A program made the position numbers and the translations under genes. Shown in pieces: positions 1 through 64,000 of a stretch of DNA of 64,000 nt. The DNA lies in the IMG/VR virus record IMGVR_UViG_3300020200_003236, positions 1 to 64,000 of that record; one strand, given 5' to 3'. How positions within the stretch are numbered: the first letter of the stretch is position 1; every line of letters begins with the position of its first letter. The notes under the pieces are model-generated. The model did not search any database and had not been told where the DNA came from. It saw only the letters and a list, made by a program, of their open reading frames with translations. This stretch comes from a virus (taxonomy: Duplodnaviria; Caudoviricetes).

Positions 1-1896
1 ATGGGAGAACCCATTTTTCCCAAGTCCAAAGAGGACTCTGTTTGGCGAGGTCAGTATAAATCGCTCAAAGAATACTACGAATGTGAATATGACCCAAAGT
101 ATTTTTCTTTCGACAAGTACCAATTGGAAATCGACCCCGACGAGCCGAAGGAACATGCCGATACTTATGACGAGATACGACGCCAGAAAGAAATTATCAA
201 GTGTTGTAATAGCTTTGCGTACTTTTGCCACAAATATGTAAAGATTCTACACCCGATGAAGGGGTTGATTCCTTTTATTTTGTACAAGTACCAGCACAAA
301 GTTATCAATGACTACAACAACCACAGATTTAACATAATTAGCAAGTTCCGTCAAGGTGGATTGACCACCGTAACTCTTTTGTGGGGTCTATGGCGGTGTT
401 TGTTCCAGCTAGACCAGCAGATCATGTTGCTTTCCAAGGCTGATAAAGAAGCTACGGATATTGGCATGATTATTGACCGTGCCGTGGAACACTTACCGGC
501 ATGGTTGGCACCCGATAAAAAGGCTGGTAAATGGAATGACCACTTGAAAATGTTTACCGAAACTGGTTCAGCAATTAAGTTCCACTCCCCGGTTTCTGCC
601 CGTGGTAAAGCCGTTACATTTTTGATCGTTGACGAAGCGGCCTTTATTCCAGACATGGAAACTCATTGGAAAGCTATGTGGCCAGTACTTTCTACTGGTG
701 GTTCTTGTACGCTTATTTCCACGGTTAATGGTATCGGCAACTGGTATCATCAAGTTTACGTTGAAGCAAAAGAAAGTCTCAATAGGTTTCACATCATTGA
801 TTTGGATTATTGGGAACACCCAGATTACAACAATACCGATTGGGTTGCGGAACAAAAAGCCCAGCTTGGCGAAAAGGGCTTCTTGCAGGAAGTTTTGCGT
901 GAGTTCCTTGGTACAGGCGATACTTATTTCTCGACCAAGATTATTCGTCAACTTATGGAGCAAACGCTCAACAACAATCCCAGCCGTAAATTATTCCCAA
1001 AATGGGCCAACAAAACAGGTTTTGTTTCACATATCGAAAAGGATGACAACCGGGGTGCGTTGTGGATGTGGAAGGAACCCGTTGACGGTCATGAGTATGT
1101 CATCGGTGCGGACTGTGCCGAAGGTCAGGGCGAAAATAACGACAATAGCGCATTCCAGATCATTGATACTGCCACGCTAGAACAGGTTGCCGAATTCTAT
1201 TCAAATACTGTCGAGCCACACGTTTTTGCCCAAATTTTGAATGAGCTTGGCGTTTATTACAATAATGCAATTGTGGCCGTAGAAAATATGGGTCCGGGCG
1301 GTGCCGTCCTGAGCAATTTACAACATACGTTGTTCTACGAAAATTTATATTACGAAGACACGAAAGGCAAATCAACGAAGCCGGGCATTAAGATAAATCA
1401 AACGAATAGACCTATTTTCTTGGAATCCTTGCAAAATAGATTGACCAACGAAACTATCCGAGTCAACAGCATTCGATTTACTAATGAATTAGGTACGTTT
1501 GAATACAATCCAATCACAAAGAAGGCGCAAGCCCAAAAGGGTAAACACGATGATTCCATCATGGCTATGTGCATAGCCCTGTTGGTTCGTGATTCTATGC
1601 TTCGAGATATACCTATCGGGGCCGAAATTCCAAAAGAAATTTTGTCGAGCGTCAAAACTCAAGTATATGAAGAGATTAAGCGAGAATTGCTGGAAGGAAA
1701 GCCAGAGGATTTGCTTGCCGAAGATGAAGATGTAGACCTTCTTGGCGTAGATAAAGAAACAATACTTCCGGGTGTTGTCTTTGACACAAGAAGAAGAGGA
1801 GACAAATTGCTCAGAGAATTTGGATGGGCTATAATTCCTCCTATCTTGTTTTTAGAAAACAACTTATGTCAAATTTTAGAATCATTTACTAATTGA
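1..1896 (+). CDS. terL: Terminase large subunit (T4 gp17-like); may be 5'-truncated at the window edge
   Basis: Walker A variant SKFRQGGLTT, Walker B LIVDEAAF, coupling motif LISTVNG, RNase H-like nuclease motifs GADCAEG and HDDSIMA. Confidence 0.93.
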   Translation: MGEPIFPKSKEDSVWRGQYKSLKEYYECEYDPKYFSFDKYQLEIDPDEPKEHADTYDEIRRQKEIIKCCNSFAYFCHKYVKILHPMKGLIPFILYKYQHKVINDYNNHRFNIISKFRQGGLTTVTLLWGLWRCLFQLDQQIMLLSKADKEATDIGMIIDRAVEHLPAWLAPDKKAGKWNDHLKMFTETGSAIKFHSPVSARGKAVTFLIVDEAAFIPDMETHWKAMWPVLSTGGSCTLISTVNGIGNWYHQVYVEAKESLNRFHIIDLDYWEHPDYNNTDWVAEQKAQLGEKGFLQEVLREFLGTGDTYFSTKIIRQLMEQTLNNNPSRKLFPKWANKTGFVSHIEKDDNRGALWMWKEPVDGHEYVIGADCAEGQGENNDNSAFQIIDTATLEQVAEFYSNTVEPHVFAQILNELGVYYNNAIVAVENMGPGGAVLSNLQHTLFYENLYYEDTKGKSTKPGIKINQTNRPIFLESLQNRLTNETIRVNSIRFTNELGTFEYNPITKKAQAQKGKHDDSIMAMCIALLVRDSMLRDIPIGAEIPKEILSSVKTQVYEEIKRELLEGKPEDLLAEDEDVDLLGVDKETILPGVVFDTRRRGDKLLREFGWAIIPPILFLENNLCQILESFTN

Positions 1897-1936
1897 ATCT
1901 CTATCTGATTTTTACTTTTCAGAAAAAAGGAATGAA

Positions 1937-2872
1937 ATGTCATTTGCGAACTTCGTAGAAAAGAAAACTAGCTATAAGCCTCCGGGTTTATCTCTGGATA
2001 ATTACAAAGAAAAGTTGTCTGAGCATGTATTTTCTTTGCAAAAAACTGGAGGCTTATCTAGACACTTTCTAAATCTTCCGAAAATTGAACGCTTGTTGCA
2101 TGAAATCAATTACCCAGACAAGGAGAGATTTCTTGTTTCTATTACTACTGGGAATACCACTAAAATTCGCAAAATATCCTTGGAGTTCAATGATTGGTCC
2201 AAACAGCGTACTTCCAAAAGCATTAATGAATTACAAAATTATTTGGCGAGATTGAAATCCTTCCTTTATTTTGACAAAGAGTTGGGGATAGACGATGCCA
2301 AATCAATAATTGAATCTAAACTGAAAGAGACGGAATTTGAGGCCAAGGCTGTGTTGCAAAACATAGATTCCATAATCAGATTATCTGATTGGGGACACAT
2401 GGATATTGTCGTGGAACCAATATTTGAAGGTTCCGGCGATCTGGTAGCAGACGAATTTAAAGTCTGCGTAGGCGACAACCATTTTGTTTATGCAAAGACC
2501 ACGACTGGACATGAGATTAAAAATTTGGAAATAAATGAATCGCAGGTTATTGAATCTCAAAAGCTACTTTGGTTGCAAAATAAAATGAATAAAGGGGTCT
2601 TTAAGGAATTCGTAAAGTTGTATTTTCTTCAACCAAAGAAAAAGAGAGCTATTTTTGAACAAATGAAAAAAGATTTAGCTCTAGGGCGACCTGTATCTTT
2701 CCCTGCCCACATCACTCTTTACGAAAATAGACCGGAAGCTGATGAAAAAGAAGATTTATGGAAAGTTAAAATGGAAAGAAAATATTTGGCTGAGAACTCA
2801 AATAACTACGAAGTTTTGGGGGACGATGTTCCATTCCGCTGGCTAGAAATGGTAGGCAATGATGAAAAATAA
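1937..2872 (+). CDS. Hypothetical phage protein
   Basis: 311-aa ORF with AAGGA SD upstream, co-oriented with terL; no motif recognised. Confidence 0.75.
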   Translation: MSFANFVEKKTSYKPPGLSLDNYKEKLSEHVFSLQKTGGLSRHFLNLPKIERLLHEINYPDKERFLVSITTGNTTKIRKISLEFNDWSKQRTSKSINELQNYLARLKSFLYFDKELGIDDAKSIIESKLKETEFEAKAVLQNIDSIIRLSDWGHMDIVVEPIFEGSGDLVADEFKVCVGDNHFVYAKTTTGHEIKNLEINESQVIESQKLLWLQNKMNKGVFKEFVKLYFLQPKKKRAIFEQMKKDLALGRPVSFPAHITLYENRPEADEKEDLWKVKMERKYLAENSNNYEVLGDDVPFRWLEMVGNDEK

Positions 2873-3197
2873 CACAAATGAATCCAAAGAATATCTGGTC
2901 AACGCTATAAAGAATTTACCAAACGATTTCGCCCTAAGTGACGTGCGATTTCACCTTAAAACCGCTTTGAGCAAACTTGAATCGGTGGAAGCCAAACGTG
3001 CCAATCGAGAAGCACAACAAACAACCGGCAATAATTGGGTCATGGTCAATAACGAATTGATGCATCCAGAGATTGCCAAGAAAGTAATTTCTCAATTGGA
3101 TGCCATGATAGGTGCCGAAAAGTTGCGACTCGAAGAATACCGAAAAAAGAAAGAACCTAAAGATGGAGACGAAGATATTCAGGCACTTTTTGGTTGA
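2859..3197 (+). CDS. Hypothetical helical protein
   Basis: 112-aa ORF overlapping its neighbours in an operon-like arrangement. Confidence 0.7.
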   Translation: MMKNNTNESKEYLVNAIKNLPNDFALSDVRFHLKTALSKLESVEAKRANREAQQTTGNNWVMVNNELMHPEIAKKVISQLDAMIGAEKLRLEEYRKKKEPKDGDEDIQALFG

Positions 3198-3729
3198 AAG
3201 CGGCAAAATAAAGAGAGATTATTCTTCTGTCCAACTTAATGTGCCAGATAGACTTGCTGATGAAATTATTTCTTGGGGATATGACAACATACCTGAGAAA
3301 TATGTGTTTTCTAATCCAGACAGGCCGTCGTTCGGTCGTGAAGACAACATTCACATAACCGTACTTTACGGGATTTTAGACAGATATAAAACAATTGTTG
3401 TTGATTTGTTGAAAAATATCAAACCATTCACAGTGCGGCTTGGCAAAATGTCTTTATTTTCTAACGACGTATTTGATGTTTTGAAAATAGATGTTGATAG
3501 TCCCGATCTACATTACATCAATTCCATCTTAACTAAGAACTTAGATGTTGTCCAGACATACCCAAAATATATCCCGCATGTGACAATAGCCTATTTAAAC
3601 AAAAACAAAGGCGGAACATACAAAGGGCTTGAAGAATTTAATGGTGAAAAATTCCAAATAAATAACCTGATATTCTCTTCTAAAGATGGCACGAAACACG
3701 AAATTAAATTAGGAGCAAGCAATGCGTAA
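3163..3729 (+). CDS. 2H phosphoesterase (2'-5' RNA ligase / Acb1-T4 57B-like)
   Basis: Two HxT motifs (HITVLYG, PHVTIAY) about 85 aa apart; likely start is ATG 3163 (METKIFRHFLVES) rather than 3112. Confidence 0.8.
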   Translation: METKIFRHFLVESGKIKRDYSSVQLNVPDRLADEIISWGYDNIPEKYVFSNPDRPSFGREDNIHITVLYGILDRYKTIVVDLLKNIKPFTVRLGKMSLFSNDVFDVLKIDVDSPDLHYINSILTKNLDVVQTYPKYIPHVTIAYLNKNKGGTYKGLEEFNGEKFQINNLIFSSKDGTKHEIKLGASNA

Positions 3730-4255
3730 AGATTGGAATGGCATAATGAAGGTTTTGGAAATAGAACAAGTCCGCAATGGTAAGGTTCTTTGGTCCAAGA
3801 AAAACCTCTACAATACTCTCCATGCAGAAGGCGAAGCGTATTTCTTAAAGGCGCTTTTCAGAAACCCCGGCGACGGAAGCATACCTCCCCAATTTTACTA
3901 CTTAGGATTGGATGCTAGAATCTCATTAGATATTTCTGATACAATGACTTCTCTTTTGGATGAACCTAATTCAAATGGTTATTTCAGACAAGCCGTAAGT
4001 TCTAAGCCAGATCAACCTACCGGATGGTATATTACTGCCAATGAAGGATACAGCAAAGCTCTTGGTTCAATTGTGACCTTTAGTGCTGCCGGTGGTTCTT
4101 GGGGGCCAGTATCGACGTTGTTCTTGACAACTCAGAATAATAACGATGGAGTTTTAATATCAAGTGTTTCGCTATCCGAAGAAGCCTACCTAGATAGCGG
4201 CGATGCTATCAATGTTAAAATGGCTATGACTTTGAGGGATTGTCCACTTCCATAA
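3722..4255 (+). CDS. Putative virion structural protein (tail/baseplate-associated)
   Basis: N-terminal 'N-T-L..G...L' pattern and beta-rich composition resembling the 32140..32616 protein. Confidence 0.5.
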   Translation: MRKDWNGIMKVLEIEQVRNGKVLWSKKNLYNTLHAEGEAYFLKALFRNPGDGSIPPQFYYLGLDARISLDISDTMTSLLDEPNSNGYFRQAVSSKPDQPTGWYITANEGYSKALGSIVTFSAAGGSWGPVSTLFLTTQNNNDGVLISSVSLSEEAYLDSGDAINVKMAMTLRDCPLP

Positions 4256-4264
4256 ATCTCGTTA

Positions 4265-4666
4265 TTAAGCGGCTAATGTTTTAAGCATCATTTCATATGG
4301 CACAATTTGAATGTAATGTATTATGTCATAATAAATCGGCTTATGAACCTTGTTGAATTCTCTGTAAAATAGGCATTCTGCCCCGCCGTCATCTGCATCA
4401 AGAAGTTTTTTCTCCGAATTTTGGCCATCTATTATTTTTGGCAAATTTAGCTGAAAGCCCGTTTTGGTGGCAATAATCGGCGTATTTTTCCCATCGTTGG
4501 TAACAATATATTTACAGAATATCTCTTTCGCTGGCTCGGAGGTATTTCCTTTAAAGAACCAGACCGGCACTGATATTCCCAAAATTTCTATCGGTTCACC
4601 ATTGGTGACTTTGTATCTCTCTTCTCTGGTTAGAAAAATATTGTGACTAATTGTAAGAGTTAACAT
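4265..4666 (-). CDS. Hypothetical protein
   Basis: 133-aa ORF, divergent from the protease gene. Confidence 0.65.
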   Translation of the reverse strand: MLTLTISHNIFLTREERYKVTNGEPIEILGISVPVWFFKGNTSEPAKEIFCKYIVTNDGKNTPIIATKTGFQLNLPKIIDGQNSEKKLLDADDGGAECLFYREFNKVHKPIYYDIIHYIQIVPYEMMLKTLAA

Positions 4667-4760
4667 GGGATGGAACCTATATAGTTTATATCAAAAGATT
4701 GGACCATGAAAATATATTTTGACTAATTGTAAGAGTTAACATGGGATGGAACCTATATAG
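4644..4760 (+). repeat. Tandem duplication (76-bp period) with a perfect 41-bp core
   Basis: TGACTAATTGTAAGAGTTAACATGGGATGGAACCTATATAG at 4644-4684 and 4720-4760; flanks also partly similar. Confidence 0.9.
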
Positions 4761-5691
4761 ATTATATATTAAAGGAGTGGTCGTGAAAAGATTTCTACCA
4801 GCCCTGTCCTTAATTCTATGTCTGGGTTTTTTGGGAGTTCAAGATAAATCTCCAGACCGCCTATCGCCGCCAATCGAGCGTATTCACTCATTCGATAATA
4901 TGCCTCTTGTTAAGGGAAGCCGGACTTTACACAAGTCAAGCGAACCTCCTATTGAACAAAGAGGAGAGGCTTATAGAAAGTGGCTGTCGTCCTCTGTCAA
5001 GATTTCAGTATCTAACGCTTCAGGCTCAGGCACAATCGTTTATTACAACTCTTCCTCTAACACAGCATATGTAGCAACTTGCGGCCATTTATGGGATGAA
5101 GGAATAATGTCGGCTGAAGAAGGCAAGCTTCGTAATTTAACTTGTAAGATTGTCATATGGTATCAAAACGAGAAAAAACTCAAATCTACCAAGGTTTATA
5201 ACGCCAAAGTAATCTTTTACAGCAATGTTAGTGGTGCCGACTCAGCTTTAGTCACATTCCAGCCTGATTGGGTTCCAACTTATTTTCCAATTGCCCCTAA
5301 AAACTACAAATATAAAAACGGCCAACGTGTACACTCTTGCGGTTGTGACGGCGGAAGAGAAGTGGCTCATTATGATGTTGAAATCATTGGTATCCAAAAT
5401 AACGATTTAATTACCTTCAGAAACAGCCCTCGTCCGGGTCGTTCTGGCGGCGGTTTAATGGACGATCAATATTACATCGCCACATGCTGGGGCACTGAAA
5501 GTTATAGCGGCACCGGCAAAGGATATTTTACGCCTTTAAGTGCTATTCACAGAGTATTCTCGAAAAACGGCTACAATTTTTTGCTGAATATTCCTCCGGG
5601 TGGTTCCGCCGCTAGAGAATTGCCTATTGTTGACCGTAATGGCTCTCAAGGCACTTACTCAGAGGAATATATTCTTTTACCCGGTCGTTAA
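4741..5691 (+). CDS. Trypsin-like serine protease with signal/anchor peptide
   Basis: Catalytic triad motifs ATCGH, DSA, GRSGGGL; hydrophobic N-terminus KRFLPALSLILCLGFLGV; true start probably a GTG after the AAAGGAG SD (about 4777-4783). Confidence 0.85.
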   Translation: MGWNLYRLYIKGVVVKRFLPALSLILCLGFLGVQDKSPDRLSPPIERIHSFDNMPLVKGSRTLHKSSEPPIEQRGEAYRKWLSSSVKISVSNASGSGTIVYYNSSSNTAYVATCGHLWDEGIMSAEEGKLRNLTCKIVIWYQNEKKLKSTKVYNAKVIFYSNVSGADSALVTFQPDWVPTYFPIAPKNYKYKNGQRVHSCGCDGGREVAHYDVEIIGIQNNDLITFRNSPRPGRSGGGLMDDQYYIATCWGTESYSGTGKGYFTPLSAIHRVFSKNGYNFLLNIPPGGSAARELPIVDRNGSQGTYSEEYILLPGR

Positions 5692-5702
5692 ACAATGATC
5701 GA

Positions 5703-6464
5703 TCATGTCAATGAATAAAAAGGACAAATTTTTCGCCATTCGCATTTTCTACATTGATCCCCCACTCTGCCGTGGGCCTCATCTGGATGCATGTCCTTTA
5801 TTGTTTTATACGAGCCAACTAGTTCTTGTTCCGCTGTTTCTAAAGACTCTTCCGTAAACTTCGTGGGCACAAGTTCTGGTCCCTCGACATAATATAAAGC
5901 CGCCCGTATATACTCGGCCTTCACGTTGAATAATTTTTGTAAAACTCTAGCATAAGATCGCAATTGCAAATCTTTTCGGATCGTGTTAGAGTTCTTGCGG
6001 AAAAATCCTTTCTTTGTGGTTTTATAATCCAGAATGAAATATTTTCCGTTCCGAATAATTAGTCGGTCGATCACGCCTTTTACGAGACAGTTATTCGGCG
6101 GGTCGAAATCGTGAACGAATTCGTATTCCAATTCGCCATCGTAACCAATACGGTCACTTAACGCCTTGATATTTTTCAAGTGCTGGGGGAATTTGTTTTT
6201 GTAGGCATCGGGCAGTGGTGACGAGGGCTTGTTGAATTCCAGCAGAATCTTCCCGCCCAAAACATCGTTGGCAATCAGAGCAATATCTTTTTTGCCTTGT
6301 TCCTTGACATAATATTCTGCGACTTTGTGGACTATTTTTCCATAAATGAGGTAGTCCGGGGTAGGTTCAAATGTTACAATCTTCTGATGGTATTTGTAAT
6401 TGTATTTCGCAGGGCACTCGTCAAAAGTTTGCTTTCTTGAAACTGAAATGTGTTCTATATTCAT
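5703..6464 (-). CDS. PD-(D/E)XK nuclease, RecB/Cas4-like
   Basis: GVIDRL and ILDYKT nuclease motifs, QLRSY, N-terminal CP and C-terminal CRKCEWRKIC Fe-S-type Cys cluster. Confidence 0.88.
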   Translation of the reverse strand: MNIEHISVSRKQTFDECPAKYNYKYHQKIVTFEPTPDYLIYGKIVHKVAEYYVKEQGKKDIALIANDVLGGKILLEFNKPSSPLPDAYKNKFPQHLKNIKALSDRIGYDGELEYEFVHDFDPPNNCLVKGVIDRLIIRNGKYFILDYKTTKKGFFRKNSNTIRKDLQLRSYARVLQKLFNVKAEYIRAALYYVEGPELVPTKFTEESLETAEQELVGSYKTIKDMHPDEAHGRVGDQCRKCEWRKICPFYSLT

Positions 6465-6505
6465 GATTTCCTCCGGTTCATTTATTCTAAGGTAAATAAG
6501 TCGTC

Positions 6506-7543
6506 ATGGCAATCAATTTTGAAAGATTCAAAGAATGGGCTGAGCGGAAATTTGGCGAGGTTGTCGTCAAAAATAAAGAAATCCGTATCAACTCTGTTTT
6601 TGAACCTGATGACGATAATTTTCACCTTTGGTGTTCTCCGTCTGGCGGCAAAAAGAAAAGAAAACTCGGTGTATTCCATTGTTTTAAGACCGACAAAAAA
6701 GGCAGTTTGGTCAGACTCGTCCAACTTGTAGAAAAGTGCGACCGAGATACAGCTTTATCTATTCTGACCGGCCAAAGTACCATCTCGGACCTCGAACGCC
6801 GACTCGAAGAATATTTTGCTGAACAGGACGGAATAAAAGCGGAACCACCAAAACCCGACCTGCAATTGCCAAGTGGTAGTTTACTTATATCCAACTTGCC
6901 ACTCAATAACTGGTGGAGAAAAAAAGCGGAAGAATATTTGCAGGGACGGCACATCCCCATCGACGGATATTACGTTTGCACGGAAGCTCCGTACAAAGCC
7001 AGAATAATTATCCCTTACTACGATCAAACTGGAAAATTGATTTATTGGAATGGGCGACACATCAGCGATAAGGCCAAACTGCGTTATTTGGGTCCACCCA
7101 AAGAAGTTGGTGTGGGCAAAGAAGATGTAATTTACATGGCTGGCCCGTGGCCACCAGAAGATTTCTACCTATATCTATGCGAAGGCGAATTTAACGCCAA
7201 AAGCCTTTTCTTATCTGAATTAAACGCAGCGGCGTGTGGCGGGAAAAACATAGGTGAAAAACAAGTTACTATATTATCTAGGTACAAGATTGTCTTGTGC
7301 TTAGACCGTGATAAGGCCGGTAAAAGTGGCACAAAGAGAATGACAGAAATTTATAATTCTTTATCTCTCAAAATAGCTACTGGTACCAATTTACTTTATG
7401 TGCGACCCGCCAACGGGTTCAAGGATTGGAACGAAATGTTCGTTTCTCTCGGCCCCGCAGTTCTGCACAGTTATGTTTTGCGGTCGCAAAAACCAATTAC
7501 CCATAATTCCCCGTATGGAACGGGAGCGGATATTTTCTTATGA
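6506..7543 (+). CDS. DNA primase (DnaG/TOPRIM type)
   Basis: N-terminal Zn-finger-like region (FHCFKTDKKG), IIIPYYD/WNGR, TOPRIM motifs LCEGEFNA and CLDRDKAG. Confidence 0.85.
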   Translation: MAINFERFKEWAERKFGEVVVKNKEIRINSVFEPDDDNFHLWCSPSGGKKKRKLGVFHCFKTDKKGSLVRLVQLVEKCDRDTALSILTGQSTISDLERRLEEYFAEQDGIKAEPPKPDLQLPSGSLLISNLPLNNWWRKKAEEYLQGRHIPIDGYYVCTEAPYKARIIIPYYDQTGKLIYWNGRHISDKAKLRYLGPPKEVGVGKEDVIYMAGPWPPEDFYLYLCEGEFNAKSLFLSELNAAACGGKNIGEKQVTILSRYKIVLCLDRDKAGKSGTKRMTEIYNSLSLKIATGTNLLYVRPANGFKDWNEMFVSLGPAVLHSYVLRSQKPITHNSPYGTGADIFL

Positions 7544-7911
7544 AACTCACTACGATTAAGAAGTTGCAAGACAGGTTTGTTGGCAAGGTCTGCACAATAC
7601 TTACTTCTCCAATTCCCAAACAAAACTTTTCCGACACGCAGTTCTCGGATTTTTTTACCTGCGTTATTGACTCTCTCGATGAAGATGGGATTTTTGCAAC
7701 TCACCCAACAACCGGGTGTAAAAACTTTTATAACCTGACCAATGTATTGGGCATTGTTGAAGAGCAAGTCTTCTATGAAGATAACCCAGAACACGCAGCA
7801 ATAATTGCCAAGGTTCGTGATCTTCCAAAAACACCTAAGCCGAACCCCAATGATTTTGCAAATATTGATTTGATGGCAAAACTAGCCCAAAAGCAGGATA
7901 GTTCCAATTAG
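7540..7911 (+). CDS. Hypothetical protein
   Basis: 123-aa ORF coupled to the primase (ATGA overlap). Confidence 0.7.
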   Translation: MKLTTIKKLQDRFVGKVCTILTSPIPKQNFSDTQFSDFFTCVIDSLDEDGIFATHPTTGCKNFYNLTNVLGIVEEQVFYEDNPEHAAIIAKVRDLPKTPKPNPNDFANIDLMAKLAQKQDSSN

Positions 7912-7970
7912 GGGATAAGAAATTTATCCTATTTGGTGGTATTGAATTTCTTTTTATCACTATATTAAAA

Positions 7971-8027
7971 TGTTGTGGGTGCAGACTCTGGATGCACCAC
8001 TTATACTCTGTAGTTCTGCGACAAGGA
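7971..8027 (+). promoter_or_regulatory. Possible structured 5' leader abutting the SD of the ExbB-like gene
   Basis: GGTGCA(gactctgga)TGCACC hairpin; TGTTGTGG (7971-7978) can pair with CTGCGACA (8016-8023) using G-U pairs, directly before the AAGGA SD. Confidence 0.3.
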
Positions 8028-8034
8028 ATCAAAA

Positions 8035-8712
8035 ATGAAATATGTCCCTTTTCTTAAATGGTGGCTTTTTTTTACGGTGATATGTGTCGCCGCAATATTT
8101 GTTCAATACGCTGGCTTTTATGCCGTACTTTGGAAAAAGGACAGTAGTTATTTAAGCTGGGCAATTCTTGGCATTTTTGTTTTTTTCTCCCTTCTTTGTG
8201 GGGGTTACATACTTCGTGTGTGTGCGTCACCACCCAAAGATAAAGCATCTTTTGAAGACTATCTGCGTCAGGAAGAAGTGGGCTGGTTCTTTAGTGAATT
8301 CTGTTTGACTCTAGGCATGATTGGAACGATTGTCGGATTCATATTCATGCTTTCAGGGTTTGAAGGCATTGATATGAACAAGCCGCAAACCGTTCAATCA
8401 CTATTGTCTGATCTTGGCAAGAGCATGTCTACGGCCCTGTACACCACTTTGGTAGGTCTTGTCTGCGGTGTTTTGCTGAAAATACAATACTTCATTTTGA
8501 GTTTGGAGCTTCAAAGAATTGGTAAACCAAAGAAGAATACTTTGGTTTCTTCTCCATCCCTCATTTCGGAAAATCCGCAAAAAACAGAGGCTGAGATTTT
8601 CAAGGGAACTCTTTTGAGCGAAGAAAAAGAATTGGCGATCCTTGCAGAAGAAGTGGCCCTGAAAGCATTATATTCGGAATCCGAAAATTCACAGGTGAAA
8701 AATGAGAACTAG
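8035..8712 (+). CDS. MotA/TolQ/ExbB proton-channel family protein
   Basis: Four hydrophobic segments; family motifs LGMIGTIVG and MSTALYTTLVGL. Confidence 0.9.
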   Translation: MKYVPFLKWWLFFTVICVAAIFVQYAGFYAVLWKKDSSYLSWAILGIFVFFSLLCGGYILRVCASPPKDKASFEDYLRQEEVGWFFSEFCLTLGMIGTIVGFIFMLSGFEGIDMNKPQTVQSLLSDLGKSMSTALYTTLVGLVCGVLLKIQYFILSLELQRIGKPKKNTLVSSPSLISENPQKTEAEIFKGTLLSEEKELAILAEEVALKALYSESENSQVKNEN

Positions 8713-9391
8713 GAGTTATAGCTGTAATACGTCTTTCTTGGACTTGCTTTTTAATACGTTAATTGCTTTTACCGCTCTCTTCGTTTTGGCTTTCGCCCTG
8801 ATGAACCAAAACAAGAAAACGCCGGACGTAAAAGGTGCGTATATCATCACCGTCACTTGGGGTGAAGAATTTGACGATGATGTTGACACATACGTTTTGG
8901 CCCCCGATAACAAATTGGTGTTTTTCCAAAGACGTGAAGACGGCCTAATGCACCTAGACCGAGACGATCTTGGTAAAAGAAATGACATAGTGAATACTCA
9001 ATTCGGAAGAATTGAATACAAAGAAAATCGAGAAATAGTTACTTTGAGAGGCACATCACGGGGAGAATACGTCGTTAACGTCCATCTGTATAGAAGGAAT
9101 GACCCGGCAAACTTAAAGCCTATCGAAGTCACAATTCAACTCGACAAAATATCTCCTGCCTATACCCCTATTGTTCAAAATAAAGTAATCCTTGTGAATA
9201 ACGGGGAAGAAAAGACGGGATTCAGATTTGTGGTTAATGACAAAGGCGAAGTCACATCGACTTCCTTCTATTATAAGCCTTTGGCTAATGCCGCTCAGGG
9301 GCAAAACCTCCCTGTCGATCCCGATTTGGGGAACGGTAATCCCGAAAATCCCATAAATTTCGATCCAAATATTCCACCAGAGGATGAGTAA
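8702..9391 (+). CDS. ExbD/TolR/MotB-like partner: single TM with conserved Asp, fused to a YfaP/DUF2135-like domain
   Basis: N-terminal TM SFLDLLFNTLIAF; DVDTYVLAPD..LDRDDLG..EIVT..GEYVVNVHLY pattern; overlaps the ExbB-like gene. Confidence 0.7.
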   Translation: MRTRSYSCNTSFLDLLFNTLIAFTALFVLAFALMNQNKKTPDVKGAYIITVTWGEEFDDDVDTYVLAPDNKLVFFQRREDGLMHLDRDDLGKRNDIVNTQFGRIEYKENREIVTLRGTSRGEYVVNVHLYRRNDPANLKPIEVTIQLDKISPAYTPIVQNKVILVNNGEEKTGFRFVVNDKGEVTSTSFYYKPLANAAQGQNLPVDPDLGNGNPENPINFDPNIPPEDE

Positions 9392-9393
9392 CA

Positions 9394-10032
9394 ATGGACT
9401 TTAATGCTATCGGTATTCCTATTGCCTTCATTTTGCTCGCAGCAATTGGCTTGTGGCTACTAATCTTTGCAAAAGGTTGGTGGGTTCTTAAAATTATCTT
9501 CACGAGCCTTTGTATTTACTTTAGTCTTGCGGTATGGTTGTCGCTTAGTCAACTTAGCGGCTGGCCCAGCAATTCCGAGATGCCTGAAATATTTTTAATC
9601 AATGGGATCGCTGTTCAAGAACCCTCGTTGACTGACTCAAGAGACAAAGGAAATATTTACATTTGGACTACAGAGTTGGACAATGATTTCAGGGCCAAGA
9701 AAACAGAAGTTTCTTCTTGGTTATCGCCTTTTGTTTCCAAGAAGCGTCCCTCAGAACCCAGAGCTTATCGTTTGCCTTACTCAGAGAAAATGAAAGAACA
9801 ATTGGCTCAGGTTTCAAAAATGATGAAAGCTGGAAAGCCCGTTGTTGGCCAACGCAATAATTTAAGTGGCGAAGGCGATGGTGAGGATAACGGCAAAGGC
9901 AAAGGCAAAGGCAAAGGCAAAGGCAAAGGCAAAGGCAAAGGCAAAGAAGGCAACAGCAATGGCGGCTCAATGAGTCAGGAACAAGATTTTATGTTCTATG
10001 AGTTGCCCCCTCCAAAGTTCCCAGACAAATAA
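9394..10032 (+). CDS. Membrane protein with a (GK)9 linker, third gene of the motor-like operon
   Basis: Two N-terminal TM segments, soluble domain, Gly/Lys repeat, Pro-rich end; 2-bp gap from the previous gene. Confidence 0.75.
   Translation: MDFNAIGIPIAFILLAAIGLWLLIFAKGWWVLKIIFTSLCIYFSLAVWLSLSQLSGWPSNSEMPEIFLINGIAVQEPSLTDSRDKGNIYIWTTELDNDFRAKKTEVSSWLSPFVSKKRPSEPRAYRLPYSEKMKEQLAQVSKMMKAGKPVVGQRNNLSGEGDGEDNGKGKGKGKGKGKGKGKGKEGNSNGGSMSQEQDFMFYELPPPKFPDK
9892..9945 (+). repeat. Perfect hexanucleotide microsatellite (GGCAAA)x9 encoding (GK)9
   Basis: Read directly from the sequence. Confidence 0.95.
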
Positions 10033-10041
10033 GGAAGCAAT

Positions 10042-10977
10042 ATGAAGCATATTGGTTTAGATTTGGTTCGTGTCACAGAAGGTGCTGCTATTGCCGCTTC
10101 TGCTTGGGTAGGAAGCGGCAATAAGCTCTTAGCCGATAGAGATGCCACTGATTCTATGCGAAGACGCCTAAACAACATGGATTTCAAAGGTGTAATCCGT
10201 ATTGGCGAAGGCAAAAAGGACCAAAGTTATGGTCTTTTTAAAGGCGAAGAAGTGGGGAATCTTCCTGCCGAATATTTTCACCATCTATCTTCCCCGCCCA
10301 AAATTTACGATATTGGTGTTGATCCTATTGACGGCACAACTCCCACGGTAACTTCTGGCCCGGAAGCCACAAGCGTAATTGCTATTTCTGAAAAGGACTC
10401 AATGTTTGATACGGAAGAGCATTATATGCTCAAGTTGGCTGTTGGCCCCATTATTCCACCGTGGAAAGCCCGACAATTGAACTTTTCTATGCCTCTTCCA
10501 GACATTTGTAATTTTGTAGCAGATGCTCTTAATAAGCCTGTTGACAAATTGATGGTTTGTATTCTCAATCGTTCACGTCACGAATTGTGGATTAAACAAA
10601 TGCGTGACTTGGGTGTGCGAATGAAATTGATTCAAGACTGTGATATAAGTGGAGCTATTGCGACCTGTCTACCAGATGGCGGCATTGATATGCAATTTGG
10701 CGTAGGTGGTGCCCCCGAAGCGGCAATAACAGCAGCAGCCATGAAATGTCTTGGCGGTTTCTTCCTTGCACAACTTTGGAATCAGAATCTATTTGGCCCA
10801 GAAATGAATCAGGATCAACTTGTTCAAGGCCCATGTGCTTTTGCAGCAACCGGGATTACAGACGGAAGTTTATTGAAGGGCGTGCGTTGGACTACACGGG
10901 GGCCAGTAACAAATAGTGTGTTTATGCGTTCTGAAAGCAGAACTGTTCGATGGCTCACAACGAATCATGGCAACTGA
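10042..10977 (+). CDS. glpX: Class II fructose-1,6-bisphosphatase
   Basis: LVRVTEGAA, IGEG, VDPIDGTT, RSRH, GGAPE, ATGITDGSLLKGV. Confidence 0.93.
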   Translation: MKHIGLDLVRVTEGAAIAASAWVGSGNKLLADRDATDSMRRRLNNMDFKGVIRIGEGKKDQSYGLFKGEEVGNLPAEYFHHLSSPPKIYDIGVDPIDGTTPTVTSGPEATSVIAISEKDSMFDTEEHYMLKLAVGPIIPPWKARQLNFSMPLPDICNFVADALNKPVDKLMVCILNRSRHELWIKQMRDLGVRMKLIQDCDISGAIATCLPDGGIDMQFGVGGAPEAAITAAAMKCLGGFFLAQLWNQNLFGPEMNQDQLVQGPCAFAATGITDGSLLKGVRWTTRGPVTNSVFMRSESRTVRWLTTNHGN

Positions 10978-12735
10978 TTATTTGGTTGTGACCGACTTGG
11001 CAAGATTTCTGGGATAATCTGGATCATAATTCTTTGCCAAAGCAATGTAGTAAGCCAAGAGTTGTATTGGAATAATTTCTGATACAATTCTTTCTATTTC
11101 TGTGCTGCCTGCTGGCACTTCTATCCAATGATCGTACAAATAATTGTACTTCTCGGCAATTCCGATGATTTTGGCTCCCCGACTTTTGACTTGCCTCCCA
11201 CTGATTTCCATGTCTGAATAAGTTTCATCACTTGGATGTAGCAGAATCACATAGGAACTTTCGTCAATGAGAGCTAGTGGGCCATGCTTTAATTCGCCGC
11301 CCGCCAAACCTTCTGCATGGATATAAGCAAGTTCTTTTATTTTCAAAGAAGCCTCGGACGCAATTGGGTGGTGTATTCCTCGACCCAGAATGTAAATGTC
11401 GCTTACATCTTTGATTTCGTAGGCAATTGCCTTAACCTTGTTTTCTTGCCTGAGAGATTGTTTGACTAAATTTGATATAGCCCCAAAATTTATGTCGCTA
11501 AACTGAATGTGGGAAGCAATTCCTGCCAATAAGAGAATTTGTGATGTAAAACTTTTGGTTGCAGCAACGCCAATCTCAGGACCACAATTGATTGGTAACA
11601 CCAAGTCCGAAATGCCTGCCAAAGTTGAAGCTGTTTTGTTGACAACGGCGATGATTTTGGCCCCGTTATGTTTTGCCATCAAAACCGTTTCTAATACATC
11701 GGCACTTTCACCACTTTGCGATATTGCCAATAACACAGACTTTTCATCGAAGTCGTGATTCAAAAATGGGCATTCACTTGAAATGATAGGCTCTACTTTT
11801 ATCTTATGTTTATTCAGAAGATATTTGCCTATCAAACAAGCATTATAGCTTGTACCACTGCCCGTGAAATATATGTTTTTGGCTGCACAAAGCATTCTGG
11901 CAGCATCGAAGGTGTTGCATTCCGGCGTATTGCATTGAATCTTTTTGACCGTATGAATTTGCTCGTGAATTTCTTTGATGGTAAAGTGGGCGTAGTCTTC
12001 TTTGTAAGCATCGGCCACTTCCCTTGAGAGTTCTACCGTCTTGTGTTTTACTTCTTTGCCTTCAAAGTTGTAAATTGTCATTCCTCGAACTTTGGGCGGT
12101 TCTATTACGGCAAACTCTTTGTTTTCAAGGTAAATGGCTTGATTTGTGTTTTCAATGAATCCCAATACATCACTTGCTACGATGTATCCTAGTGGAGCTA
12201 GACCCACAATAATTGGTTCATGGTTTCTTACTGCCACCAGCGTTTCGTCGTCAAATATGGCCAAAAAAGCATAATGTCCCTTTAAGTGCTTTACGACTTC
12301 AAGGACTGCTTTCTTTGGGTCTTGTCTTTTGACATATAAATGTGCCAAAAGATTGGCAATTATTTCACTGTCGGTATCGCTATTGTGGGCAAACCCAAAT
12401 TCAGATTTTAATTCTTCGTGATTTTCTATAATCCCGTTGTGAACGATAGCAATCTTGCCAAGCAAAGTGTCAACATGAGGATGAGCATTGCTTTCACTTA
12501 TTTCCCCATGAGTTGCCCAGCGAGTATGGCCAATTCCCACATTACCGGGCAGTTTATCAAGATTTTGTTTCCGATTAACATCTTGCACTTTACCCACGCC
12601 TCGTGCAAGATTCAGTTGTTTATCAAATGTACAAGCTCCAACACTATCGTAACCACGGTACTCCATTTTTTGAAGTCCACGCACGATAGTAGGAGCTACA
12701 TCGCTCTGAAAAGAGCAACCAATTATCGAACACAT
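10978..12735 (-). CDS. glmS: Glutamine--fructose-6-phosphate aminotransferase
   Basis: N-terminal nucleophile MCSIIG, GHTRWATHG, HNGIIEN, ISQSGESAD, EIGVAATKSFT, GELKHGP, PRNLAKSVT. Confidence 0.97.
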   Translation of the reverse strand: MCSIIGCSFQSDVAPTIVRGLQKMEYRGYDSVGACTFDKQLNLARGVGKVQDVNRKQNLDKLPGNVGIGHTRWATHGEISESNAHPHVDTLLGKIAIVHNGIIENHEELKSEFGFAHNSDTDSEIIANLLAHLYVKRQDPKKAVLEVVKHLKGHYAFLAIFDDETLVAVRNHEPIIVGLAPLGYIVASDVLGFIENTNQAIYLENKEFAVIEPPKVRGMTIYNFEGKEVKHKTVELSREVADAYKEDYAHFTIKEIHEQIHTVKKIQCNTPECNTFDAARMLCAAKNIYFTGSGTSYNACLIGKYLLNKHKIKVEPIISSECPFLNHDFDEKSVLLAISQSGESADVLETVLMAKHNGAKIIAVVNKTASTLAGISDLVLPINCGPEIGVAATKSFTSQILLLAGIASHIQFSDINFGAISNLVKQSLRQENKVKAIAYEIKDVSDIYILGRGIHHPIASEASLKIKELAYIHAEGLAGGELKHGPLALIDESSYVILLHPSDETYSDMEISGRQVKSRGAKIIGIAEKYNYLYDHWIEVPAGSTEIERIVSEIIPIQLLAYYIALAKNYDPDYPRNLAKSVTTK

Positions 12736-14816
12736 TTACTGCCTTCTCTAAGGAGTTTCTTATAGTATTCTACCTTTTCACGGAGAACATTGCGAGGGGC
12801 AACCCAATCGAGCATCTTCGCCCAAGTTTCTATTTCGTCGTCATCTTCTATTCCGTGTCTATATCGCAATCGTGTAAGGTCTGTAATGGCATCTTTGATT
12901 TTGTCGTTCATTACCATATCTGTCAGTTTTTCCATTGTTTCATCGTCAATAATTCCTTCTTCTCTTGCTTTGCCAATTTGCTCTAAGGCGTCATGTGGGC
13001 TAACATCATTGGCGTCATGTGGGCTAACATCATTGGCGTCATGTGGGCTAACATCATTGGCGTCATGTGGGCTAACATCATTGGCGTCATGTGGGCTAAC
13101 TTTATCATCGTCTAACATGCTTGTACGATATGGTCCGCCAGGTCTTTTGCCGATGCTTCCCTTGTCGCCATCTTGATCTTTTGGTGTATTTGGCGGCATA
13201 GAATCGTCTGGAATTTCTGTTGTCCTACTTGGAGTCACGGGTTCTGTACGAGTCTCGCCCGCATCGTCTGCCACGGGTTCTGTACGAGTCTCGCCCGCAC
13301 CGTCTGCCAGCTTATCTCTTTCTATTTCTACTCTAGATTTGCGGCTACGGGACAATTTTGTAACATATTCTTGTCGTAATTTTTTAGCTCTTTCGATTCT
13401 TTGTTCAAAATCTTGACGGTCTTTTATTGGATCACTATCAAGTTCGATTCTTTCTTCCCGTCTAAGTTCATTCCAAACATGGTGACGATCCCTATTGTAA
13501 AGAAGTTTAGTACGAGGATCACCAAGCCTCAATATCCACGGGAGGAATAAGCCTTTAAGTCCTTTTTTGGCAATTCTTCTTTCGTGCCCACCACCGTAGT
13601 TATTCCAAGCCGCTTTTTCACTTGGGCTTAAATTATCCCATGCACGATCACCAGTATTAGGTTTTTTATCCCAATATGATGAATAACTTGGTCCTGCTTC
13701 GCCATCTTCTTCCGGTGGGACTGTGCCGCTTTCTGGGGGCGATTCATCGTCAATTACGGCTGTACGATTCAGGTCACCCACTATACGATCAAGGGTGTCC
13801 GGGTCTGTAGCACTAGTAATGTACTTTTTGTAGGCTTCATATTTGTCGCTTGGCAATCCTCTTTCTTTGGCTTTATCGAGGTCTTCCATTGCTGTCGCAC
13901 GCTTGGCATCTATTCCACCATCTTCGGTGGGTTCTCGCTTCTCAGATTCAAACTTTGCTATCTTGGTTTCTGCTTGTTCCAAATCGTCATTGTCAATTAA
14001 CTCTTTGATTTTGTTGTATTCTTCGTCTTCAATGAAGGGGGCTAAAGCGCCTAATCTGTCTCTTAGTTGTTGTTTAGAATCAGCAACCTCATCTCCTGTG
14101 CTTTTTCTCTTTTGAATTTCTTTAATTCTCTTGAGGGCTAATTCAGGATTGGTTTTTGCAAAACCAAGAATTTGCTGATATTCTTCTTCATCAATAATGC
14201 CACTCACTTTCATTTGCTTGGCCATTTCCTCGGCTCCCTTGCGGGCACCCTCTGGGTCTTTTCCATCCCAAACTGGTTCATCAGCAGGCTTTCGTTTTGG
14301 CTTTGGCGCTGGGGCCGGTGGCGTTGCCGCTGGTGTTGCAGGAGCAGAACCGCCAGCACCATAAATATGATCTTTTACAGTTTTGACGAGCATTGTTTTA
14401 AGTTGCTCGCCCCACTGATTGATGAGCCGAATTATTGCGAGATTTTCGGTGCCCGGAATTGTGTCTTCAAGCAGAGTATCAAGCTGAGTTTCTAGCAGTC
14501 TGCAATGTTCACGAAAAAGACGATATTCCTCTATAGGAATAGTGCGCAGCATGACGTGTTCTGGGTGGACTTGTCCCAGATCGTCACCAAGTTTGTTGTT
14601 CCAGAAATAGGGATTATCTTGATTATACCTTCCCCACCACAAATTGGACATGGTGTTCTTAAATCTGTCCCATAGCCCACGTCTAGCCTGTGGGCGTGTC
14701 ATGGGGTTAATGAGAGAAGATTTCAACTGCCCAATCATCTTATCCACTTCTTGTGGAATTCGGTCCAAAAGGGCTTGAATTTTCTGGTCCAAAGCAGTGT
14801 CTTTAATTATTTGCAT
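12723..14816 (-). CDS. Large acidic, repeat-containing hypothetical protein (possible virion/internal protein)
   Basis: ORF 12723..14843; likely start MQIIKD at 14816 after an AAGGAG SD; helical repeats, DANDVSPH repeats. Confidence 0.8.
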   Translation of the reverse strand: MQIIKDTALDQKIQALLDRIPQEVDKMIGQLKSSLINPMTRPQARRGLWDRFKNTMSNLWWGRYNQDNPYFWNNKLGDDLGQVHPEHVMLRTIPIEEYRLFREHCRLLETQLDTLLEDTIPGTENLAIIRLINQWGEQLKTMLVKTVKDHIYGAGGSAPATPAATPPAPAPKPKRKPADEPVWDGKDPEGARKGAEEMAKQMKVSGIIDEEEYQQILGFAKTNPELALKRIKEIQKRKSTGDEVADSKQQLRDRLGALAPFIEDEEYNKIKELIDNDDLEQAETKIAKFESEKREPTEDGGIDAKRATAMEDLDKAKERGLPSDKYEAYKKYITSATDPDTLDRIVGDLNRTAVIDDESPPESGTVPPEEDGEAGPSYSSYWDKKPNTGDRAWDNLSPSEKAAWNNYGGGHERRIAKKGLKGLFLPWILRLGDPRTKLLYNRDRHHVWNELRREERIELDSDPIKDRQDFEQRIERAKKLRQEYVTKLSRSRKSRVEIERDKLADGAGETRTEPVADDAGETRTEPVTPSRTTEIPDDSMPPNTPKDQDGDKGSIGKRPGGPYRTSMLDDDKVSPHDANDVSPHDANDVSPHDANDVSPHDANDVSPHDALEQIGKAREEGIIDDETMEKLTDMVMNDKIKDAITDLTRLRYRHGIEDDDEIETWAKMLDWVAPRNVLREKVEYYKKLLREGSKCVR
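12987..13100 (-). repeat. 24-bp perfect tandem repeat x4.75 (DANDVSPH)
   Basis: GGCGTCATGTGGGCTAACATCATT repeated on the + strand; a 36-bp doublet (ADxAGETRTEPV) also lies at about 13237-13308. Confidence 0.95.
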
Positions 14817-14850
14817 GGCATTCTCCTTGCCATATATAGTCACGGCAAAA

Positions 14851-15312
14851 TCAATGTTGTTCGCTTATATACTCGCCAATTTTCTTTAGAGACATAAGGC
14901 AGGAGTCAAATCGGTGGAAGTCACTGGAAAGGTATTCCAGAGCCAACTCATCAAAGCGGGCAGAATCATCGCCTTCTACCTCAAAATAGATGGCTTTACC
15001 CTTTTTGCCTAAAACCTTATATTTGTGCATTAAGATAAATGCTGCGGCCCCTAAGTCCGTGACAAATCTATGGGATTTTGAAGCAAATGGGTATTCCCCA
15101 ATCTTCTTTAGGGACATAATACATGCGTCAAAGCGATGGAACTCACTAGACAGATAATCCAAAGTAAGTTGGTCAAACTTCTCGGCTGTTTGTTCATCGG
15201 CTGTAAGCAGAAAGAAGATTTCTTTCCCTTGACGACCAATCACTTTATATTCGTGCATTAAAATATAAGCGGCTGCGCCCAAGTCGCTTACACTCTTCTT
15301 ATTATTTTTCAT
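14851..15312 (-). CDS. Protein of two tandem homologous domains (DUF5659-like)
   Basis: V(S/T)DLGAAAxILMHxYKV...LxYLSSxFHRFDxCxMSLKKIGEY occurs twice. Confidence 0.75.
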   Translation of the reverse strand: MKNNKKSVSDLGAAAYILMHEYKVIGRQGKEIFFLLTADEQTAEKFDQLTLDYLSSEFHRFDACIMSLKKIGEYPFASKSHRFVTDLGAAAFILMHKYKVLGKKGKAIYFEVEGDDSARFDELALEYLSSDFHRFDSCLMSLKKIGEYISEQH

Positions 15313-15394
15313 TTTTGCCTTTCAAATTCATGGGGATATAACAATTGCCATTCCCCGTTCTCGCTTTCATACTGTTATCTTAGTCAATTTAATG

Positions 15395-16399
15395 CTATTT
15401 CGCAGCTTCTGCGGCAATTAAGCAACCACGAGCTACGCTATAAAGTGGATCGTTTGGTTTTACGACTTCTCCCACTTTAATTGATAAGTTTGCTTGCACC
15501 AGTGTATCTTTAAACAATGTTGCAAAACCATAGGGAGAAGATGTTCCTCCCGCTATCACTATGTCAACAGGGGCTTCGGTATGAACAGCTTTGTTCGCAT
15601 CGGCCAAACCCTTCTTGATACCAGCGATAGTATGTTCAATCATTAGTCGATATTGAGTTTGTATTGCACGTTCTACCAAGTTGGTTGGTGGTTTAGATAA
15701 GTCAATCTTAGTTTTTTCTTTGTTGATGAAAGTTGGTGTCTCACCAGTTGCTTTCGCAGCCTGCTTGTCAATCCAGTCGCCGCTATTCACAATGGCGAAG
15801 GTGAATACTGGCGTTCCATACATTGCATAGCAGATGTTTACCATACCGGCACCAAAGCTGATACCAATACCTGTGTATGCCTTTTTGCCTAACTCGGCAT
15901 AAACCAGAGCCAATGCCTCGTTGATTGGATTGGCATTTACTTTAAAGCCCTTGTCGGACTTGTAAGCCTTGAAGATGGCTTCTAACACCTTTTGGTGGTA
16001 GTCGGCATCCGTATCTTCGTTAATGGCATTGGCCGGTATACAGTAATAGAGTGTTTCGTTGTCTTGTTTTACATCATCTAATAGGCTGTGAACCATAATG
16101 CTCAGGATTTGGAAAGCGTCTTTTTCCTTGGGATTAACGCATCCATGAGCCATAGGTCGCTTGAGTTCCAGTTGGCTCATTGTATAAGCCATATTGACAG
16201 CAGCTTCGCCAAGGGCATAAGCGACGTTTTCACGCTCAATAAGCGGAACACCAGCATTTTTCATCATATTAAAAACAAAGCGATTTTCAAGAGGAAGCTC
16301 TAAAAAGGCATTTACTTCTCGCTTGTTCGCAAAATTGCCTTTGTCGTCTCTGCTGCAACAGACAAGGTTATATGTACCTGCGTCAAAACCTAATGCCAT
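15395..16399 (-). CDS. Actin-fold ATPase (MreB/ParM/FtsA superfamily)
   Basis: Phosphate-1 GFDAGTYNL, connect NPINEALA, phosphate-2 ISFGAGMVN, adenosine IAGGTS, C-terminal VARGC. Confidence 0.85.
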   Translation of the reverse strand: MALGFDAGTYNLVCCSRDDKGNFANKREVNAFLELPLENRFVFNMMKNAGVPLIERENVAYALGEAAVNMAYTMSQLELKRPMAHGCVNPKEKDAFQILSIMVHSLLDDVKQDNETLYYCIPANAINEDTDADYHQKVLEAIFKAYKSDKGFKVNANPINEALALVYAELGKKAYTGIGISFGAGMVNICYAMYGTPVFTFAIVNSGDWIDKQAAKATGETPTFINKEKTKIDLSKPPTNLVERAIQTQYRLMIEHTIAGIKKGLADANKAVHTEAPVDIVIAGGTSSPYGFATLFKDTLVQANLSIKVGEVVKPNDPLYSVARGCLIAAEAAK

Positions 16400-16401
16400 A
16401 A

Positions 16402-16737
16402 TTACTCCTTTTTTCCAAATTGAATTTTCGGCGAAGCCTCAAAATCCGGCACTTCCCAATTGAAGCCACTTGATTTGGACTTTTCTTTCTCTTGTTTAAC
16501 TGATTGCGCAGAAACAACCGTACTATCACCGTTCAGGTTGATATTAAGCTCCAATACAATGGAAACTTGGCATTCGCCGTTCTTAGTGATAACCTTTACT
16601 TCGTTAGGTTTTATGAGTTGTGGCAATTTTTTCTCCCAATTCACAATAATGTTGCTGCTACACCTATAGTTATACTCTATAATAGAATTTTGGCTTATTT
16701 TTCCAACGGCCACTTCTTTCCCGCAATCCCAAATCAT
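16402..16737 (-). CDS. Hypothetical protein (true start may be the TTG of LPQLIKP after GGAG)
   Basis: ORF track; internal SD-like GGAG before a TTG. Confidence 0.6.
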   Translation of the reverse strand: MIWDCGKEVAVGKISQNSIIEYNYRCSSNIIVNWEKKLPQLIKPNEVKVITKNGECQVSIVLELNINLNGDSTVVSAQSVKQEKEKSKSSGFNWEVPDFEASPKIQFGKKE

Positions 16738-16898
16738 AGTGTTGAAATTTTCTGAAATCGCACTAAAACCATGCGGTGCATGTATATGTCGCCAAGTCCG
16801 CCATTATCGTGCCAAATCAGGACTCGGTTTCTTTTTGCGTGAAACTCCTTAATGCTCAAAGGTTTCGGTTTATAGACTTTTTTGTTTAAAGAAGGCAT
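16734..16898 (-). pseudogene. 54-aa N-terminal fragment resembling a GT9 (heptosyltransferase-like) glycosyltransferase
   Basis: Hand translation MPSLNKKVYKPKPLSIKEFHAKRNRVLIWHDNGGLGDIYMHRMVLVRFQKISTL*; contains the GT9-type 'vLi....GGLGD' motif. Confidence 0.5.
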
Positions 16899-16905
16899 AC
16901 CCTAT

Positions 16906-16940
16906 AAAAGAAAAGAGCCATCGTATTTCTACGATGGCTC
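16906..16940 (-). terminator. Intrinsic terminator downstream of 16966..17553
   Basis: Perfect 11-bp stem GAGCCATCGTA-tttc-TACGATGGCTC (16915-16940) followed on the minus strand by TTTTCTTTT. Confidence 0.8.
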
Positions 16941-16965
16941 CAGATTATTCACCGTTTAAACTTGC

Positions 16966-17553
16966 TTAGCTGTTGCAAGCACTCTTGACAGAGACAAGAA
17001 CTTGAACAGTTGTTGCTCCATCGGTTTCTTCAAAATTTAACTTTGAAATCAATAGGTCGCCAGAGTTGAATACTTGTGTTTCGCCACTACCAATTGTAAT
17101 TACAGCATCTCCTACGTCATTGATGCGGCAATCAACGTCGTTAGCTCCCTTGTTGGTAATCTGTACGAATGTAGCGTAACCACCATTGTCGCCAAGAATA
17201 TCGGCCTCGTTATTATCAAATTCACTACCTGAAGCTACAACTATGTTATAGACCCGTGGGAAGGTGTTCTCTTCCGACACGTCACTGTAAACCGAACCGT
17301 CGTCGGTTACAACTTCAATGAAGGCTTCGCTGAGTGGAACTTGTGGATAGGCAAAACGCTTCCAGTAGTTGCAATCCGTGAAAGTGTCGCCGTCAAATAA
17401 CTTTCTGTATTTCTTGCCTGGACCAGCTACATAAATTGTACGCTGAATGGATGTTGTGAATTGGCTTCCTTGAGCGCCTTCAACACCTGCGTCAAAACGC
17501 TTGTCAAGCAAGCCTTGGGCTGTGTTGTTTAATTTTACTTTAAATACACTCAT
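16966..17553 (-). CDS. Hypothetical beta-rich protein (possibly structural)
   Basis: ORF 16966..17628; likely start MSVFKV at 17553 with AAAGGA SD and an upstream TATATAAA. Confidence 0.75.
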   Translation of the reverse strand: MSVFKVKLNNTAQGLLDKRFDAGVEGAQGSQFTTSIQRTIYVAGPGKKYRKLFDGDTFTDCNYWKRFAYPQVPLSEAFIEVVTDDGSVYSDVSEENTFPRVYNIVVASGSEFDNNEADILGDNGGYATFVQITNKGANDVDCRINDVGDAVITIGSGETQVFNSGDLLISKLNFEETDGATTVQVLVSVKSACNS

Positions 17554-17611
17554 TGCTATTGTTCCTTTGAATTTATTGACCTTATCTCTGCCTTTATATA
17601 TTGTGTTGCTA

Positions 17612-18208
17612 TTATATTTTGAAAACATCTAGGTTGTAATAAAGGCTTTTGTATAAATTTCCACCAATTCCTTGCGTTGGTGCGAGGGCTGTAAATTCGT
17701 TTTCGACACCAATTACCCATGCTGCGGACTCTAAACCGCCGTTGATTGCTGGTTACATGTTTTTTGAAATAACGTATTTTTCAACCTTTTCTATTTGTTC
17801 TCTACTTAACGATCTGGTGGGTGAGGCACCGAAAGGGTAGATAGAGCAAAGGTTGCCGCCTTTGTTTTGTTTTGTTTTCAAGAGCAATTTTGGGATATGT
17901 GATTCTTTGAGTAATTCTTCGACGGGATGATTTTGCATGTCGCAAAAAAGTTCTCTGGTGTAGCCATATCTTTCTTTGACATATTCATTTGCTTTGAGTG
18001 TTTTCGGTGAGTCTTCGAGTAAATAATAAGCGTCGTCTTTGCAAACTAAATATATTTCTATGCCGGGATAAATTTTCTCAATGCTCGGTCTTATAAGTTT
18101 GAGTTGCACCAAGTATTCATTGCAATTACCGACATACATAATACAGTAGCGATTCTTGACTTTTGCGTAAGCTGTTAAAGGAACACTCATGGAAAATGAT
18201 TCTGACAA
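17612..18208 (-). pseudogene. GT-B/GT9-like gene interrupted by an in-frame TAA at 17753-17755
   Basis: The frame stays open for 46 codons after the stop (PAINGGLESAAWVIGVENEFTALAPTQGIGGNLYKSLYYNLDVFKI*); AAWVIGVEN resembles the GT9 'a..viGvDSG' motif. Confidence 0.5.
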
Positions 18209-18327
18209 AATTAAATTGGCTAAAGAAGCAGGCCAGATTTTTTCCGATCAATTCGGCACCGACGATATTTATAAGAGTATTTTATTCGAGGTTTTCCTAG
18301 AAGAACTCAAACTCACAAAGGAACAAA

Positions 18328-18702
18328 ATGCCACAGAAAGAAACCAAGGTTTGGATTTATCTGACGAAACGGGACAAGAGCGGAGTTAGATTTTTATCGC
18401 AATTCAGAGGCAAAGAGAAAGTACCCCCCACACGACTTAAAGACTTTGCAACCCTGAATTTGCCTTTCGCAAATAATCAAAAATTGACTGAAATTGTCTA
18501 CGAATTGAGATTGGATTGGGAACCGTGGATAGAATCTGCGGATTCCTTTGATAATATCAAGGATAAAATAAAGAAGAGAGGATATTCCAACCTTCCGATT
18601 TCTTTTATCCCAGAGGTTGGTAGCAACAATATCACTCTAACGCCAGAAGTTTATACTTCAAATCTCAACAAAACAAAAATCATGACGAGGCGGCAGGTTT
18701 AG
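18328..18702 (+). CDS. Hypothetical protein
   Basis: 124-aa ORF with protein-like composition. Confidence 0.65.
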   Translation: MPQKETKVWIYLTKRDKSGVRFLSQFRGKEKVPPTRLKDFATLNLPFANNQKLTEIVYELRLDWEPWIESADSFDNIKDKIKKRGYSNLPISFIPEVGSNNITLTPEVYTSNLNKTKIMTRRQV

Positions 18703-19016
18703 TCTGGTCTTTTCACGAACATTCGGTGGATTAAAAACTCGCCAGTTTCAACGCCTATTTTGAAATAGTGGCCGTCTACTTCCTTGATAACACCACCGTT
18801 TTCTTGGAATTCTTTGGCTACTTCTTTAATCTCTTCTTCGTTTTCCGCTTCTATGCGGTTCATGAGTTTCTTGATAGAAACTTTGGATTCAACATACATG
18901 CCGACTAGATTTTTGCGGTATGGAAATTCTTCTTGTTGATCTTCCATCCACTTTTTGAAATCAGCTAAATTGAATTGTCCAAAGTTATCTTCATGATTTC
19001 TTTTACTCATATTCAA
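18699..19016 (-). CDS. Hypothetical protein
   Basis: 105-aa ORF with AAGGGG SD and upstream TATATAAAT. Confidence 0.7.
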   Translation of the reverse strand: MNMSKRNHEDNFGQFNLADFKKWMEDQQEEFPYRKNLVGMYVESKVSIKKLMNRIEAENEEEIKEVAKEFQENGGVIKEVDGHYFKIGVETGEFLIHRMFVKRPD

Positions 19017-19021
19017 CCCCC

Positions 19022-19873
19022 TTAGTTGAAAAAGGACTGTATCTCGTCCTCATTTATATATGCTGTATTTTCATATAACGGACCACTAGAATGATCTTTT
19101 ACGTCTGTTTCGCTGTATTTCATAGATTTGAGCCAATATGCTGTCGCATCAATTAACCCATGAGCAATGTCTTGTTGTGGATACTGCCAGAGGCCGTTAT
19201 GTAATTTTTCTGCTCCGGGTCGTTCCTGATCGAAACTGTCATCGCAGCAAAATAAAAGAACTTTTTCTGTCCCAAAATGATAACACAGTTGAAGTGCTGC
19301 ACAAACAGGGTTGCGATAATCGTCTATTTGATACTTTATTTTCTCATATATTCTTCCAGTATAACCATCTTCATTCACTGGACAATATTTATAGATGTTG
19401 CCTTTTTCTTTGTAGTTAAATAAGAACTCATAGTTGGTTCTGGTGGATGCTATGCACTTGGGTAATCCCCTGTTTTTGCGAGGCATAAATTTCATGCACT
19501 CATCATAAGGATTGTTCGTCAAGTAGTATGTCATGTTTTTCTCAGGCGCTTTCCACATTTTCAAGGATTGATTAACTCCGATAATGGCCACATCATTTGG
19601 AAGCATCTTCACCAACTTCAAGTGTTTTTCTGCAAAATTGTATCCGTCAGAAATAATCACTACTTTATCATGATAAAAATTCTCGGTGTCTACCCAAGTA
19701 TACCTTCCCAATGAATTTTGTATTTCATTTTTAAGAAATACAAAATAATCGTTTTTGTTGTAGGTTTTGTTTATGTCGATATAAGGCACCCCATTTTTGG
19801 TAAAGTTCCTTACCCACATATTTTCTTTTGTCAACAAGAACTCATTCCCGTTGTTGTGCTTTTTAATTCTCAT
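19022..19873 (-). CDS. DUF115/MAF (MptE-like, glycosyltransferase-related) protein
   Basis: KVVIISDG, IIGVNQ, AALQLCYHFGTEKVLLFCCD patterns. Confidence 0.55.
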   Translation of the reverse strand: MRIKKHNNGNEFLLTKENMWVRNFTKNGVPYIDINKTYNKNDYFVFLKNEIQNSLGRYTWVDTENFYHDKVVIISDGYNFAEKHLKLVKMLPNDVAIIGVNQSLKMWKAPEKNMTYYLTNNPYDECMKFMPRKNRGLPKCIASTRTNYEFLFNYKEKGNIYKYCPVNEDGYTGRIYEKIKYQIDDYRNPVCAALQLCYHFGTEKVLLFCCDDSFDQERPGAEKLHNGLWQYPQQDIAHGLIDATAYWLKSMKYSETDVKDHSSGPLYENTAYINEDEIQSFFN

Positions 19874-19882
19874 ATTTTCTCG

Positions 19883-22800
19883 CTATTGAGGGTTGCATGG
19901 TACGATAGCCACACATTGCAGCTTCTCGCCCTCTCCTGTTAAACGATTAACATCTAATTGAATTTTTACTTCAATAGGAGCGCCCTTGTAGACCAATTCC
20001 ACTTCCGGTTTATCTGGCATAACAAGTTTAATTTCTGATGGAATTTCTCCAACCAAACTGATATTTTTGGGAATTCCCACAACCTGAATCTTGTCAGGTA
20101 TTTCTGATGCATCCAATCTGATGGATTTGGGAAAATCTGGTGCCACTTCCAACATAATAGATCGAGGAATACTCGACGCATCAATTGGAATCGACTTTGG
20201 CAAATTCTCGGCAATCAATTTGATTTCCGTTGGGACATTCTCGTTGATTACCTTGATTTGTTTTGGTATTGATACCGCATCAATGCTAATTGACTTTGGC
20301 AAATTTACTGGTTCTATTCTCACAAGAGTCGGAATATCATGAATTACACGAATATCTGGCATATCAGGTGCCAATACTTTGATAATGGAAGGTATCCCTA
20401 TATCACCCATGCTAACTTCAATGTTTTGATCGTCGTTGTGATCTGCTGCTCTAAATCTTGAAGCAAATGATCCACTACTACCCGGACACTGTATGCTAAC
20501 CGTACAGCTACATGAAGGTGGCTCGCCCCAATTGACTGTTACTTCTGGTGGATCGCTAAAGTCAATTGTTGGAAAAGTCGGTGCTGGACCGAACTCAATC
20601 GTCGTTGAAAAAGTCGGTGCTGGACCAAAATTAATCGTCGTTGAAAAAGTCGGTGCTGGACCAAAATTAATCGTCGTTGGAATCGTTGGTGCTGGACCAA
20701 AATTAATCGTCGTTGGAAAAGTCGGTGCTGGACCAAAATTAATCGTCGTTGGAAAAGTCGGTGCTGGACCGAACGTAATCGTCGTTGGAATCTCTGGTGC
20801 GTCACCGAACTCAATCGTCTCTGGGATCGTTGGTGCTGGACCGAACGTAATCGTCGTTGGAATCTCTGGTGCGTCACCGAACTCAATCGTCTCTGGGAAA
20901 GTCGGTGCTGGACCAAAATTAATCGTCGTTGGAATCTCTGGTGCGTCACCGAACTCAATCGTCTCTGGGAAAGTCGGTGCTGGACCAAAATTAATCGTCG
21001 TTGGAATCTCTGGTGCTTCACCGAACTCAATCGTCTCTGGGAAAGTCGGTGCTGGACCAAAATTAATCGTCGGAAAAGTTGGTGCTGGACCAAAATTAAT
21101 CGTCGTTGGAATCTCTGGTGCGTCACCGAACTCAATCGTCTCTGGAAAAGTCGGTGCTGGTCCGAACGTAATTGTCGGGAAAGTCGGTGCTGGACCAAAA
21201 TTAATCGTCGTTGGGAAAGTTGGTGCTGGACCAAAATTAATCGTCGTTGGGAAAGTTGGTGCTGGTCCGAACGTAATTGTCGGGAAAGTCGGTGCTGGAC
21301 CAAAATTAATCGTCGTTGGAATCGTTGGTGCTGGTCCGAACGTAATTGTCGGAATCGTCGGTGCTGGACCAAAATTAATCGTCGTTGGAATCGTTGGTGC
21401 TGGTCCGAACGTAATTGTCGGAATCGTCGGTGCTGGACCAAAGTTAATCTTTGGAATCTCTGGTGCTGGACCAAAATTAATCGTTGTGCATAAATTCGGT
21501 GCTGGTCCGAACGTAATGGCCGTTGGAAAAGTCGGTGCTGGTCCGAACGTAATGGCCGTTGAAAAAGTCGGTGCTGGACCGAACGTAATGGCCGTTGGAA
21601 AAGTCGGTGCTGGTCCGAACGTAATGGCCGTTGAAAAAGTCGGTGCTGGTCCGAACGTAATGGCCGTTGGAAAAGTTGGTGCTGGACCGAACGTAATATC
21701 CGTTGGGATCGTTGGTGCTGGTCCGAACGTAATATCCGTTGGGATCTTTGGTACTGGGCCGAACGTAATGTCCGTTGGAAAAGTCGGTGCTGGTCCGAAC
21801 GTAATGGCCGTTGAAAAAGTCGGTGCTGGTCCGAACGTAATGGCCGTTGGAAAAGTTGGTGCTGGACCGAACGTAATATCCGTTGGGATCGTTGGTGCTG
21901 GTCCGAACGTAATATCCGTTGGGATCTTTGGTACTGGGCCGAACGTAATGTCCGTTGGGATCGTTGGTGCTGGACCGAACGTAATATCCGTTGGGATCGT
22001 TGGTGCTGGTCCGAACGTAATTGTCGTTGGAAAAGTTGGTGCTTGTCCGAACGTAATTGTCGGAATCGTCGGTGCTGGACCAAAATTAATCGTCGTTGGA
22101 ATCTCTGGTGCTTGTCCGAACGTAATTGTCGTTGGGATCGTTGGTGCTTGTCCGAACGTAATTGTCGTTGGAATCTCTGGTGCTGGTCCAAATTCAATTA
22201 CTGTTGGAATCTCTGGTGCTGGTCCGAACGTAATGTCCGTTGGGATCGTTGGTGCTGGTCCGAACGTAATATCCGTTGGGATCTCTGGTGCTGGTCCGAA
22301 CGTAATGTCCGTTGGGATCGTTGGTGCTGGTCCGAACGTAATGTCCGTTGGGATCGTTGGTGCTGGTCCGAACGTAATATCCGTTGGGATCGTTGGTGCT
22401 GGTCCGAACGTAATATCCGTTGGGATCGTTGGTGCTGGTCCGAACGTAATATCCGTTGGGATCGTTGGTGCTGGTCCGAACGTAATATCCGTTGGGATCG
22501 TTGGTGCTGGGCCGAACGTAATATCCGTTGGGATCGTTGGTGCTGGTCCGAACGTAATATCCGTTGGGATCGTTGGTACTGGTCCGAACGTAATGTCCGT
22601 TGGGATCGTTGGTGCTGGTCCGAACGTAATTTCCGTTGGGATCGTTGGTGCTGGTCCGAACGTAATATCCGTTGGGATCGTTGGTGCTGGTCCGAACGTA
22701 ATATCCGTTGGGATCGTTGGTGCTGGTCCGAACGTAATATCCGTTGGGATCGTTGGTACTGGTCCGAACGTAATGTCCGTTGGGATCGTTGGTGCTGGGC

Positions 22801-24106
22801 CGAACGTAATATCCGTTGGGATCGTTGGTACTGGTCCGAACGTAATGTCCGTTGGGATCATTGGTGCTGGTCCGAACGTAATGTCCGTTGGGATCGTTGG
22901 TACTGGGCCGAACGTAATATCCGTTGGGATCGTTGGTGCTGGTCCGAACGTAATGTCCGTTGGGATCGTTGGTGCTGGGCCGAACGTAATGTCCGTTGGG
23001 ATCGTTGGTGCTGGGCCGAACTCAATCAACACAGGGAAACTTGGGAATTGTCCGAACTCAATCAACACAGGGAAACTTGGGAATGGTCCGAACTCAATCA
23101 ACACAGGGAAACTTGGGAATGGCTCAAATGTAATGATCGAAGGAATAACTGGAACATCCACAAATGTGATAATAGAAGGAATATCAATTGGTGGATCAAA
23201 TGTTATAACCGATGGTATATTTATGTTACCTAGCGGACCAAGATTGATACATGGCGTTACTAGGGGCGGCGGTTGTATTGTAAGCGACGGAGGAGTAATT
23301 ACCGGAATTACTACAGGAGGAAGTTCTGGCAATTCTGGAATTTTTATTTCCAAAATTTCATTTTCTTCCCTAGATTTTGGCTCTGTTGATTCGGTTCTTT
23401 CTATTGGCGTTTGTATAATGGTACATTTCTCTGTAGTAATAGTTACTACAGGGTCCATTTTAGCGTTGGGTGCATATCTGTATGTGCCACTGGTGCTGGT
23501 TGTTGAGTTTCCGTCGCCAAAATCTAATCTAAAGCCTGTATAGGTGCCGTTGATTTGAATGTTATAGCTTGCCAGAATGCCAGCAGAAGGGCTGTCTTCA
23601 TCTATAGAAAAGAAGAATGTTACGTCTGGGCATGTAAAGTCATCAAAAATAACACCCAGAGTTTGTAGGTTTCTAATTTTCCAATCAAGTGTTGCTTGTT
23701 CGGGAGTGAAATTTTCGCCAACAAAATTTTCAATTTTTAGAATAGCATCTACAAGTTGATTGTGGTGTTCGGCTATAACATAGCCTCTTACTTCAGAGCC
23801 AGTTTTGTTATATTTTGTTTGCTTGTTGCCTAAGTTTCTGGTACATTTTCTGAGTCTATTGACTTTTCCATGCTCGTTTTTGTCTACTGAGTCATAGTAG
23901 AACAATTCGCCTTCAATGTTGGCAAAACCATTGTTGGCCCAGATTTCAGCTTTATCTGAGGCCACTGCTTTAATTGGAATTTCTTCAGACCAAGGCAAAT
24001 TATCATCGGTCGTGACTGTTTCTGATGTGTTGTAAACCAAAAACAACGTATAGTCACTGTCATAATTTTTTGGGTATATTGGAACCGGAGGAAAATTATT
24101 TGCCAT
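19883..24106 (-). CDS. Giant Pro/Thr-rich repeat fibre/spike-like virion protein with HHN N-module and degenerate PKD
   Basis: 1,407 aa; N-module shared with the two upstream paralogues (AEHHNQLVDAILKIE), LDFGDG PKD remnant, about 70 FGPAPTIPTDIT-type repeats. Confidence 0.85.
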   Translation of the reverse strand: MANNFPPVPIYPKNYDSDYTLFLVYNTSETVTTDDNLPWSEEIPIKAVASDKAEIWANNGFANIEGELFYYDSVDKNEHGKVNRLRKCTRNLGNKQTKYNKTGSEVRGYVIAEHHNQLVDAILKIENFVGENFTPEQATLDWKIRNLQTLGVIFDDFTCPDVTFFFSIDEDSPSAGILASYNIQINGTYTGFRLDFGDGNSTTSTSGTYRYAPNAKMDPVVTITTEKCTIIQTPIERTESTEPKSREENEILEIKIPELPELPPVVIPVITPPSLTIQPPPLVTPCINLGPLGNINIPSVITFDPPIDIPSIITFVDVPVIPSIITFEPFPSFPVLIEFGPFPSFPVLIEFGQFPSFPVLIEFGPAPTIPTDITFGPAPTIPTDITFGPAPTIPTDITFGPVPTIPTDITFGPAPMIPTDITFGPVPTIPTDITFGPAPTIPTDITFGPVPTIPTDITFGPAPTIPTDITFGPAPTIPTDITFGPAPTIPTEITFGPAPTIPTDITFGPVPTIPTDITFGPAPTIPTDITFGPAPTIPTDITFGPAPTIPTDITFGPAPTIPTDITFGPAPTIPTDITFGPAPTIPTDITFGPAPTIPTDITFGPAPEIPTDITFGPAPTIPTDITFGPAPEIPTVIEFGPAPEIPTTITFGQAPTIPTTITFGQAPEIPTTINFGPAPTIPTITFGQAPTFPTTITFGPAPTIPTDITFGPAPTIPTDITFGPVPKIPTDITFGPAPTIPTDITFGPAPTFPTAITFGPAPTFSTAITFGPAPTFPTDITFGPVPKIPTDITFGPAPTIPTDITFGPAPTFPTAITFGPAPTFSTAITFGPAPTFPTAITFGPAPTFSTAITFGPAPTFPTAITFGPAPNLCTTINFGPAPEIPKINFGPAPTIPTITFGPAPTIPTTINFGPAPTIPTITFGPAPTIPTTINFGPAPTFPTITFGPAPTFPTTINFGPAPTFPTTINFGPAPTFPTITFGPAPTFPETIEFGDAPEIPTTINFGPAPTFPTINFGPAPTFPETIEFGEAPEIPTTINFGPAPTFPETIEFGDAPEIPTTINFGPAPTFPETIEFGDAPEIPTTITFGPAPTIPETIEFGDAPEIPTTITFGPAPTFPTTINFGPAPTFPTTINFGPAPTIPTTINFGPAPTFSTTINFGPAPTFSTTIEFGPAPTFPTIDFSDPPEVTVNWGEPPSCSCTVSIQCPGSSGSFASRFRAADHNDDQNIEVSMGDIGIPSIIKVLAPDMPDIRVIHDIPTLVRIEPVNLPKSISIDAVSIPKQIKVINENVPTEIKLIAENLPKSIPIDASSIPRSIMLEVAPDFPKSIRLDASEIPDKIQVVGIPKNISLVGEIPSEIKLVMPDKPEVELVYKGAPIEVKIQLDVNRLTGEGEKLQCVAIVPCNPQ
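20575..23120 (-). repeat. About 70 in-frame 33/36-bp tandem repeats with higher-order blocks
   Basis: GGTGCTGGTCCGAACGTAATATCCGTTGGGATCGTT-type units on the + strand; count estimated from span/36. Confidence 0.95.
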
Positions 24107-24743
24107 TTATTTTGCTCCTATTTCCGGCACAATAATTGTCCGTTTGACTGTGACAATTGGGACAGCGAAATTCTAAATTTTCTTTCGTGTTATTTAGCCA
24201 ATTTCCATCTTTGTGGTGAACATGTAGTTTAAGTGAATTTCCACACCAACTATCTTTTACTGTACATCCAACTCTTTCGCATTTATATTCTCGACCAGAA
24301 GCAATTAACGCTCTTCGTAAAATATATGGAGTTTCTTTCCACTTCTTTTCTTTCTGATATACTAAAACATCTTCCCAAGAGCGACCTTTATAACCATTAT
24401 GATTTTTCCCAGAGTTTGTTCTTTGTCCTGTAAAATGAGAAGTATCAATTCCGAAATTATTTATCTTTCTTTTTATGTATTCGTGAGTTCCACCACCATG
24501 TCTACAACCCAAAGCCTTTAAGACTTGAGCCATAGAGTGGCAATTGACAACTATTTTTGAAAGCAATTCTTTGGTATACTTTTCTTTTCCAAAATGAGAA
24601 ACATCAATATTCCACTTGTTGATTAATTTGCGAATATTGACTCTATTATCGACACTCGGTTCAAGTCCTAATTTTATTGCAATAACGCTCAAAGAATAAG
24701 ACTCTTTTACGGCTTTTTCTAATTGTTCCTTTGTGTGTTTCAT
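24096..24743 (-). mobile_element. Free-standing HNH homing endonuclease
   Basis: CERVGC...LHVHHKDGNWLNNTKENLEFRCPNCHSQT; repeated N-terminal DNA-binding-like helices; AT-rich. Confidence 0.9.
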
Positions 24744-24776
24744 ATTTTTATCTATACAATGGGAAAGACATTTTCA

Positions 24777-27050
24777 TCAGAATATTGCCATATTCCATTG
24801 ATCGCCCACTGGTCTCGATGTAATACTAGAGAATGTAAGGTCGGTTTCGTTGAACTTGATGAACGACTTCTCGCTATAGTCGAAACTCAAATACGCTATC
24901 TTGTCCCCATCGCTTACTGCCAGTAAAGTTTGTGACAAATTATCAAAGCCTATTTTGGTATTGTCTTGCAATAATCTGAAGGCGGCTGAGTTAATTCCGG
25001 GTCCACCTGTTTCCCAGATCGAACTTGTTGGGTTGTAAGCCGAGATTGATCCTGAATTATTGAAAAAATACACACCTTTGCTAAGCGTTACTAACTGGCC
25101 TTCTTCTTTTACAGGTCCGGCCAAGTCTTGCAGCTTTCTAATATCTATAAATGGCTCTGACGTATTCCCGCTGGTTTTATAAAAAGTTTTTATTCTAAAG
25201 AAGTTGCCCACACCCTGATTCCTCAGAAAAAACCCCTCGTTGTCTTTCCAAGTTGATCTATAAACGCTCATGTTTCCTTGGGTGGATTCTCCGTCTTCAT
25301 AGGTTACTTCATTTTGCTTCAATTCTCCTGCACCATTTTTGTAGTTGCTGTTTATAAATGTACTGCTTGAAACCGCCATAGAAGATAAGTTAAGGGTTTG
25401 TTTGTTTTGATTTGTTGGCGAAGTATTTGAATCAGGGTCTGGACCTTCTCCGCCGAGAATAAAATAGACTTTTTCTATATCAGACATACCTATCCAGTTC
25501 CAAGGTCTTGTAATTGGCGTTTGTGTGGTGTAAGTATCAGAAAATCCATTGAATTCAGAAATCAATATTTTTTCTGTTAGATATGAAGCTGCTTTAGCAC
25601 GTCCGCTGGCCCAATATAACAAACCAACACTCCCGGTGCCCGATCCTGCTACACCCTTTGGGGCGAACCCCACATTGCGATGAAATTCTCTAAGTTGTTG
25701 ATCTTCATTAGGTTCTTCTTCCAAAAATGACTGGTCTACGTTGAGCGTCATTAAACTGGTTGGCTTTATTTTGAATGCTTCACTAATAAGACCAAATTCT
25801 GTCGTATTTACTTGGTTGGCCCCACTATAAAGCCAGAGCCACAAATTGTATTTTTCGACAACATCAATGGCATTTTCATATGTGGTAATTCTGTAGCTTC
25901 CAAATTTTGTGTCTGTTCTGAGGATTAAATCATATATCCCGCCGATACTATAAGAAGCTCTTGCGGCGTTTGAGTTGCCGTGAACCAAGTCGTCTGCCAA
26001 TGACCATGTGTAGGCAATGATTGGGTCGATGGGACTTCCGCCACCGTCAACCTGTTCGCCAGCGAAAGTTCTTCCTGTATTGGGATTTATTCCAGCAGGG
26101 ATTCCCATATCTAGTAAAAGCGTCGTTGGCGTTCTGATTTTTGGAGGCGTTGTGTACGTTCCATCGTCTTCCCCGCCTTCAGGGATGCCTTCCTGAAAAA
26201 TCTGACCGGATCTAGGGATATATTGTATTAAAGCCGATTGTGGCGCTTCAGTTCTTGCGTTGATATAATGTGGGAAGATAACTGTGTCTTCTCCAAAATC
26301 GTTTCTGACGGTTAGTTTAACGTCATAGTTGTTTGGAGTTGTATAAATCTTTTGTATTGTTCCGCCATCTAGGTCTTGCACAATTACGTCAGACTGATTT
26401 ATTGGCCCATCTGTGGCGCTAATCAAAACAATTGATGGTCCCGTGTTATCTCCGAAGTCCCAAATATAGCTGATTACCCCCGTGTTGCCATCAGTTCCCA
26501 AATGGAAGCTCAAATCTTTGAACTTAACGGTTAATGGCACAAGTCCAATTGTTTTGTTTGCTGTAAACCATGCTTTTGGAACCAACACTATCTTTCTAAG
26601 ATAGTTGATTCTTTCTTCCATAGTGCCCTCTAGGGGTTTTGTGCCTACCTCTCCTTTTCTGCCCGCAAATTTTTGAATGGCAAGCACAGCTTCTTTAATG
26701 TTATTGTGGTGACTGGCCATTACATTCTGAGTTACATTTGTAATATCTTTTGGTTTGGGATTATCTGTAAATCCGGGTAGTAATTCCAAGTTATCGAAAG
26801 ATACATCGGTTTTACTGCCGTAGTAAAAAGATAATGCACGCAGTTCGGCATCGCCGCATTGTTCTGTAAGCGTAATGATGCCAGTAGGCGGGTATCTACT
26901 TATGACTTCCGAATCTCCGTATACGAAAATATTGGTATCGCCGGGCAAATAGTCTCTTAGCAACCTAACTCTGAGGCTATCATGCACAAGAAACATATTG
27001 TCGTTTGTGTCTATTTCTGCTGGGAAATTACTTGTTACTGGTATAGTCAT
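24777..27050 (-). CDS. PKD-domain virion protein (HHN-module paralogue)
   Basis: ASHHNNIKEAVLAIQ; YIWDFGDN..YDVKLTVRNDFG PKD. Confidence 0.85.
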   Translation of the reverse strand: MTIPVTSNFPAEIDTNDNMFLVHDSLRVRLLRDYLPGDTNIFVYGDSEVISRYPPTGIITLTEQCGDAELRALSFYYGSKTDVSFDNLELLPGFTDNPKPKDITNVTQNVMASHHNNIKEAVLAIQKFAGRKGEVGTKPLEGTMEERINYLRKIVLVPKAWFTANKTIGLVPLTVKFKDLSFHLGTDGNTGVISYIWDFGDNTGPSIVLISATDGPINQSDVIVQDLDGGTIQKIYTTPNNYDVKLTVRNDFGEDTVIFPHYINARTEAPQSALIQYIPRSGQIFQEGIPEGGEDDGTYTTPPKIRTPTTLLLDMGIPAGINPNTGRTFAGEQVDGGGSPIDPIIAYTWSLADDLVHGNSNAARASYSIGGIYDLILRTDTKFGSYRITTYENAIDVVEKYNLWLWLYSGANQVNTTEFGLISEAFKIKPTSLMTLNVDQSFLEEEPNEDQQLREFHRNVGFAPKGVAGSGTGSVGLLYWASGRAKAASYLTEKILISEFNGFSDTYTTQTPITRPWNWIGMSDIEKVYFILGGEGPDPDSNTSPTNQNKQTLNLSSMAVSSSTFINSNYKNGAGELKQNEVTYEDGESTQGNMSVYRSTWKDNEGFFLRNQGVGNFFRIKTFYKTSGNTSEPFIDIRKLQDLAGPVKEEGQLVTLSKGVYFFNNSGSISAYNPTSSIWETGGPGINSAAFRLLQDNTKIGFDNLSQTLLAVSDGDKIAYLSFDYSEKSFIKFNETDLTFSSITSRPVGDQWNMAIF

Positions 27051-28097
27051 TTACATCACCAAAATTTCATCTTTTAAGAATGCCCGCTTTAATTTTTGAT
27101 TTTCAAATAAAATCAAAACAGTTGGGGTATACGTGCCGGGTTTATCATAAACATAATTGACCGTATGGATGTTGGGATCGAACACAGGGTAGCTAGTCCC
27201 ATCTATAGCCTCGCCGTTTACTTCGCCAGGCCCATCGAAAATCCAATATCTTTGAATAACGTCTCCATCGGTCTGATCCACAAAGTTAAACTTCGTCGGT
27301 TCGATACTCAAATTTTCAGCGGTTTCCCTTGAGTATCCTTGATAGGGTAACACATAGAAAAAGGGTGACCTAGACGCTTCGTCTACAGTGATATAGTTCT
27401 TTTTGTAAGTAATTCCTTGGGCACCTAAAGAAGTAATTACGTTTAACTGAACAGAGTAAACGCCTTCTGTTTGGTATGTGTGGATGGGGTTTTTCTCTAC
27501 CGAAGTAGTTCCGTCTCCAAAATCCCACAAATAACGCACAAGAGGCCCGGTACTAAAGTTTTGAAAGCGAACTTGAAATGGCGGCGGACCATCGATTCGA
27601 TGGGCACGAAATATGGCTTTTGGAGCCAAGAACCTTGTTTCTTGTGTTTTGAGAATACCATTTAACGAGGTTTCAATAGGTCTGTCTTCTACCCCCAAAT
27701 CTCTTTCTATTTGGATAACGGCATCTTTAATTGCATTGTGATGCTCTGCCATTACAGCGTTTGTGACCCAACTTCCTACTGGCCAAGGATTTTGTCGAGA
27801 ACCCGCAAATCCCCGAATTAAGTTTCGGAACAATCCAGTAGTTTTGGAGTCGTAATAAATCAACTCAGCAGCGCCGGGTTTTCCAGCCGGTGGGCCAACA
27901 CGCAGTAAACCTCTAGGTGGAAAACCGGAATTATCTTCAACAATGATGTATTTTCCGTTATATGAAAGCGTCTGTTTCAACTTTGTTTCTGCGTTGTTTC
28001 TTACTTCATATAATGTGTTTTTGTTGTCCCTTGCTTCTGGGAATACAGATAAGTCGCCAGTCGTATATCCAATATCTAAAGACGAATTTCTTGGCAT
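27051..28097 (-). CDS. PKD-domain virion protein (HHN-module paralogue)
   Basis: AEHHNAIKDAVIQIE; canonical PKD YLWDFGDGTTSVEKNPIHTYQTEGVYSVQLNV; second PKD-like domain. Confidence 0.88.
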   Translation of the reverse strand: MPRNSSLDIGYTTGDLSVFPEARDNKNTLYEVRNNAETKLKQTLSYNGKYIIVEDNSGFPPRGLLRVGPPAGKPGAAELIYYDSKTTGLFRNLIRGFAGSRQNPWPVGSWVTNAVMAEHHNAIKDAVIQIERDLGVEDRPIETSLNGILKTQETRFLAPKAIFRAHRIDGPPPFQVRFQNFSTGPLVRYLWDFGDGTTSVEKNPIHTYQTEGVYSVQLNVITSLGAQGITYKKNYITVDEASRSPFFYVLPYQGYSRETAENLSIEPTKFNFVDQTDGDVIQRYWIFDGPGEVNGEAIDGTSYPVFDPNIHTVNYVYDKPGTYTPTVLILFENQKLKRAFLKDEILVM

Positions 28098-28098
28098 T

Positions 28099-28809
28099 TT
28101 ACTCCTTCGATGTTGCTGATTGATTTAAAAGCATTTGCATTTTTTGGTTTCTGAACTCCAAAGATTTAAGTGTATGTTCTTTGACGGGAATTCTATCCGG
28201 CAGAGCCAAAATCGTTTCGATTAACTCGGCATCTAGTGTTCCTTGTGTTATCATCTTTAGGTTTAATTTACTTTGAAGTCTTTCTCCCCAATATTCGCAT
28301 TGAGAATCGAAGTCATCAAATGGCTTGAGCGGTTCATTTTGAACTAGCCCATTGAAGGTTTCCACAAAAAATCTGGCTTCTTCTTCAAGGGATTTCTTTT
28401 TGTCTTGTAGTTTTTGCATGTTTCTAAAGGCGGCAATTTTCTTCCGCCCCAACTTTCTCAAATCAATTTCCAGTTCTCTTTTTGTGGTTTCCTCATTTTG
28501 TTCGTATTTCTCAATTTTTTTGCTCAATTTATCTATCTTGATATTTATCAATTCAAGATTATCTTTTCCCTCTTCTATTTCGAGAGCAGCCGCTTCGAGG
28601 GTTTCAAAACGGGTTTTTATTTCTCTTAGACATTGCCAGAGCTTGGCTTGCGTGGTAGGCTCTTTATGGATGATGAAATACTTCATTTGGAAGTAACTGT
28701 GCCGATCTATGACCTTATTTTTGAGGATTTTAGCCATATCTTCTATGATATTTGGAGCGACTACTTCCAATTTGTCTTCCGTAATTTCATTTGTTTTATC
28801 TATTGACAT
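28099..28809 (-). CDS. Coiled-coil hypothetical protein
   Basis: 236-aa E/K-rich helical ORF with AAGGAG SD. Confidence 0.75.
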   Translation of the reverse strand: MSIDKTNEITEDKLEVVAPNIIEDMAKILKNKVIDRHSYFQMKYFIIHKEPTTQAKLWQCLREIKTRFETLEAAALEIEEGKDNLELINIKIDKLSKKIEKYEQNEETTKRELEIDLRKLGRKKIAAFRNMQKLQDKKKSLEEEARFFVETFNGLVQNEPLKPFDDFDSQCEYWGERLQSKLNLKMITQGTLDAELIETILALPDRIPVKEHTLKSLEFRNQKMQMLLNQSATSKE

Positions 28810-28856
28810 ATCTTCTCCTTTATGGTTAAACTTAACAGAGTATTTTTTTTCGTAAA

Positions 28857-29477
28857 ATGGAGCAATTTATGGGCAAGCTAGATTGTGCATTAGGGTATCT
28901 TAGTGGCGCAATGGAATACGTTGCGGATCATGGTGTCGAGTGGAGAAGAAAATTCACCCGCCTTATCTATGAGGCCGGTCTGGACATTGATCTGATTGAC
29001 CCCACAAATAAGCCGGGCGACGACCAGAAAATAGGAGGCGAAGACAAAGGATATCAAGCCAAGCTCAAGCAAGAAAAGAGATGGAAAGAGCTTTCGAAAT
29101 ACGTCGGTGAATATCGACGTTATGATTTGCGATATGTCGATTACTCCGATTTTCTTGTAGTCGTTGTTGATCCAAGAGTCCCACAATGGGGCACCAGCAA
29201 CGAAGTTTATTTTGGCGAGATGCAACATAAGCCAACGTTTTTTGTTTGCGACGGAGGCTTGGCGAACTTGCCGAACTGGTTGTTCGATTTATTGGATTTT
29301 GAAGGCGACCAGCCCATCAATGTTTTCGAGAGCATCGAAGAAGTAATCGAGATGCTAAAGAAATTGAATTCTGGCGAAAAAGAACTCAGCAAAGAGTGGG
29401 TTCTGGTGCGGAGACATATCGAGCAAAACCGCAAAAATCGTCTGGCTTTGGCTAACAGAGTTTCGCACCCAAAATAG
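28857..29477 (+). CDS. Nucleoside 2-deoxyribosyltransferase-like protein
   Basis: YLSGAM, DLRYVDYSDFLVV, GTSNEV motifs. Confidence 0.7.
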   Translation: MEQFMGKLDCALGYLSGAMEYVADHGVEWRRKFTRLIYEAGLDIDLIDPTNKPGDDQKIGGEDKGYQAKLKQEKRWKELSKYVGEYRRYDLRYVDYSDFLVVVVDPRVPQWGTSNEVYFGEMQHKPTFFVCDGGLANLPNWLFDLLDFEGDQPINVFESIEEVIEMLKKLNSGEKELSKEWVLVRRHIEQNRKNRLALANRVSHPK

Positions 29478-29979
29478 CCTTGAATTTGTAGCCTTTTTCG
29501 ATGGCTTCTGAAGCCCACATTAGTTTACAAATTTCATAGGGGCCAATTTCCGCCATCTTGCCAATTTCTTTGAGGCAATTCTTGTGGAGTAAAAGTCCAT
29601 TAATGGTTGCTTCAACGAAGTCATATTTCTTGCCAACAATTGGAAAAAGAATATCCTTTTCGTTTTCAATAAACATTGAATATTTATTGTCCAATCTGTG
29701 TCTGATGTAAGTCCCAGCTATTACAATGAAATTCCAATCCGCTGGCGGATTTTTCATGCCAGCATTTATCAGCGAAGTGTAAGTTTCTTTGCCTTTGCAG
29801 GTCGGACAAATTTCATTCATTTCCTTAAAAGGCTGGGTCTTTATTGATTTTTCGGCCACAGAAATGATTGGCACATCGTGTTTGCCCCGTATCGAATTAA
29901 CCGTATTTCTTAGCAAAGAAGGATTCGATTCTGGGTTCAGGACTATAAACCCAAAATTGATATTTTTGGACGTATACAA
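29452..29979 (-). CDS. Small, degenerate GT-A-like hypothetical protein
   Basis: LLRNTVNSI..., TSLINAGMKN..DWNFIV patterns weakly resembling a GT2 fold. Confidence 0.45.
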   Translation of the reverse strand: MYTSKNINFGFIVLNPESNPSLLRNTVNSIRGKHDVPIISVAEKSIKTQPFKEMNEICPTCKGKETYTSLINAGMKNPPADWNFIVIAGTYIRHRLDNKYSMFIENEKDILFPIVGKKYDFVEATINGLLLHKNCLKEIGKMAEIGPYEICKLMWASEAIEKGYKFKAILGAKLC

Positions 29980-29990
29980 TTCAATCTCGC

Positions 29991-30842
29991 TTATGTTAGA
30001 GCCACGTTGAAATCTATTCTAATTATATCATCAGGAGTAATTGTCGTGTTGAGTTCAAATGTTCCGGCAGTATGATCTGGCGTAAAACTGTTCAATGTCC
30101 ACTCTTCTGTCATTAGATTGCCGGGAACGTACACATAAGCATCTGTGGTTAGCTTTACGCCGTTAATGTAAACTCGAAGACTATCTTCGATATAGGGGGT
30201 ATTAACCGAAGTTACCTTGTAATTAACATAGTCGGTTGTAATAGGCTCTAGGTCGTAATAATGTCTGTGTGCGAATTCAATTGGGATTGTTAAAACTGGC
30301 TTAATCGTTACTGCATTTGAGGGCGGAACTGGTGCCGTTACGTCCCATTGAATGCCTTCGGACGCTCCAAGGTATATTTTACCTTCTTCTATTATCAATG
30401 TATTAGAAAGAGCTTCTACCTCGAACCTGATGTTTGTAGCTTCTGAGGCAATTAGAGCAAGTTTTGCCCGCTCAGCCTCAAGCATTCGTACAAATGGAAC
30501 TGGATTTATTACATTTGGATAGTTTAAGGTGTCATTATAATAATCCAGTTCCGATACATCTACTGTCTTGCTGCCATCGCTATGCTCTGCAATATTGTGG
30601 GCAGCTTCATCTATTGCGGAAGCCTTGAGAGAACCATTTTGTTCCAAAGATTGGTTGAGCCGGTTGTCTAGGGTGCCTTGGTTCCCCGCTGCGTCTCGCA
30701 ATATTTCGGCATGATTTTCCAGTTCCCCATTTATCAATTGATCCCGTAATGCCAGCACTTCAATGGGAACATTGTCATATTCCCAATGATATGGATGCAA
30801 TGGATCGTATTTTGGAACTGGAAGTTTGGATAGATCAGGCAT
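29991..30842 (-). CDS. Virion structural protein (tail-associated)
   Basis: C-terminal SLRVYINGVKL..DDIIRIDF pattern typical of phage tail modules. Confidence 0.65.
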   Translation of the reverse strand: MPDLSKLPVPKYDPLHPYHWEYDNVPIEVLALRDQLINGELENHAEILRDAAGNQGTLDNRLNQSLEQNGSLKASAIDEAAHNIAEHSDGSKTVDVSELDYYNDTLNYPNVINPVPFVRMLEAERAKLALIASEATNIRFEVEALSNTLIIEEGKIYLGASEGIQWDVTAPVPPSNAVTIKPVLTIPIEFAHRHYYDLEPITTDYVNYKVTSVNTPYIEDSLRVYINGVKLTTDAYVYVPGNLMTEEWTLNSFTPDHTAGTFELNTTITPDDIIRIDFNVALT

Positions 30843-31036
30843 TACTCCTCTTTTTGACCGAAATTAGTTTTGCGGTCTTGTTGCTTCATAACAGAACGAC
30901 GCTTTCTGGAATCACCAGAATAGGTTTGCTTGTTTTGCTTGCCAAAGCGGGGATTTCCTCCCACAAAACCGGATTTACCGTGATTTTGGTCGTTTCTGTC
31001 TTTGCCCCGCCACTCTTTGAATGAAATTAGTGCCAT
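30842..31036 (-). CDS. Small basic hypothetical protein
   Basis: 64 aa; N-terminus MALISFKEW; TATATAAAT upstream. Confidence 0.6.
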   Translation of the reverse strand: MALISFKEWRGKDRNDQNHGKSGFVGGNPRFGKQNKQTYSGDSRKRRSVMKQQDRKTNFGQKEE

Positions 31037-31062
31037 AATAGTGATTTATATACGGCCACTGA

Positions 31063-31344
31063 TTACAAATCTAATTCCCAACCTTTTTCATTATATTGAG
31101 CTTCCGGCGCATCGTATGGACAGGGGTTCAAATCAATGGCGATTTTGATTTGATCGGAAGTAATTGTGTTTCCAAGAGCCTTAAACAATTCTGCCGGGCA
31201 ATTGGAAGTAACATAAATTGGCTCGCATGACTTCTTGATTTCTTCGGCCAATGCACTCTCAAAATCCCAGATCGAAATAGTGAAAGTCGGCAGCATCTCT
31301 GCTTGTTCTTTTTGCTTTTTTCTGTCTAGCCAGTAATTACTCAT
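31063..31344 (-). CDS. Hypothetical protein
   Basis: 93-aa ORF coupled to the SET gene. Confidence 0.6.
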   Translation of the reverse strand: MSNYWLDRKKQKEQAEMLPTFTISIWDFESALAEEIKKSCEPIYVTSNCPAELFKALGNTITSDQIKIAIDLNPCPYDAPEAQYNEKGWELDL

Positions 31345-31877
31345 TTGATTAAATCTCCCAAATTGTAAAGGTTATAGTGGAGGAACTTCTCCCAATCTTT
31401 TATGTCTGCTTTGGCATTATCGTGAGTTTCATGAACCCAATTGAAGACTTTCTCCCAGCCTTCTCCATAGTGTCCTAACACTTCTTCGCCCTCAGCTACG
31501 TCTTTCAAAAACCAATATACAGCTTTGTCTGCATGTAAGCTCTTTTTTGTATATTTGTCATCTAGGTAGCGGATTTCTACATTTTGTTTCTTTTTATCCT
31601 CGGTATGATTGACGATTCCAGCATACCCTAGAGGCACGATCAGGAATTGGCCTATATCTACCTTGTCGCCTTTTCTTTTTACATCAGCGGCGAACTTGTA
31701 TGCATTGGCGTAATAGGTGCATTGATCTGCAACAGATTCTCTGTTCACCAAAACACCCGTAATTTCGAGCCACTCATTCTTTTTTATGGCTTTCTTTGCG
31801 AAAAGCCCATTGCCCGCTAAATTCACAGTAGATGGAGCTATGCAAAAACGATCATCGTCTTCTTCAAATATTATCAT
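31341..31877 (-). CDS. SET-domain protein-lysine methyltransferase
   Basis: AGNGLFAKKAIKK (motif I), GYAGIVNHT (NHS motif), KDVAEGEEVLGHY (ELxFDY-like motif). Confidence 0.85.
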   Translation of the reverse strand: MIIFEEDDDRFCIAPSTVNLAGNGLFAKKAIKKNEWLEITGVLVNRESVADQCTYYANAYKFAADVKRKGDKVDIGQFLIVPLGYAGIVNHTEDKKKQNVEIRYLDDKYTKKSLHADKAVYWFLKDVAEGEEVLGHYGEGWEKVFNWVHETHDNAKADIKDWEKFLHYNLYNLGDLIK

Positions 31878-32143
31878 TCGATATAGCCTCTTTTTATTGC
31901 TTCGCTTACTTCTTCAAGAGTTATGTCTCGCCCTACAAATTCACCAAAACACTCACAAAAATGATTAACTATTGATGTAGTAACAGTCTCTGCCAATTCT
32001 GGGTGGTGTGAAATAACTTTTTTTGCTTCGGCCCAAGAAGCAGAGTCCAGTCCCCAATCAAAGATTTCTCCATCGACTTCAAGTACGTTAATGTCTTTGT
32101 TGAATTCTTCGCTATATTCAGAAACAACTTCGATTTTTTTCAT
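31874..32143 (-). CDS. Hypothetical protein
   Basis: ORF 31874..32167; likely start MKKIEV at 32143 (ATGA overlap). Confidence 0.65.
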   Translation of the reverse strand: MKKIEVVSEYSEEFNKDINVLEVDGEIFDWGLDSASWAEAKKVISHHPELAETVTTSIVNHFCECFGEFVGRDITLEEVSEAIKRGYIE

Positions 32144-32616
32144 ACAAATGAAATTCTCCAATTCCAAGTTATTTGCATTTGGTCTGTTTTGTTTAAATCT
32201 AAGAATGTGGCCATGCTGTACAAGTCGTCGTTCGACATTTGTAGTGCCATCTCGTTAATGGCATAGCCATTTGCGTCAGAAAAACCAAGCACTGCCGTAA
32301 AGACGACTTGGCTTGGTATGTTCGGATCAACTTGAGCAATGACTGATTTGCTCGCACGAGTAATGCCAAACAAACCATTTCTGGCGGTATCAACGTATTT
32401 TACAGAACCTCCTGCTGTGCCGCCGTCGCCAAACAGCATTCGGCTGACGTAAAATTGGTAAGTGTCGCCCAAATCGTTGGCAAGACTTTTGGCCAGTGCT
32501 TCACGCCCCTTGCGGAGAATGGTATTCTTAAACTCTATCGTTTCTTGTCGGCCATCCTTGTGTTCAATATTGACGGTCACATAGCCGCTTACTTTTACTG
32601 GTTCTTCTGTGTTCAT
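32140..32616 (-). CDS. Baseplate/tail-fibre attachment-type protein
   Basis: NTILRKGREALA, RMLFGDGG, INEMAL pattern of tail-collar/fibre-linked proteins; located after the baseplate genes. Confidence 0.65.
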   Translation of the reverse strand: MNTEEPVKVSGYVTVNIEHKDGRQETIEFKNTILRKGREALAKSLANDLGDTYQFYVSRMLFGDGGTAGGSVKYVDTARNGLFGITRASKSVIAQVDPNIPSQVVFTAVLGFSDANGYAINEMALQMSNDDLYSMATFLDLNKTDQMQITWNWRISFV

Positions 32617-35600
32617 ATTTCCCCTTGTTCGGTGGAGCCGTTCAAATATTCTATGTTAAAAGAAATTCCTTCGCCCTGTTGCACATAATTGATTACATTA
32701 TCGTCGCCTGCTCCTACGGATAAAGCCATCATTGACGTGGTAGTTGTATTGGTGATTATTTCGCCGCCTCTTCTGTCTATTATTCTAAATGTATAATCAT
32801 GGAGGTCAAATTGTTGGCCAGGAATAGTCACATCTTCTGTTTTTTCATATTGATAAATATCGTAGCTTACCAGGGTTCCACCACCCTGCCACGTTTCCCA
32901 ATACTTATCTGGTCCCTCAAGCGTTATAAGTGATCCGTTAATTTCTGCCATAAAATAAATGTTATCATCTATGTCGATCAAATAGTTTTGCTTAAACGTA
33001 TTGTTCTCTAAAGGAGTAGGTACGACCGAATTTCCCCCGTTGGAAACCGGCAATCCCGTCTCGTGGTTTGTTGGAGAAGTATCTAGTTTTAAACCATTGT
33101 GGCTCAAATAGCCGATTTGATTTTCGGTAACTCGCTGCCAAACAGTTAAGGTGATCGGACCTACATCTCCACCAGTATAACCCGAAATATAAAATTCGTC
33201 GTCTGTGTCGGGAACTAAACCGATTACTTTGTATTGAGTATTGCTTATTAGTTGATAATATTCAACTTCTTGTAAGTTGAACATATCTTGGATGTCGGTG
33301 CCTGTAGCTACGGTTCTGCCACGTGAAGTAATTCTTAAAAAGCCCGTCGTACTAGACCCCTTCACATTGCCAATCTCATCCAATAACGTGTAAATTACAC
33401 CAGTGGCATTGGTGAGCGGTAGTGTGTGAGCGGAGTCGTCTAGCACTATTGCTCCATTTGGCAAAATATCCTTAATGTCATAAGGAGTGCCAGAATAAGC
33501 TGGAATGGACATTTGCCACGGGGCGCTTGCAGTGCCTTGGGCTACATCCCATTGGGTTTTAATGTTCAGAATCTGGTAGTCTAGGTTTGAATCTGTGACT
33601 TCCTGAATATTGTCTTGATAGACGAACACGGCTCCAAACGGGGTGTCGAATTCTACTTGGTTAGATATTCTGAAAGTAAAGGCTCTGTCGCTCAACACTT
33701 GATTTTCAAATGAAGAGTTGGTTTCTGTTATTGGCTCCGAAATACTACTGTCGTTGACCCCAGAAATACTGCCTTGAGATACTTGTGCTGTGTTTTTGTT
33801 TGGGTTGTCTATTCTGTATTTTCCAGCCAAAGATGACGAGAGAATTTCTAGTACAGCACTACCATTTGTTGCCATCCCAAGATTTTCAAAGTTTATATCG
33901 CCGCAGAAAATTACGATCTTGTCGTTGAAAGCAATGCCCGCCCCGCTTGCAACCGGATTGGCCGTTGCTAGTTGATTTCTCAAAATAGCGGCGGTTGTAG
34001 TGCCTCTTTTCATGGCTCGATTAAACCACATTTGGCCCGACCCAGCGATTACATCGTCTTGGGCAGAATATCTTACAAAACCTTCGATTACTTCTTCCGG
34101 TTGTTCCATGAATTCGTGGAAGCCGCCGTAGATGTTTAAGTTTTGCAACACAGCATGAAATGGCATATGTTCAGTTAGTATCTGAATCGCCTCGTAAATT
34201 CTATCATTAGTCAATTCTTCTATTTCTAAATCCACATTGTACTTGCTGCTAAGACACGCAAAGCATGGATCGAGGAAATCTTTATCAATATCACATGGGT
34301 CTTTGGAATTCCGAATACTACCGTTGTATTCTTCCATGTTGTAAATGTTTTCTGAATAAGGAAATTCGGTTCTTACCTTGCCGAAGATAATATCGTCATG
34401 ATATGGATGTTTTTGTGGTATGATTACATCAAATAATGGATCGTTTTCTGCAATCAATCGCACGTTCATGTTTTTGAGAGGATAATCCTGATCCACTTCA
34501 TCACTTTGATCTGCCAGTGGCAATGCTCTCACATAGTCTTCTATTGTTTGTATTACTGGACTTGGGATTTCATTGTACTTATACAAAACTTTAATTATGT
34601 CGCCTTCAATCAAATCCACCGGGTTTGTCGAAAGAGAACTGCCCTCCCAAGTCATGGTTGTAACGCCATCTACGGTAGAAAAGGAAACATAGTCTGAAGA
34701 AATCTCTGTGTAATCTTCCTCGCCTTCTGCTCTTATTGATAGTTGGAAATTATCTACATCTATGGGCAAAGCTACCTTGGCCAAAGTCCAACTGGTTTCT
34801 CCATCGTATTTGAATATTTCTTGCCAAGTATAGGCAGAAATCACTTGCCACAAAGGGGTATATTCAACGAGTTTAATGCCAGCTTGATCTAATCCTTCAA
34901 CTATGCCGCCTCTCGTTCCTTTTCTTTTATACAAAGGAACGGCACGTTTGATTTGTTTTCTCCAACGTGTTGGGTCATAAGACTTTAGTTTTAAACCGAG
35001 CGTGTTGGAAAGATATGGCAAAAGAGATTCATCTAGGACATTGCCATCATAAAGATCAATTATTTGATTCGCAAGATTTTCTAAAACGGTAAAACCATCT
35101 GCGACCGATTTGTTTAGTTTATCAATTACATCAGGTGTACGATCACCATCACACAAAAGCATTTTGAATACTTCGGGTGTGTATCTTTCTAACAGCGTTT
35201 CGTATTTTTTTGGGGGAGTTTGATGCGTAGGAATAGTTGTGGTAACTTCCGTGGCACCCTTCAAGTAAAACTTAAAGTGTTGAGAATAGGATTCACCGGC
35301 AGGAAGTGGCGTCCAAGTCCAACAAATGAAGTAATCGCCTTCTCGCATCCCGACTGGTTGCCAAGTATATTTGAAGTTGCCAACTAGCGGATTTGCATCT
35401 TCATCTTCTGTGACATGCTCTAGGAATGAATTTTCTTCATCCGAAGACAGCCATGCTGGGAATTCTTTGTTCCCGACAATATGAGCGGGCTTTGCGTCAT
35501 TGAAGTAGAATGGCGAACTGGTTTTGGAAGCCTCTGCGTCCAATCTGGCTCTTTGGGCTGCTTCTATGTTTTCTTGTGAAGGATCGGCACAGGCTAGAGC

Positions 35601-35816
35601 TTCTGCTTCCATAGCCGCCTTCATCTTTTCAGTTATGTAAAAATCTTCTCTGTATTCGCTGAGGTTGTTGCTAGAAAAATCTCTTTCTACATAATAAATG
35701 ACTAACCGATCCACTTTGTATGGATCGACTAAGCAACCATTCGCATCCAAGGTTGTTAGATCAAATATTATATCATCTGTTGCAGATGGATTTTCTGTTG
35801 CATTTAATACGGCCAT
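32613..35816 (-). CDS. Baseplate wedge protein with P2 gpI-like domain
   Basis: LLPYLSNTLGLKL...WRKQIKRAVPLYKRKGTRGG; position in the baseplate cluster. Confidence 0.8.
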   Translation of the reverse strand: MAVLNATENPSATDDIIFDLTTLDANGCLVDPYKVDRLVIYYVERDFSSNNLSEYREDFYITEKMKAAMEAEALACADPSQENIEAAQRARLDAEASKTSSPFYFNDAKPAHIVGNKEFPAWLSSDEENSFLEHVTEDEDANPLVGNFKYTWQPVGMREGDYFICWTWTPLPAGESYSQHFKFYLKGATEVTTTIPTHQTPPKKYETLLERYTPEVFKMLLCDGDRTPDVIDKLNKSVADGFTVLENLANQIIDLYDGNVLDESLLPYLSNTLGLKLKSYDPTRWRKQIKRAVPLYKRKGTRGGIVEGLDQAGIKLVEYTPLWQVISAYTWQEIFKYDGETSWTLAKVALPIDVDNFQLSIRAEGEEDYTEISSDYVSFSTVDGVTTMTWEGSSLSTNPVDLIEGDIIKVLYKYNEIPSPVIQTIEDYVRALPLADQSDEVDQDYPLKNMNVRLIAENDPLFDVIIPQKHPYHDDIIFGKVRTEFPYSENIYNMEEYNGSIRNSKDPCDIDKDFLDPCFACLSSKYNVDLEIEELTNDRIYEAIQILTEHMPFHAVLQNLNIYGGFHEFMEQPEEVIEGFVRYSAQDDVIAGSGQMWFNRAMKRGTTTAAILRNQLATANPVASGAGIAFNDKIVIFCGDINFENLGMATNGSAVLEILSSSLAGKYRIDNPNKNTAQVSQGSISGVNDSSISEPITETNSSFENQVLSDRAFTFRISNQVEFDTPFGAVFVYQDNIQEVTDSNLDYQILNIKTQWDVAQGTASAPWQMSIPAYSGTPYDIKDILPNGAIVLDDSAHTLPLTNATGVIYTLLDEIGNVKGSSTTGFLRITSRGRTVATGTDIQDMFNLQEVEYYQLISNTQYKVIGLVPDTDDEFYISGYTGGDVGPITLTVWQRVTENQIGYLSHNGLKLDTSPTNHETGLPVSNGGNSVVPTPLENNTFKQNYLIDIDDNIYFMAEINGSLITLEGPDKYWETWQGGGTLVSYDIYQYEKTEDVTIPGQQFDLHDYTFRIIDRRGGEIITNTTTTSMMALSVGAGDDNVINYVQQGEGISFNIEYLNGSTEQGEI

Positions 35817-36361
35817 TTTTCCCCCGTTAATTTATATTTCATGGTTGAGGGAATATCATGTTTTTTAAAAAGATCATGCCATTTAGGTAGAACTTTTTTA
35901 GCACTGGCTTTTCTAAATGCTATCATTCTTGTATATTCATAATCATATACAACCAAAGATAATTGATATTTTTTGTTTATCAATGAAATAAGATTGCTCA
36001 AATCATTTTTTGGAAACGATTCGCACTTAATGCTTAATTGTCCCTGTTGCCAAGTACCGTCGTCAAGATACCAAATTAACAAACCAAATAAATCAATATT
36101 TTTGTGACTTTTCATAATTTTATTTTTGTGATTTTGAATGCCATACATTTCTTTTCTGATTCTAGTATAAATTGGCCTAGTTGCCGTGAATAATTCTGGT
36201 CTTTTTTGTGTATAACATTTAGCCCCTAATTCAGACAACATTTTGGTTTTCCAAACAACATATTCTTTGAAACAATAGTTTTTACAAGCAGGATCGTTTT
36301 TGGTGATCCCACCATCTCCCAACATGCTTCCTAAAATTATTTGATATGTTGTTTTATTCAT
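35804..36361 (-). mobile_element. Free-standing LAGLIDADG homing endonuclease
   Basis: ILGSMLGDGGI and LIWYLDDG motifs; AT-rich; lies between two baseplate genes. Confidence 0.88.
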
Positions 36362-36364
36362 ATG

Positions 36365-37921
36365 TCACTCGTATACGAAATTTATTTCCATTGCATCCGG
36401 TCTGATTATTTCATAGTATTTGGTGGTAACTATGATTCCGCCGTTTTCTTCGTTGTCGGTCACGAAGTTGATGTTGTATTCTTTGACTTCTTTTATGTCA
36501 GAAAAAGCCTTTACTATTTCGCTGTCTTTGAGAGACTGTCCATATTCCCAATTTGGCAAAGCAAACAAATCAGCAAGTCTTCTTTCGAGCTTAATCCTTA
36601 TTTCTTCTTCAAACTTTCTGTAGAACCTGTCAATTACAACATCAATTTGAATGTCTACTAAAATTATTGTTCCATTTTTGATACAGATATGATCTGTCAT
36701 CATCTTTCTTTCTTCTAAGTAGCTCTCCAACTCTACCTTTAGTTGATCCCCAGCTTCTTCCAGAGAATCTTGATCTTTTCTGGCCAAAACGTAAATGTCT
36801 ACTATATTTGCAGCACAGCCATAGTTCCTTAATACAGCAACAGACTTGCCAATCTGTCCTTGATAAGCAGTGCCAAATTGGTCCGTCAGAGTTTTGTAAT
36901 CTAGGCCAGTTACCGCACGATCTTGAGTGCGAATCCAAGCTGGTAGCTTTCTGCGTATATCTTCAATGGTATCGCCATCGTATCCAAATTGTGCTTTGGT
37001 GTAATTACTGAAAAAAACAGGGACGGAATAATCAAGTCCCGGCACTGTTATGATCGTTTCTGTATTAACAGCATTGCTCACCAAGTTGCCACGGCTACCG
37101 CCGCCACTTCTATAAGTTACTCTAATCTTCGACCCAATAGATGGAATAAGTCCTGCTCGGTGGTTGCCAAATACAATGAAAGCAGAATAATTGGAATCAT
37201 ACTCGATTCGGTATTCTCTTCTGGGTTGAGAATCTGTAAAGTATTCTACTTGTTCCCATCTTACTCCATCCACATCGACTCTCACAGAATCATATATGAC
37301 GGGCTGATATTTTAGCGTAAAGGATTGCCCTGCCGCTCCTGTTCCATCAAATTCTTGTGTTCTGGTTCTTCCTTCTAGTCCTATCAAACTGGCATTTACT
37401 ATTGAATTTGCCGGTATGATTATGTTGTCATCAAATAAAGGGTTGTTGTCGGCATCGGCTGCAAACAATTCCATTGAGATTCTTTCGTTGCCACCATTTG
37501 CCTCTATGATGAATGGAGTGGTAATTACCACGTCAGTCAAAATTGGGTTGTTTAGGGAGGCTGTCCACAACGATTTTGCAGCAATTGGGGGTTGCGGGGC
37601 GAATCCTATGAGTTTAGACAAACGGAAGGCGTTGTCTATTTCTGTGACCGTATCTATGAAGATTTCATTGGCTATTTGGTCCATCTTAAAAGACAGAGTA
37701 TCCGCCACAAATGCCCAATTCTCAATCAACATAATAGCCAACGAAGATTCTACGAAGTCGCCAAACTCTTTTTCGTATTTTTGTTTGGTGAATTCAATCA
37801 ATCTGGCCTTCATAGACCAGAAGTCTTGATTTGTGTAGTTTAAATTGAATATATTTGGCTTTTTGATTATTTCAGATTTTGCGTATGGCTGAATATCAAA
37901 AGGGCATCCACTACTACTCAT
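36365..37921 (-). CDS. Baseplate wedge (T4 gp6 / baseplate J-like)
   Basis: NYTNQDFWSMKARL, FGNHRAG, RAVTGLDYKTL. Confidence 0.85.
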   Translation of the reverse strand: MSSSGCPFDIQPYAKSEIIKKPNIFNLNYTNQDFWSMKARLIEFTKQKYEKEFGDFVESSLAIMLIENWAFVADTLSFKMDQIANEIFIDTVTEIDNAFRLSKLIGFAPQPPIAAKSLWTASLNNPILTDVVITTPFIIEANGGNERISMELFAADADNNPLFDDNIIIPANSIVNASLIGLEGRTRTQEFDGTGAAGQSFTLKYQPVIYDSVRVDVDGVRWEQVEYFTDSQPRREYRIEYDSNYSAFIVFGNHRAGLIPSIGSKIRVTYRSGGGSRGNLVSNAVNTETIITVPGLDYSVPVFFSNYTKAQFGYDGDTIEDIRRKLPAWIRTQDRAVTGLDYKTLTDQFGTAYQGQIGKSVAVLRNYGCAANIVDIYVLARKDQDSLEEAGDQLKVELESYLEERKMMTDHICIKNGTIILVDIQIDVVIDRFYRKFEEEIRIKLERRLADLFALPNWEYGQSLKDSEIVKAFSDIKEVKEYNINFVTDNEENGGIIVTTKYYEIIRPDAMEINFVYE

Positions 37922-37931
37922 TTTTCCTCCA

Positions 37932-38354
37932 TTAGCTGGCTACTGGAACTTCTAGTTTCAATTCGTTTACTTGGTCAATTTTTGCACGATCCACAAACAA
38001 TATTCTAATTAGTAAAACCGCATCCGAGTCAGTTCCGTCTTCGTCCAACGGCCTAGAATACTTATCTAAGCCATTTTTGACATCAATTTGGGTGATTGCC
38101 ACCCTTGGCTCCCACAATTTAAGCGAGCGAGCGATCATGTTTTTTGCTTCAATAATCAATTTTGGATCATTTGGCTCAAACATTAACTTTCTCAGTGGAG
38201 TGCCGTAAGTAGGCAACATAACTCTTTCGCCAGGATTGGTTAACAAGAGAATCAGCATGTCTGCCTTCACTTGATTTATTCCGTCTTGTATAAAGAAGAA
38301 TCCTCTAGGATTCTTCGTAATTGGATAGGGTATACCGGGATATTTAAGTGCCAT
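37932..38354 (-). CDS. gp25/GPW-like baseplate wedge subunit
   Basis: LLTNPGERVMLPTYGTPL, WEPRV. Confidence 0.9.
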   Translation of the reverse strand: MALKYPGIPYPITKNPRGFFFIQDGINQVKADMLILLLTNPGERVMLPTYGTPLRKLMFEPNDPKLIIEAKNMIARSLKLWEPRVAITQIDVKNGLDKYSRPLDEDGTDSDAVLLIRILFVDRAKIDQVNELKLEVPVAS

Positions 38355-38391
38355 ATTTTTCCTTTAGGGATTGACGAACTCTCGTTCCCCA

Positions 38392-40623
38392 TTAATCACA
38401 GTGCGGACACTTCTTGCCGATGATAAACGGAACCAGCGTGCAACAAGAATCGTTCTGCGAATAGCTGCCAATTACTTTGCTACTCAATCTAACCACATTA
38501 TTACATGTATCGTAAACCAAAATTGGCCCAACACAAGGATTAGATCCGCCGCAATCGCATCCATTATTGCCATTCCCACCCCCACACTCTTCGCCCGCCA
38601 ATAACAAAATAACATTGGGATTGTAGAACAAATGCAATTGATCGCTTACATTTATGTAAACATCTTTGGTGTAAACAAAATTAACCTTACTGACCAATTC
38701 AATTAGATTAGATGGGTTCTTTTCAAAGTCTCCAACCACAGTGATGTGATTGTCATAAGTCATTGCCACATAGTTTCCACCAACTCGCAAAAATACTAAT
38801 CCGGGGCCACTTGGGGCTTCTTGATAACGGTGAATGTGTGGCCCACGTTCTTTATTATCATATTGAGGACAGAAAATTTGAATGTGTTGACGTTGTGTTT
38901 CTTCTTGAGAAGCCTCATCTTTCATCAATATTTCCAATCCATAACCAGTTCTAATCTTCACAAAAGCCTTCTTGGCCTTCGATACCGGCTGGAAATCTTC
39001 TGGCGGTGCGCCCTCGATTTCTCGACGGCATGGAGAACATTGTTCATTAGTCCAATCAATCATTTCAAATGAGTGATTGCTAGTTGAACGCATTGTGAAT
39101 CCACGTTTTTCACCGGCAATATTTGGTGGGCACCCAGGACACCCTTCTAAACTCTCGGTATGATCATTCATCTCAAAAAAGTTGCCAGTCGCAGTCTTCA
39201 AACGAATATAATTCTCTTTGCCACGCAATTGCATGGTGTCTTTCTTTCCTTGCGGACTTTCTACGTCACTCATTTCTATGGTATGACCAGTTGCCGACTT
39301 CCAATACGATCTGCCAACGTAGTGATTGTTGCAACCAAAGTCGAAAGACCGCATGCTGCGTTCCCACTCTGGGTTCCCGTTTGGTTCTTCTACTGAATCG
39401 TCCATTACAAATGTATGGCCAGATATGGACATAAATTGAATGCCAGATTGCGGCAAATCACATTTATTGTTCTGTGGTGTGCCCGGACCCTTGTAAGGAC
39501 GACATTCATTTTTATGCTTGAAATATGGATTTGCACCCTTCTGCTGTTTATAATATTTTGTTTTAGGATGACCAGTTCTTGGATGACCACCAATAATTTT
39601 ACTATTGCTTACTGTTCCTTCGCACTCTGTATCTTCTTTCTTCTTTCCTTCATCGGGATCAATATCTCGTGTTTTTGCTTCCTCGTCAATTAAAGCAATA
39701 ACTTCCTCTGTACTCGATCCCGCTCCTACATCATCTCCGGTTTCTCCAAAGTTCAATCCACCTTTTGCACGATCTGGTTCCGGTGCTTCGCTTACATCTT
39801 CTACACAACTTACATCATCGTCTGGCACACCGCATTCTGGGTGTGACCACTGACCGGCATAATGCAAATGATCGTCTTTCATCATGATCCAGTTGCCGCA
39901 ACCGGACATAATTTCAAAACGCTTCCATCTCCGGTTACATTTGGGATCACCATCCACCATTTTTATCATGTGTTTTTCTGGTGTTTTGAATCCGTAAATG
40001 TTTGGATATGTGATGATTTTTTGAACTTCGGGTTTGTCTGCAAAGTCCAAAATTGATGTTAAATCGAAACCGTTGTAGCTTTCTGTGTTCCACGGCGGAA
40101 ATACCTGAGATTCATCATCTGGTCCAACCATGTAACCTTTTCGGTGTCCCTCCCAGATTCGGTAGTATTCAGGGATGTTGATACCCCAATTGTGTTCTCC
40201 TGCTGGGCCTCTATTTCTTTGCCATGTGGTTCCAACATAGTAGGCACTCGATCTGTTACCGTTTTCAAACAAAAGACATACTGTTGATCCTGCTGGGGGC
40301 ACCCAATTTAGACCAGAATCATCAAACCCGCCCATTGAAGATACAGGCAAAGCCCAAGGCAATTTCTTTATAGGACTTTTAGGATTATGGAATACAGGAG
40401 AATAATATCTAATTCTATTTTGCTTCCAAATGTCTATGGTTTCTACACACAATGCTGTGTATAAACCAAATTGCGTTTCGGCTTGTGAAACAACAGTGCT
40501 ATGTTGTGCTAATTCAGCACGCATAACTCCACGCATTTCATAATTCACATTACCTAATCTGTTTTGAAGAGTGGTAATTTGTCTTTTTAACAAATCAATT
40601 TCTTGTTGCATTTCATTTAACAT
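38392..40623 (-). CDS. Baseplate central spike (gp5/VgrG-like OB fold plus beta-helix) with Cys-rich C-terminus
   Basis: WALPV..WVPPAGSTVCLLFENG OB fold; repeated (S/T)xGHxxxMxD beta-strand motifs; no lysozyme domain recognised. Confidence 0.82.
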   Translation of the reverse strand: MLNEMQQEIDLLKRQITTLQNRLGNVNYEMRGVMRAELAQHSTVVSQAETQFGLYTALCVETIDIWKQNRIRYYSPVFHNPKSPIKKLPWALPVSSMGGFDDSGLNWVPPAGSTVCLLFENGNRSSAYYVGTTWQRNRGPAGEHNWGINIPEYYRIWEGHRKGYMVGPDDESQVFPPWNTESYNGFDLTSILDFADKPEVQKIITYPNIYGFKTPEKHMIKMVDGDPKCNRRWKRFEIMSGCGNWIMMKDDHLHYAGQWSHPECGVPDDDVSCVEDVSEAPEPDRAKGGLNFGETGDDVGAGSSTEEVIALIDEEAKTRDIDPDEGKKKEDTECEGTVSNSKIIGGHPRTGHPKTKYYKQQKGANPYFKHKNECRPYKGPGTPQNNKCDLPQSGIQFMSISGHTFVMDDSVEEPNGNPEWERSMRSFDFGCNNHYVGRSYWKSATGHTIEMSDVESPQGKKDTMQLRGKENYIRLKTATGNFFEMNDHTESLEGCPGCPPNIAGEKRGFTMRSTSNHSFEMIDWTNEQCSPCRREIEGAPPEDFQPVSKAKKAFVKIRTGYGLEILMKDEASQEETQRQHIQIFCPQYDNKERGPHIHRYQEAPSGPGLVFLRVGGNYVAMTYDNHITVVGDFEKNPSNLIELVSKVNFVYTKDVYINVSDQLHLFYNPNVILLLAGEECGGGNGNNGCDCGGSNPCVGPILVYDTCNNVVRLSSKVIGSYSQNDSCCTLVPFIIGKKCPHCD

Positions 40624-40635
40624 TATTCACCTTGT

Positions 40636-42087
40636 TTATATTGATTCCAGTACTTCGCCTGAATCATTATCAAATGCCAATGTACCACATCCGTCACCAC
40701 CCAATGTAGAACCTTGGTCAATGTCTGCATTTGGTGTATCTAATTTCACTTTTATTGTCGTATTGTATTTTCCAGCTTCAATTTGATGATCTATTCCCAA
40801 TATTAGCCATTTTTTATTGCTTAAAACTTCATTGCATTTTGGCTCCGAAATCCAAGTACATCCTTCTATGGTGTATGGATTTATCATGACTATAGAAATA
40901 GTGGCACCAGCTAAAAGAACTGGATTTGCAAATTCTCGGCTTGGGTCGCCAAGAATTTTCAATTCAGCTTCTAATCCGGGTTTAATTTCATAATCTTTAT
41001 TTGCACGAGTTTGAGCAGCAGTCGTTTCTTGGTTTCTTCTAGCCGAATTATTTGGACTGCCCCAATCTCTATCATTATGCTGAATAGTTTGATTATCTTG
41101 AGGACCGGCATTTTCTACGTCAATGTCTGGATCAGCCTTCTCGTCTCCAATAGCCGAATCTCCACCCATCGCAGTACCACCAGCATTGTTGTTAAACAAA
41201 ATCCAATCTACAGTTGGCGTAAAACTTATAACTTCACTACAATTTCCTCCGTTTACAACATATGTCCCTATCCAACGTTTACAACAAGGGGGATCTTCGT
41301 TTCTTCCGGGTTTTGGGTCTTCTGTAATTACAAGGTCTGATTCTTCTGGATCATATTGAATGATAGTTCCTTTATCATTGATTGTGAGGCCAGCGCTACC
41401 GAGCCACCTTCTAATTACAGATAAACCATTTTGTTGATCGCCGGTCCATTTTGCTCTTGGCCCTTCTTCGTCACCCGTCGCTTTCCAACCAAATTCTCCT
41501 GCTGGTTCGTATCTTACCTCCATTACTGGATCGTTTTTTCCAAATACAGAGTCTATTGCATCTTTTAGAGGGATCTTGTTGTCGTCTGCTCCAAAATTGG
41601 CTTCTATTTTTCTTTCAAAGTGACGACTCATTAAGTCAACGCATTCAAGACTGATTTTAACAGTGCCTACTTCATAGTTTGTTTGCATTGTTTTAATCAT
41701 AATGTGAATTGCCGGACTAGATTTCTTTTCTATACTGCCATCACACTTTTTGATAATCCATCCATATGTAAAATAAGTTAAATCTGTATCTTCTGTTGCA
41801 CGATTGATTGTTTTGTTTACTGCTTTTGCAAACTCAATGTACGCATTTCCACCCTCAGAAACTAATTCTATCTTCGCACCAACACCTGAACTGGCCACAC
41901 CAAACCCATATTGAAACGATTTAATTACAGTTTTGTGCGGGTTGTTTGGCGAAGATTCATTGCCTACTGTGTAAAATGAGCCTCCCCGTATGCTCAACTC
42001 CACAAACGGGGCGAAAACAGCACCATCTATTGGTTCATTTGGTGGGCCACAAGAATATGTGGATATACATTCATTTTCACAAGCCAT
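40636..42087 (-). CDS. Baseplate hub (gp27-like) protein
   Basis: Position between the gp53-like and spike genes; LKILGDP, WLILGIDHQI..YNTTIKV. Confidence 0.7.
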   Translation of the reverse strand: MACENECISTYSCGPPNEPIDGAVFAPFVELSIRGGSFYTVGNESSPNNPHKTVIKSFQYGFGVASSGVGAKIELVSEGGNAYIEFAKAVNKTINRATEDTDLTYFTYGWIIKKCDGSIEKKSSPAIHIMIKTMQTNYEVGTVKISLECVDLMSRHFERKIEANFGADDNKIPLKDAIDSVFGKNDPVMEVRYEPAGEFGWKATGDEEGPRAKWTGDQQNGLSVIRRWLGSAGLTINDKGTIIQYDPEESDLVITEDPKPGRNEDPPCCKRWIGTYVVNGGNCSEVISFTPTVDWILFNNNAGGTAMGGDSAIGDEKADPDIDVENAGPQDNQTIQHNDRDWGSPNNSARRNQETTAAQTRANKDYEIKPGLEAELKILGDPSREFANPVLLAGATISIVMINPYTIEGCTWISEPKCNEVLSNKKWLILGIDHQIEAGKYNTTIKVKLDTPNADIDQGSTLGGDGCGTLAFDNDSGEVLESI

Positions 42088-42096
42088 TATTCCTCT

Positions 42097-42420
42097 TTAG
42101 AAAAAAGCTCCGGGTATTTTTATACTAAGACCACTTTTAAAATCATAAATGTCTTTAATGTTATTGGCTTCCATTATTTTCCACCAAAAGTCTGTCACAC
42201 CATAAAATTCATTTGAAACTAAATCTGGTCTATATTCATAGCCTTTTGTGATTATGGTGAACTTATCTTTTTTACTCGGTTCTATTTTTTGCTTTCTATA
42301 CAATGGGTACGTTAGCTTCTTTTTCTCCGTATAGTAAACTACCGGAGATTGAGCATAACGACTTGATACATTGACAAACTTTCTAGCCTGAATTTTTGTT
42401 GTTTCTATGTAATTCGCCAT
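42097..42420 (-). CDS. gp53/LysM-like baseplate wedge protein
   Basis: YRPDLVSNEFYGVTDFWWKIMEANNI. Confidence 0.8.
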   Translation of the reverse strand: MANYIETTKIQARKFVNVSSRYAQSPVVYYTEKKKLTYPLYRKQKIEPSKKDKFTIITKGYEYRPDLVSNEFYGVTDFWWKIMEANNIKDIYDFKSGLSIKIPGAFF

Positions 42421-42429
42421 ATTTTCTCC

Positions 42430-42963
42430 TTAAATACTTGTTCCTAGAAATTGAATTTCTTCGGCATAAGGTAGATTTGAACTGTCATATACTACCTCAA
42501 AACTTAAATCTATGTCTAATTTATAAGGAACATATCCTATATCATCCCAAGCCACTTCAGTTGGGAATTTAATAGAGTAACTTTTCAGTACACAACACAA
42601 TTCATCTACTGCCAATAATCGACCACACTTTATTTTGCAAATAGGGGGCGGTGCATAAGGCTGTTCTTTACTGCTAGGATAAACACAGGCTTCTAACAAC
42701 TTTATTTTTCTCAATATGTCTTCTTGATCGCCCTCTTTGCAAACCATTAGGTGAATTGTCCAAGAAATTGTTCTATTCTCGGAGTATGCATAATTCTTAA
42801 TTGGAAATGATCTGCCAATTGCTGACTCATCAGCATAATTGGCACTTTTTGAATCAGAAATATCTGGCAATATTCTCATAACAATTTTGTCACTTAATTC
42901 TGGTATATCAATGTAACAATCTTCAATGTTTCTAAGCGAACCATCTGGTAATGTAGCTTTCAT
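42430..42963 (-). CDS. Tail-tube initiator / CIS tube-like protein
   Basis: ISDSKSANY..IGRSFP, PPPICKIKCG, VLKSYSI pattern; lies immediately downstream of the tape measure gene. Confidence 0.72.
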   Translation of the reverse strand: MKATLPDGSLRNIEDCYIDIPELSDKIVMRILPDISDSKSANYADESAIGRSFPIKNYAYSENRTISWTIHLMVCKEGDQEDILRKIKLLEACVYPSSKEQPYAPPPICKIKCGRLLAVDELCCVLKSYSIKFPTEVAWDDIGYVPYKLDIDLSFEVVYDSSNLPYAEEIQFLGTSI

Positions 42964-42971
42964 TTAACCTC

Positions 42972-45900
42972 TTATACTATTTGAGAACCGATATTCAAAA
43001 TCTGTTTGCCGGAAGACTGGAAGTGCTTTCCAGCAGCCCATCGGTAATAATTGGTTGGCTTTTGACCAACTTTGTTAGCGGCAGTATCACCCACATTCGC
43101 TTCGCTGCTTCCTGCTTTTGAACTTTCGCCGCCCTTAAATATCTTGAGAATTTGCTCCAACAAAGAAACCATTTGTTCTTGCAAATCGTTTTCTGTTGAT
43201 GCCGCTTGTGCCAATTCAGACAATTCTGGCGAAGAAATTTGAGACGCTGCTGGTTCGGACGATGCGGCATTCTGCCTTACTTGCTGATGCACATCTGCTG
43301 TTGGCGGATGTACAGCAACTTGTGGGTTGGTAGCTGTCGCTGGTTGTTCTGCCCGAACTGTAGGGTTACTCCTCTGATGTTCTTGTTCTATTCTCTGCTC
43401 TGCCGATCTAATTGAGTCTCTTTCAGCACTTCTTTCTGCTTCACGGCGAGAAGCGTTTCTGCCCCCACGTTCCAAATACTCATTGGTCGTAGGACGACTT
43501 TGTAGCGCCTGACGGATTCTATCTCCTCTATTTGGTTGCGATTGAGCTTGCTGCAATGTTTGTTGTCCTCTCTGGACAGTAGACATAGCAGGCTGTATTT
43601 GGTCCCTAGTCATAGCAGGCTGTATTTGGTCCCTAGTCATAGCAGGCTGCAATGCTTGTCTTCTGGCCTCAGACAATGGATCGCCGCCAACTCTAGGAGT
43701 TACAGTTGGATTCGCTACGTTTGCAGGAATCGTTCCTGCTACAGCCGCAGTTGGGTCTGTAGAGACGCCAACTCTAGGAGTTACAGTTGGATTCGCTACG
43801 TTTGCAGGAATCGTTCCTGCTACAGCCGCAGTTGGGTCTGTAGAGATATCTGTCTTCGGTTGTTCTACTTTTGCAACTACTTCTGTCGGGGTTTCTTGTT
43901 TGAATAACTTTTTGATTGTATCAATTAGCATTAAGTCAGTTACATACAAACCATTGCCCGGAGTAATGGCCGTTATCATGAACTGGTCCATGTCTTTAGA
44001 CAAAGATGTTGCCGCTTCTTGTTCTTTGCGAGCAACCTTATCGTCTTGTACTTGCTCAGTTGGGCTACCGGCATTTACGCTCTTTCCACCTGCGGCTGCT
44101 CCACCCCCAGCTTCGGTCATCTTGTTGTTCATTTCCAAAGCGGCAAGTTCGGCCAACGGCAAAGTCTTCAACAATTCAACGTCGATCCTCATGCCCCGAA
44201 TGTCTTGCATTACTTCGCTCAACATTTGCAGAGCATCCTTTAAGCCACTCATTACTTCGGCCAAGGCTGAGATTCTAGCAGCCGCTTCCTGAATTTCAGA
44301 AGACGGTGGAAGGTGCTTCTTGATTGGTTCTAAAATTCCAGTGTTCAAAGCGCTTGCTATTCCTGAGAAGTAATCTGCGAAATTGTCAGTTTGTCTTCCG
44401 ATCTTCGCAATCGGGGAGAACCACCACCATCCGGTTACAAGTGGCCCCAACTCTGTAGAAACATTATTGAGTAGCAGGGCCACCTTCTTCACAGTTTCTG
44501 CCATGCCGTCCAGTTGTCCAACAACTTCGGTAAGTTCTTCCGACGATGGGAAGAATTGTTTTATTGGATTGATTATTCCATTCACCAAGCTGGCCGCAAT
44601 ACCCTTAAAGTATCTGGAAAATATTGCAGTCTTTACTCCCAAAAAGATGACTGAGTTCCACCACCATCCGGTTACAAGTGGCCCCAACTCTGTAGAAACA
44701 TTATTGAGTAGCAGGGCCACCTTTTTCACAGTTTCTGTCATGCCGTCCAGTTGTCTAACAACTTCGGTAAGTTCTTCCGACGATGGGAAGAGTTTTATTG
44801 GATTGATTATTCCATTCACCAAGCTGTCCGCAATACCCTTAAAGTAGCTGGAAATTATTGCAGTATCTACTCCCAAAAAAGGATTGCTTATTATTATCCA
44901 AAATACATCGTTTACAGCAGGTGCCAATCCACTCAAGAATGGTGGAACTTGCTTCACAGTTTTTGCCACGCCGTCCAGTTGTCCAACAACTTCGGTAAGT
45001 TCTTCCGACGATGGGAAGAGTTTTATTGGATTGATTATTCCATTCACCAAGCTGTCCGTAATACCCTTAAAGTAGTCGGAAATTATTGCAGTCTTTACTT
45101 CCAACAAAGGATTGTCTATTATTGTCCAAAATACATCGTTTACAGCAGGTGCCAATTCACTCAAGAATGGTGGAACTTGCCCCACAGTTTCTGTCATGTC
45201 GTAAAGTTGTCCAACAACTTCGGTAAGTTCTTCCGACGATGGGAAGAGTTTTATTGGATTGATTATTCCATTCACCAAGCTGTCCGTAATACCCTTAAAG
45301 TAGTCGGAAATTATTGCAGTATCTATCTTCGCAATCGGGGAGAACCACCACCATCCGGTTACAAGTGGCCCCAACTCTGTAGAAACATTATTGAGTAGCA
45401 GGGCCACCTTCTTCACAGTTTCTGCCATGCCGTCCAGTTGTCCAACAACTTCGGTAAGTTCTTCCGACGATGGGAAGAATTGTTTTATTGGATTGATTAT
45501 TCCATTCACCAAGCTGGCCGCAATACCCTTAAAGTATCTGGAAAATATTGCAGTCTTTACTCCTAAAAAGATGACTGAGTTCCACCACCATCCGGTTACA
45601 AGTGGCCCCAACTCTGTAGAAACATTATTGAGTAGCAGGGCCACCTTCTTCACAGTTTCTGCCATACCGTCCAGTTGTCCAACAACTTCGGTAAGTTCTT
45701 CCGACGATGGGAAGAGTTTTATTGGATCGATTATTCCATTCACCAAGCTGTCCGCAATACCCTTAAAGTAGTTGGAAATTATTGCAGTCTTTACTCCCAA
45801 AAAAGGATTGTCTATTATTGTCCAAAATACATCGTTTACAGCAGGTGCCAAGCCACTCAAGAATGGTGGAACTTGCTTCACAGTTTCTGTCATGCCGTCA

Positions 45901-48900
45901 AGTTGTCCAACAATTTCGGTAAGTTCTTCCAACGATGGGAAGAGTTTTATTGGATTGATTATTCCATTCATCAAGCTGTCCGCAATACCATTAAAGTAGT
46001 CGGAAATTATTGCAGTCTTTATTTCCAACAAAGGATTGTCTATTATTGTCCAAAGTACATCGTTTACAGCAGGTGCCAATTCACTCAAGAATGGTGGAAC
46101 TTGCTTCAAAATTGCAATTGTTGCTGCCAAATTAGTTTCAGCACTTTGTATTTCTTCATTAGATGGCAATGACTCGATGATCGGGATGATAATACCTTCT
46201 CTTAGGAAGCTCGTAATGCTTCTGAACCAAGCCTTGAATTGCTCAACACCCGCTGCCAACACAGCGATTGGAGCATCCCCCATGCAATCATTTGGATTTA
46301 GCGGCACCAACAACTTAGCCAAACCGCCGATAATTCTGGGTAAAGATCGTACAATGACATACATTGCAGAAAGTATTCTGCCCGCCAGCATTATGGTCTT
46401 AGGTTCCGGCAATTGTGTAAGAATTGGAACAACAATTCCATTCAACATAAATCTAGCAATTCCTGTGAACCATCTCCTGAACAACACGGTGTTACCAGCC
46501 AGTTTATCTGCCGGTGTGTCACTCAAAGAATCACCAGAATCCATAAGTGGAATTAGTTCGTATGCCAAACTTTTTATGACTCTAGGAATAGCCTTCACAA
46601 TCACAGCCATTGCGGAAATTATTCTCGCAGCCGTTTGAATTTCTTTTGCGTCCGGCAGAATGGTTAGGATTGGAACGACTATGCCGTAAAGCATGAATCT
46701 GGCAATTTGTCTAAACCACTTTGCGAATTCTTTTCTATTTTCAATGATTTTATCTATTGGAGAATCAGATAACAATCCGCCATCCATCAAGGCCATCACA
46801 GCGGCTAGATTTTTAATCATTGGAACAATGCCCTTAGCAATTACTGCCATTGCAGAAACAATTCTTGCAGCCGCCACAATTTGGTTTGGATCACCGAATT
46901 CAGCAATTACTGGATTGACAATGCCCGTGTGCATGAATTTGCCAATTTGTTCAAAGTATTTTCTGAAATCCTCTTTGTTTTTGATGATTTTTTCTACCGG
47001 AGAATCCGAGAAGAAACCACCATCCATCAAAGCCATCGCATCTGCTAGGTTCTTGATGACGGGGACTGTGCTTCTGGCTACTATGGCCATAGCTCGCATA
47101 ATCATCGCAGCAGCTATAATTTGCTTTGGATCGCCAAATTCCTTGATTACCGCATTAACAATTCCGTCATTGACAAATTTGGCTGTGGCAGCGAACCAAG
47201 TTGTAAATTCACCCTTATTCTTTTCTATTTTCTTGGCAGGCGAATCCGTGAAGAAACCACCATCCATTACAGCCATTACAGAAGAAAGACTTTGTATTGC
47301 CACTCTGGTGCTGCACAACACAATTGCCAGCGATTTCATAATCAAAGCGGCATTTTGTAAAGACTTAACATCAGATAAACCGCTAATTTGAGCCAAAATT
47401 CCAGTCTTCACAAAGTTAACTGTTTCTTGGAACCATGTTGCAAATACGTCTTTATTACTTCTGATCTTTTCTACCGGAGATGCTGTGAAGAATCCGCCAT
47501 CCATTAAGCCCATAATTGCTGTTAGCGATAAAAGAGCTATTGACGTGGCTCTCAACATAAGCGCCATGCCAAGCATTGTCTTGGCTGCATTCTTGAGTTC
47601 TTTTGCATCCTTGAAATTCTGAATTCCATCAATGATGCTCTTAACGAAATTGCCAACAGATGTAAAGAATCCATTGAATTGAGGAATTGCTTCCTTAATT
47701 TTTTCAATTGGAGACGCTGTAAATACTCCGCCCTGAGTTAGTGGGGCTATTTTCTCAACCATGATTTGAATAGCAGGCAAGGCCGCTTGCAAAATTACGG
47801 CCATCATTTTGAGTGACTTCGCCGCATTCTTTAGTTCTTTTATGTTGCCAAAAGCGTTTTTGACTTGGTTAACAATAGTTGAAATAAACATAATCATCTT
47901 GGGGAAGAATACAGCCATTTTCCTCCTGGCTTCTTCCATTTGTTCTATTGGAGAAGAAGCGAAGAAACTGCCCTGAGTCAAAGGCGTGATCTTAGTTCCT
48001 AAATCGTTCAATACTTTTGCGGTCAACGAGACTATCATGCTTATCATGTAAAGCAAATTGACCATATTCTTTGCAGCCTTTAGATCAACCTGAGCCTGCA
48101 AACTCTTGGCGAAATCTACTACTGTACCGACGTATCTAGTCATCGGTTGTTTCATGGTATCCAATGTATCTGTGCCCTGATTCATTGCATCGACAGTTGA
48201 TAGTGCCACAATCCAGAATCCCTTGCTGTAACTAATCGACATTATCTTGTCGCTGGCCTTCATGATTTGGTCTGTGACTTCGCCACACGCCGAAAGAATT
48301 GCAGCAACGCCTCGTGCCATCGAAACAGTTTGTTTCGGATTAAGTTTGGCACCCAAATCCTTGGCTATACTAACCACGGTACCGACGTATCTAGTCATCG
48401 GTTGTTTCATGGTATCCAATGTATCTGTGCCCCGATTCATTGCATCGACAGTTGATGATGCCAACCACCAGAATCCCTTGCTGTAACTAATCAATATTAT
48501 CTTGTCGCTGGCCTTCATGATCTCGTCTGTGACTTCGCCACACGCCGCCAGAATCGCAGCAACGCCCTTGGCCATTTCAATTGATTGTTTCGGATCAAGT
48601 TTGGCACCCAAATCCTTGGCTATACCAACCACGGTTGCGATGTATCTAGTCATTGGTTGTTTCATGGTATCCAATGTATCTATGCCCCGATTCATTGCAC
48701 CGACAGTTGATAGTGCCACAAGCCAGAATCCCTTGCTGTAACTAATCGACATTATCTTGTCGCTGGCTTTCATTATCTCATCTGTTACTTCTCCACATGC
48801 TCCGATAATCGCAGCAACGCCCTTAGCCATTTCTGTGGCTTGTTTTGGATTTAGAGAGCCACCCATTTGTTTAGCAATACGGACTACAGTTTGAATGTAG

Positions 48901-51900
48901 GTTCCAACTGGTCCAGCCAAATCACTAAGAGCGATTACACCTTCACGCATTCTGTCGGCAACTTTGCTTCCTGTTAACCAAGCCCAGAATCCACCATATA
49001 CTGGAACATTCAATAATTTGTCTTTAGCTTTAAATATTTCTTCTGTTACTTCGCCACATGCTCCAAGAATCGCAGCAACTCCCTTAGCCATTTCTGTGGC
49101 TTCTTTTGGACTTAAAGAAGCTGCCATTTGTCTGGCAATACGCACTACAGTTTGAATGTAGGTTCCAACTGGTCCAGCCAAATCACTAAGAGCGATTACA
49201 CCTTCACGCATTCTGTCGGCAACTTTGCTTCCTGTTAACCAAGCCCAGAATCCACCATATACTGGAACATTCAATAATTTGTCTTTAGCTTTAAATATTT
49301 CTTCTGTTACTTCGCCACATGCTCCAAGAATCGCAGCAACTCCCTTAGCCATTTCTGTGGCTTCCTTGGGGTTCAAGGAGCTTGCCATTTGTCTGGCAAT
49401 ACGCACTACAGTTTGAATGTAGGTTCCAACTGGTCCAGCCAAATCACTAAGAGCGATTACACCTTCACGCATTCTGCCGGCAACTTTGCTTCCTGTTAAC
49501 CAAGCCCAGAATCCACCATATACTGGCATATTCAATAATTTGTCTTTAGCTTTAAATATTTCTTCTGTTACTTCGCCACATGCTCCAAGAATCGCAGCAA
49601 CTCCCTTAGCCATTTCTGTGGCTTCCTTGGGGTTCAAGGAGCTTGCCATTTGTTTGGCAATGCGAACTACAGTTTGGATATAAGTTCCAACTGGTCCGGC
49701 CAAATCACTAAGAGCGATTACGCCTTCACGCATTCTGTCGGCAACTTTACTTCCTACCAACCAAGACCAGAAACCACCATATACTGGCATATTCAACAAT
49801 CTGTCTTTGGCTTTAAATATTTCTTCTGTAATTTGTCCGCAAGCGCCAAGAATATCTGCAACGCCCTTAGCCATTTCTATTGCTTGATCTGGGCTAATTT
49901 TGCCGCCAATTTTCTTGGCTATATCAACTACCGTTCCGATATAGGCTATGACTGGCTCAGACAAACTATTTAGAGCGTCCAATCCAGCCCACATCAAAGG
50001 TATAATTAACCAAGACAAAATTGAGAGTAATCCCAATTTCACCAATGAACCCATCTGGCCTAAGATGCTATCTGTAATTCTTCCAGCGGAATCAATAACA
50101 GATGCAACGGCGTCAGCTATCTTCTGGCCTTCTTCTGGGGTGACGGTCATAGATTTCTTGGCCATGTTGATGATAGCACTTGCCAAACCAATCATCACAG
50201 GGGTTAAGAGTGTCAGTGCTATTGCACCCAAAGCCATAAATCCTAAACCAGCCCAGAACAATGGGGTGTACAGCATGTAGCCAAGAGCAGCCAGACCTGC
50301 ACCAGCAGCAATCACACTTGCAGCAATGCTACCGGCTGATTTGATTATGTCAGCAACATCGTCCGCTACTTTAGCGGCTACTGCTGGGTCCATTCCCTTG
50401 CCCATTACTCCTTGAGCAATGTCGATAATTGCCATTGCTAGTTTGATAATTGCAGGAGTAATTGCCAAAATAGCCACTGCACCTATAGCGGCCATCAAAG
50501 CCATCGACCAGAATGCTCCGGTTATTACGGCTGTTCCGAGAAGTGACAATGCCCAACCAGAAGCTAGAACGGCACCGGCAATTACACCAGCGGCAACTAT
50601 TACGCCTGCTGTGTCTTCTGCTATCTTCTTAGCCACACTCAAGTCAAGTCCTGCTGCCACTGTTATGGCTTCACCCATCTTCAATATGGCTACACCCAAC
50701 GCAACTATTGCAGGAGTAATTGCCAAAATAGCTATTGCACCCAAAGCGGCTAATCCTGCCATCAACCAGAATGCTCCGGTTGTCATGGCGGCTCCGAGAA
50801 GTGACAATGCCCAACCAGAAACTAGAACGGCACCGGCGATTACGCCAGCAGCAACTATTACGCCTGCTGTATTCATTGCAGTTTCAGCGCCCATAGCCAA
50901 ATCAACGCCTGCTGCCGCCATCAAAGCGGAAGACATTTTGATTATGGCCATAGCCAAAAGTAGTATTGCTGGTGTCAATATGAGAAGAGCCACGGCACCA
51001 AGAGCCATTAGTCCAGCCATAGCCAGCGTAGACATGCCGCCGTCCCACATCATTGCTCCTAAGAAATACAACGGGATACTGGCCCCAATAACGCCTAGTG
51101 CGATAACTCCTGCTGCACCAATGATTGCAGCAACATCCAGTGCGACCATAGCGGCGGTTCCCGCATCAAGGCCGAATGCTCCAAGAATCTTTGAACTCAT
51201 CCAGATAATTGCACTGGCAAGCAAAACAATGGCTGGTGCTAATATCAGAAGTGCCAATCCACCTTTTCCAATGGTCCACAACATGTCATTCAAGTCGCCT
51301 TTCAGCAACGGGCTTTCTTTAAGCTTTTCCAAACACTCCACAGCTTCACTTACACCATAAGCTATTAAGCCAGCAGCGGCGGCGATTGCTCCCACTATTA
51401 CTGCTGTCTCTGCTACTGTCGAAAGGTCTAATCCGAATGCATTGGTTATTTTGTTTACCATCCAAATAATGGCAGCACCCAACAATACCAAGGCCGGTCC
51501 AATAAGAGCTACGGCAATGGCCATCTTAGCCATTTCTTTGTAATTTTCTTTTACACCAGACGCAAATTCTTTAGATTCTGACGTATCCAATTCTTTGTAA
51601 AGTTGAACTGCACCAAATGCAATTGCTCCACCAGCCGCTGCAACCGCTGCCACAGTAGCTGCTGTCTGCATTACAGTAGCCTCATCGAGGCCGAGTAAGT
51701 CAAGAATCTTCTTGCCTAAGAATATGATTGCGGCACCCAAGGCAAGGACGCCCACAGCAAGGGTTGCTATGGCGGCAGCATTTTCCATGAAGCTGCCGCC
51801 CATTTCGTCTATAACGCCAGGATCAACATCCCCGACAGGGGCCGAGGCTTGTTTTTTTAATTCTTTACTTTTGAGAGCTTTTTCAGCCTTAACATTCTTG

Positions 51901-54614
51901 CTCTCTTGCTTGATATTTGCAGATTTTAGTTTGTTTTCCCGCTTTTCTATCTTTATCTGCTTTTCTTGATGACGACGAATGCTCTTTTCTACAGCGGTCG
52001 GCTTTGCCTCGCCTTGTTTTGCTGCGGCGGCTGGGGCTGCTTTAGCAGCAGTGCTCGGCTTTGCCTCGCCTTGTTTTGCTGCGGCGGCTGGGGCTGCTTT
52101 AGCAGCAGTGCTCGGCTTTGCCTCGCCTTGTTTTGCTGCGGCGGCTGGGGCTGCTGTAGCAGCAGTGCTCGGAGAATTCTTCAAAGCACAAATACAATCT
52201 TTGATTGTTGCCAAAAGGCTGGCGATATTGCCCATTTGCTTGAGCAATCCGGTACCAATTTTATCTCTTTGTTTTTCAGCGACGTGGTCGTGGGTATATA
52301 AAGAACCTTTTGTTCTTGCCATCTCCGAGAGTCCTCGGAGGATATTGGCTTGTTCTTGTTCGTGTTTTGTTTCGCCGGTTATAAGTGTTCTTATTTCAGC
52401 CATAGTATGGTACAAAGTACCAATTAAGCCTACTACACCAATGATGCCTGCTGCGATCACCCCAGCAATAATTAACAATTGTCCAAAGCTAGAATTGAAT
52501 ATCGCACTAAATCCAGCGTTGGCCAAGTTTCTCAAAGTATCATTCATCTCTCTCAAACTTTGAGCAGCAGAGCTTAATGGATCAAGTTGAGCCTTGGCAG
52601 CGGTGCTCGCTTCTTGTTCGGCTTTTGTAATCTTCGCTGTTAATTCACGGAAAGCAGCAGGGTCTTTCAATGCTCTTTCGATTTCGCTGGAATCAATCTT
52701 GAGTTCTTGTTTTCCAGCAGCCTTTAATCCCTTGTTCACACTATCCATAGCACTCTGGATAGCCCCTCTTGCTACATCGGCTTCACTTGTCCAAGCTACG
52801 CCCAAAGCGTTCATGTCTTTTTCAAACTCGCCTCTTCTTGTGCTGAATTTGGCAAGTGCATCGCCCATATTCTTGGCACTCTTTGCCGCTTCATCCAAAG
52901 CAGTCAATGCGCCCATTGAAGCACTTAGTTTTAGCTTTCTTTGTTCTTCAAGAACTGCGGCTTTTTCTTCCAGTGTTAGATTTTGTTGAAGTTTCTTGTT
53001 TACATTCGCTAGTTTGTCGGCAAGAGTTTGGCTCGATTGCTCAAATGCCTCAATAGTACCCATTAACTCGCCAGCTTCTACATCAAATGCTGCTTTCAAT
53101 TGAATGTTAATTCTGGCTTTTGCTTGATCGGAGAGTTTTTCCCAATTAGCTCTAATTTCTTCGGCGCTATTGCCAGCAACACCAAATTGGTTGATGGTTC
53201 TCATGAACTCTTTGTTCATGCCCTTCATCGCCGCTTTGCTTTGTAGCAAAGTGCCGCTGAATAGCTTGCCATATACGCCAGCCTGATTAGCTGCCTTTGC
53301 AAGCAAAGCGAATGTGCTGGTATTGGCCGCCAACAACTTGTTGGTGCTAGTCATAGCACCCATCAACTTGTCGCCATCAATACCAACTTTCTTGAAGTTC
53401 GCAGATAGCTCAATGATGTTCTTGACTTGTGCAGCAGTTGCAGTTCCGGCGTTCTTTAGGTTGTCTATATATTGTTTGCTGCTTTCGACTACTTCTTTGA
53501 GTGCATCGCCCGTCATGCCGGTAAATCGGGCCACATCTCTCATGCCTCGACCCATATCACCGATTTGACCCTCATTGAACTTTAGGTGTCTTGTCCAATC
53601 TACGAAGGTATCGCCCAACTCACCAGCTTTAATGCCGAGTTGTTCTTCTGTGTTAAGTTGTGCAACGGTAATCGCATGGGCTTTCTTCAAATCCTTGATG
53701 CCCATTCGGAGAGTCTTTGTGTATCTGACAATAAAATCTTGTCTTGACTTGCCAGTTAGTTTTGCGGTTTTGTCTATATCCTCAAAAGTCCGCATTAATT
53801 GCACTTGGTCTTTTGTGGCACCGGCTATTTCATAAGAGATTTTTCTAGCTTCTTGTACGAACTCTCTTTCTTTGTCCAGAATACCTTCTGTCAAGCTGCT
53901 GAATACTCTTATTCCGAGTATCTGATCTTCTAATATACTGGTGAGGTTTCTTGCAGCCTTTTCTCTTTCCAACCAAGGTTTTAATGATTCACCAGTAGAA
54001 CCATCGGCGGGAACAGGTGTTGGTTCACCACCGGGAACAGGTGTTGGTCCACCGCCTCCGCCACCGCCGCCTCCGCCACCGCCTCCACTTGGAATTTTGA
54101 CAAGTCCTGTTTCTATTCTTTGCAGAACATCATTAATTTGTCGTAATACACCTTCGCAGGCTGTATCATGAACTGAAATAGAATTTTTTTCCAAACCTGC
54201 TCTGGCAAACTTGCCTAAATCTCTCCACACAGATGCTTTGGGAGCATCTTTGTCTTTGACTGGTTTTTTATCTTTGGCCTTTTTGCCATCTGGCTTTTTA
54301 TCTTTCTTATCTTTATTATCTTTATTATCTTTTTCCTCGCTTTTACTTTGTGCTATTTCTTTGAGAACATCGACCATTTGTTTTAAATAGTCTTTTTGTT
54401 CTTTCACAGAGTCTTGGAAGTCTTTAGTATATGTTTCAAATAGTTTGACTAACTTATCATTAGGCGCAGCATCGCCGCCTTTAGCAAAAGGCTTTGCATC
54501 ACCTACAGCTTTTGTAGCAGAGGTAGCTATTAAACCCTTGATTTCTTGCAAGGAAAGATTGGTAGTCTTTTGTCCTTCTACTAATCTTCCCAAATCATCG
54601 TATAATTGAGCCAT
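42972..54614 (-). CDS. Tape measure protein (3,880 aa)
   Basis: Very long Ala-rich helical ORF upstream of the tube initiator/baseplate genes; many hydrophobic segments; periodic aromatic-containing repeats. Confidence 0.88.
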   Translation of the reverse strand: MAQLYDDLGRLVEGQKTTNLSLQEIKGLIATSATKAVGDAKPFAKGGDAAPNDKLVKLFETYTKDFQDSVKEQKDYLKQMVDVLKEIAQSKSEEKDNKDNKDKKDKKPDGKKAKDKKPVKDKDAPKASVWRDLGKFARAGLEKNSISVHDTACEGVLRQINDVLQRIETGLVKIPSGGGGGGGGGGGGGPTPVPGGEPTPVPADGSTGESLKPWLEREKAARNLTSILEDQILGIRVFSSLTEGILDKEREFVQEARKISYEIAGATKDQVQLMRTFEDIDKTAKLTGKSRQDFIVRYTKTLRMGIKDLKKAHAITVAQLNTEEQLGIKAGELGDTFVDWTRHLKFNEGQIGDMGRGMRDVARFTGMTGDALKEVVESSKQYIDNLKNAGTATAAQVKNIIELSANFKKVGIDGDKLMGAMTSTNKLLAANTSTFALLAKAANQAGVYGKLFSGTLLQSKAAMKGMNKEFMRTINQFGVAGNSAEEIRANWEKLSDQAKARINIQLKAAFDVEAGELMGTIEAFEQSSQTLADKLANVNKKLQQNLTLEEKAAVLEEQRKLKLSASMGALTALDEAAKSAKNMGDALAKFSTRRGEFEKDMNALGVAWTSEADVARGAIQSAMDSVNKGLKAAGKQELKIDSSEIERALKDPAAFRELTAKITKAEQEASTAAKAQLDPLSSAAQSLREMNDTLRNLANAGFSAIFNSSFGQLLIIAGVIAAGIIGVVGLIGTLYHTMAEIRTLITGETKHEQEQANILRGLSEMARTKGSLYTHDHVAEKQRDKIGTGLLKQMGNIASLLATIKDCICALKNSPSTAATAAPAAAAKQGEAKPSTAAKAAPAAAAKQGEAKPSTAAKAAPAAAAKQGEAKPTAVEKSIRRHQEKQIKIEKRENKLKSANIKQESKNVKAEKALKSKELKKQASAPVGDVDPGVIDEMGGSFMENAAAIATLAVGVLALGAAIIFLGKKILDLLGLDEATVMQTAATVAAVAAAGGAIAFGAVQLYKELDTSESKEFASGVKENYKEMAKMAIAVALIGPALVLLGAAIIWMVNKITNAFGLDLSTVAETAVIVGAIAAAAGLIAYGVSEAVECLEKLKESPLLKGDLNDMLWTIGKGGLALLILAPAIVLLASAIIWMSSKILGAFGLDAGTAAMVALDVAAIIGAAGVIALGVIGASIPLYFLGAMMWDGGMSTLAMAGLMALGAVALLILTPAILLLAMAIIKMSSALMAAAGVDLAMGAETAMNTAGVIVAAGVIAGAVLVSGWALSLLGAAMTTGAFWLMAGLAALGAIAILAITPAIVALGVAILKMGEAITVAAGLDLSVAKKIAEDTAGVIVAAGVIAGAVLASGWALSLLGTAVITGAFWSMALMAAIGAVAILAITPAIIKLAMAIIDIAQGVMGKGMDPAVAAKVADDVADIIKSAGSIAASVIAAGAGLAALGYMLYTPLFWAGLGFMALGAIALTLLTPVMIGLASAIINMAKKSMTVTPEEGQKIADAVASVIDSAGRITDSILGQMGSLVKLGLLSILSWLIIPLMWAGLDALNSLSEPVIAYIGTVVDIAKKIGGKISPDQAIEMAKGVADILGACGQITEEIFKAKDRLLNMPVYGGFWSWLVGSKVADRMREGVIALSDLAGPVGTYIQTVVRIAKQMASSLNPKEATEMAKGVAAILGACGEVTEEIFKAKDKLLNMPVYGGFWAWLTGSKVAGRMREGVIALSDLAGPVGTYIQTVVRIARQMASSLNPKEATEMAKGVAAILGACGEVTEEIFKAKDKLLNVPVYGGFWAWLTGSKVADRMREGVIALSDLAGPVGTYIQTVVRIARQMAASLSPKEATEMAKGVAAILGACGEVTEEIFKAKDKLLNVPVYGGFWAWLTGSKVADRMREGVIALSDLAGPVGTYIQTVVRIAKQMGGSLNPKQATEMAKGVAAIIGACGEVTDEIMKASDKIMSISYSKGFWLVALSTVGAMNRGIDTLDTMKQPMTRYIATVVGIAKDLGAKLDPKQSIEMAKGVAAILAACGEVTDEIMKASDKIILISYSKGFWWLASSTVDAMNRGTDTLDTMKQPMTRYVGTVVSIAKDLGAKLNPKQTVSMARGVAAILSACGEVTDQIMKASDKIMSISYSKGFWIVALSTVDAMNQGTDTLDTMKQPMTRYVGTVVDFAKSLQAQVDLKAAKNMVNLLYMISMIVSLTAKVLNDLGTKITPLTQGSFFASSPIEQMEEARRKMAVFFPKMIMFISTIVNQVKNAFGNIKELKNAAKSLKMMAVILQAALPAIQIMVEKIAPLTQGGVFTASPIEKIKEAIPQFNGFFTSVGNFVKSIIDGIQNFKDAKELKNAAKTMLGMALMLRATSIALLSLTAIMGLMDGGFFTASPVEKIRSNKDVFATWFQETVNFVKTGILAQISGLSDVKSLQNAALIMKSLAIVLCSTRVAIQSLSSVMAVMDGGFFTDSPAKKIEKNKGEFTTWFAATAKFVNDGIVNAVIKEFGDPKQIIAAAMIMRAMAIVARSTVPVIKNLADAMALMDGGFFSDSPVEKIIKNKEDFRKYFEQIGKFMHTGIVNPVIAEFGDPNQIVAAARIVSAMAVIAKGIVPMIKNLAAVMALMDGGLLSDSPIDKIIENRKEFAKWFRQIARFMLYGIVVPILTILPDAKEIQTAARIISAMAVIVKAIPRVIKSLAYELIPLMDSGDSLSDTPADKLAGNTVLFRRWFTGIARFMLNGIVVPILTQLPEPKTIMLAGRILSAMYVIVRSLPRIIGGLAKLLVPLNPNDCMGDAPIAVLAAGVEQFKAWFRSITSFLREGIIIPIIESLPSNEEIQSAETNLAATIAILKQVPPFLSELAPAVNDVLWTIIDNPLLEIKTAIISDYFNGIADSLMNGIINPIKLFPSLEELTEIVGQLDGMTETVKQVPPFLSGLAPAVNDVFWTIIDNPFLGVKTAIISNYFKGIADSLVNGIIDPIKLFPSSEELTEVVGQLDGMAETVKKVALLLNNVSTELGPLVTGWWWNSVIFLGVKTAIFSRYFKGIAASLVNGIINPIKQFFPSSEELTEVVGQLDGMAETVKKVALLLNNVSTELGPLVTGWWWFSPIAKIDTAIISDYFKGITDSLVNGIINPIKLFPSSEELTEVVGQLYDMTETVGQVPPFLSELAPAVNDVFWTIIDNPLLEVKTAIISDYFKGITDSLVNGIINPIKLFPSSEELTEVVGQLDGVAKTVKQVPPFLSGLAPAVNDVFWIIISNPFLGVDTAIISSYFKGIADSLVNGIINPIKLFPSSEELTEVVRQLDGMTETVKKVALLLNNVSTELGPLVTGWWWNSVIFLGVKTAIFSRYFKGIAASLVNGIINPIKQFFPSSEELTEVVGQLDGMAETVKKVALLLNNVSTELGPLVTGWWWFSPIAKIGRQTDNFADYFSGIASALNTGILEPIKKHLPPSSEIQEAAARISALAEVMSGLKDALQMLSEVMQDIRGMRIDVELLKTLPLAELAALEMNNKMTEAGGGAAAGGKSVNAGSPTEQVQDDKVARKEQEAATSLSKDMDQFMITAITPGNGLYVTDLMLIDTIKKLFKQETPTEVVAKVEQPKTDISTDPTAAVAGTIPANVANPTVTPRVGVSTDPTAAVAGTIPANVANPTVTPRVGGDPLSEARRQALQPAMTRDQIQPAMTRDQIQPAMSTVQRGQQTLQQAQSQPNRGDRIRQALQSRPTTNEYLERGGRNASRREAERSAERDSIRSAEQRIEQEHQRSNPTVRAEQPATATNPQVAVHPPTADVHQQVRQNAASSEPAASQISSPELSELAQAASTENDLQEQMVSLLEQILKIFKGGESSKAGSSEANVGDTAANKVGQKPTNYYRWAAGKHFQSSGKQILNIGSQIV
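44400..46110 (-). repeat. TMP 78-86-aa repeats with a 924-bp higher-order duplication
   Basis: Near-identical sequence at offset 924 (e.g. shadow ORFs 44751 and 45675; motif at 44415 and 45339). Confidence 0.88.
48090..49895 (-). repeat. TMP internal repeats: 4 x 87 aa (261 bp), then 3 x 85 aa (255 bp)
   Basis: EMAKGVAAILGACGEVT.. units; shadow ORFs recur at 48964/49225/49486 (+261) and 48247/48502 (+255). Confidence 0.92.
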
Positions 54615-54627
54615 TTACACCTATTAG

Positions 54628-54635
54628 ATTTATAT
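54628..54635 (-). promoter_or_regulatory. Putative late-promoter-like (T)ATATAAAT motif upstream of the TMP
   Basis: Same or similar motif upstream of other minus-strand starts (31044-31052, 19052-19060, 17593-17600); resembles T4 TATAAATA. Confidence 0.45.
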
Positions 54636-54677
54636 CACATTGATAACAGAGAGTACCTTATTGTTATTTACACCAAT

Positions 54678-55226
54678 TCAGATTAATCCTTGCAAATTTC
54701 CGGTATTAACACCAGTTGGTTGCTCTGGGGTTGCAGCGGCAGCAGGATTAGTTAAGCGTTGGATTTGTTCACGAACAGAACGGCGAATTGCGTCCACTTC
54801 TGACGGGTTCAAGGATCGAACCGAGGCGAGAATATTTAACAGGAAGGCACAATCTAGTTTTCTAATTTGCCTTATGCCACGTCTTTTGTATTGGCGGAAG
54901 GCTGAAACTATATATTCATCTCCCTTAATGTTAGAGTAAGAAAAGCCGAGATTGTTGCAGTTTGGCTGCAACAATCTTTTAATATCTGGGAATGTCAGAT
55001 AATGTAAATTTACTCCACGAATATAATTCTGCCAAATGTCGGTTATCAACACCAACGGATAGGGGTCGTGTCCCGGTTTGTGAAACGTGTAATTGAAACT
55101 CACTAGACTGCCCTTTGTGATTGTTTGAGTCATGTGGCTGTAAATCGGGCCGTACTGGTTTGCCGGAAGTCGTGGTCCGTAAGGAGTTTGTCCAAATTGT
55201 GCTGGCGTGAAAAGATTCTCGTTCAT
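54678..55226 (-). CDS. Hypothetical protein upstream of the TMP
   Basis: ORF 54678..55328; likely start MNENLF at 55226. Confidence 0.7.
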   Translation of the reverse strand: MNENLFTPAQFGQTPYGPRLPANQYGPIYSHMTQTITKGSLVSFNYTFHKPGHDPYPLVLITDIWQNYIRGVNLHYLTFPDIKRLLQPNCNNLGFSYSNIKGDEYIVSAFRQYKRRGIRQIRKLDCAFLLNILASVRSLNPSEVDAIRRSVREQIQRLTNPAAAATPEQPTGVNTGNLQGLI

Positions 55227-55326
55227 GGAGTTATTTAGATTTACAAGGGGTAAAATGTGGGGTAGAATAGGAGTGCCCTGACGACTTCCGAATCTATGCG
55301 AAAAGGGATTACGAAAGGAAAAAGCC

Positions 55327-55641
55327 ATGTGGGTCTATTGTCCAGATTGCAACAGTTCGGTAAGCACCGGCACTCACAGTCGTTACGGAGTTTTTTCTTG
55401 CACTTGTGGAAGAAAATTCCGTGGTATCTGGGCCGAGGTGAATGAAATCCATCGTTGGCTCGTGGGATTTTGGATTCCTCCCAACGATCCCAGCATTTGG
55501 CCAGAGAATCGTGGTAAGACTCCATGCCCATATTGTGGACAGTGGGTAAGTGGAAGAATTACGGGCTACTGGCCGGTAGTTTGTCCGCACTGCACAAGAG
55601 ATTTACCCACGGATAATGTCAATGAAACTGTGGCTGGATGA
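55327..55641 (+). CDS. Multi zinc-ribbon protein
   Basis: CPDC, CTC, CPYC, CPHC pairs in 104 aa. Confidence 0.75.
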   Translation: MWVYCPDCNSSVSTGTHSRYGVFSCTCGRKFRGIWAEVNEIHRWLVGFWIPPNDPSIWPENRGKTPCPYCGQWVSGRITGYWPVVCPHCTRDLPTDNVNETVAG

Positions 55642-55789
55642 CGAGCGTCATGGCAAAGAAAGAACAGTTAAGACCCTGCCTTCTCTGGTTGCTGAGGCAT
55701 TAGTGTGTCGGCTACGGAATGCAAATTCCACAAGTGGCACAGACAATAATTTTGATTACAAACCAAAGTATCAAGCCGATTGTGCCTAA
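55622..55789 (+). pseudogene. 55-aa ORF beginning like the cyclic-phosphate-processing receiver (cREC) family, then diverging
   Basis: Hand translation MKLWLDDERHGKERTVKTLPSLVAEAL...; family-typical MKLWLDDER start, but no SLDHDLG motif. Confidence 0.4.
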
Positions 55790-55842
55790 ACCGGCTAGTT
55801 TGTACTTGAATTTGTTTAGACATTCTACAAATTTCTGCATAA

Positions 55843-56037
55843 TTAGTCCCTTTCTTTAAGGATTACATAGAATGCATGAATGAGTCCGGGGAAATAACCA
55901 AAGAACGTTAACAAGATGTTGAGCCAAAAGTGCATCCCTAAACCGACTTGCAAAGCTACTCCCAACGGTGGGATAAAGAAAGCGACGATCATGCGAATAA
56001 TGTCATTGCCGCTAACCGGCATATTTTCATTTTCCAT
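55843..56037 (-). CDS. Pmp3/YqaE (UPF0057) membrane peptide
   Basis: IVAFFIPPLGVALQVG...FWLNILLTFFGYFPGLIHAFYVI; AAGGAGG SD. Confidence 0.92.
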   Translation of the reverse strand: MENENMPVSGNDIIRMIVAFFIPPLGVALQVGLGMHFWLNILLTFFGYFPGLIHAFYVILKERD

Positions 56038-56046
56038 GAAGCCTCC

Positions 56047-56154
56047 TTACTTGCCGAGAATCTTATCCATGAAATCTTTGATAAACTGTGGTTGAGATAG
56101 GAAATTCCATCCTACAAGCAAACCAGCACCGAAAGCTACTGCATACCAAATCAT
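56047..56154 (-). CDS. 35-aa membrane peptide (not in the ORF track)
   Basis: MIWYAVAFGAGLLVGWNFLSQPQFIKDFMDKILGK*, with a perfect AAGGAGG SD. Confidence 0.75.
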   Translation of the reverse strand: MIWYAVAFGAGLLVGWNFLSQPQFIKDFMDKILGK

Positions 56155-56236
56155 ATGAACCTCCTTGAGATTACACAGTATTTATTCGCTTCGCTCCATA
56201 TTTTTCAACTACATCCACGTCTTGACCCGTTCATAT

Positions 56237-56719
56237 TCACATCTTGTTTAGTACGAGACTCGAATAGTCAGAACCACCAGTTCTAAGAATGTAGTTGTTT
56301 CCAGGCATTTGCAAACTATTACCTAATTCTTGCTCGGCCTCAGCAGTCTTCTTGAAGAACTTCTTGAGTTCCTTGGCAGTGCTTTCCATGACTTTTCTTG
56401 CAGCCTGATCTTCATTGATGTTGTCGCTCATAAAATCGCTAAACATATCTTCTAGGTTCAACGAATAAGCTGTGCCATAAGGATGTGTGTCTGATTCTTT
56501 TTGTACTCGGTAAGCCAAAGTATTCCCAATCTCGTAGATTCTTATGCCTTCAAAACTTAGGTCTTCTGTGGCTTTCACGAAGATGTACGGTTCTTCCTCT
56601 TCCAGAAAGGACTTAACTTCCATCCCGTTATTTTTTAGCATTTTCTCAACCAGCTTTAGATGCCGTATGGCTTCTCTCTGGCGTCTGTCAATAAATTCTA
56701 AAAACTGTTTCATTAGCAA
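56237..56719 (-). CDS. Hypothetical protein
   Basis: 160-aa ORF coupled to the upstream gene. Confidence 0.75.
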   Translation of the reverse strand: MLMKQFLEFIDRRQREAIRHLKLVEKMLKNNGMEVKSFLEEEEPYIFVKATEDLSFEGIRIYEIGNTLAYRVQKESDTHPYGTAYSLNLEDMFSDFMSDNINEDQAARKVMESTAKELKKFFKKTAEAEQELGNSLQMPGNNYILRTGGSDYSSLVLNKM

Positions 56720-58029
56720 GACCTTGTTAGAATTTCTGGGGCATTAGGTACGCAACGCTGCAATATACGAAGATCACTCGGATTTCCAGTATAAGGAGTT
56801 TCCTTCCATACAATTCCTTGGAAGGACGTTGCCGCTTCTTTCAAGATGTTCTGTTGGGCCGTTAAGAATAGAATTCCGTCGATTTTTTCCAAAAAATCGT
56901 GTTCCTCTTTCTGCGGCTTGCCATCTTCATCTACTTCGCCGGTTTCTTTCACAAATTTAATTTTCAAATCAACAAAGGGAATAATTGCCCCATCGTCATC
57001 AATCATGGCTTCGGAATTTTCCGATTGCATAGTGCGAACAACCAACTTGCCATCGGTATACGCAGCACGCAAAGAAGTCGTTAAGTCCCAACCCAAGGCG
57101 TAAATTGTTCCATCTTTGTCAGTGACGTTAATTACAAAAGCTCTCTTGCGGAAAGTTTCAGCAACGCTTTCCATTACAATTCTTCTGCGAAGCACTTCTT
57201 TCTCTTCCGGGGAGCCTTCGTCCAGTCTTCTCTGTTCTGGTTCAGTCAAATATCTTTCCGGGTCATCCTCTTTGAGACTCCACTTGCCAAGTTCGGTGCG
57301 ACCCCACTTGTCATTAAAACGAGTGGAGATTCGGATGGAGAAATCTTTTTCGTTATAGATAACATCTTCGTTGTTGGCACCACTGCCTACCTGCACGCCG
57401 CCAATAAGTGACGCAAGGAATTTACGGTGCAAATCGCCCTTCATGCCCAACAAGCCCTTCAGCTTGATAAAGATGTTGTTGAGTTCTGGCATATTTTGCA
57501 TTACACTGGTGACGTGATTCACCAAAGATACAGCCGGGCTATTCTGATCAAGCTCGTCCCGAACTAGCTTGCGAACTTCTTTACAAGCCTTATCAATGTT
57601 TGCGTATTGTCTCAAAAACAGAATTTGAAGGTTGTCTTCTACGAACTTTCTAGGATAAGAATCCAAATCCAAGTCTCGTACCTGACCAATCATGTCAATT
57701 AGTTTTTGAACATCCCCTTTAACCGATTCTTTGAAGAACGAGTCTTTCCATCTTTCAAAATCCTGCTCGTCCATTTCTTCGGGCATATCAGGAGCTTGCG
57801 GATCACCAGAAATATCTGGCATATTTGGGTCTTTTTCTTCTGCTTCGCCACCCATTTCTTGTGGAGGCTGATTGGCTACGTTTGGATCACCGCCCGGTGG
57901 AGCAACAGGAGTGGGAGCAGGGGCACCACCCGGAACTTCGGGCATTCCCGGCCCAGCCATTGGTGGTTGACCACTTGGCATCATTCCATCGGCTTCAACT
58001 AGCCATTCTTCGATTGCGTAATCTTTCAT
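56713..58029 (-). CDS. Hypothetical protein with Pro-rich disordered N-terminus
   Basis: 438-aa ORF. Confidence 0.8.
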   Translation of the reverse strand: MKDYAIEEWLVEADGMMPSGQPPMAGPGMPEVPGGAPAPTPVAPPGGDPNVANQPPQEMGGEAEEKDPNMPDISGDPQAPDMPEEMDEQDFERWKDSFFKESVKGDVQKLIDMIGQVRDLDLDSYPRKFVEDNLQILFLRQYANIDKACKEVRKLVRDELDQNSPAVSLVNHVTSVMQNMPELNNIFIKLKGLLGMKGDLHRKFLASLIGGVQVGSGANNEDVIYNEKDFSIRISTRFNDKWGRTELGKWSLKEDDPERYLTEPEQRRLDEGSPEEKEVLRRRIVMESVAETFRKRAFVINVTDKDGTIYALGWDLTTSLRAAYTDGKLVVRTMQSENSEAMIDDDGAIIPFVDLKIKFVKETGEVDEDGKPQKEEHDFLEKIDGILFLTAQQNILKEAATSFQGIVWKETPYTGNPSDLRILQRCVPNAPEILTRSC

Positions 58030-58544
58030 TGTTGCCCCTTTTTCTTAGCTTTATTGACTGCCTCTATTAATGATCTTCGAGTCGAACTTTGACCACCAAT
58101 ATTTATGGTATTATTTTGAGATGCTGCCAAATATTTTGGAAATGTATCTCTTTCTTTCAGTTTTATTCTGGTTTTCAAGTCAAGTATTTTTGCTGCTTTG
58201 TCTGCCAAGTCACTTTTCATTTTCACAAAATTGACGAGAGCTTCTTTGCTGGCCGATGTTGCGTCACCTTCGTTTATGACCATATCCGCCATGTTATCGA
58301 TGAATTCATTGATTTGGCTACGATCTTCACGCAACCAACCGATTACTTCATCAAAACCGTCTAAAAGTTCTTGATCACCAATCAAGTTAGAAACATCGTC
58401 ACTTGTCGGAGGTAGAAGTCCTACATTCATCTTTGGGAGCAACTCATTGAATTCATCATCAGATGGAATAATTTCAGCGACTTGCTCTGTGTTTTCTTCC
58501 ATATTTAAAGTTTTTTCTTGCTCTTCTATTTTCTCTTTACCCAT
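58026..58544 (-). CDS. Hypothetical helical protein
   Basis: ORF 58026..58598; likely start MGKEK at 58544. Confidence 0.75.
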   Translation of the reverse strand: MGKEKIEEQEKTLNMEENTEQVAEIIPSDDEFNELLPKMNVGLLPPTSDDVSNLIGDQELLDGFDEVIGWLREDRSQINEFIDNMADMVINEGDATSASKEALVNFVKMKSDLADKAAKILDLKTRIKLKERDTFPKYLAASQNNTINIGGQSSTRRSLIEAVNKAKKKGQQ

Positions 58545-58634
58545 AATGTAATATATAGACTTAGAAATCACAGAAAATGATAACTGTGTGAAATACATTA
58601 ACCATTAAAAATAACACCACAGAAGTAAGGAAAC

Positions 58635-59108
58635 ATGGCTAAAACTGAAACAGATGTTTTATTAGAGCACTACAACAGCGTAAATGAATCCATTAAGTCA
58701 GTATTCGACCTGACATCTCGTATTGATGAACGGGTTAAAATGTTGGTGGAACGCCAAGGGGACTTAGAACAACAACTTGATAAGGCAATTGAGAATCAAC
58801 AACAAATTCTCAATCGAGTTACTGTTTTAGAATCTAAAGATGCTACTTCCGTTGTTGCGTCTAATAAAATTGATATTCATGACATTAAACAAAAAATTGC
58901 TATCATGGAAAACTCTAGCTCTAAAGAAGATATAGAAGATATAAAACAAAAAATTCACCTCTTGGACTTGAGGGTTGAATCCATAAATATGAGAACTTCC
59001 AACCAAGAAGGCCGTTGGGCAAGACTCTTCGACTTAATTTTTAAGTTAACCATTATGCTAATAGGTGGTTATCTTTTATTCAGATTTGGTTGGCAGACAT
59101 TGCCATAA
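58635..59108 (+). CDS. Coiled-coil protein with C-terminal TM anchor
   Basis: Heptad-rich body; LIFKLTIMLIGGYLLFRFGW tail; AAGGA SD. Confidence 0.75.
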   Translation: MAKTETDVLLEHYNSVNESIKSVFDLTSRIDERVKMLVERQGDLEQQLDKAIENQQQILNRVTVLESKDATSVVASNKIDIHDIKQKIAIMENSSSKEDIEDIKQKIHLLDLRVESINMRTSNQEGRWARLFDLIFKLTIMLIGGYLLFRFGWQTLP

Positions 59109-59133
59109 AAAATCGGTTAAAGCCTAAATAATA

Positions 59134-60654
59134 GTGAAAAGGAAGGCGTATATGAAAAATAACTTATTTTCCACATATTATAATATTCGAGAAGAAGCAG
59201 GCGAAAAGCCAGTCAGAAACAATGTGACTTCTAGGATCAAACTACAGAAAAAAGAAGGCTCAAAAGAATTTTGCCCTTTTACTGTAAATAAAACAACTCA
59301 TCCAAACTTGAGAATGATCGTCAAAGCATTTGAGGGCAGCGACAAGATTGGCGTGGGCTATACTACGATTGAAAAAAATAAGGGCGAAGTCGAACCCCAA
59401 TTAAAGAAGAAAGTTCTTTACTTGGTGGGCGGTGCGGTTCGTGACCACTTGAAGGGTAAGACCCCTCGAAATTACGATCTTGTAACTAACGCTACGCCCA
59501 GCGAAATAAGAATGATTTTGGGCAATGAAGAAAATGGCTTTACAGAAACAAAGCCGAGAGAAGGCGATCATTCCAGTGACGAAAGATATGCAAAACTTCC
59601 CGCTCCCGGCACAAAGAATAAGGTTTTCTACGCTTCTCGCTGGGACAAGCAAGGCAAAGAACTCGAAGTAACCGTCGAAGTTAATGGCGAAAAATTCGAG
59701 CTTGCCACAATGTCCAAAGGCTCAAAGAGCCGCCGAGTCACACCAGAAAAAGGTGAACCCGCATCTTCAGTAGAAGAAGACGCAGAAAATCGTGACTTTA
59801 CCATCAATTCCTTGTATATTCCCCTTACAACATCTGATGGCGATAATAGCGAACTTATTGACCCACACGGCGGTGCCCATCACTTAAAAGGTGGTGAAGT
59901 TGTTCCGGTTGGCGACAAATTTGATGACCGTTTGTCCGAAGACCCATCGACAGCACTTCGTTATACAAAAATGGTTTCTAAGTATGGCGACCCAGACAAG
60001 ATTCCTGACAAACACAAAAATTCTATTGACAAACATAAAGACTTGGCAAATGTACCGGCTTATCATATCCACAAAGAATTTCTAAGTGGTTTGGAAAATC
60101 CAGACGGCGATCCTCGCAAATACTTGAAAATGTTCAAGAATTTGGGACTTCTTGGCAAGGTTTATCCGGGTGGAGATTTCGATGAGAAAAACATGCCGGA
60201 AGGTCTGCGTGGCGACCGCTGGATGGCTTCTGCCTGGGTTATGAAAGATGGTAAGGCAGATGATATAAAAAGAATCCTTGTTGATAATGGCTGGTCTAAA
60301 CAAGAAGCAAATGATATTGCGTACCTTGTTCAAATGTATCAATGGGCCACAAAAAACAATTTCGACCCAGAAATGTTTTATGATATGAAGAAATCCCCAA
60401 GTGGTTTGACCAAGAGCAAAATTCGTGAATTTATGCAAATGGCAAAAACATACGGACCAGAAGTAGATGCCTTCTTGGGACATGATGATAGCGATATTAC
60501 TTCTTATGTTGGTGGACAGGGCGACAAAAAATTGAACCCAGAATTCGTCAAGATTCTTGGACGTGCCCCACAGGGTGGGGAATTTGAAGGATTGAAAAAA
60601 TTCCTGTCCACAAAAAGATTCAAAGACTCTCTTAGTAAACTAAAGGGAAAATAA
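59134..60654 (+). CDS. CCA-adding/poly(A) polymerase-family nucleotidyltransferase with altered catalytic motifs
   Basis: YLVGGAVRDHL, RNYDLVT, ENRDFTINS, EDPSTALR; likely start ATG 59152. Confidence 0.85.
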   Translation: MKRKAYMKNNLFSTYYNIREEAGEKPVRNNVTSRIKLQKKEGSKEFCPFTVNKTTHPNLRMIVKAFEGSDKIGVGYTTIEKNKGEVEPQLKKKVLYLVGGAVRDHLKGKTPRNYDLVTNATPSEIRMILGNEENGFTETKPREGDHSSDERYAKLPAPGTKNKVFYASRWDKQGKELEVTVEVNGEKFELATMSKGSKSRRVTPEKGEPASSVEEDAENRDFTINSLYIPLTTSDGDNSELIDPHGGAHHLKGGEVVPVGDKFDDRLSEDPSTALRYTKMVSKYGDPDKIPDKHKNSIDKHKDLANVPAYHIHKEFLSGLENPDGDPRKYLKMFKNLGLLGKVYPGGDFDEKNMPEGLRGDRWMASAWVMKDGKADDIKRILVDNGWSKQEANDIAYLVQMYQWATKNNFDPEMFYDMKKSPSGLTKSKIREFMQMAKTYGPEVDAFLGHDDSDITSYVGGQGDKKLNPEFVKILGRAPQGGEFEGLKKFLSTKRFKDSLSKLKGK

Positions 60655-60710
60655 TGCAAAAACTTGTTTCTTTTGAAGACCGTATTGAATGAAAACGGCG
60701 AGAATCAGTT

Positions 60711-61298
60711 ATGCTTTACCCAGAATCTAACCCTAAGCGGAGCAACCGTTTAGTGATCTACGACTTCGACGGAACCCTCTTCCGCTCTCCAGACCGGAAA
60801 GATGGTTCGACGCTTTACTACGAGGCAACTGGTAATCGTTGGCCCCATCAGGGCTGGTGGGGCCGGGTTGAAACCCTTATGCCTCCCGTGGTTCCTGACC
60901 CTATTCCCGAATCCATGTGGATTCAAGAAGTAGTGGACCGTCACCGTCAAGACATAAAGGACGAAAATGCCTTTGTTGTCCTGATGACTGGTCGTCCCTT
61001 CAAGAACCGTCGCCGGGTCCGAGAAATTCTGGATACACAGAATATTCTCTTCCATCGAGAATATTACCGGGGTATGCCCGGACAGAAGGGGCAAGATACC
61101 TTCGATATTAAGGTCAATATCATCGAAGAAGAACTCTTCCACGATGGCCTGAAATCAGTAGAAATTTTTGAAGACCGACCAGAACATTTAAGTGCCTTTA
61201 TGACCAAGGCAAAACTCTGGAAGTCATTGATGGGTAAGCACTTAGAGAAGATTATTATTCATGATGTGCCTAATAATGTACATTATGATGAATTTTAA
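60711..61298 (+). CDS. HAD phosphatase, Swiss-army-knife RNA-repair type (HAD_SAK-like)
   Basis: IYDFDGTLFRSP, GWWG, LMTGR, IFEDRPEH. Confidence 0.82.
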   Translation: MLYPESNPKRSNRLVIYDFDGTLFRSPDRKDGSTLYYEATGNRWPHQGWWGRVETLMPPVVPDPIPESMWIQEVVDRHRQDIKDENAFVVLMTGRPFKNRRRVREILDTQNILFHREYYRGMPGQKGQDTFDIKVNIIEEELFHDGLKSVEIFEDRPEHLSAFMTKAKLWKSLMGKHLEKIIIHDVPNNVHYDEF

Positions 61299-61367
61299 TT
61301 TGAAATTTTCGGACGGCCTGCCAACATAAATACGGATAACATCCGTGGGTGTTTTTTTGGAGGCCAG

Positions 61368-61742
61368 ATGAAGTACAACTCTTACCAGAAGTTAGTGGCA
61401 ATTTTGAAGAAAAAATGTCCTCCCGCTTATCCTGTTACTGTCAGGAGGACAAAAATTACGAGTCGTCTGGATGGTGACTGCGGGCTGCACAAAAAAAGAT
61501 TCTTCATTAGAGTAAGCAAAGAATTGAGTGAGGCTTCGGCAATAGAGACACTATTGCACGAGTGGGCACACGCAATTGCTTGGAACCACTTACACGACTC
61601 GATGGATTGGAGTCAGTTTGAGGAAAGAGTACATGACGCTTCTTGGGGCGTAGCATACAGCGAAGTGTACCGGGTTTACGAACAATTTTTCTTAAAAGAC
61701 CCCAACAGCGAAAATAGGTGTGGTAAATTCAAATATAAGTAA
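61368..61742 (+). CDS. HExxH zinc metallopeptidase-like protein (SprT-like)
   Basis: TLLHEWAHA, HDASWG. Confidence 0.78.
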   Translation: MKYNSYQKLVAILKKKCPPAYPVTVRRTKITSRLDGDCGLHKKRFFIRVSKELSEASAIETLLHEWAHAIAWNHLHDSMDWSQFEERVHDASWGVAYSEVYRVYEQFFLKDPNSENRCGKFKYK

Positions 61743-61786
61743 TTCAACTTTACTATTTTATAGAAACGGTTTTATATGAGGTAAAG

Positions 61787-62647
61787 ATGGATTATTTTGT
61801 TGACTTAGAACAAACACCATTCAATCAATGGCAATTGGAACTTTTAATCGAGAGCTTCCGCAGACATAATTTGCAGGACAATCTTGTTGTTTGTTTAAAT
61901 GAATCTGACTCGCAATTTAATATTGAATTTATGATGAACATTTATGGTCACAAACGAACCATAGCTCATCGCAATATTGGTAGGGATCGAGGATATGATA
62001 AACTAAATTCTTTCTATGGAATAAATTGGGCTTTAGAAGAAGGGTTGCTCAAACAACCCTTTTATAAAATTCCATTGGATGCTGTTTTATTCGCCCCGCC
62101 TCCCCCTACCCCAGATTATCCAATCGTATCCTATCAAATTGATCCTATGTTCACACCAGATTTGGTGATGGAAAATACCGATTTGTTTGACAAGAAACAA
62201 TTGGAAGAAAATTGGCCAAGCGCAGGAGAAATACTTTATTTCAACAAATTCCCAGAAATATTCTTCTATCAGTTGGCCGACCTAACTGAAAAATTGGTGT
62301 TCCGCCAGATGAGAAAGACTGGCAAGTTTTGGGAATTAACACACCGTTTGGCTTTCAACCTGAAATTGCAAGAATATGTAGGCAAAGTCCCAATTCAGGG
62401 CGTGTATGATTATGAGTCGGATATGTATAGCAATTATCCCAAGTATTTCATTCACTATGACAAGGGGTTTATGCCAATCTTTCGCAAAGAAATGTTTGCG
62501 TACTCACCGCCAGACTACATTTCTTTTGGAAATCCATTCAAGGTTTTAAGCGAAAACTTCCCAAGTGGAGCATTTCATTATATGTCGATACTGGCCAGAA
62601 GTTATCTGAGTCGCCAAGCCAGACTACAACAAGAGAATAGGTCGTGA
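61787..62647 (+). CDS. Glycosyltransferase-like protein resembling plant-type HPAT/SERGT (GT95/96-like)
   Basis: NQWQLELLIESF, GYDKLNSFYGINWAL, IPLDAVL, FIHY pattern. Confidence 0.45.
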   Translation: MDYFVDLEQTPFNQWQLELLIESFRRHNLQDNLVVCLNESDSQFNIEFMMNIYGHKRTIAHRNIGRDRGYDKLNSFYGINWALEEGLLKQPFYKIPLDAVLFAPPPPTPDYPIVSYQIDPMFTPDLVMENTDLFDKKQLEENWPSAGEILYFNKFPEIFFYQLADLTEKLVFRQMRKTGKFWELTHRLAFNLKLQEYVGKVPIQGVYDYESDMYSNYPKYFIHYDKGFMPIFRKEMFAYSPPDYISFGNPFKVLSENFPSGAFHYMSILARSYLSRQARLQQENRS

Positions 62648-63199
62648 AAACTTGTCCACAACAATTAGCACGTCGTCAGTTAATTTGTTGTGGAAATTTC
62701 GCAGATCAACAACTTCAATAGTGGCTCCCCTAGCGTAAGGTTTTAATCCCTCGACTAATTCTTTAATGTCCATAACATCTTCAATGATATAAGTGCCGCC
62801 CACGTTTAATCTTGGGAAAAAAACTTTAAACGCTTGTATTTGACTACGCACGGTATGATCGGCATCATCAACGATTATGTCAAATTTTATCATTCCCAAT
62901 TTTTCTTTGACAATTCCAGCGGTTGTAGGAGCATACAAATCTATTTCATGTAAAGTCACTCTTCCAGTCGCCTCTTGTTGTTCTTGGTATCTGTTTCTAC
63001 TCAAGTCTACGTCTATCCCATGAATTTTGGCATTTGGCAAAGTCTGCGCAAATGCTAAAATGCTAGGACCAAATTGAACTCCCATTTCCAAAAAATTAAA
63101 ACTACGACCCTGCCATTTCTCTATGAGTTTGTCATAATAATGCTCGCCATAAGCGTATGCAGCATTTTTGTCGGTGATTTTGTATTCTGAAAATTTCAT
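62624..63199 (-). CDS. Class I SAM-dependent methyltransferase (sugar O-methyltransferase-like)
   Basis: FLEMGVQFGPS, IHGIDVD, FDIIVDDADH, LNVGGTYIIEDV. Confidence 0.85.
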   Translation of the reverse strand: MKFSEYKITDKNAAYAYGEHYYDKLIEKWQGRSFNFLEMGVQFGPSILAFAQTLPNAKIHGIDVDLSRNRYQEQQEATGRVTLHEIDLYAPTTAGIVKEKLGMIKFDIIVDDADHTVRSQIQAFKVFFPRLNVGGTYIIEDVMDIKELVEGLKPYARGATIEVVDLRNFHNKLTDDVLIVVDKFSRPILLL

Positions 63200-63261
63200 T
63201 CCATCCCTTGATTTTGGCTAAATCAATGTTTCAATTGATATATAGATCAAGGAGTGAGATA

Positions 63262-63879
63262 ATGAGGAAATATGTAGCCGCTCTCTTTGTTAACAACAAG
63301 GCTGTTGTCGGACTCAACCACGGCGATGCCTTCTCGAAACTTTCTTCTCAAGAGCAAGACGGTCAAATCGAGAGCGGATTTATTGATACCAAGACGGGGA
63401 AATTCTTTAGCGATAATATCAAAGTCTATCTAAAACAAGTTTATCTCATTCGCCACGGAGAAGCCACCGGCCAAGAACGACAATCTAAACTCACAAAATT
63501 CGGAATTCTTCAAAGTCACGTTCTGGCCGAAACAATCTCTAACAAAAATATTTCCGAATTCGAGTTATTTTCAAGCCCCTTTTTACGATGCAAGCAGACA
63601 GCAGAAATCATCGAGGAAAAAACGGGGCTTAAATTTTGCGCCAAAGAAGAGTTGCGAAAGCAAAATATACAAGAAAAACCAGAACGCTTTTGCGAAAGAA
63701 TGACCACCCTGATCGAAACTCTGCCCGGAAAATCAATACTGATAACTCATAGTGATGTGATTATAAATGTTGTTGCACAAATGGTCGGCACACACGTTGC
63801 GAGTATCCCCAATTGCAGCATATCCTATGTTAGTTCAAAAGAATTGGTTATCTCGCAAAATTCGGGGCGGCAAATCTAG
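63262..63879 (+). CDS. Histidine phosphatase family protein with an extra N-terminal domain
   Basis: LIRHGE, SSPFLRCKQTA, ITHSDVI; start ATG 63262 after AAGGAG. Confidence 0.85.
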   Translation: MRKYVAALFVNNKAVVGLNHGDAFSKLSSQEQDGQIESGFIDTKTGKFFSDNIKVYLKQVYLIRHGEATGQERQSKLTKFGILQSHVLAETISNKNISEFELFSSPFLRCKQTAEIIEEKTGLKFCAKEELRKQNIQEKPERFCERMTTLIETLPGKSILITHSDVIINVVAQMVGTHVASIPNCSISYVSSKELVISQNSGRQI

Positions 63880-64000
63880 GTGCTTTTTCTAAAGGTCTTG
63901 CTTCCTGTGGTTTCTTCTTTAACCACTTGTCTGCCCACGGAGTAAATATATCGTCATTGGCATGATAATGCTGATTCCTGTAGAATTGCATCTTTTCTGA
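63848..64000 (-). CDS. C-terminal fragment of a gene running off the window edge
   Basis: Open frame ...SEKMQFYRNQHYHANDDIFTPWADKWLKKK...FAR*. Confidence 0.5.
   Translation of the reverse strand, partial: SEKMQFYRNQHYHANDDIFTPWADKWLKKKPQEARPLEKAPRFAAPNFAR

Follow-up and report, generated by a model that had tools for sequence, protein, structure and literature searches.

A phage-borne three-gene membrane module related to MotA/ExbB-class ion-driven motors, with a DUF2135/TerD-like axle head and a third membrane partner

Three adjacent genes at positions 8035-10032 of the window, by which the whole 64,000-nt stretch of viral DNA analysed here is meant, probably encode a three-protein motor of the MotA/ExbB ('5:2') class that is coupled to the proton-motive force (PMF). 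Known motors of this class, all ion-driven, are at work in flagella, gliding, Ton uptake, Tol-Pal and the Zorya defence. On this reading, the genes (g1, g2 and g3, together the trio) would belong to a known class of motor, but with a new head on the axle subunit (g2) and a new third partner (g3). The trio is not virus-specific, being kept in more than 100 phage contigs and in hundreds of bacterial chromosomes. The first-pass annotation had held that the phage builds a PMF machine of its own; an intact three-gene copy is indeed carried by the phage, but in view of the bacterial copies it was not phages alone that came by this machine.

Gene layout, distribution and phylogeny of the trio

Three tightly coupled membrane genes had been proposed for this region, and the open reading frame (ORF) coordinates, the 11-nt overlap of g1 and g2, the 2-nt gap between g2 and g3, and the transmembrane (TM) segments all agreed with the proposal. 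Hydropathy assigned four TM segments to g1, one to g2 and two to g3. A 9-nt gap separates g3 from glpX. The trio and the short elements in and around it are the following.

7942-7971, + strand: sigma-70-like site TTGAAT-18-TAAAAT, a consensus match only (weak evidence)
8023-8028, + strand: AAGGAA, putative ribosome-binding site just 5′ of g1 (weak evidence)
8035-8712, + strand: g1, 225 aa; 4-TM channel subunit of the MotA/ExbB/TolQ family
8702-9391, + strand: g2, 229 aa; ExbD/MotB-like 'axle' subunit
9394-10032, + strand: g3, 212 aa; 2-TM hairpin followed by a small periplasmic alpha/beta domain
9892-9945, + strand: perfect (GGCAAA)9 hexanucleotide repeat, coding for (GK)9 in a disordered stretch of g3

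The sigma-70-like site is the single one in the 123-nt gap 5′ of g1. Promoter-like sites across the region numbered 9 vs 7.0 ± 2.9 in shuffled sequences, which is no excess, and the terminator scan of the region was not above shuffles either. The phage identity of the window was indicated by genes for a T4-type large terminase, a baseplate wedge protein and a primase. Other host-like genes on this phage are glpX and glmS.

The three ORFs are not chance reading frames, since relatives of g2 were found in 1894 clusters at 90% identity and in 2100 clusters at 50% identity. Co-occurrence of the three genes had been posed beforehand as a test able to refute the motor reading. All three were present in 76 of the 80 IMG/VR loci, collinearly in 73, and in 78/80 loci of bacterial genomes. 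A first survey that combined phage loci, the window and bacterial-genome loci had found all three in 83/87 sequences, and the trio was complete in the window as well as in each of five further phage loci. Cultured phages of Rhizobium and Sinorhizobium encode it too, among them Rhizobium phage RHph_N34 (genes EVC06_145-147) and phage 16-3 (p038, p040 and p042). The gene order was unchanged among relatives from 90% down to ~40% identity; at the nucleotide level, blastn with the three genes as queries found no match in 50,697 phage records. In the phylogeny, the window trio fell within a clade of 65 leaves, most of them viral (support 0.977), and the wider group around this clade was sister to a chromosomal clade of marine alphaproteobacteria. 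The majority of phage copies form one diverse clade, and the invariant residues of g1, g2 and g3 are identical in phage and chromosomal copies.

The three proteins and the mechanism proposed for them

The g1 protein matched the Pfam family PF01618 (MotA_ExbB) with 32.7 bits, above the curated cut-off of 22.9; its homologues in a Rhizobium phage and in Thiothrix scored 23.0 and 30.9 bits, respectively. Both channel motifs, LGMIGTIVG starting at residue 93 and STALYTTLVG starting at residue 132, were found, and they are kept among the relatives as LGxxGTxxGF and ALxTTxxGL. The alignment gave G94, G97, T98, G101, T138, G141, L142 and Q151 as invariant positions; when counted over 147 relatives, T138 was conserved in every one and T98 in 128, with Lys replacing T98 in 16 loci, mostly of Burkholderiales. 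In the MotA/ExbB/TolQ family, the ion path around the Asp of the partner protein is lined by threonines of the last two TM helices. These results bear out the earlier identification of g1 as an ExbB/TolQ/MotA homologue with intact motifs. A loop of no more than ~28 aa joins TM2 to TM3, and the C-terminal tail (residues ~160-225) is variable. Matches of g1 to ZorA, MotP and PomA models (NCBIfam, PADLOC) were weak.

In g2, a basic N-terminus precedes a single TM helix (residues 15-33), a topology that matches ExbD, TolR and MotB. The motif FLDLLF starts at residue 12, which makes D14 the membrane Asp; its conservation had also been named in advance as a test on which the motor reading could fail, and the residue was present in 151 of 152 relatives, so that the assignment of an ExbD/MotB-type TM Asp to g2 was upheld. 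W53, D60, D62, D88, D89 and E111 were found in 152/152 relatives, and D60, D62, D86, D88, D89, N109 and E111 are invariant and common to the phage and bacterial copies. Searches of Pfam, NCBIfam, PADLOC and PHROGs with the window g2 yielded nothing at E ≤ 0.001, and the one PHROGs row, at E 0.025, was marginal; in particular, there was no match to ExbD (PF02472) at E ≤ 1 and none in Pfam to the OmpA-like domain (PF00691) or to DUF2135. The rows above E 0.001, for g2 as for g3, were low-complexity or chance-level matches. Among 127 relatives of g2, weak matches to DUF2135 (PF09906) appeared in 7 (best E 6e-4), to ExbD in 5 (best E 0.001) and to MotB_plug (PF13677) in 2, and TerD (PF02342) was not among the 25 families matched by most of them. 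Ten longer relatives contained no additional Pfam domain.

The fold of the g2 head was compared through an AF2 model (pLDDT 75), which has a helix at residues 7-36 followed by strands and predicts a periplasmic beta-sandwich of the DUF2135/TerD type at residues ~44-200. The best solved folds were both TerD, 2qz7 (131 aligned residues, Z 8.9) and 2kxt (138 aligned residues, Z 8.7), and the next match had Z 6.2, although Z values at the TerD level can reflect a common beta-sandwich. Supportively, hhalign aligned the g2 profile with E. coli YfaP over 77 columns (90% probability, E 1.7e-6), the two having in common the patterns W-x6-D-x-D-(V/L)-D...P-x-G and G-x-Y-x-V...Y, and a structural neighbour of g2 in the Atlas is named YfaP/DUF2135 (TM 0.72). 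The soluble domain thus appears YfaP/DUF2135-like rather than OmpA-type, as had been suggested from its sequence. TerD proteins bind Ca2+, and the conserved acidic residues, together with the TerD/YfaP likeness, suggest that the g2 head probably binds Ca2+ or another metal.

The AF2 model of g3 consists of a hairpin of two helices (residues 4-25 and 30-53), strands at 66-75, 87-95 and 123-128, a helix at 131-145, a strand at 150-154, a disordered stretch at 157-196 and a final strand at 199-203. Both termini would be periplasmic, since positive charges occur only in the turn between the helices (positive-inside rule). G56 was conserved in 146/147 relatives, R123 in 145/147, P205 in 118/147 and K212 in 125/147, and the C-terminal strand carries a motif, conserved as ELPxPxxPxK, that reads FYELPPPKFPDK in the window. 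The description of g3 as a membrane protein with a (GK)9 run proved accurate, with two TM segments and the run at residues 167-184; according to the model, the run is disordered and lies between the fourth strand and the C-terminal strand. Relatives have G/K/E/D-rich runs of varying length and composition at this place, and bacterial relatives have a short unrelated linker instead. With the window g3 as query, too, the four family collections (Pfam, NCBIfam, PADLOC and PHROGs) gave nothing at E ≤ 0.001, and TonB and TolA were not matched in Pfam. Searches with the fold model returned helical-hairpin matches to the TM region only, and Foldseek returned weak rows at E ≥ 0.14, which were OB-fold toxin B subunits. 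BLASTP found no match between g3 and its counterpart in the Rhizobium phage trio, but a profile of g3 relatives connected the two (E 6e-20). No fused forms of g3 were found among longer proteins, which is weak evidence, as low-complexity words crowd the candidate list.

For the 5:2 assembly, its stoichiometry, its rotation and the role of g3, we infer the following. The g1 protein would form an ion-conducting ring, and the single helix of g2 would stand inside it, where Asp14 may accept protons and face the conserved threonines of g1, so that the passage of ions would rotate g2 against g1. Since g1 is nearly devoid of a cytoplasmic domain, the work would be delivered in the periplasm, with the acidic, probably metal-binding g2 head and g3 as the output. 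The g3 protein would be anchored by its 2-TM hairpin, and its small periplasmic domain would end in the conserved C-terminal strand.

Comparison with known motors and folds

The trio resembles the ExbB-ExbD-TonB and TolQ-TolR-TolA systems in being three co-encoded inner-membrane proteins, whose proposed output is likewise periplasmic rather than cytoplasmic. Its g1 shares a Pfam family with ExbB and TolQ and has the same channel threonines, but it has four TM helices and lacks the large cytoplasmic helical domain; g2 shares with ExbD and TolR the topology and a membrane Asp near the cytoplasmic face, but its head is predicted to be a DUF2135/TerD-type beta-sandwich instead of the ExbD/TolR fold. 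TonB and TolA have a single TM helix with a conserved His (SHLS-type), a spacer that is either Pro-rich or long and helical, and a C-terminal domain of their own. The g3 protein is membrane-anchored with a periplasmic part, as they are, but it has two TM helices, the g3 alignment contained no invariant or near-invariant His, in the membrane or elsewhere, and neither a Pro-rich or long helical spacer nor a TonB/TolA C-terminal domain was found in it. The suggestion that g3 is a TonB/TolA-like transducer was therefore not supported. No gene for a TonB-dependent receptor, TolB or Pal is linked to the trio.

With MotAB and PomAB, g1 shares the 4-TM topology, with a channel from the last two helices, as well as the weak NCBIfam rows for MotP and PomA, and g2 shares the single TM helix with its essential Asp. 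The differences are that the loop bearing the FliG-binding charges is cut to ~28 residues in g1, that g2 lacks an OmpA-like peptidoglycan-binding domain, and that the trio has a third protein and no flagellar context. As for the proteins that the g2 head resembles, YfaP is secreted and encoded in the alpha-2-macroglobulin operon, whereas TerD, whose fold the model of the head comes closest to, is a cytoplasmic protein; an ion channel to which they would be tethered, as the g2 head would be, is absent from both.

A recent paper (Mol Biol Evol 2025, PMC12204202) presents predicted 'transpore-helix vWA + TolQ-like' force transducers, in which, as in our proposal, an Asp helix is placed inside a TolQ-like pentamer and the periplasmic domain is not ExbD-like. 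Those systems have a vWA domain where the trio has a DUF2135/TerD-like head, and the separate 2-TM partner always found in the trio sets it apart from them; the main text of the paper does not contain 'DUF' and uses 'phage' twice. Our literature search found no publication on the trio and no description of a phage motor trio, and no paper using the term 'DUF2135' was found.

Genomic settings and possible functions

Chromosomal trios adjoin genes for PQQ alcohol dehydrogenases and ped/lut-type transporters. PQQ-system genes lay within 5 kb of the trio in 42 of the 80 bacterial loci, the neighbours comprising TIGR03075, TIGR03866, TIGR03863, a MoxJ-like binding protein and a metallo-beta-lactamase, and a lipoprotein gene followed g3 in 34 bacterial loci. 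A PQQ alcohol dehydrogenase was found in all five trio-bearing genomes tested. Across 151 Gammaproteobacteria, the dehydrogenase was present in 13/19 genomes with the trio vs 14/132 of the others (odds ratio 18, p 1.5e-7); two unpublished genomes (G044 and G146) are within the 14, and leaving them out gave an odds ratio of 21. Six of the 19 trio-bearing genomes had no PQQ alcohol dehydrogenase at E ≤ 1e-100. In Methylotuvimicrobium alcaliphilum, MEALZ_3990/3991, which are reported to be repressed by La along with the mxa genes (PMC6277846), are candidate members of this trio.

Because the bacterial trio is genomically tied to these periplasmic dehydrogenases and to the transporters, the phage trio may be an auxiliary copy by which a machine of the host envelope is kept running or taken over in infection. 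Taken as a whole, a PMF motor of which the phage carries an auxiliary copy, this reading seems to us about evenly balanced between right and wrong. The phage trio most likely performs the same biochemical step as the chromosomal trio, since the same residues are invariant in both; that it does the same job as the cellular trio is a tentative idea, on the doubtful side. We know of no energised step in PQQ alcohol-dehydrogenase systems, and the narrower proposal that the trio is a new class of proton-driven periplasmic machine, in which a metal-binding g2 head and g3 energise the supply or maturation of periplasmic quinoprotein dehydrogenases (for example by Ca2+, lanthanide or PQQ handling), with a large clade of big phages using copies of their own to control that step, is speculative and rather unlikely.

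A phage-specific use fits equally well, since the phage copies form an old clade of their own, and this clade is large and diverse. The same motor would then serve an envelope output unrelated to PQQ enzymes, such as superinfection exclusion, breach or remodelling of the wall by an exported enzyme, or the timing of lysis, a reading that we regard as somewhat unlikely. It is favoured by the phage neighbourhoods: the clade that holds most phage copies is without PQQ genes, the lipoprotein gene after g3 is absent from the phage loci examined, and the window contains no homologue of the PQQ-system proteins or of this fourth gene. In addition, an exported trypsin-like peptidase (4741-5691), 3.3 kb 5′ of the trio, is conserved in close relatives, and in phage 16-3 a trypsin-like protease is encoded two genes ahead of the trio. 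However, the trio is flanked in the window by the primase gene and glpX and not by lysis genes, viral loci most often have a nucleotide-sugar epimerase gene as the downstream neighbour, and the sharing of invariant residues in all three proteins between phages and chromosomes argues for one activity common to both. If g1 and g2 were a gated leak instead of a motor, which we consider quite improbable, they would lower the membrane potential during infection, so as to shut off the host or to time lysis, under regulation by g3. Such a device would be consistent with g1 having hardly any cytoplasmic domain for torque delivery and with the proton leakage of MotAB and ExbBD complexes when unplugged, but the large conserved g2 head and the periplasmic domain of g3 would be superfluous for it, and chromosomal trios are stable beside metabolic genes, unlike what a depolarising device would be.

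A Zorya-like module for defence or counter-defence is disfavoured and very improbable. Like ZorA, g1 belongs to the MotA/ExbB family, and ZorA subfamily models were its top NCBIfam and PADLOC rows; however, the score was 27.6 bits where the cut-off is 500, the long tail of ZorA is missing from g1 and the peptidoglycan-binding domain of ZorB from g2, no ZorC/ZorD-type nuclease or helicase was found among the neighbours at 4741-7911 and 10042-17628, and the trio is phage-borne or, in cells, placed in metabolic clusters and not in defence islands. The 225-aa length of g1 and the primase and glpX neighbours also speak against membership in Zorya proper. Nor is it at all probable that the trio is a functionless passenger: nothing direct favours this, even if the phage has the host-like glpX and glmS genes, and it is opposed by three intact frames, by invariant residues kept across the 65-leaf clade and by a gene order that outlasts divergence to ~40% identity.

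Each new 5:2 branch has shown a new way to spend membrane energy outside the cytoplasm, and the present branch, in which the axle head and the third subunit are new, comprises ~2100 clusters at 50% identity with a fixed three-gene order. Both phage and host genetics are possible, through cultured phages that carry the trio and through bacterial copies beside PQQ (often lanthanide-type) alcohol-dehydrogenase genes. For phage biology, the trio would exemplify a virus with a complete membrane energy converter.

Arrangement of the trio and its neighbours

The window is phage DNA, as indicated by a large terminase, a baseplate wedge protein and a primase encoded in it; the terminase, of T4 type, is the product of the first ORF, and its best match (55% identity) was from the uncultured 595-kb phage LR756511. 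Three tightly coupled ORFs encode a MotA/ExbB-like protein (g1), an ExbD/MotB-like protein (g2) and a third membrane protein (g3), and all the motifs quoted for them by the first-pass annotation were found. By hydropathy, g1, g2 and g3 carry 4, 1 and 2 membrane segments, respectively. An 11-nt overlap joins g1 and g2, a 2-nt gap separates g2 from g3, and glpX, whose start lies 9 nt past the stop codon of g3, probably shares a transcript with the trio.

4741–5691, + strand: trypsin-like peptidase (PF13365) with an N-terminal hydrophobic segment
8035–8712, same strand as g2 and g3: g1, an ORF lying where the first-pass annotation placed it
8702–9391, same strand as g1 and g3: g2, ORF
9394–10032, same strand as g1 and g2: g3, ORF
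within 10042–12735: glpX, class II fructose-1,6-bisphosphatase (301 bits)

Because of its N-terminal hydrophobic segment, the trypsin-like peptidase is probably exported or membrane-anchored; 11 viral loci keep it ~3–4 kb upstream of the trio, and p036, a trypsin-like protease of phage 16-3, lies two genes ahead of that phage's trio. A GlmS-type amidotransferase (GATase and two SIS domains), also within 10042–12735, is convergent with glpX with zero gap. On the minus strand, 12723–14843 encodes an acidic protein of 706 aa, in which an 8-residue unit (DANDVSPH) occurs five times in tandem and ETRTEPV segments are duplicated, and for which the family search gave no match above threshold; 15395–16399 encodes a protein with an actin fold, assigned to the Volactin family (PF25216, 244 bits), with homologues at the equivalent relative position in related phage contigs; and 42972–54614 is one 3880-aa ORF. 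On the plus strand, 3112–3729 encodes a 2H-phosphoesterase of the 2′-5′ RNA ligase superfamily (31 bits), which also matched the anti-CBASS protein Acb1, more weakly and under the cut-off (22 bits).

Features of the three proteins

g1 passed the Pfam MotA_ExbB model (32.7 bits; curated threshold 22.9), and its matches to ZorA, MotP and PomA were weak. When 23 relatives from phages and bacteria were aligned, the invariant positions were those of the two channel helices (LGxxGTxxGF and ALxTTxxGL); among 147 distinct relatives, T138 was invariant and T98 was present in 128. Unlike MotA and ExbB, g1 is without a cytoplasmic domain of either type, since its TM2–TM3 loop has ~28 residues. In 16 genome loci, mostly of Burkholderiales, T98 is replaced by lysine (LGLLGKVIGF) with the second threonine kept (bacterial loci L045, L046, L052, L054–L056, L058, L065, L067, L069, L075–L077, L081, L082 and L084).

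In g2, a basic N-terminus is followed by a single TM helix with Asp14, and this aspartate, already pointed out in the first-pass annotation, was kept in 151 of 152 distinct relatives. Searches of g2 against Pfam, NCBIfam, PADLOC and PHROGs gave no match at E ≤ 0.001; weak matches to ExbD and MotB_plug were obtained for 5 and 2, respectively, of 127 diverse relatives. The AF2 model (pLDDT 75) shows a single long helix ahead of a beta-sandwich, for which the top solved folds were two TerD proteins (Z 8.9 and 8.7 over 131–138 residues; runner-up 6.2), values borderline for that search against a common fold. E. coli YfaP (DUF2135) aligned to the profile of the 127 relatives with 90% probability (E 1.7e-6) and to a profile of just 27 close relatives with 28%; weak DUF2135 and PPC matches were found in 7 and 11 of the 127, and one structural neighbour from the ESM Atlas carries the automatic name YfaP/DUF2135. 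The YfaP alignment, the weak DUF2135 matches and the Atlas neighbour thus support, at the profile level, the DUF2135-type head proposed initially. The head residues W53, D60, D62, D88, D89 and E111 are invariant and H84, D86 and N109 nearly so, a pattern that fits a putative metal site of the TerD kind. Tested as a MotB-type wall anchor, g2 did not fit.

For g3, 71 relatives were found, with no named family among the matches, and fold searches with its model gave no nameable fold. The model runs from a two-TM hairpin through three strands, a helix and a fourth strand to a disordered segment (157–196) and a final strand (199–203); from this order, the G/K-rich stretch looks more like an insert within a small domain than like a rod spanning the periplasm. 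As the positive charges are confined to the inter-helix turn, both ends should be periplasmic. The first-pass reading of g3 as a TonB/TolA-like transducer found no support; g3 could be identified with neither protein. The codons of the (GK)9 run form a perfect 9× GGCAAA repeat (9892–9945), a microsatellite whose run length differs among g3 relatives and could change by slippage. Bacterial g3 proteins retain the motifs GWP, EPRxY-LPY and, at the C-terminus, ELPxPxLPEK, but a short unrelated linker takes the place of the GK run.

Co-occurrence and phylogeny of the trio

g1-g2-g3 is one unit. Per-gene profiles detected all three genes, in this order, at 78 of the 80 best genome loci, bearing out the expected co-occurrence; the two exceptions were cut contig ends or two MAG loci. 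The species-representative genome scan recovered at least 550 loci, and an exhaustive profile search placed g2 relatives in 2100 clusters at 50% identity. In IMG/VR, 125 contigs carried a g2 relative, and the best 80 of them held all three genes in 76 cases, collinear in 73, flanked by terminase, head protease, HNH and sigma-factor genes. In metagenomic close relatives of this phage the neighbourhood was retained in full, with the terminase, the trypsin-like peptidase, the PD-(D/E)XK nuclease, the primase and the trio. A tblastn search of the phage collection with g2 yielded 27 Rhizobium and Sinorhizobium phage records, and in RHph_N34 and phage 16-3 a small MotA_ExbB protein and a 2-TM protein flank the g2 homologue.

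In the g2 tree, the window fell inside a 65-leaf clade (support 0.977) whose leaves, except three, came from viral contigs; the wider group holding it has as its sister a chromosomal clade of marine Alphaproteobacteria with PQQ context, and Rhizobium phage g2 branched apart. Two MAG loci, L024 (Harrisonbacteria) and L009 (Rokuibacteriota), have g2 inside the viral clade on short contigs, which may stem from phages and have been assigned to MAGs in binning.

Cellular context and proposed role

The bacterial copies are chromosomal rather than prophage. In Thiothrix eikelboomii, genes for a cytochrome c, a MoxJ-like binding protein, a SoxYZ-like protein, a metallo-beta-lactamase and a rhodanese precede the trio, and a lipoprotein and a TRAP transporter follow it. 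At other loci the trio adjoins a PQQ methanol/ethanol-family dehydrogenase (TIGR03075), a PQQ-associated beta-propeller (TIGR03866) and a PQQ-system ABC binding protein (TIGR03863). A PQQ-system gene lay within 5 kb in 42 of 80 loci, and all five trio-bearing genomes checked had the dehydrogenase, in two just past the 5-kb flank. Across 151 sampled genomes of Thiothrix's class (Gammaproteobacteria), it occurred in 13 of 19 trio genomes versus 14 of 132 others (odds ratio 18, p 1.5e-7; 21 when two unpublished genomes among the 14, G044 and G146, were left out), a strong but not absolute link. Directly after bacterial g3, a fourth gene encodes a possible outer partner of the cellular machine:

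6079–6789 in bacterial locus L038, and in 33 other bacterial loci: ~240-aa lipoprotein, weak DUF3108-like match

The literature search found no paper on the trio. 'Generic ion transporters' with assorted DUF appendages have been reported (PMC12505986), and Asp-bearing helices fused to vWA domains are predicted inside TolQ-like rings (PMC12204202); these two recent papers set out the wider design idea. In one transcriptome study, two MotA/TolQ/ExbB genes were reported to be lanthanum-repressed alongside Ca-dependent methanol dehydrogenase genes (PMC6277846). Membership of the trio in Zorya was tested and rejected.

The sequence evidence is in keeping with a MotA/ExbB-class machine that is coupled to the PMF and would deliver its work in the periplasm through the g2 head and g3. 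The phage trio may have been redirected to a phage-specific envelope task: PQQ genes and the fourth-gene lipoprotein were looked for at phage loci and neither was found. The invariant residues of the trio are identical in phage and bacterial copies, and the window's trio lies directly ahead of glpX and close to glmS, both host-type genes; alternatively, the phage trio may perform the cellular job during infection.
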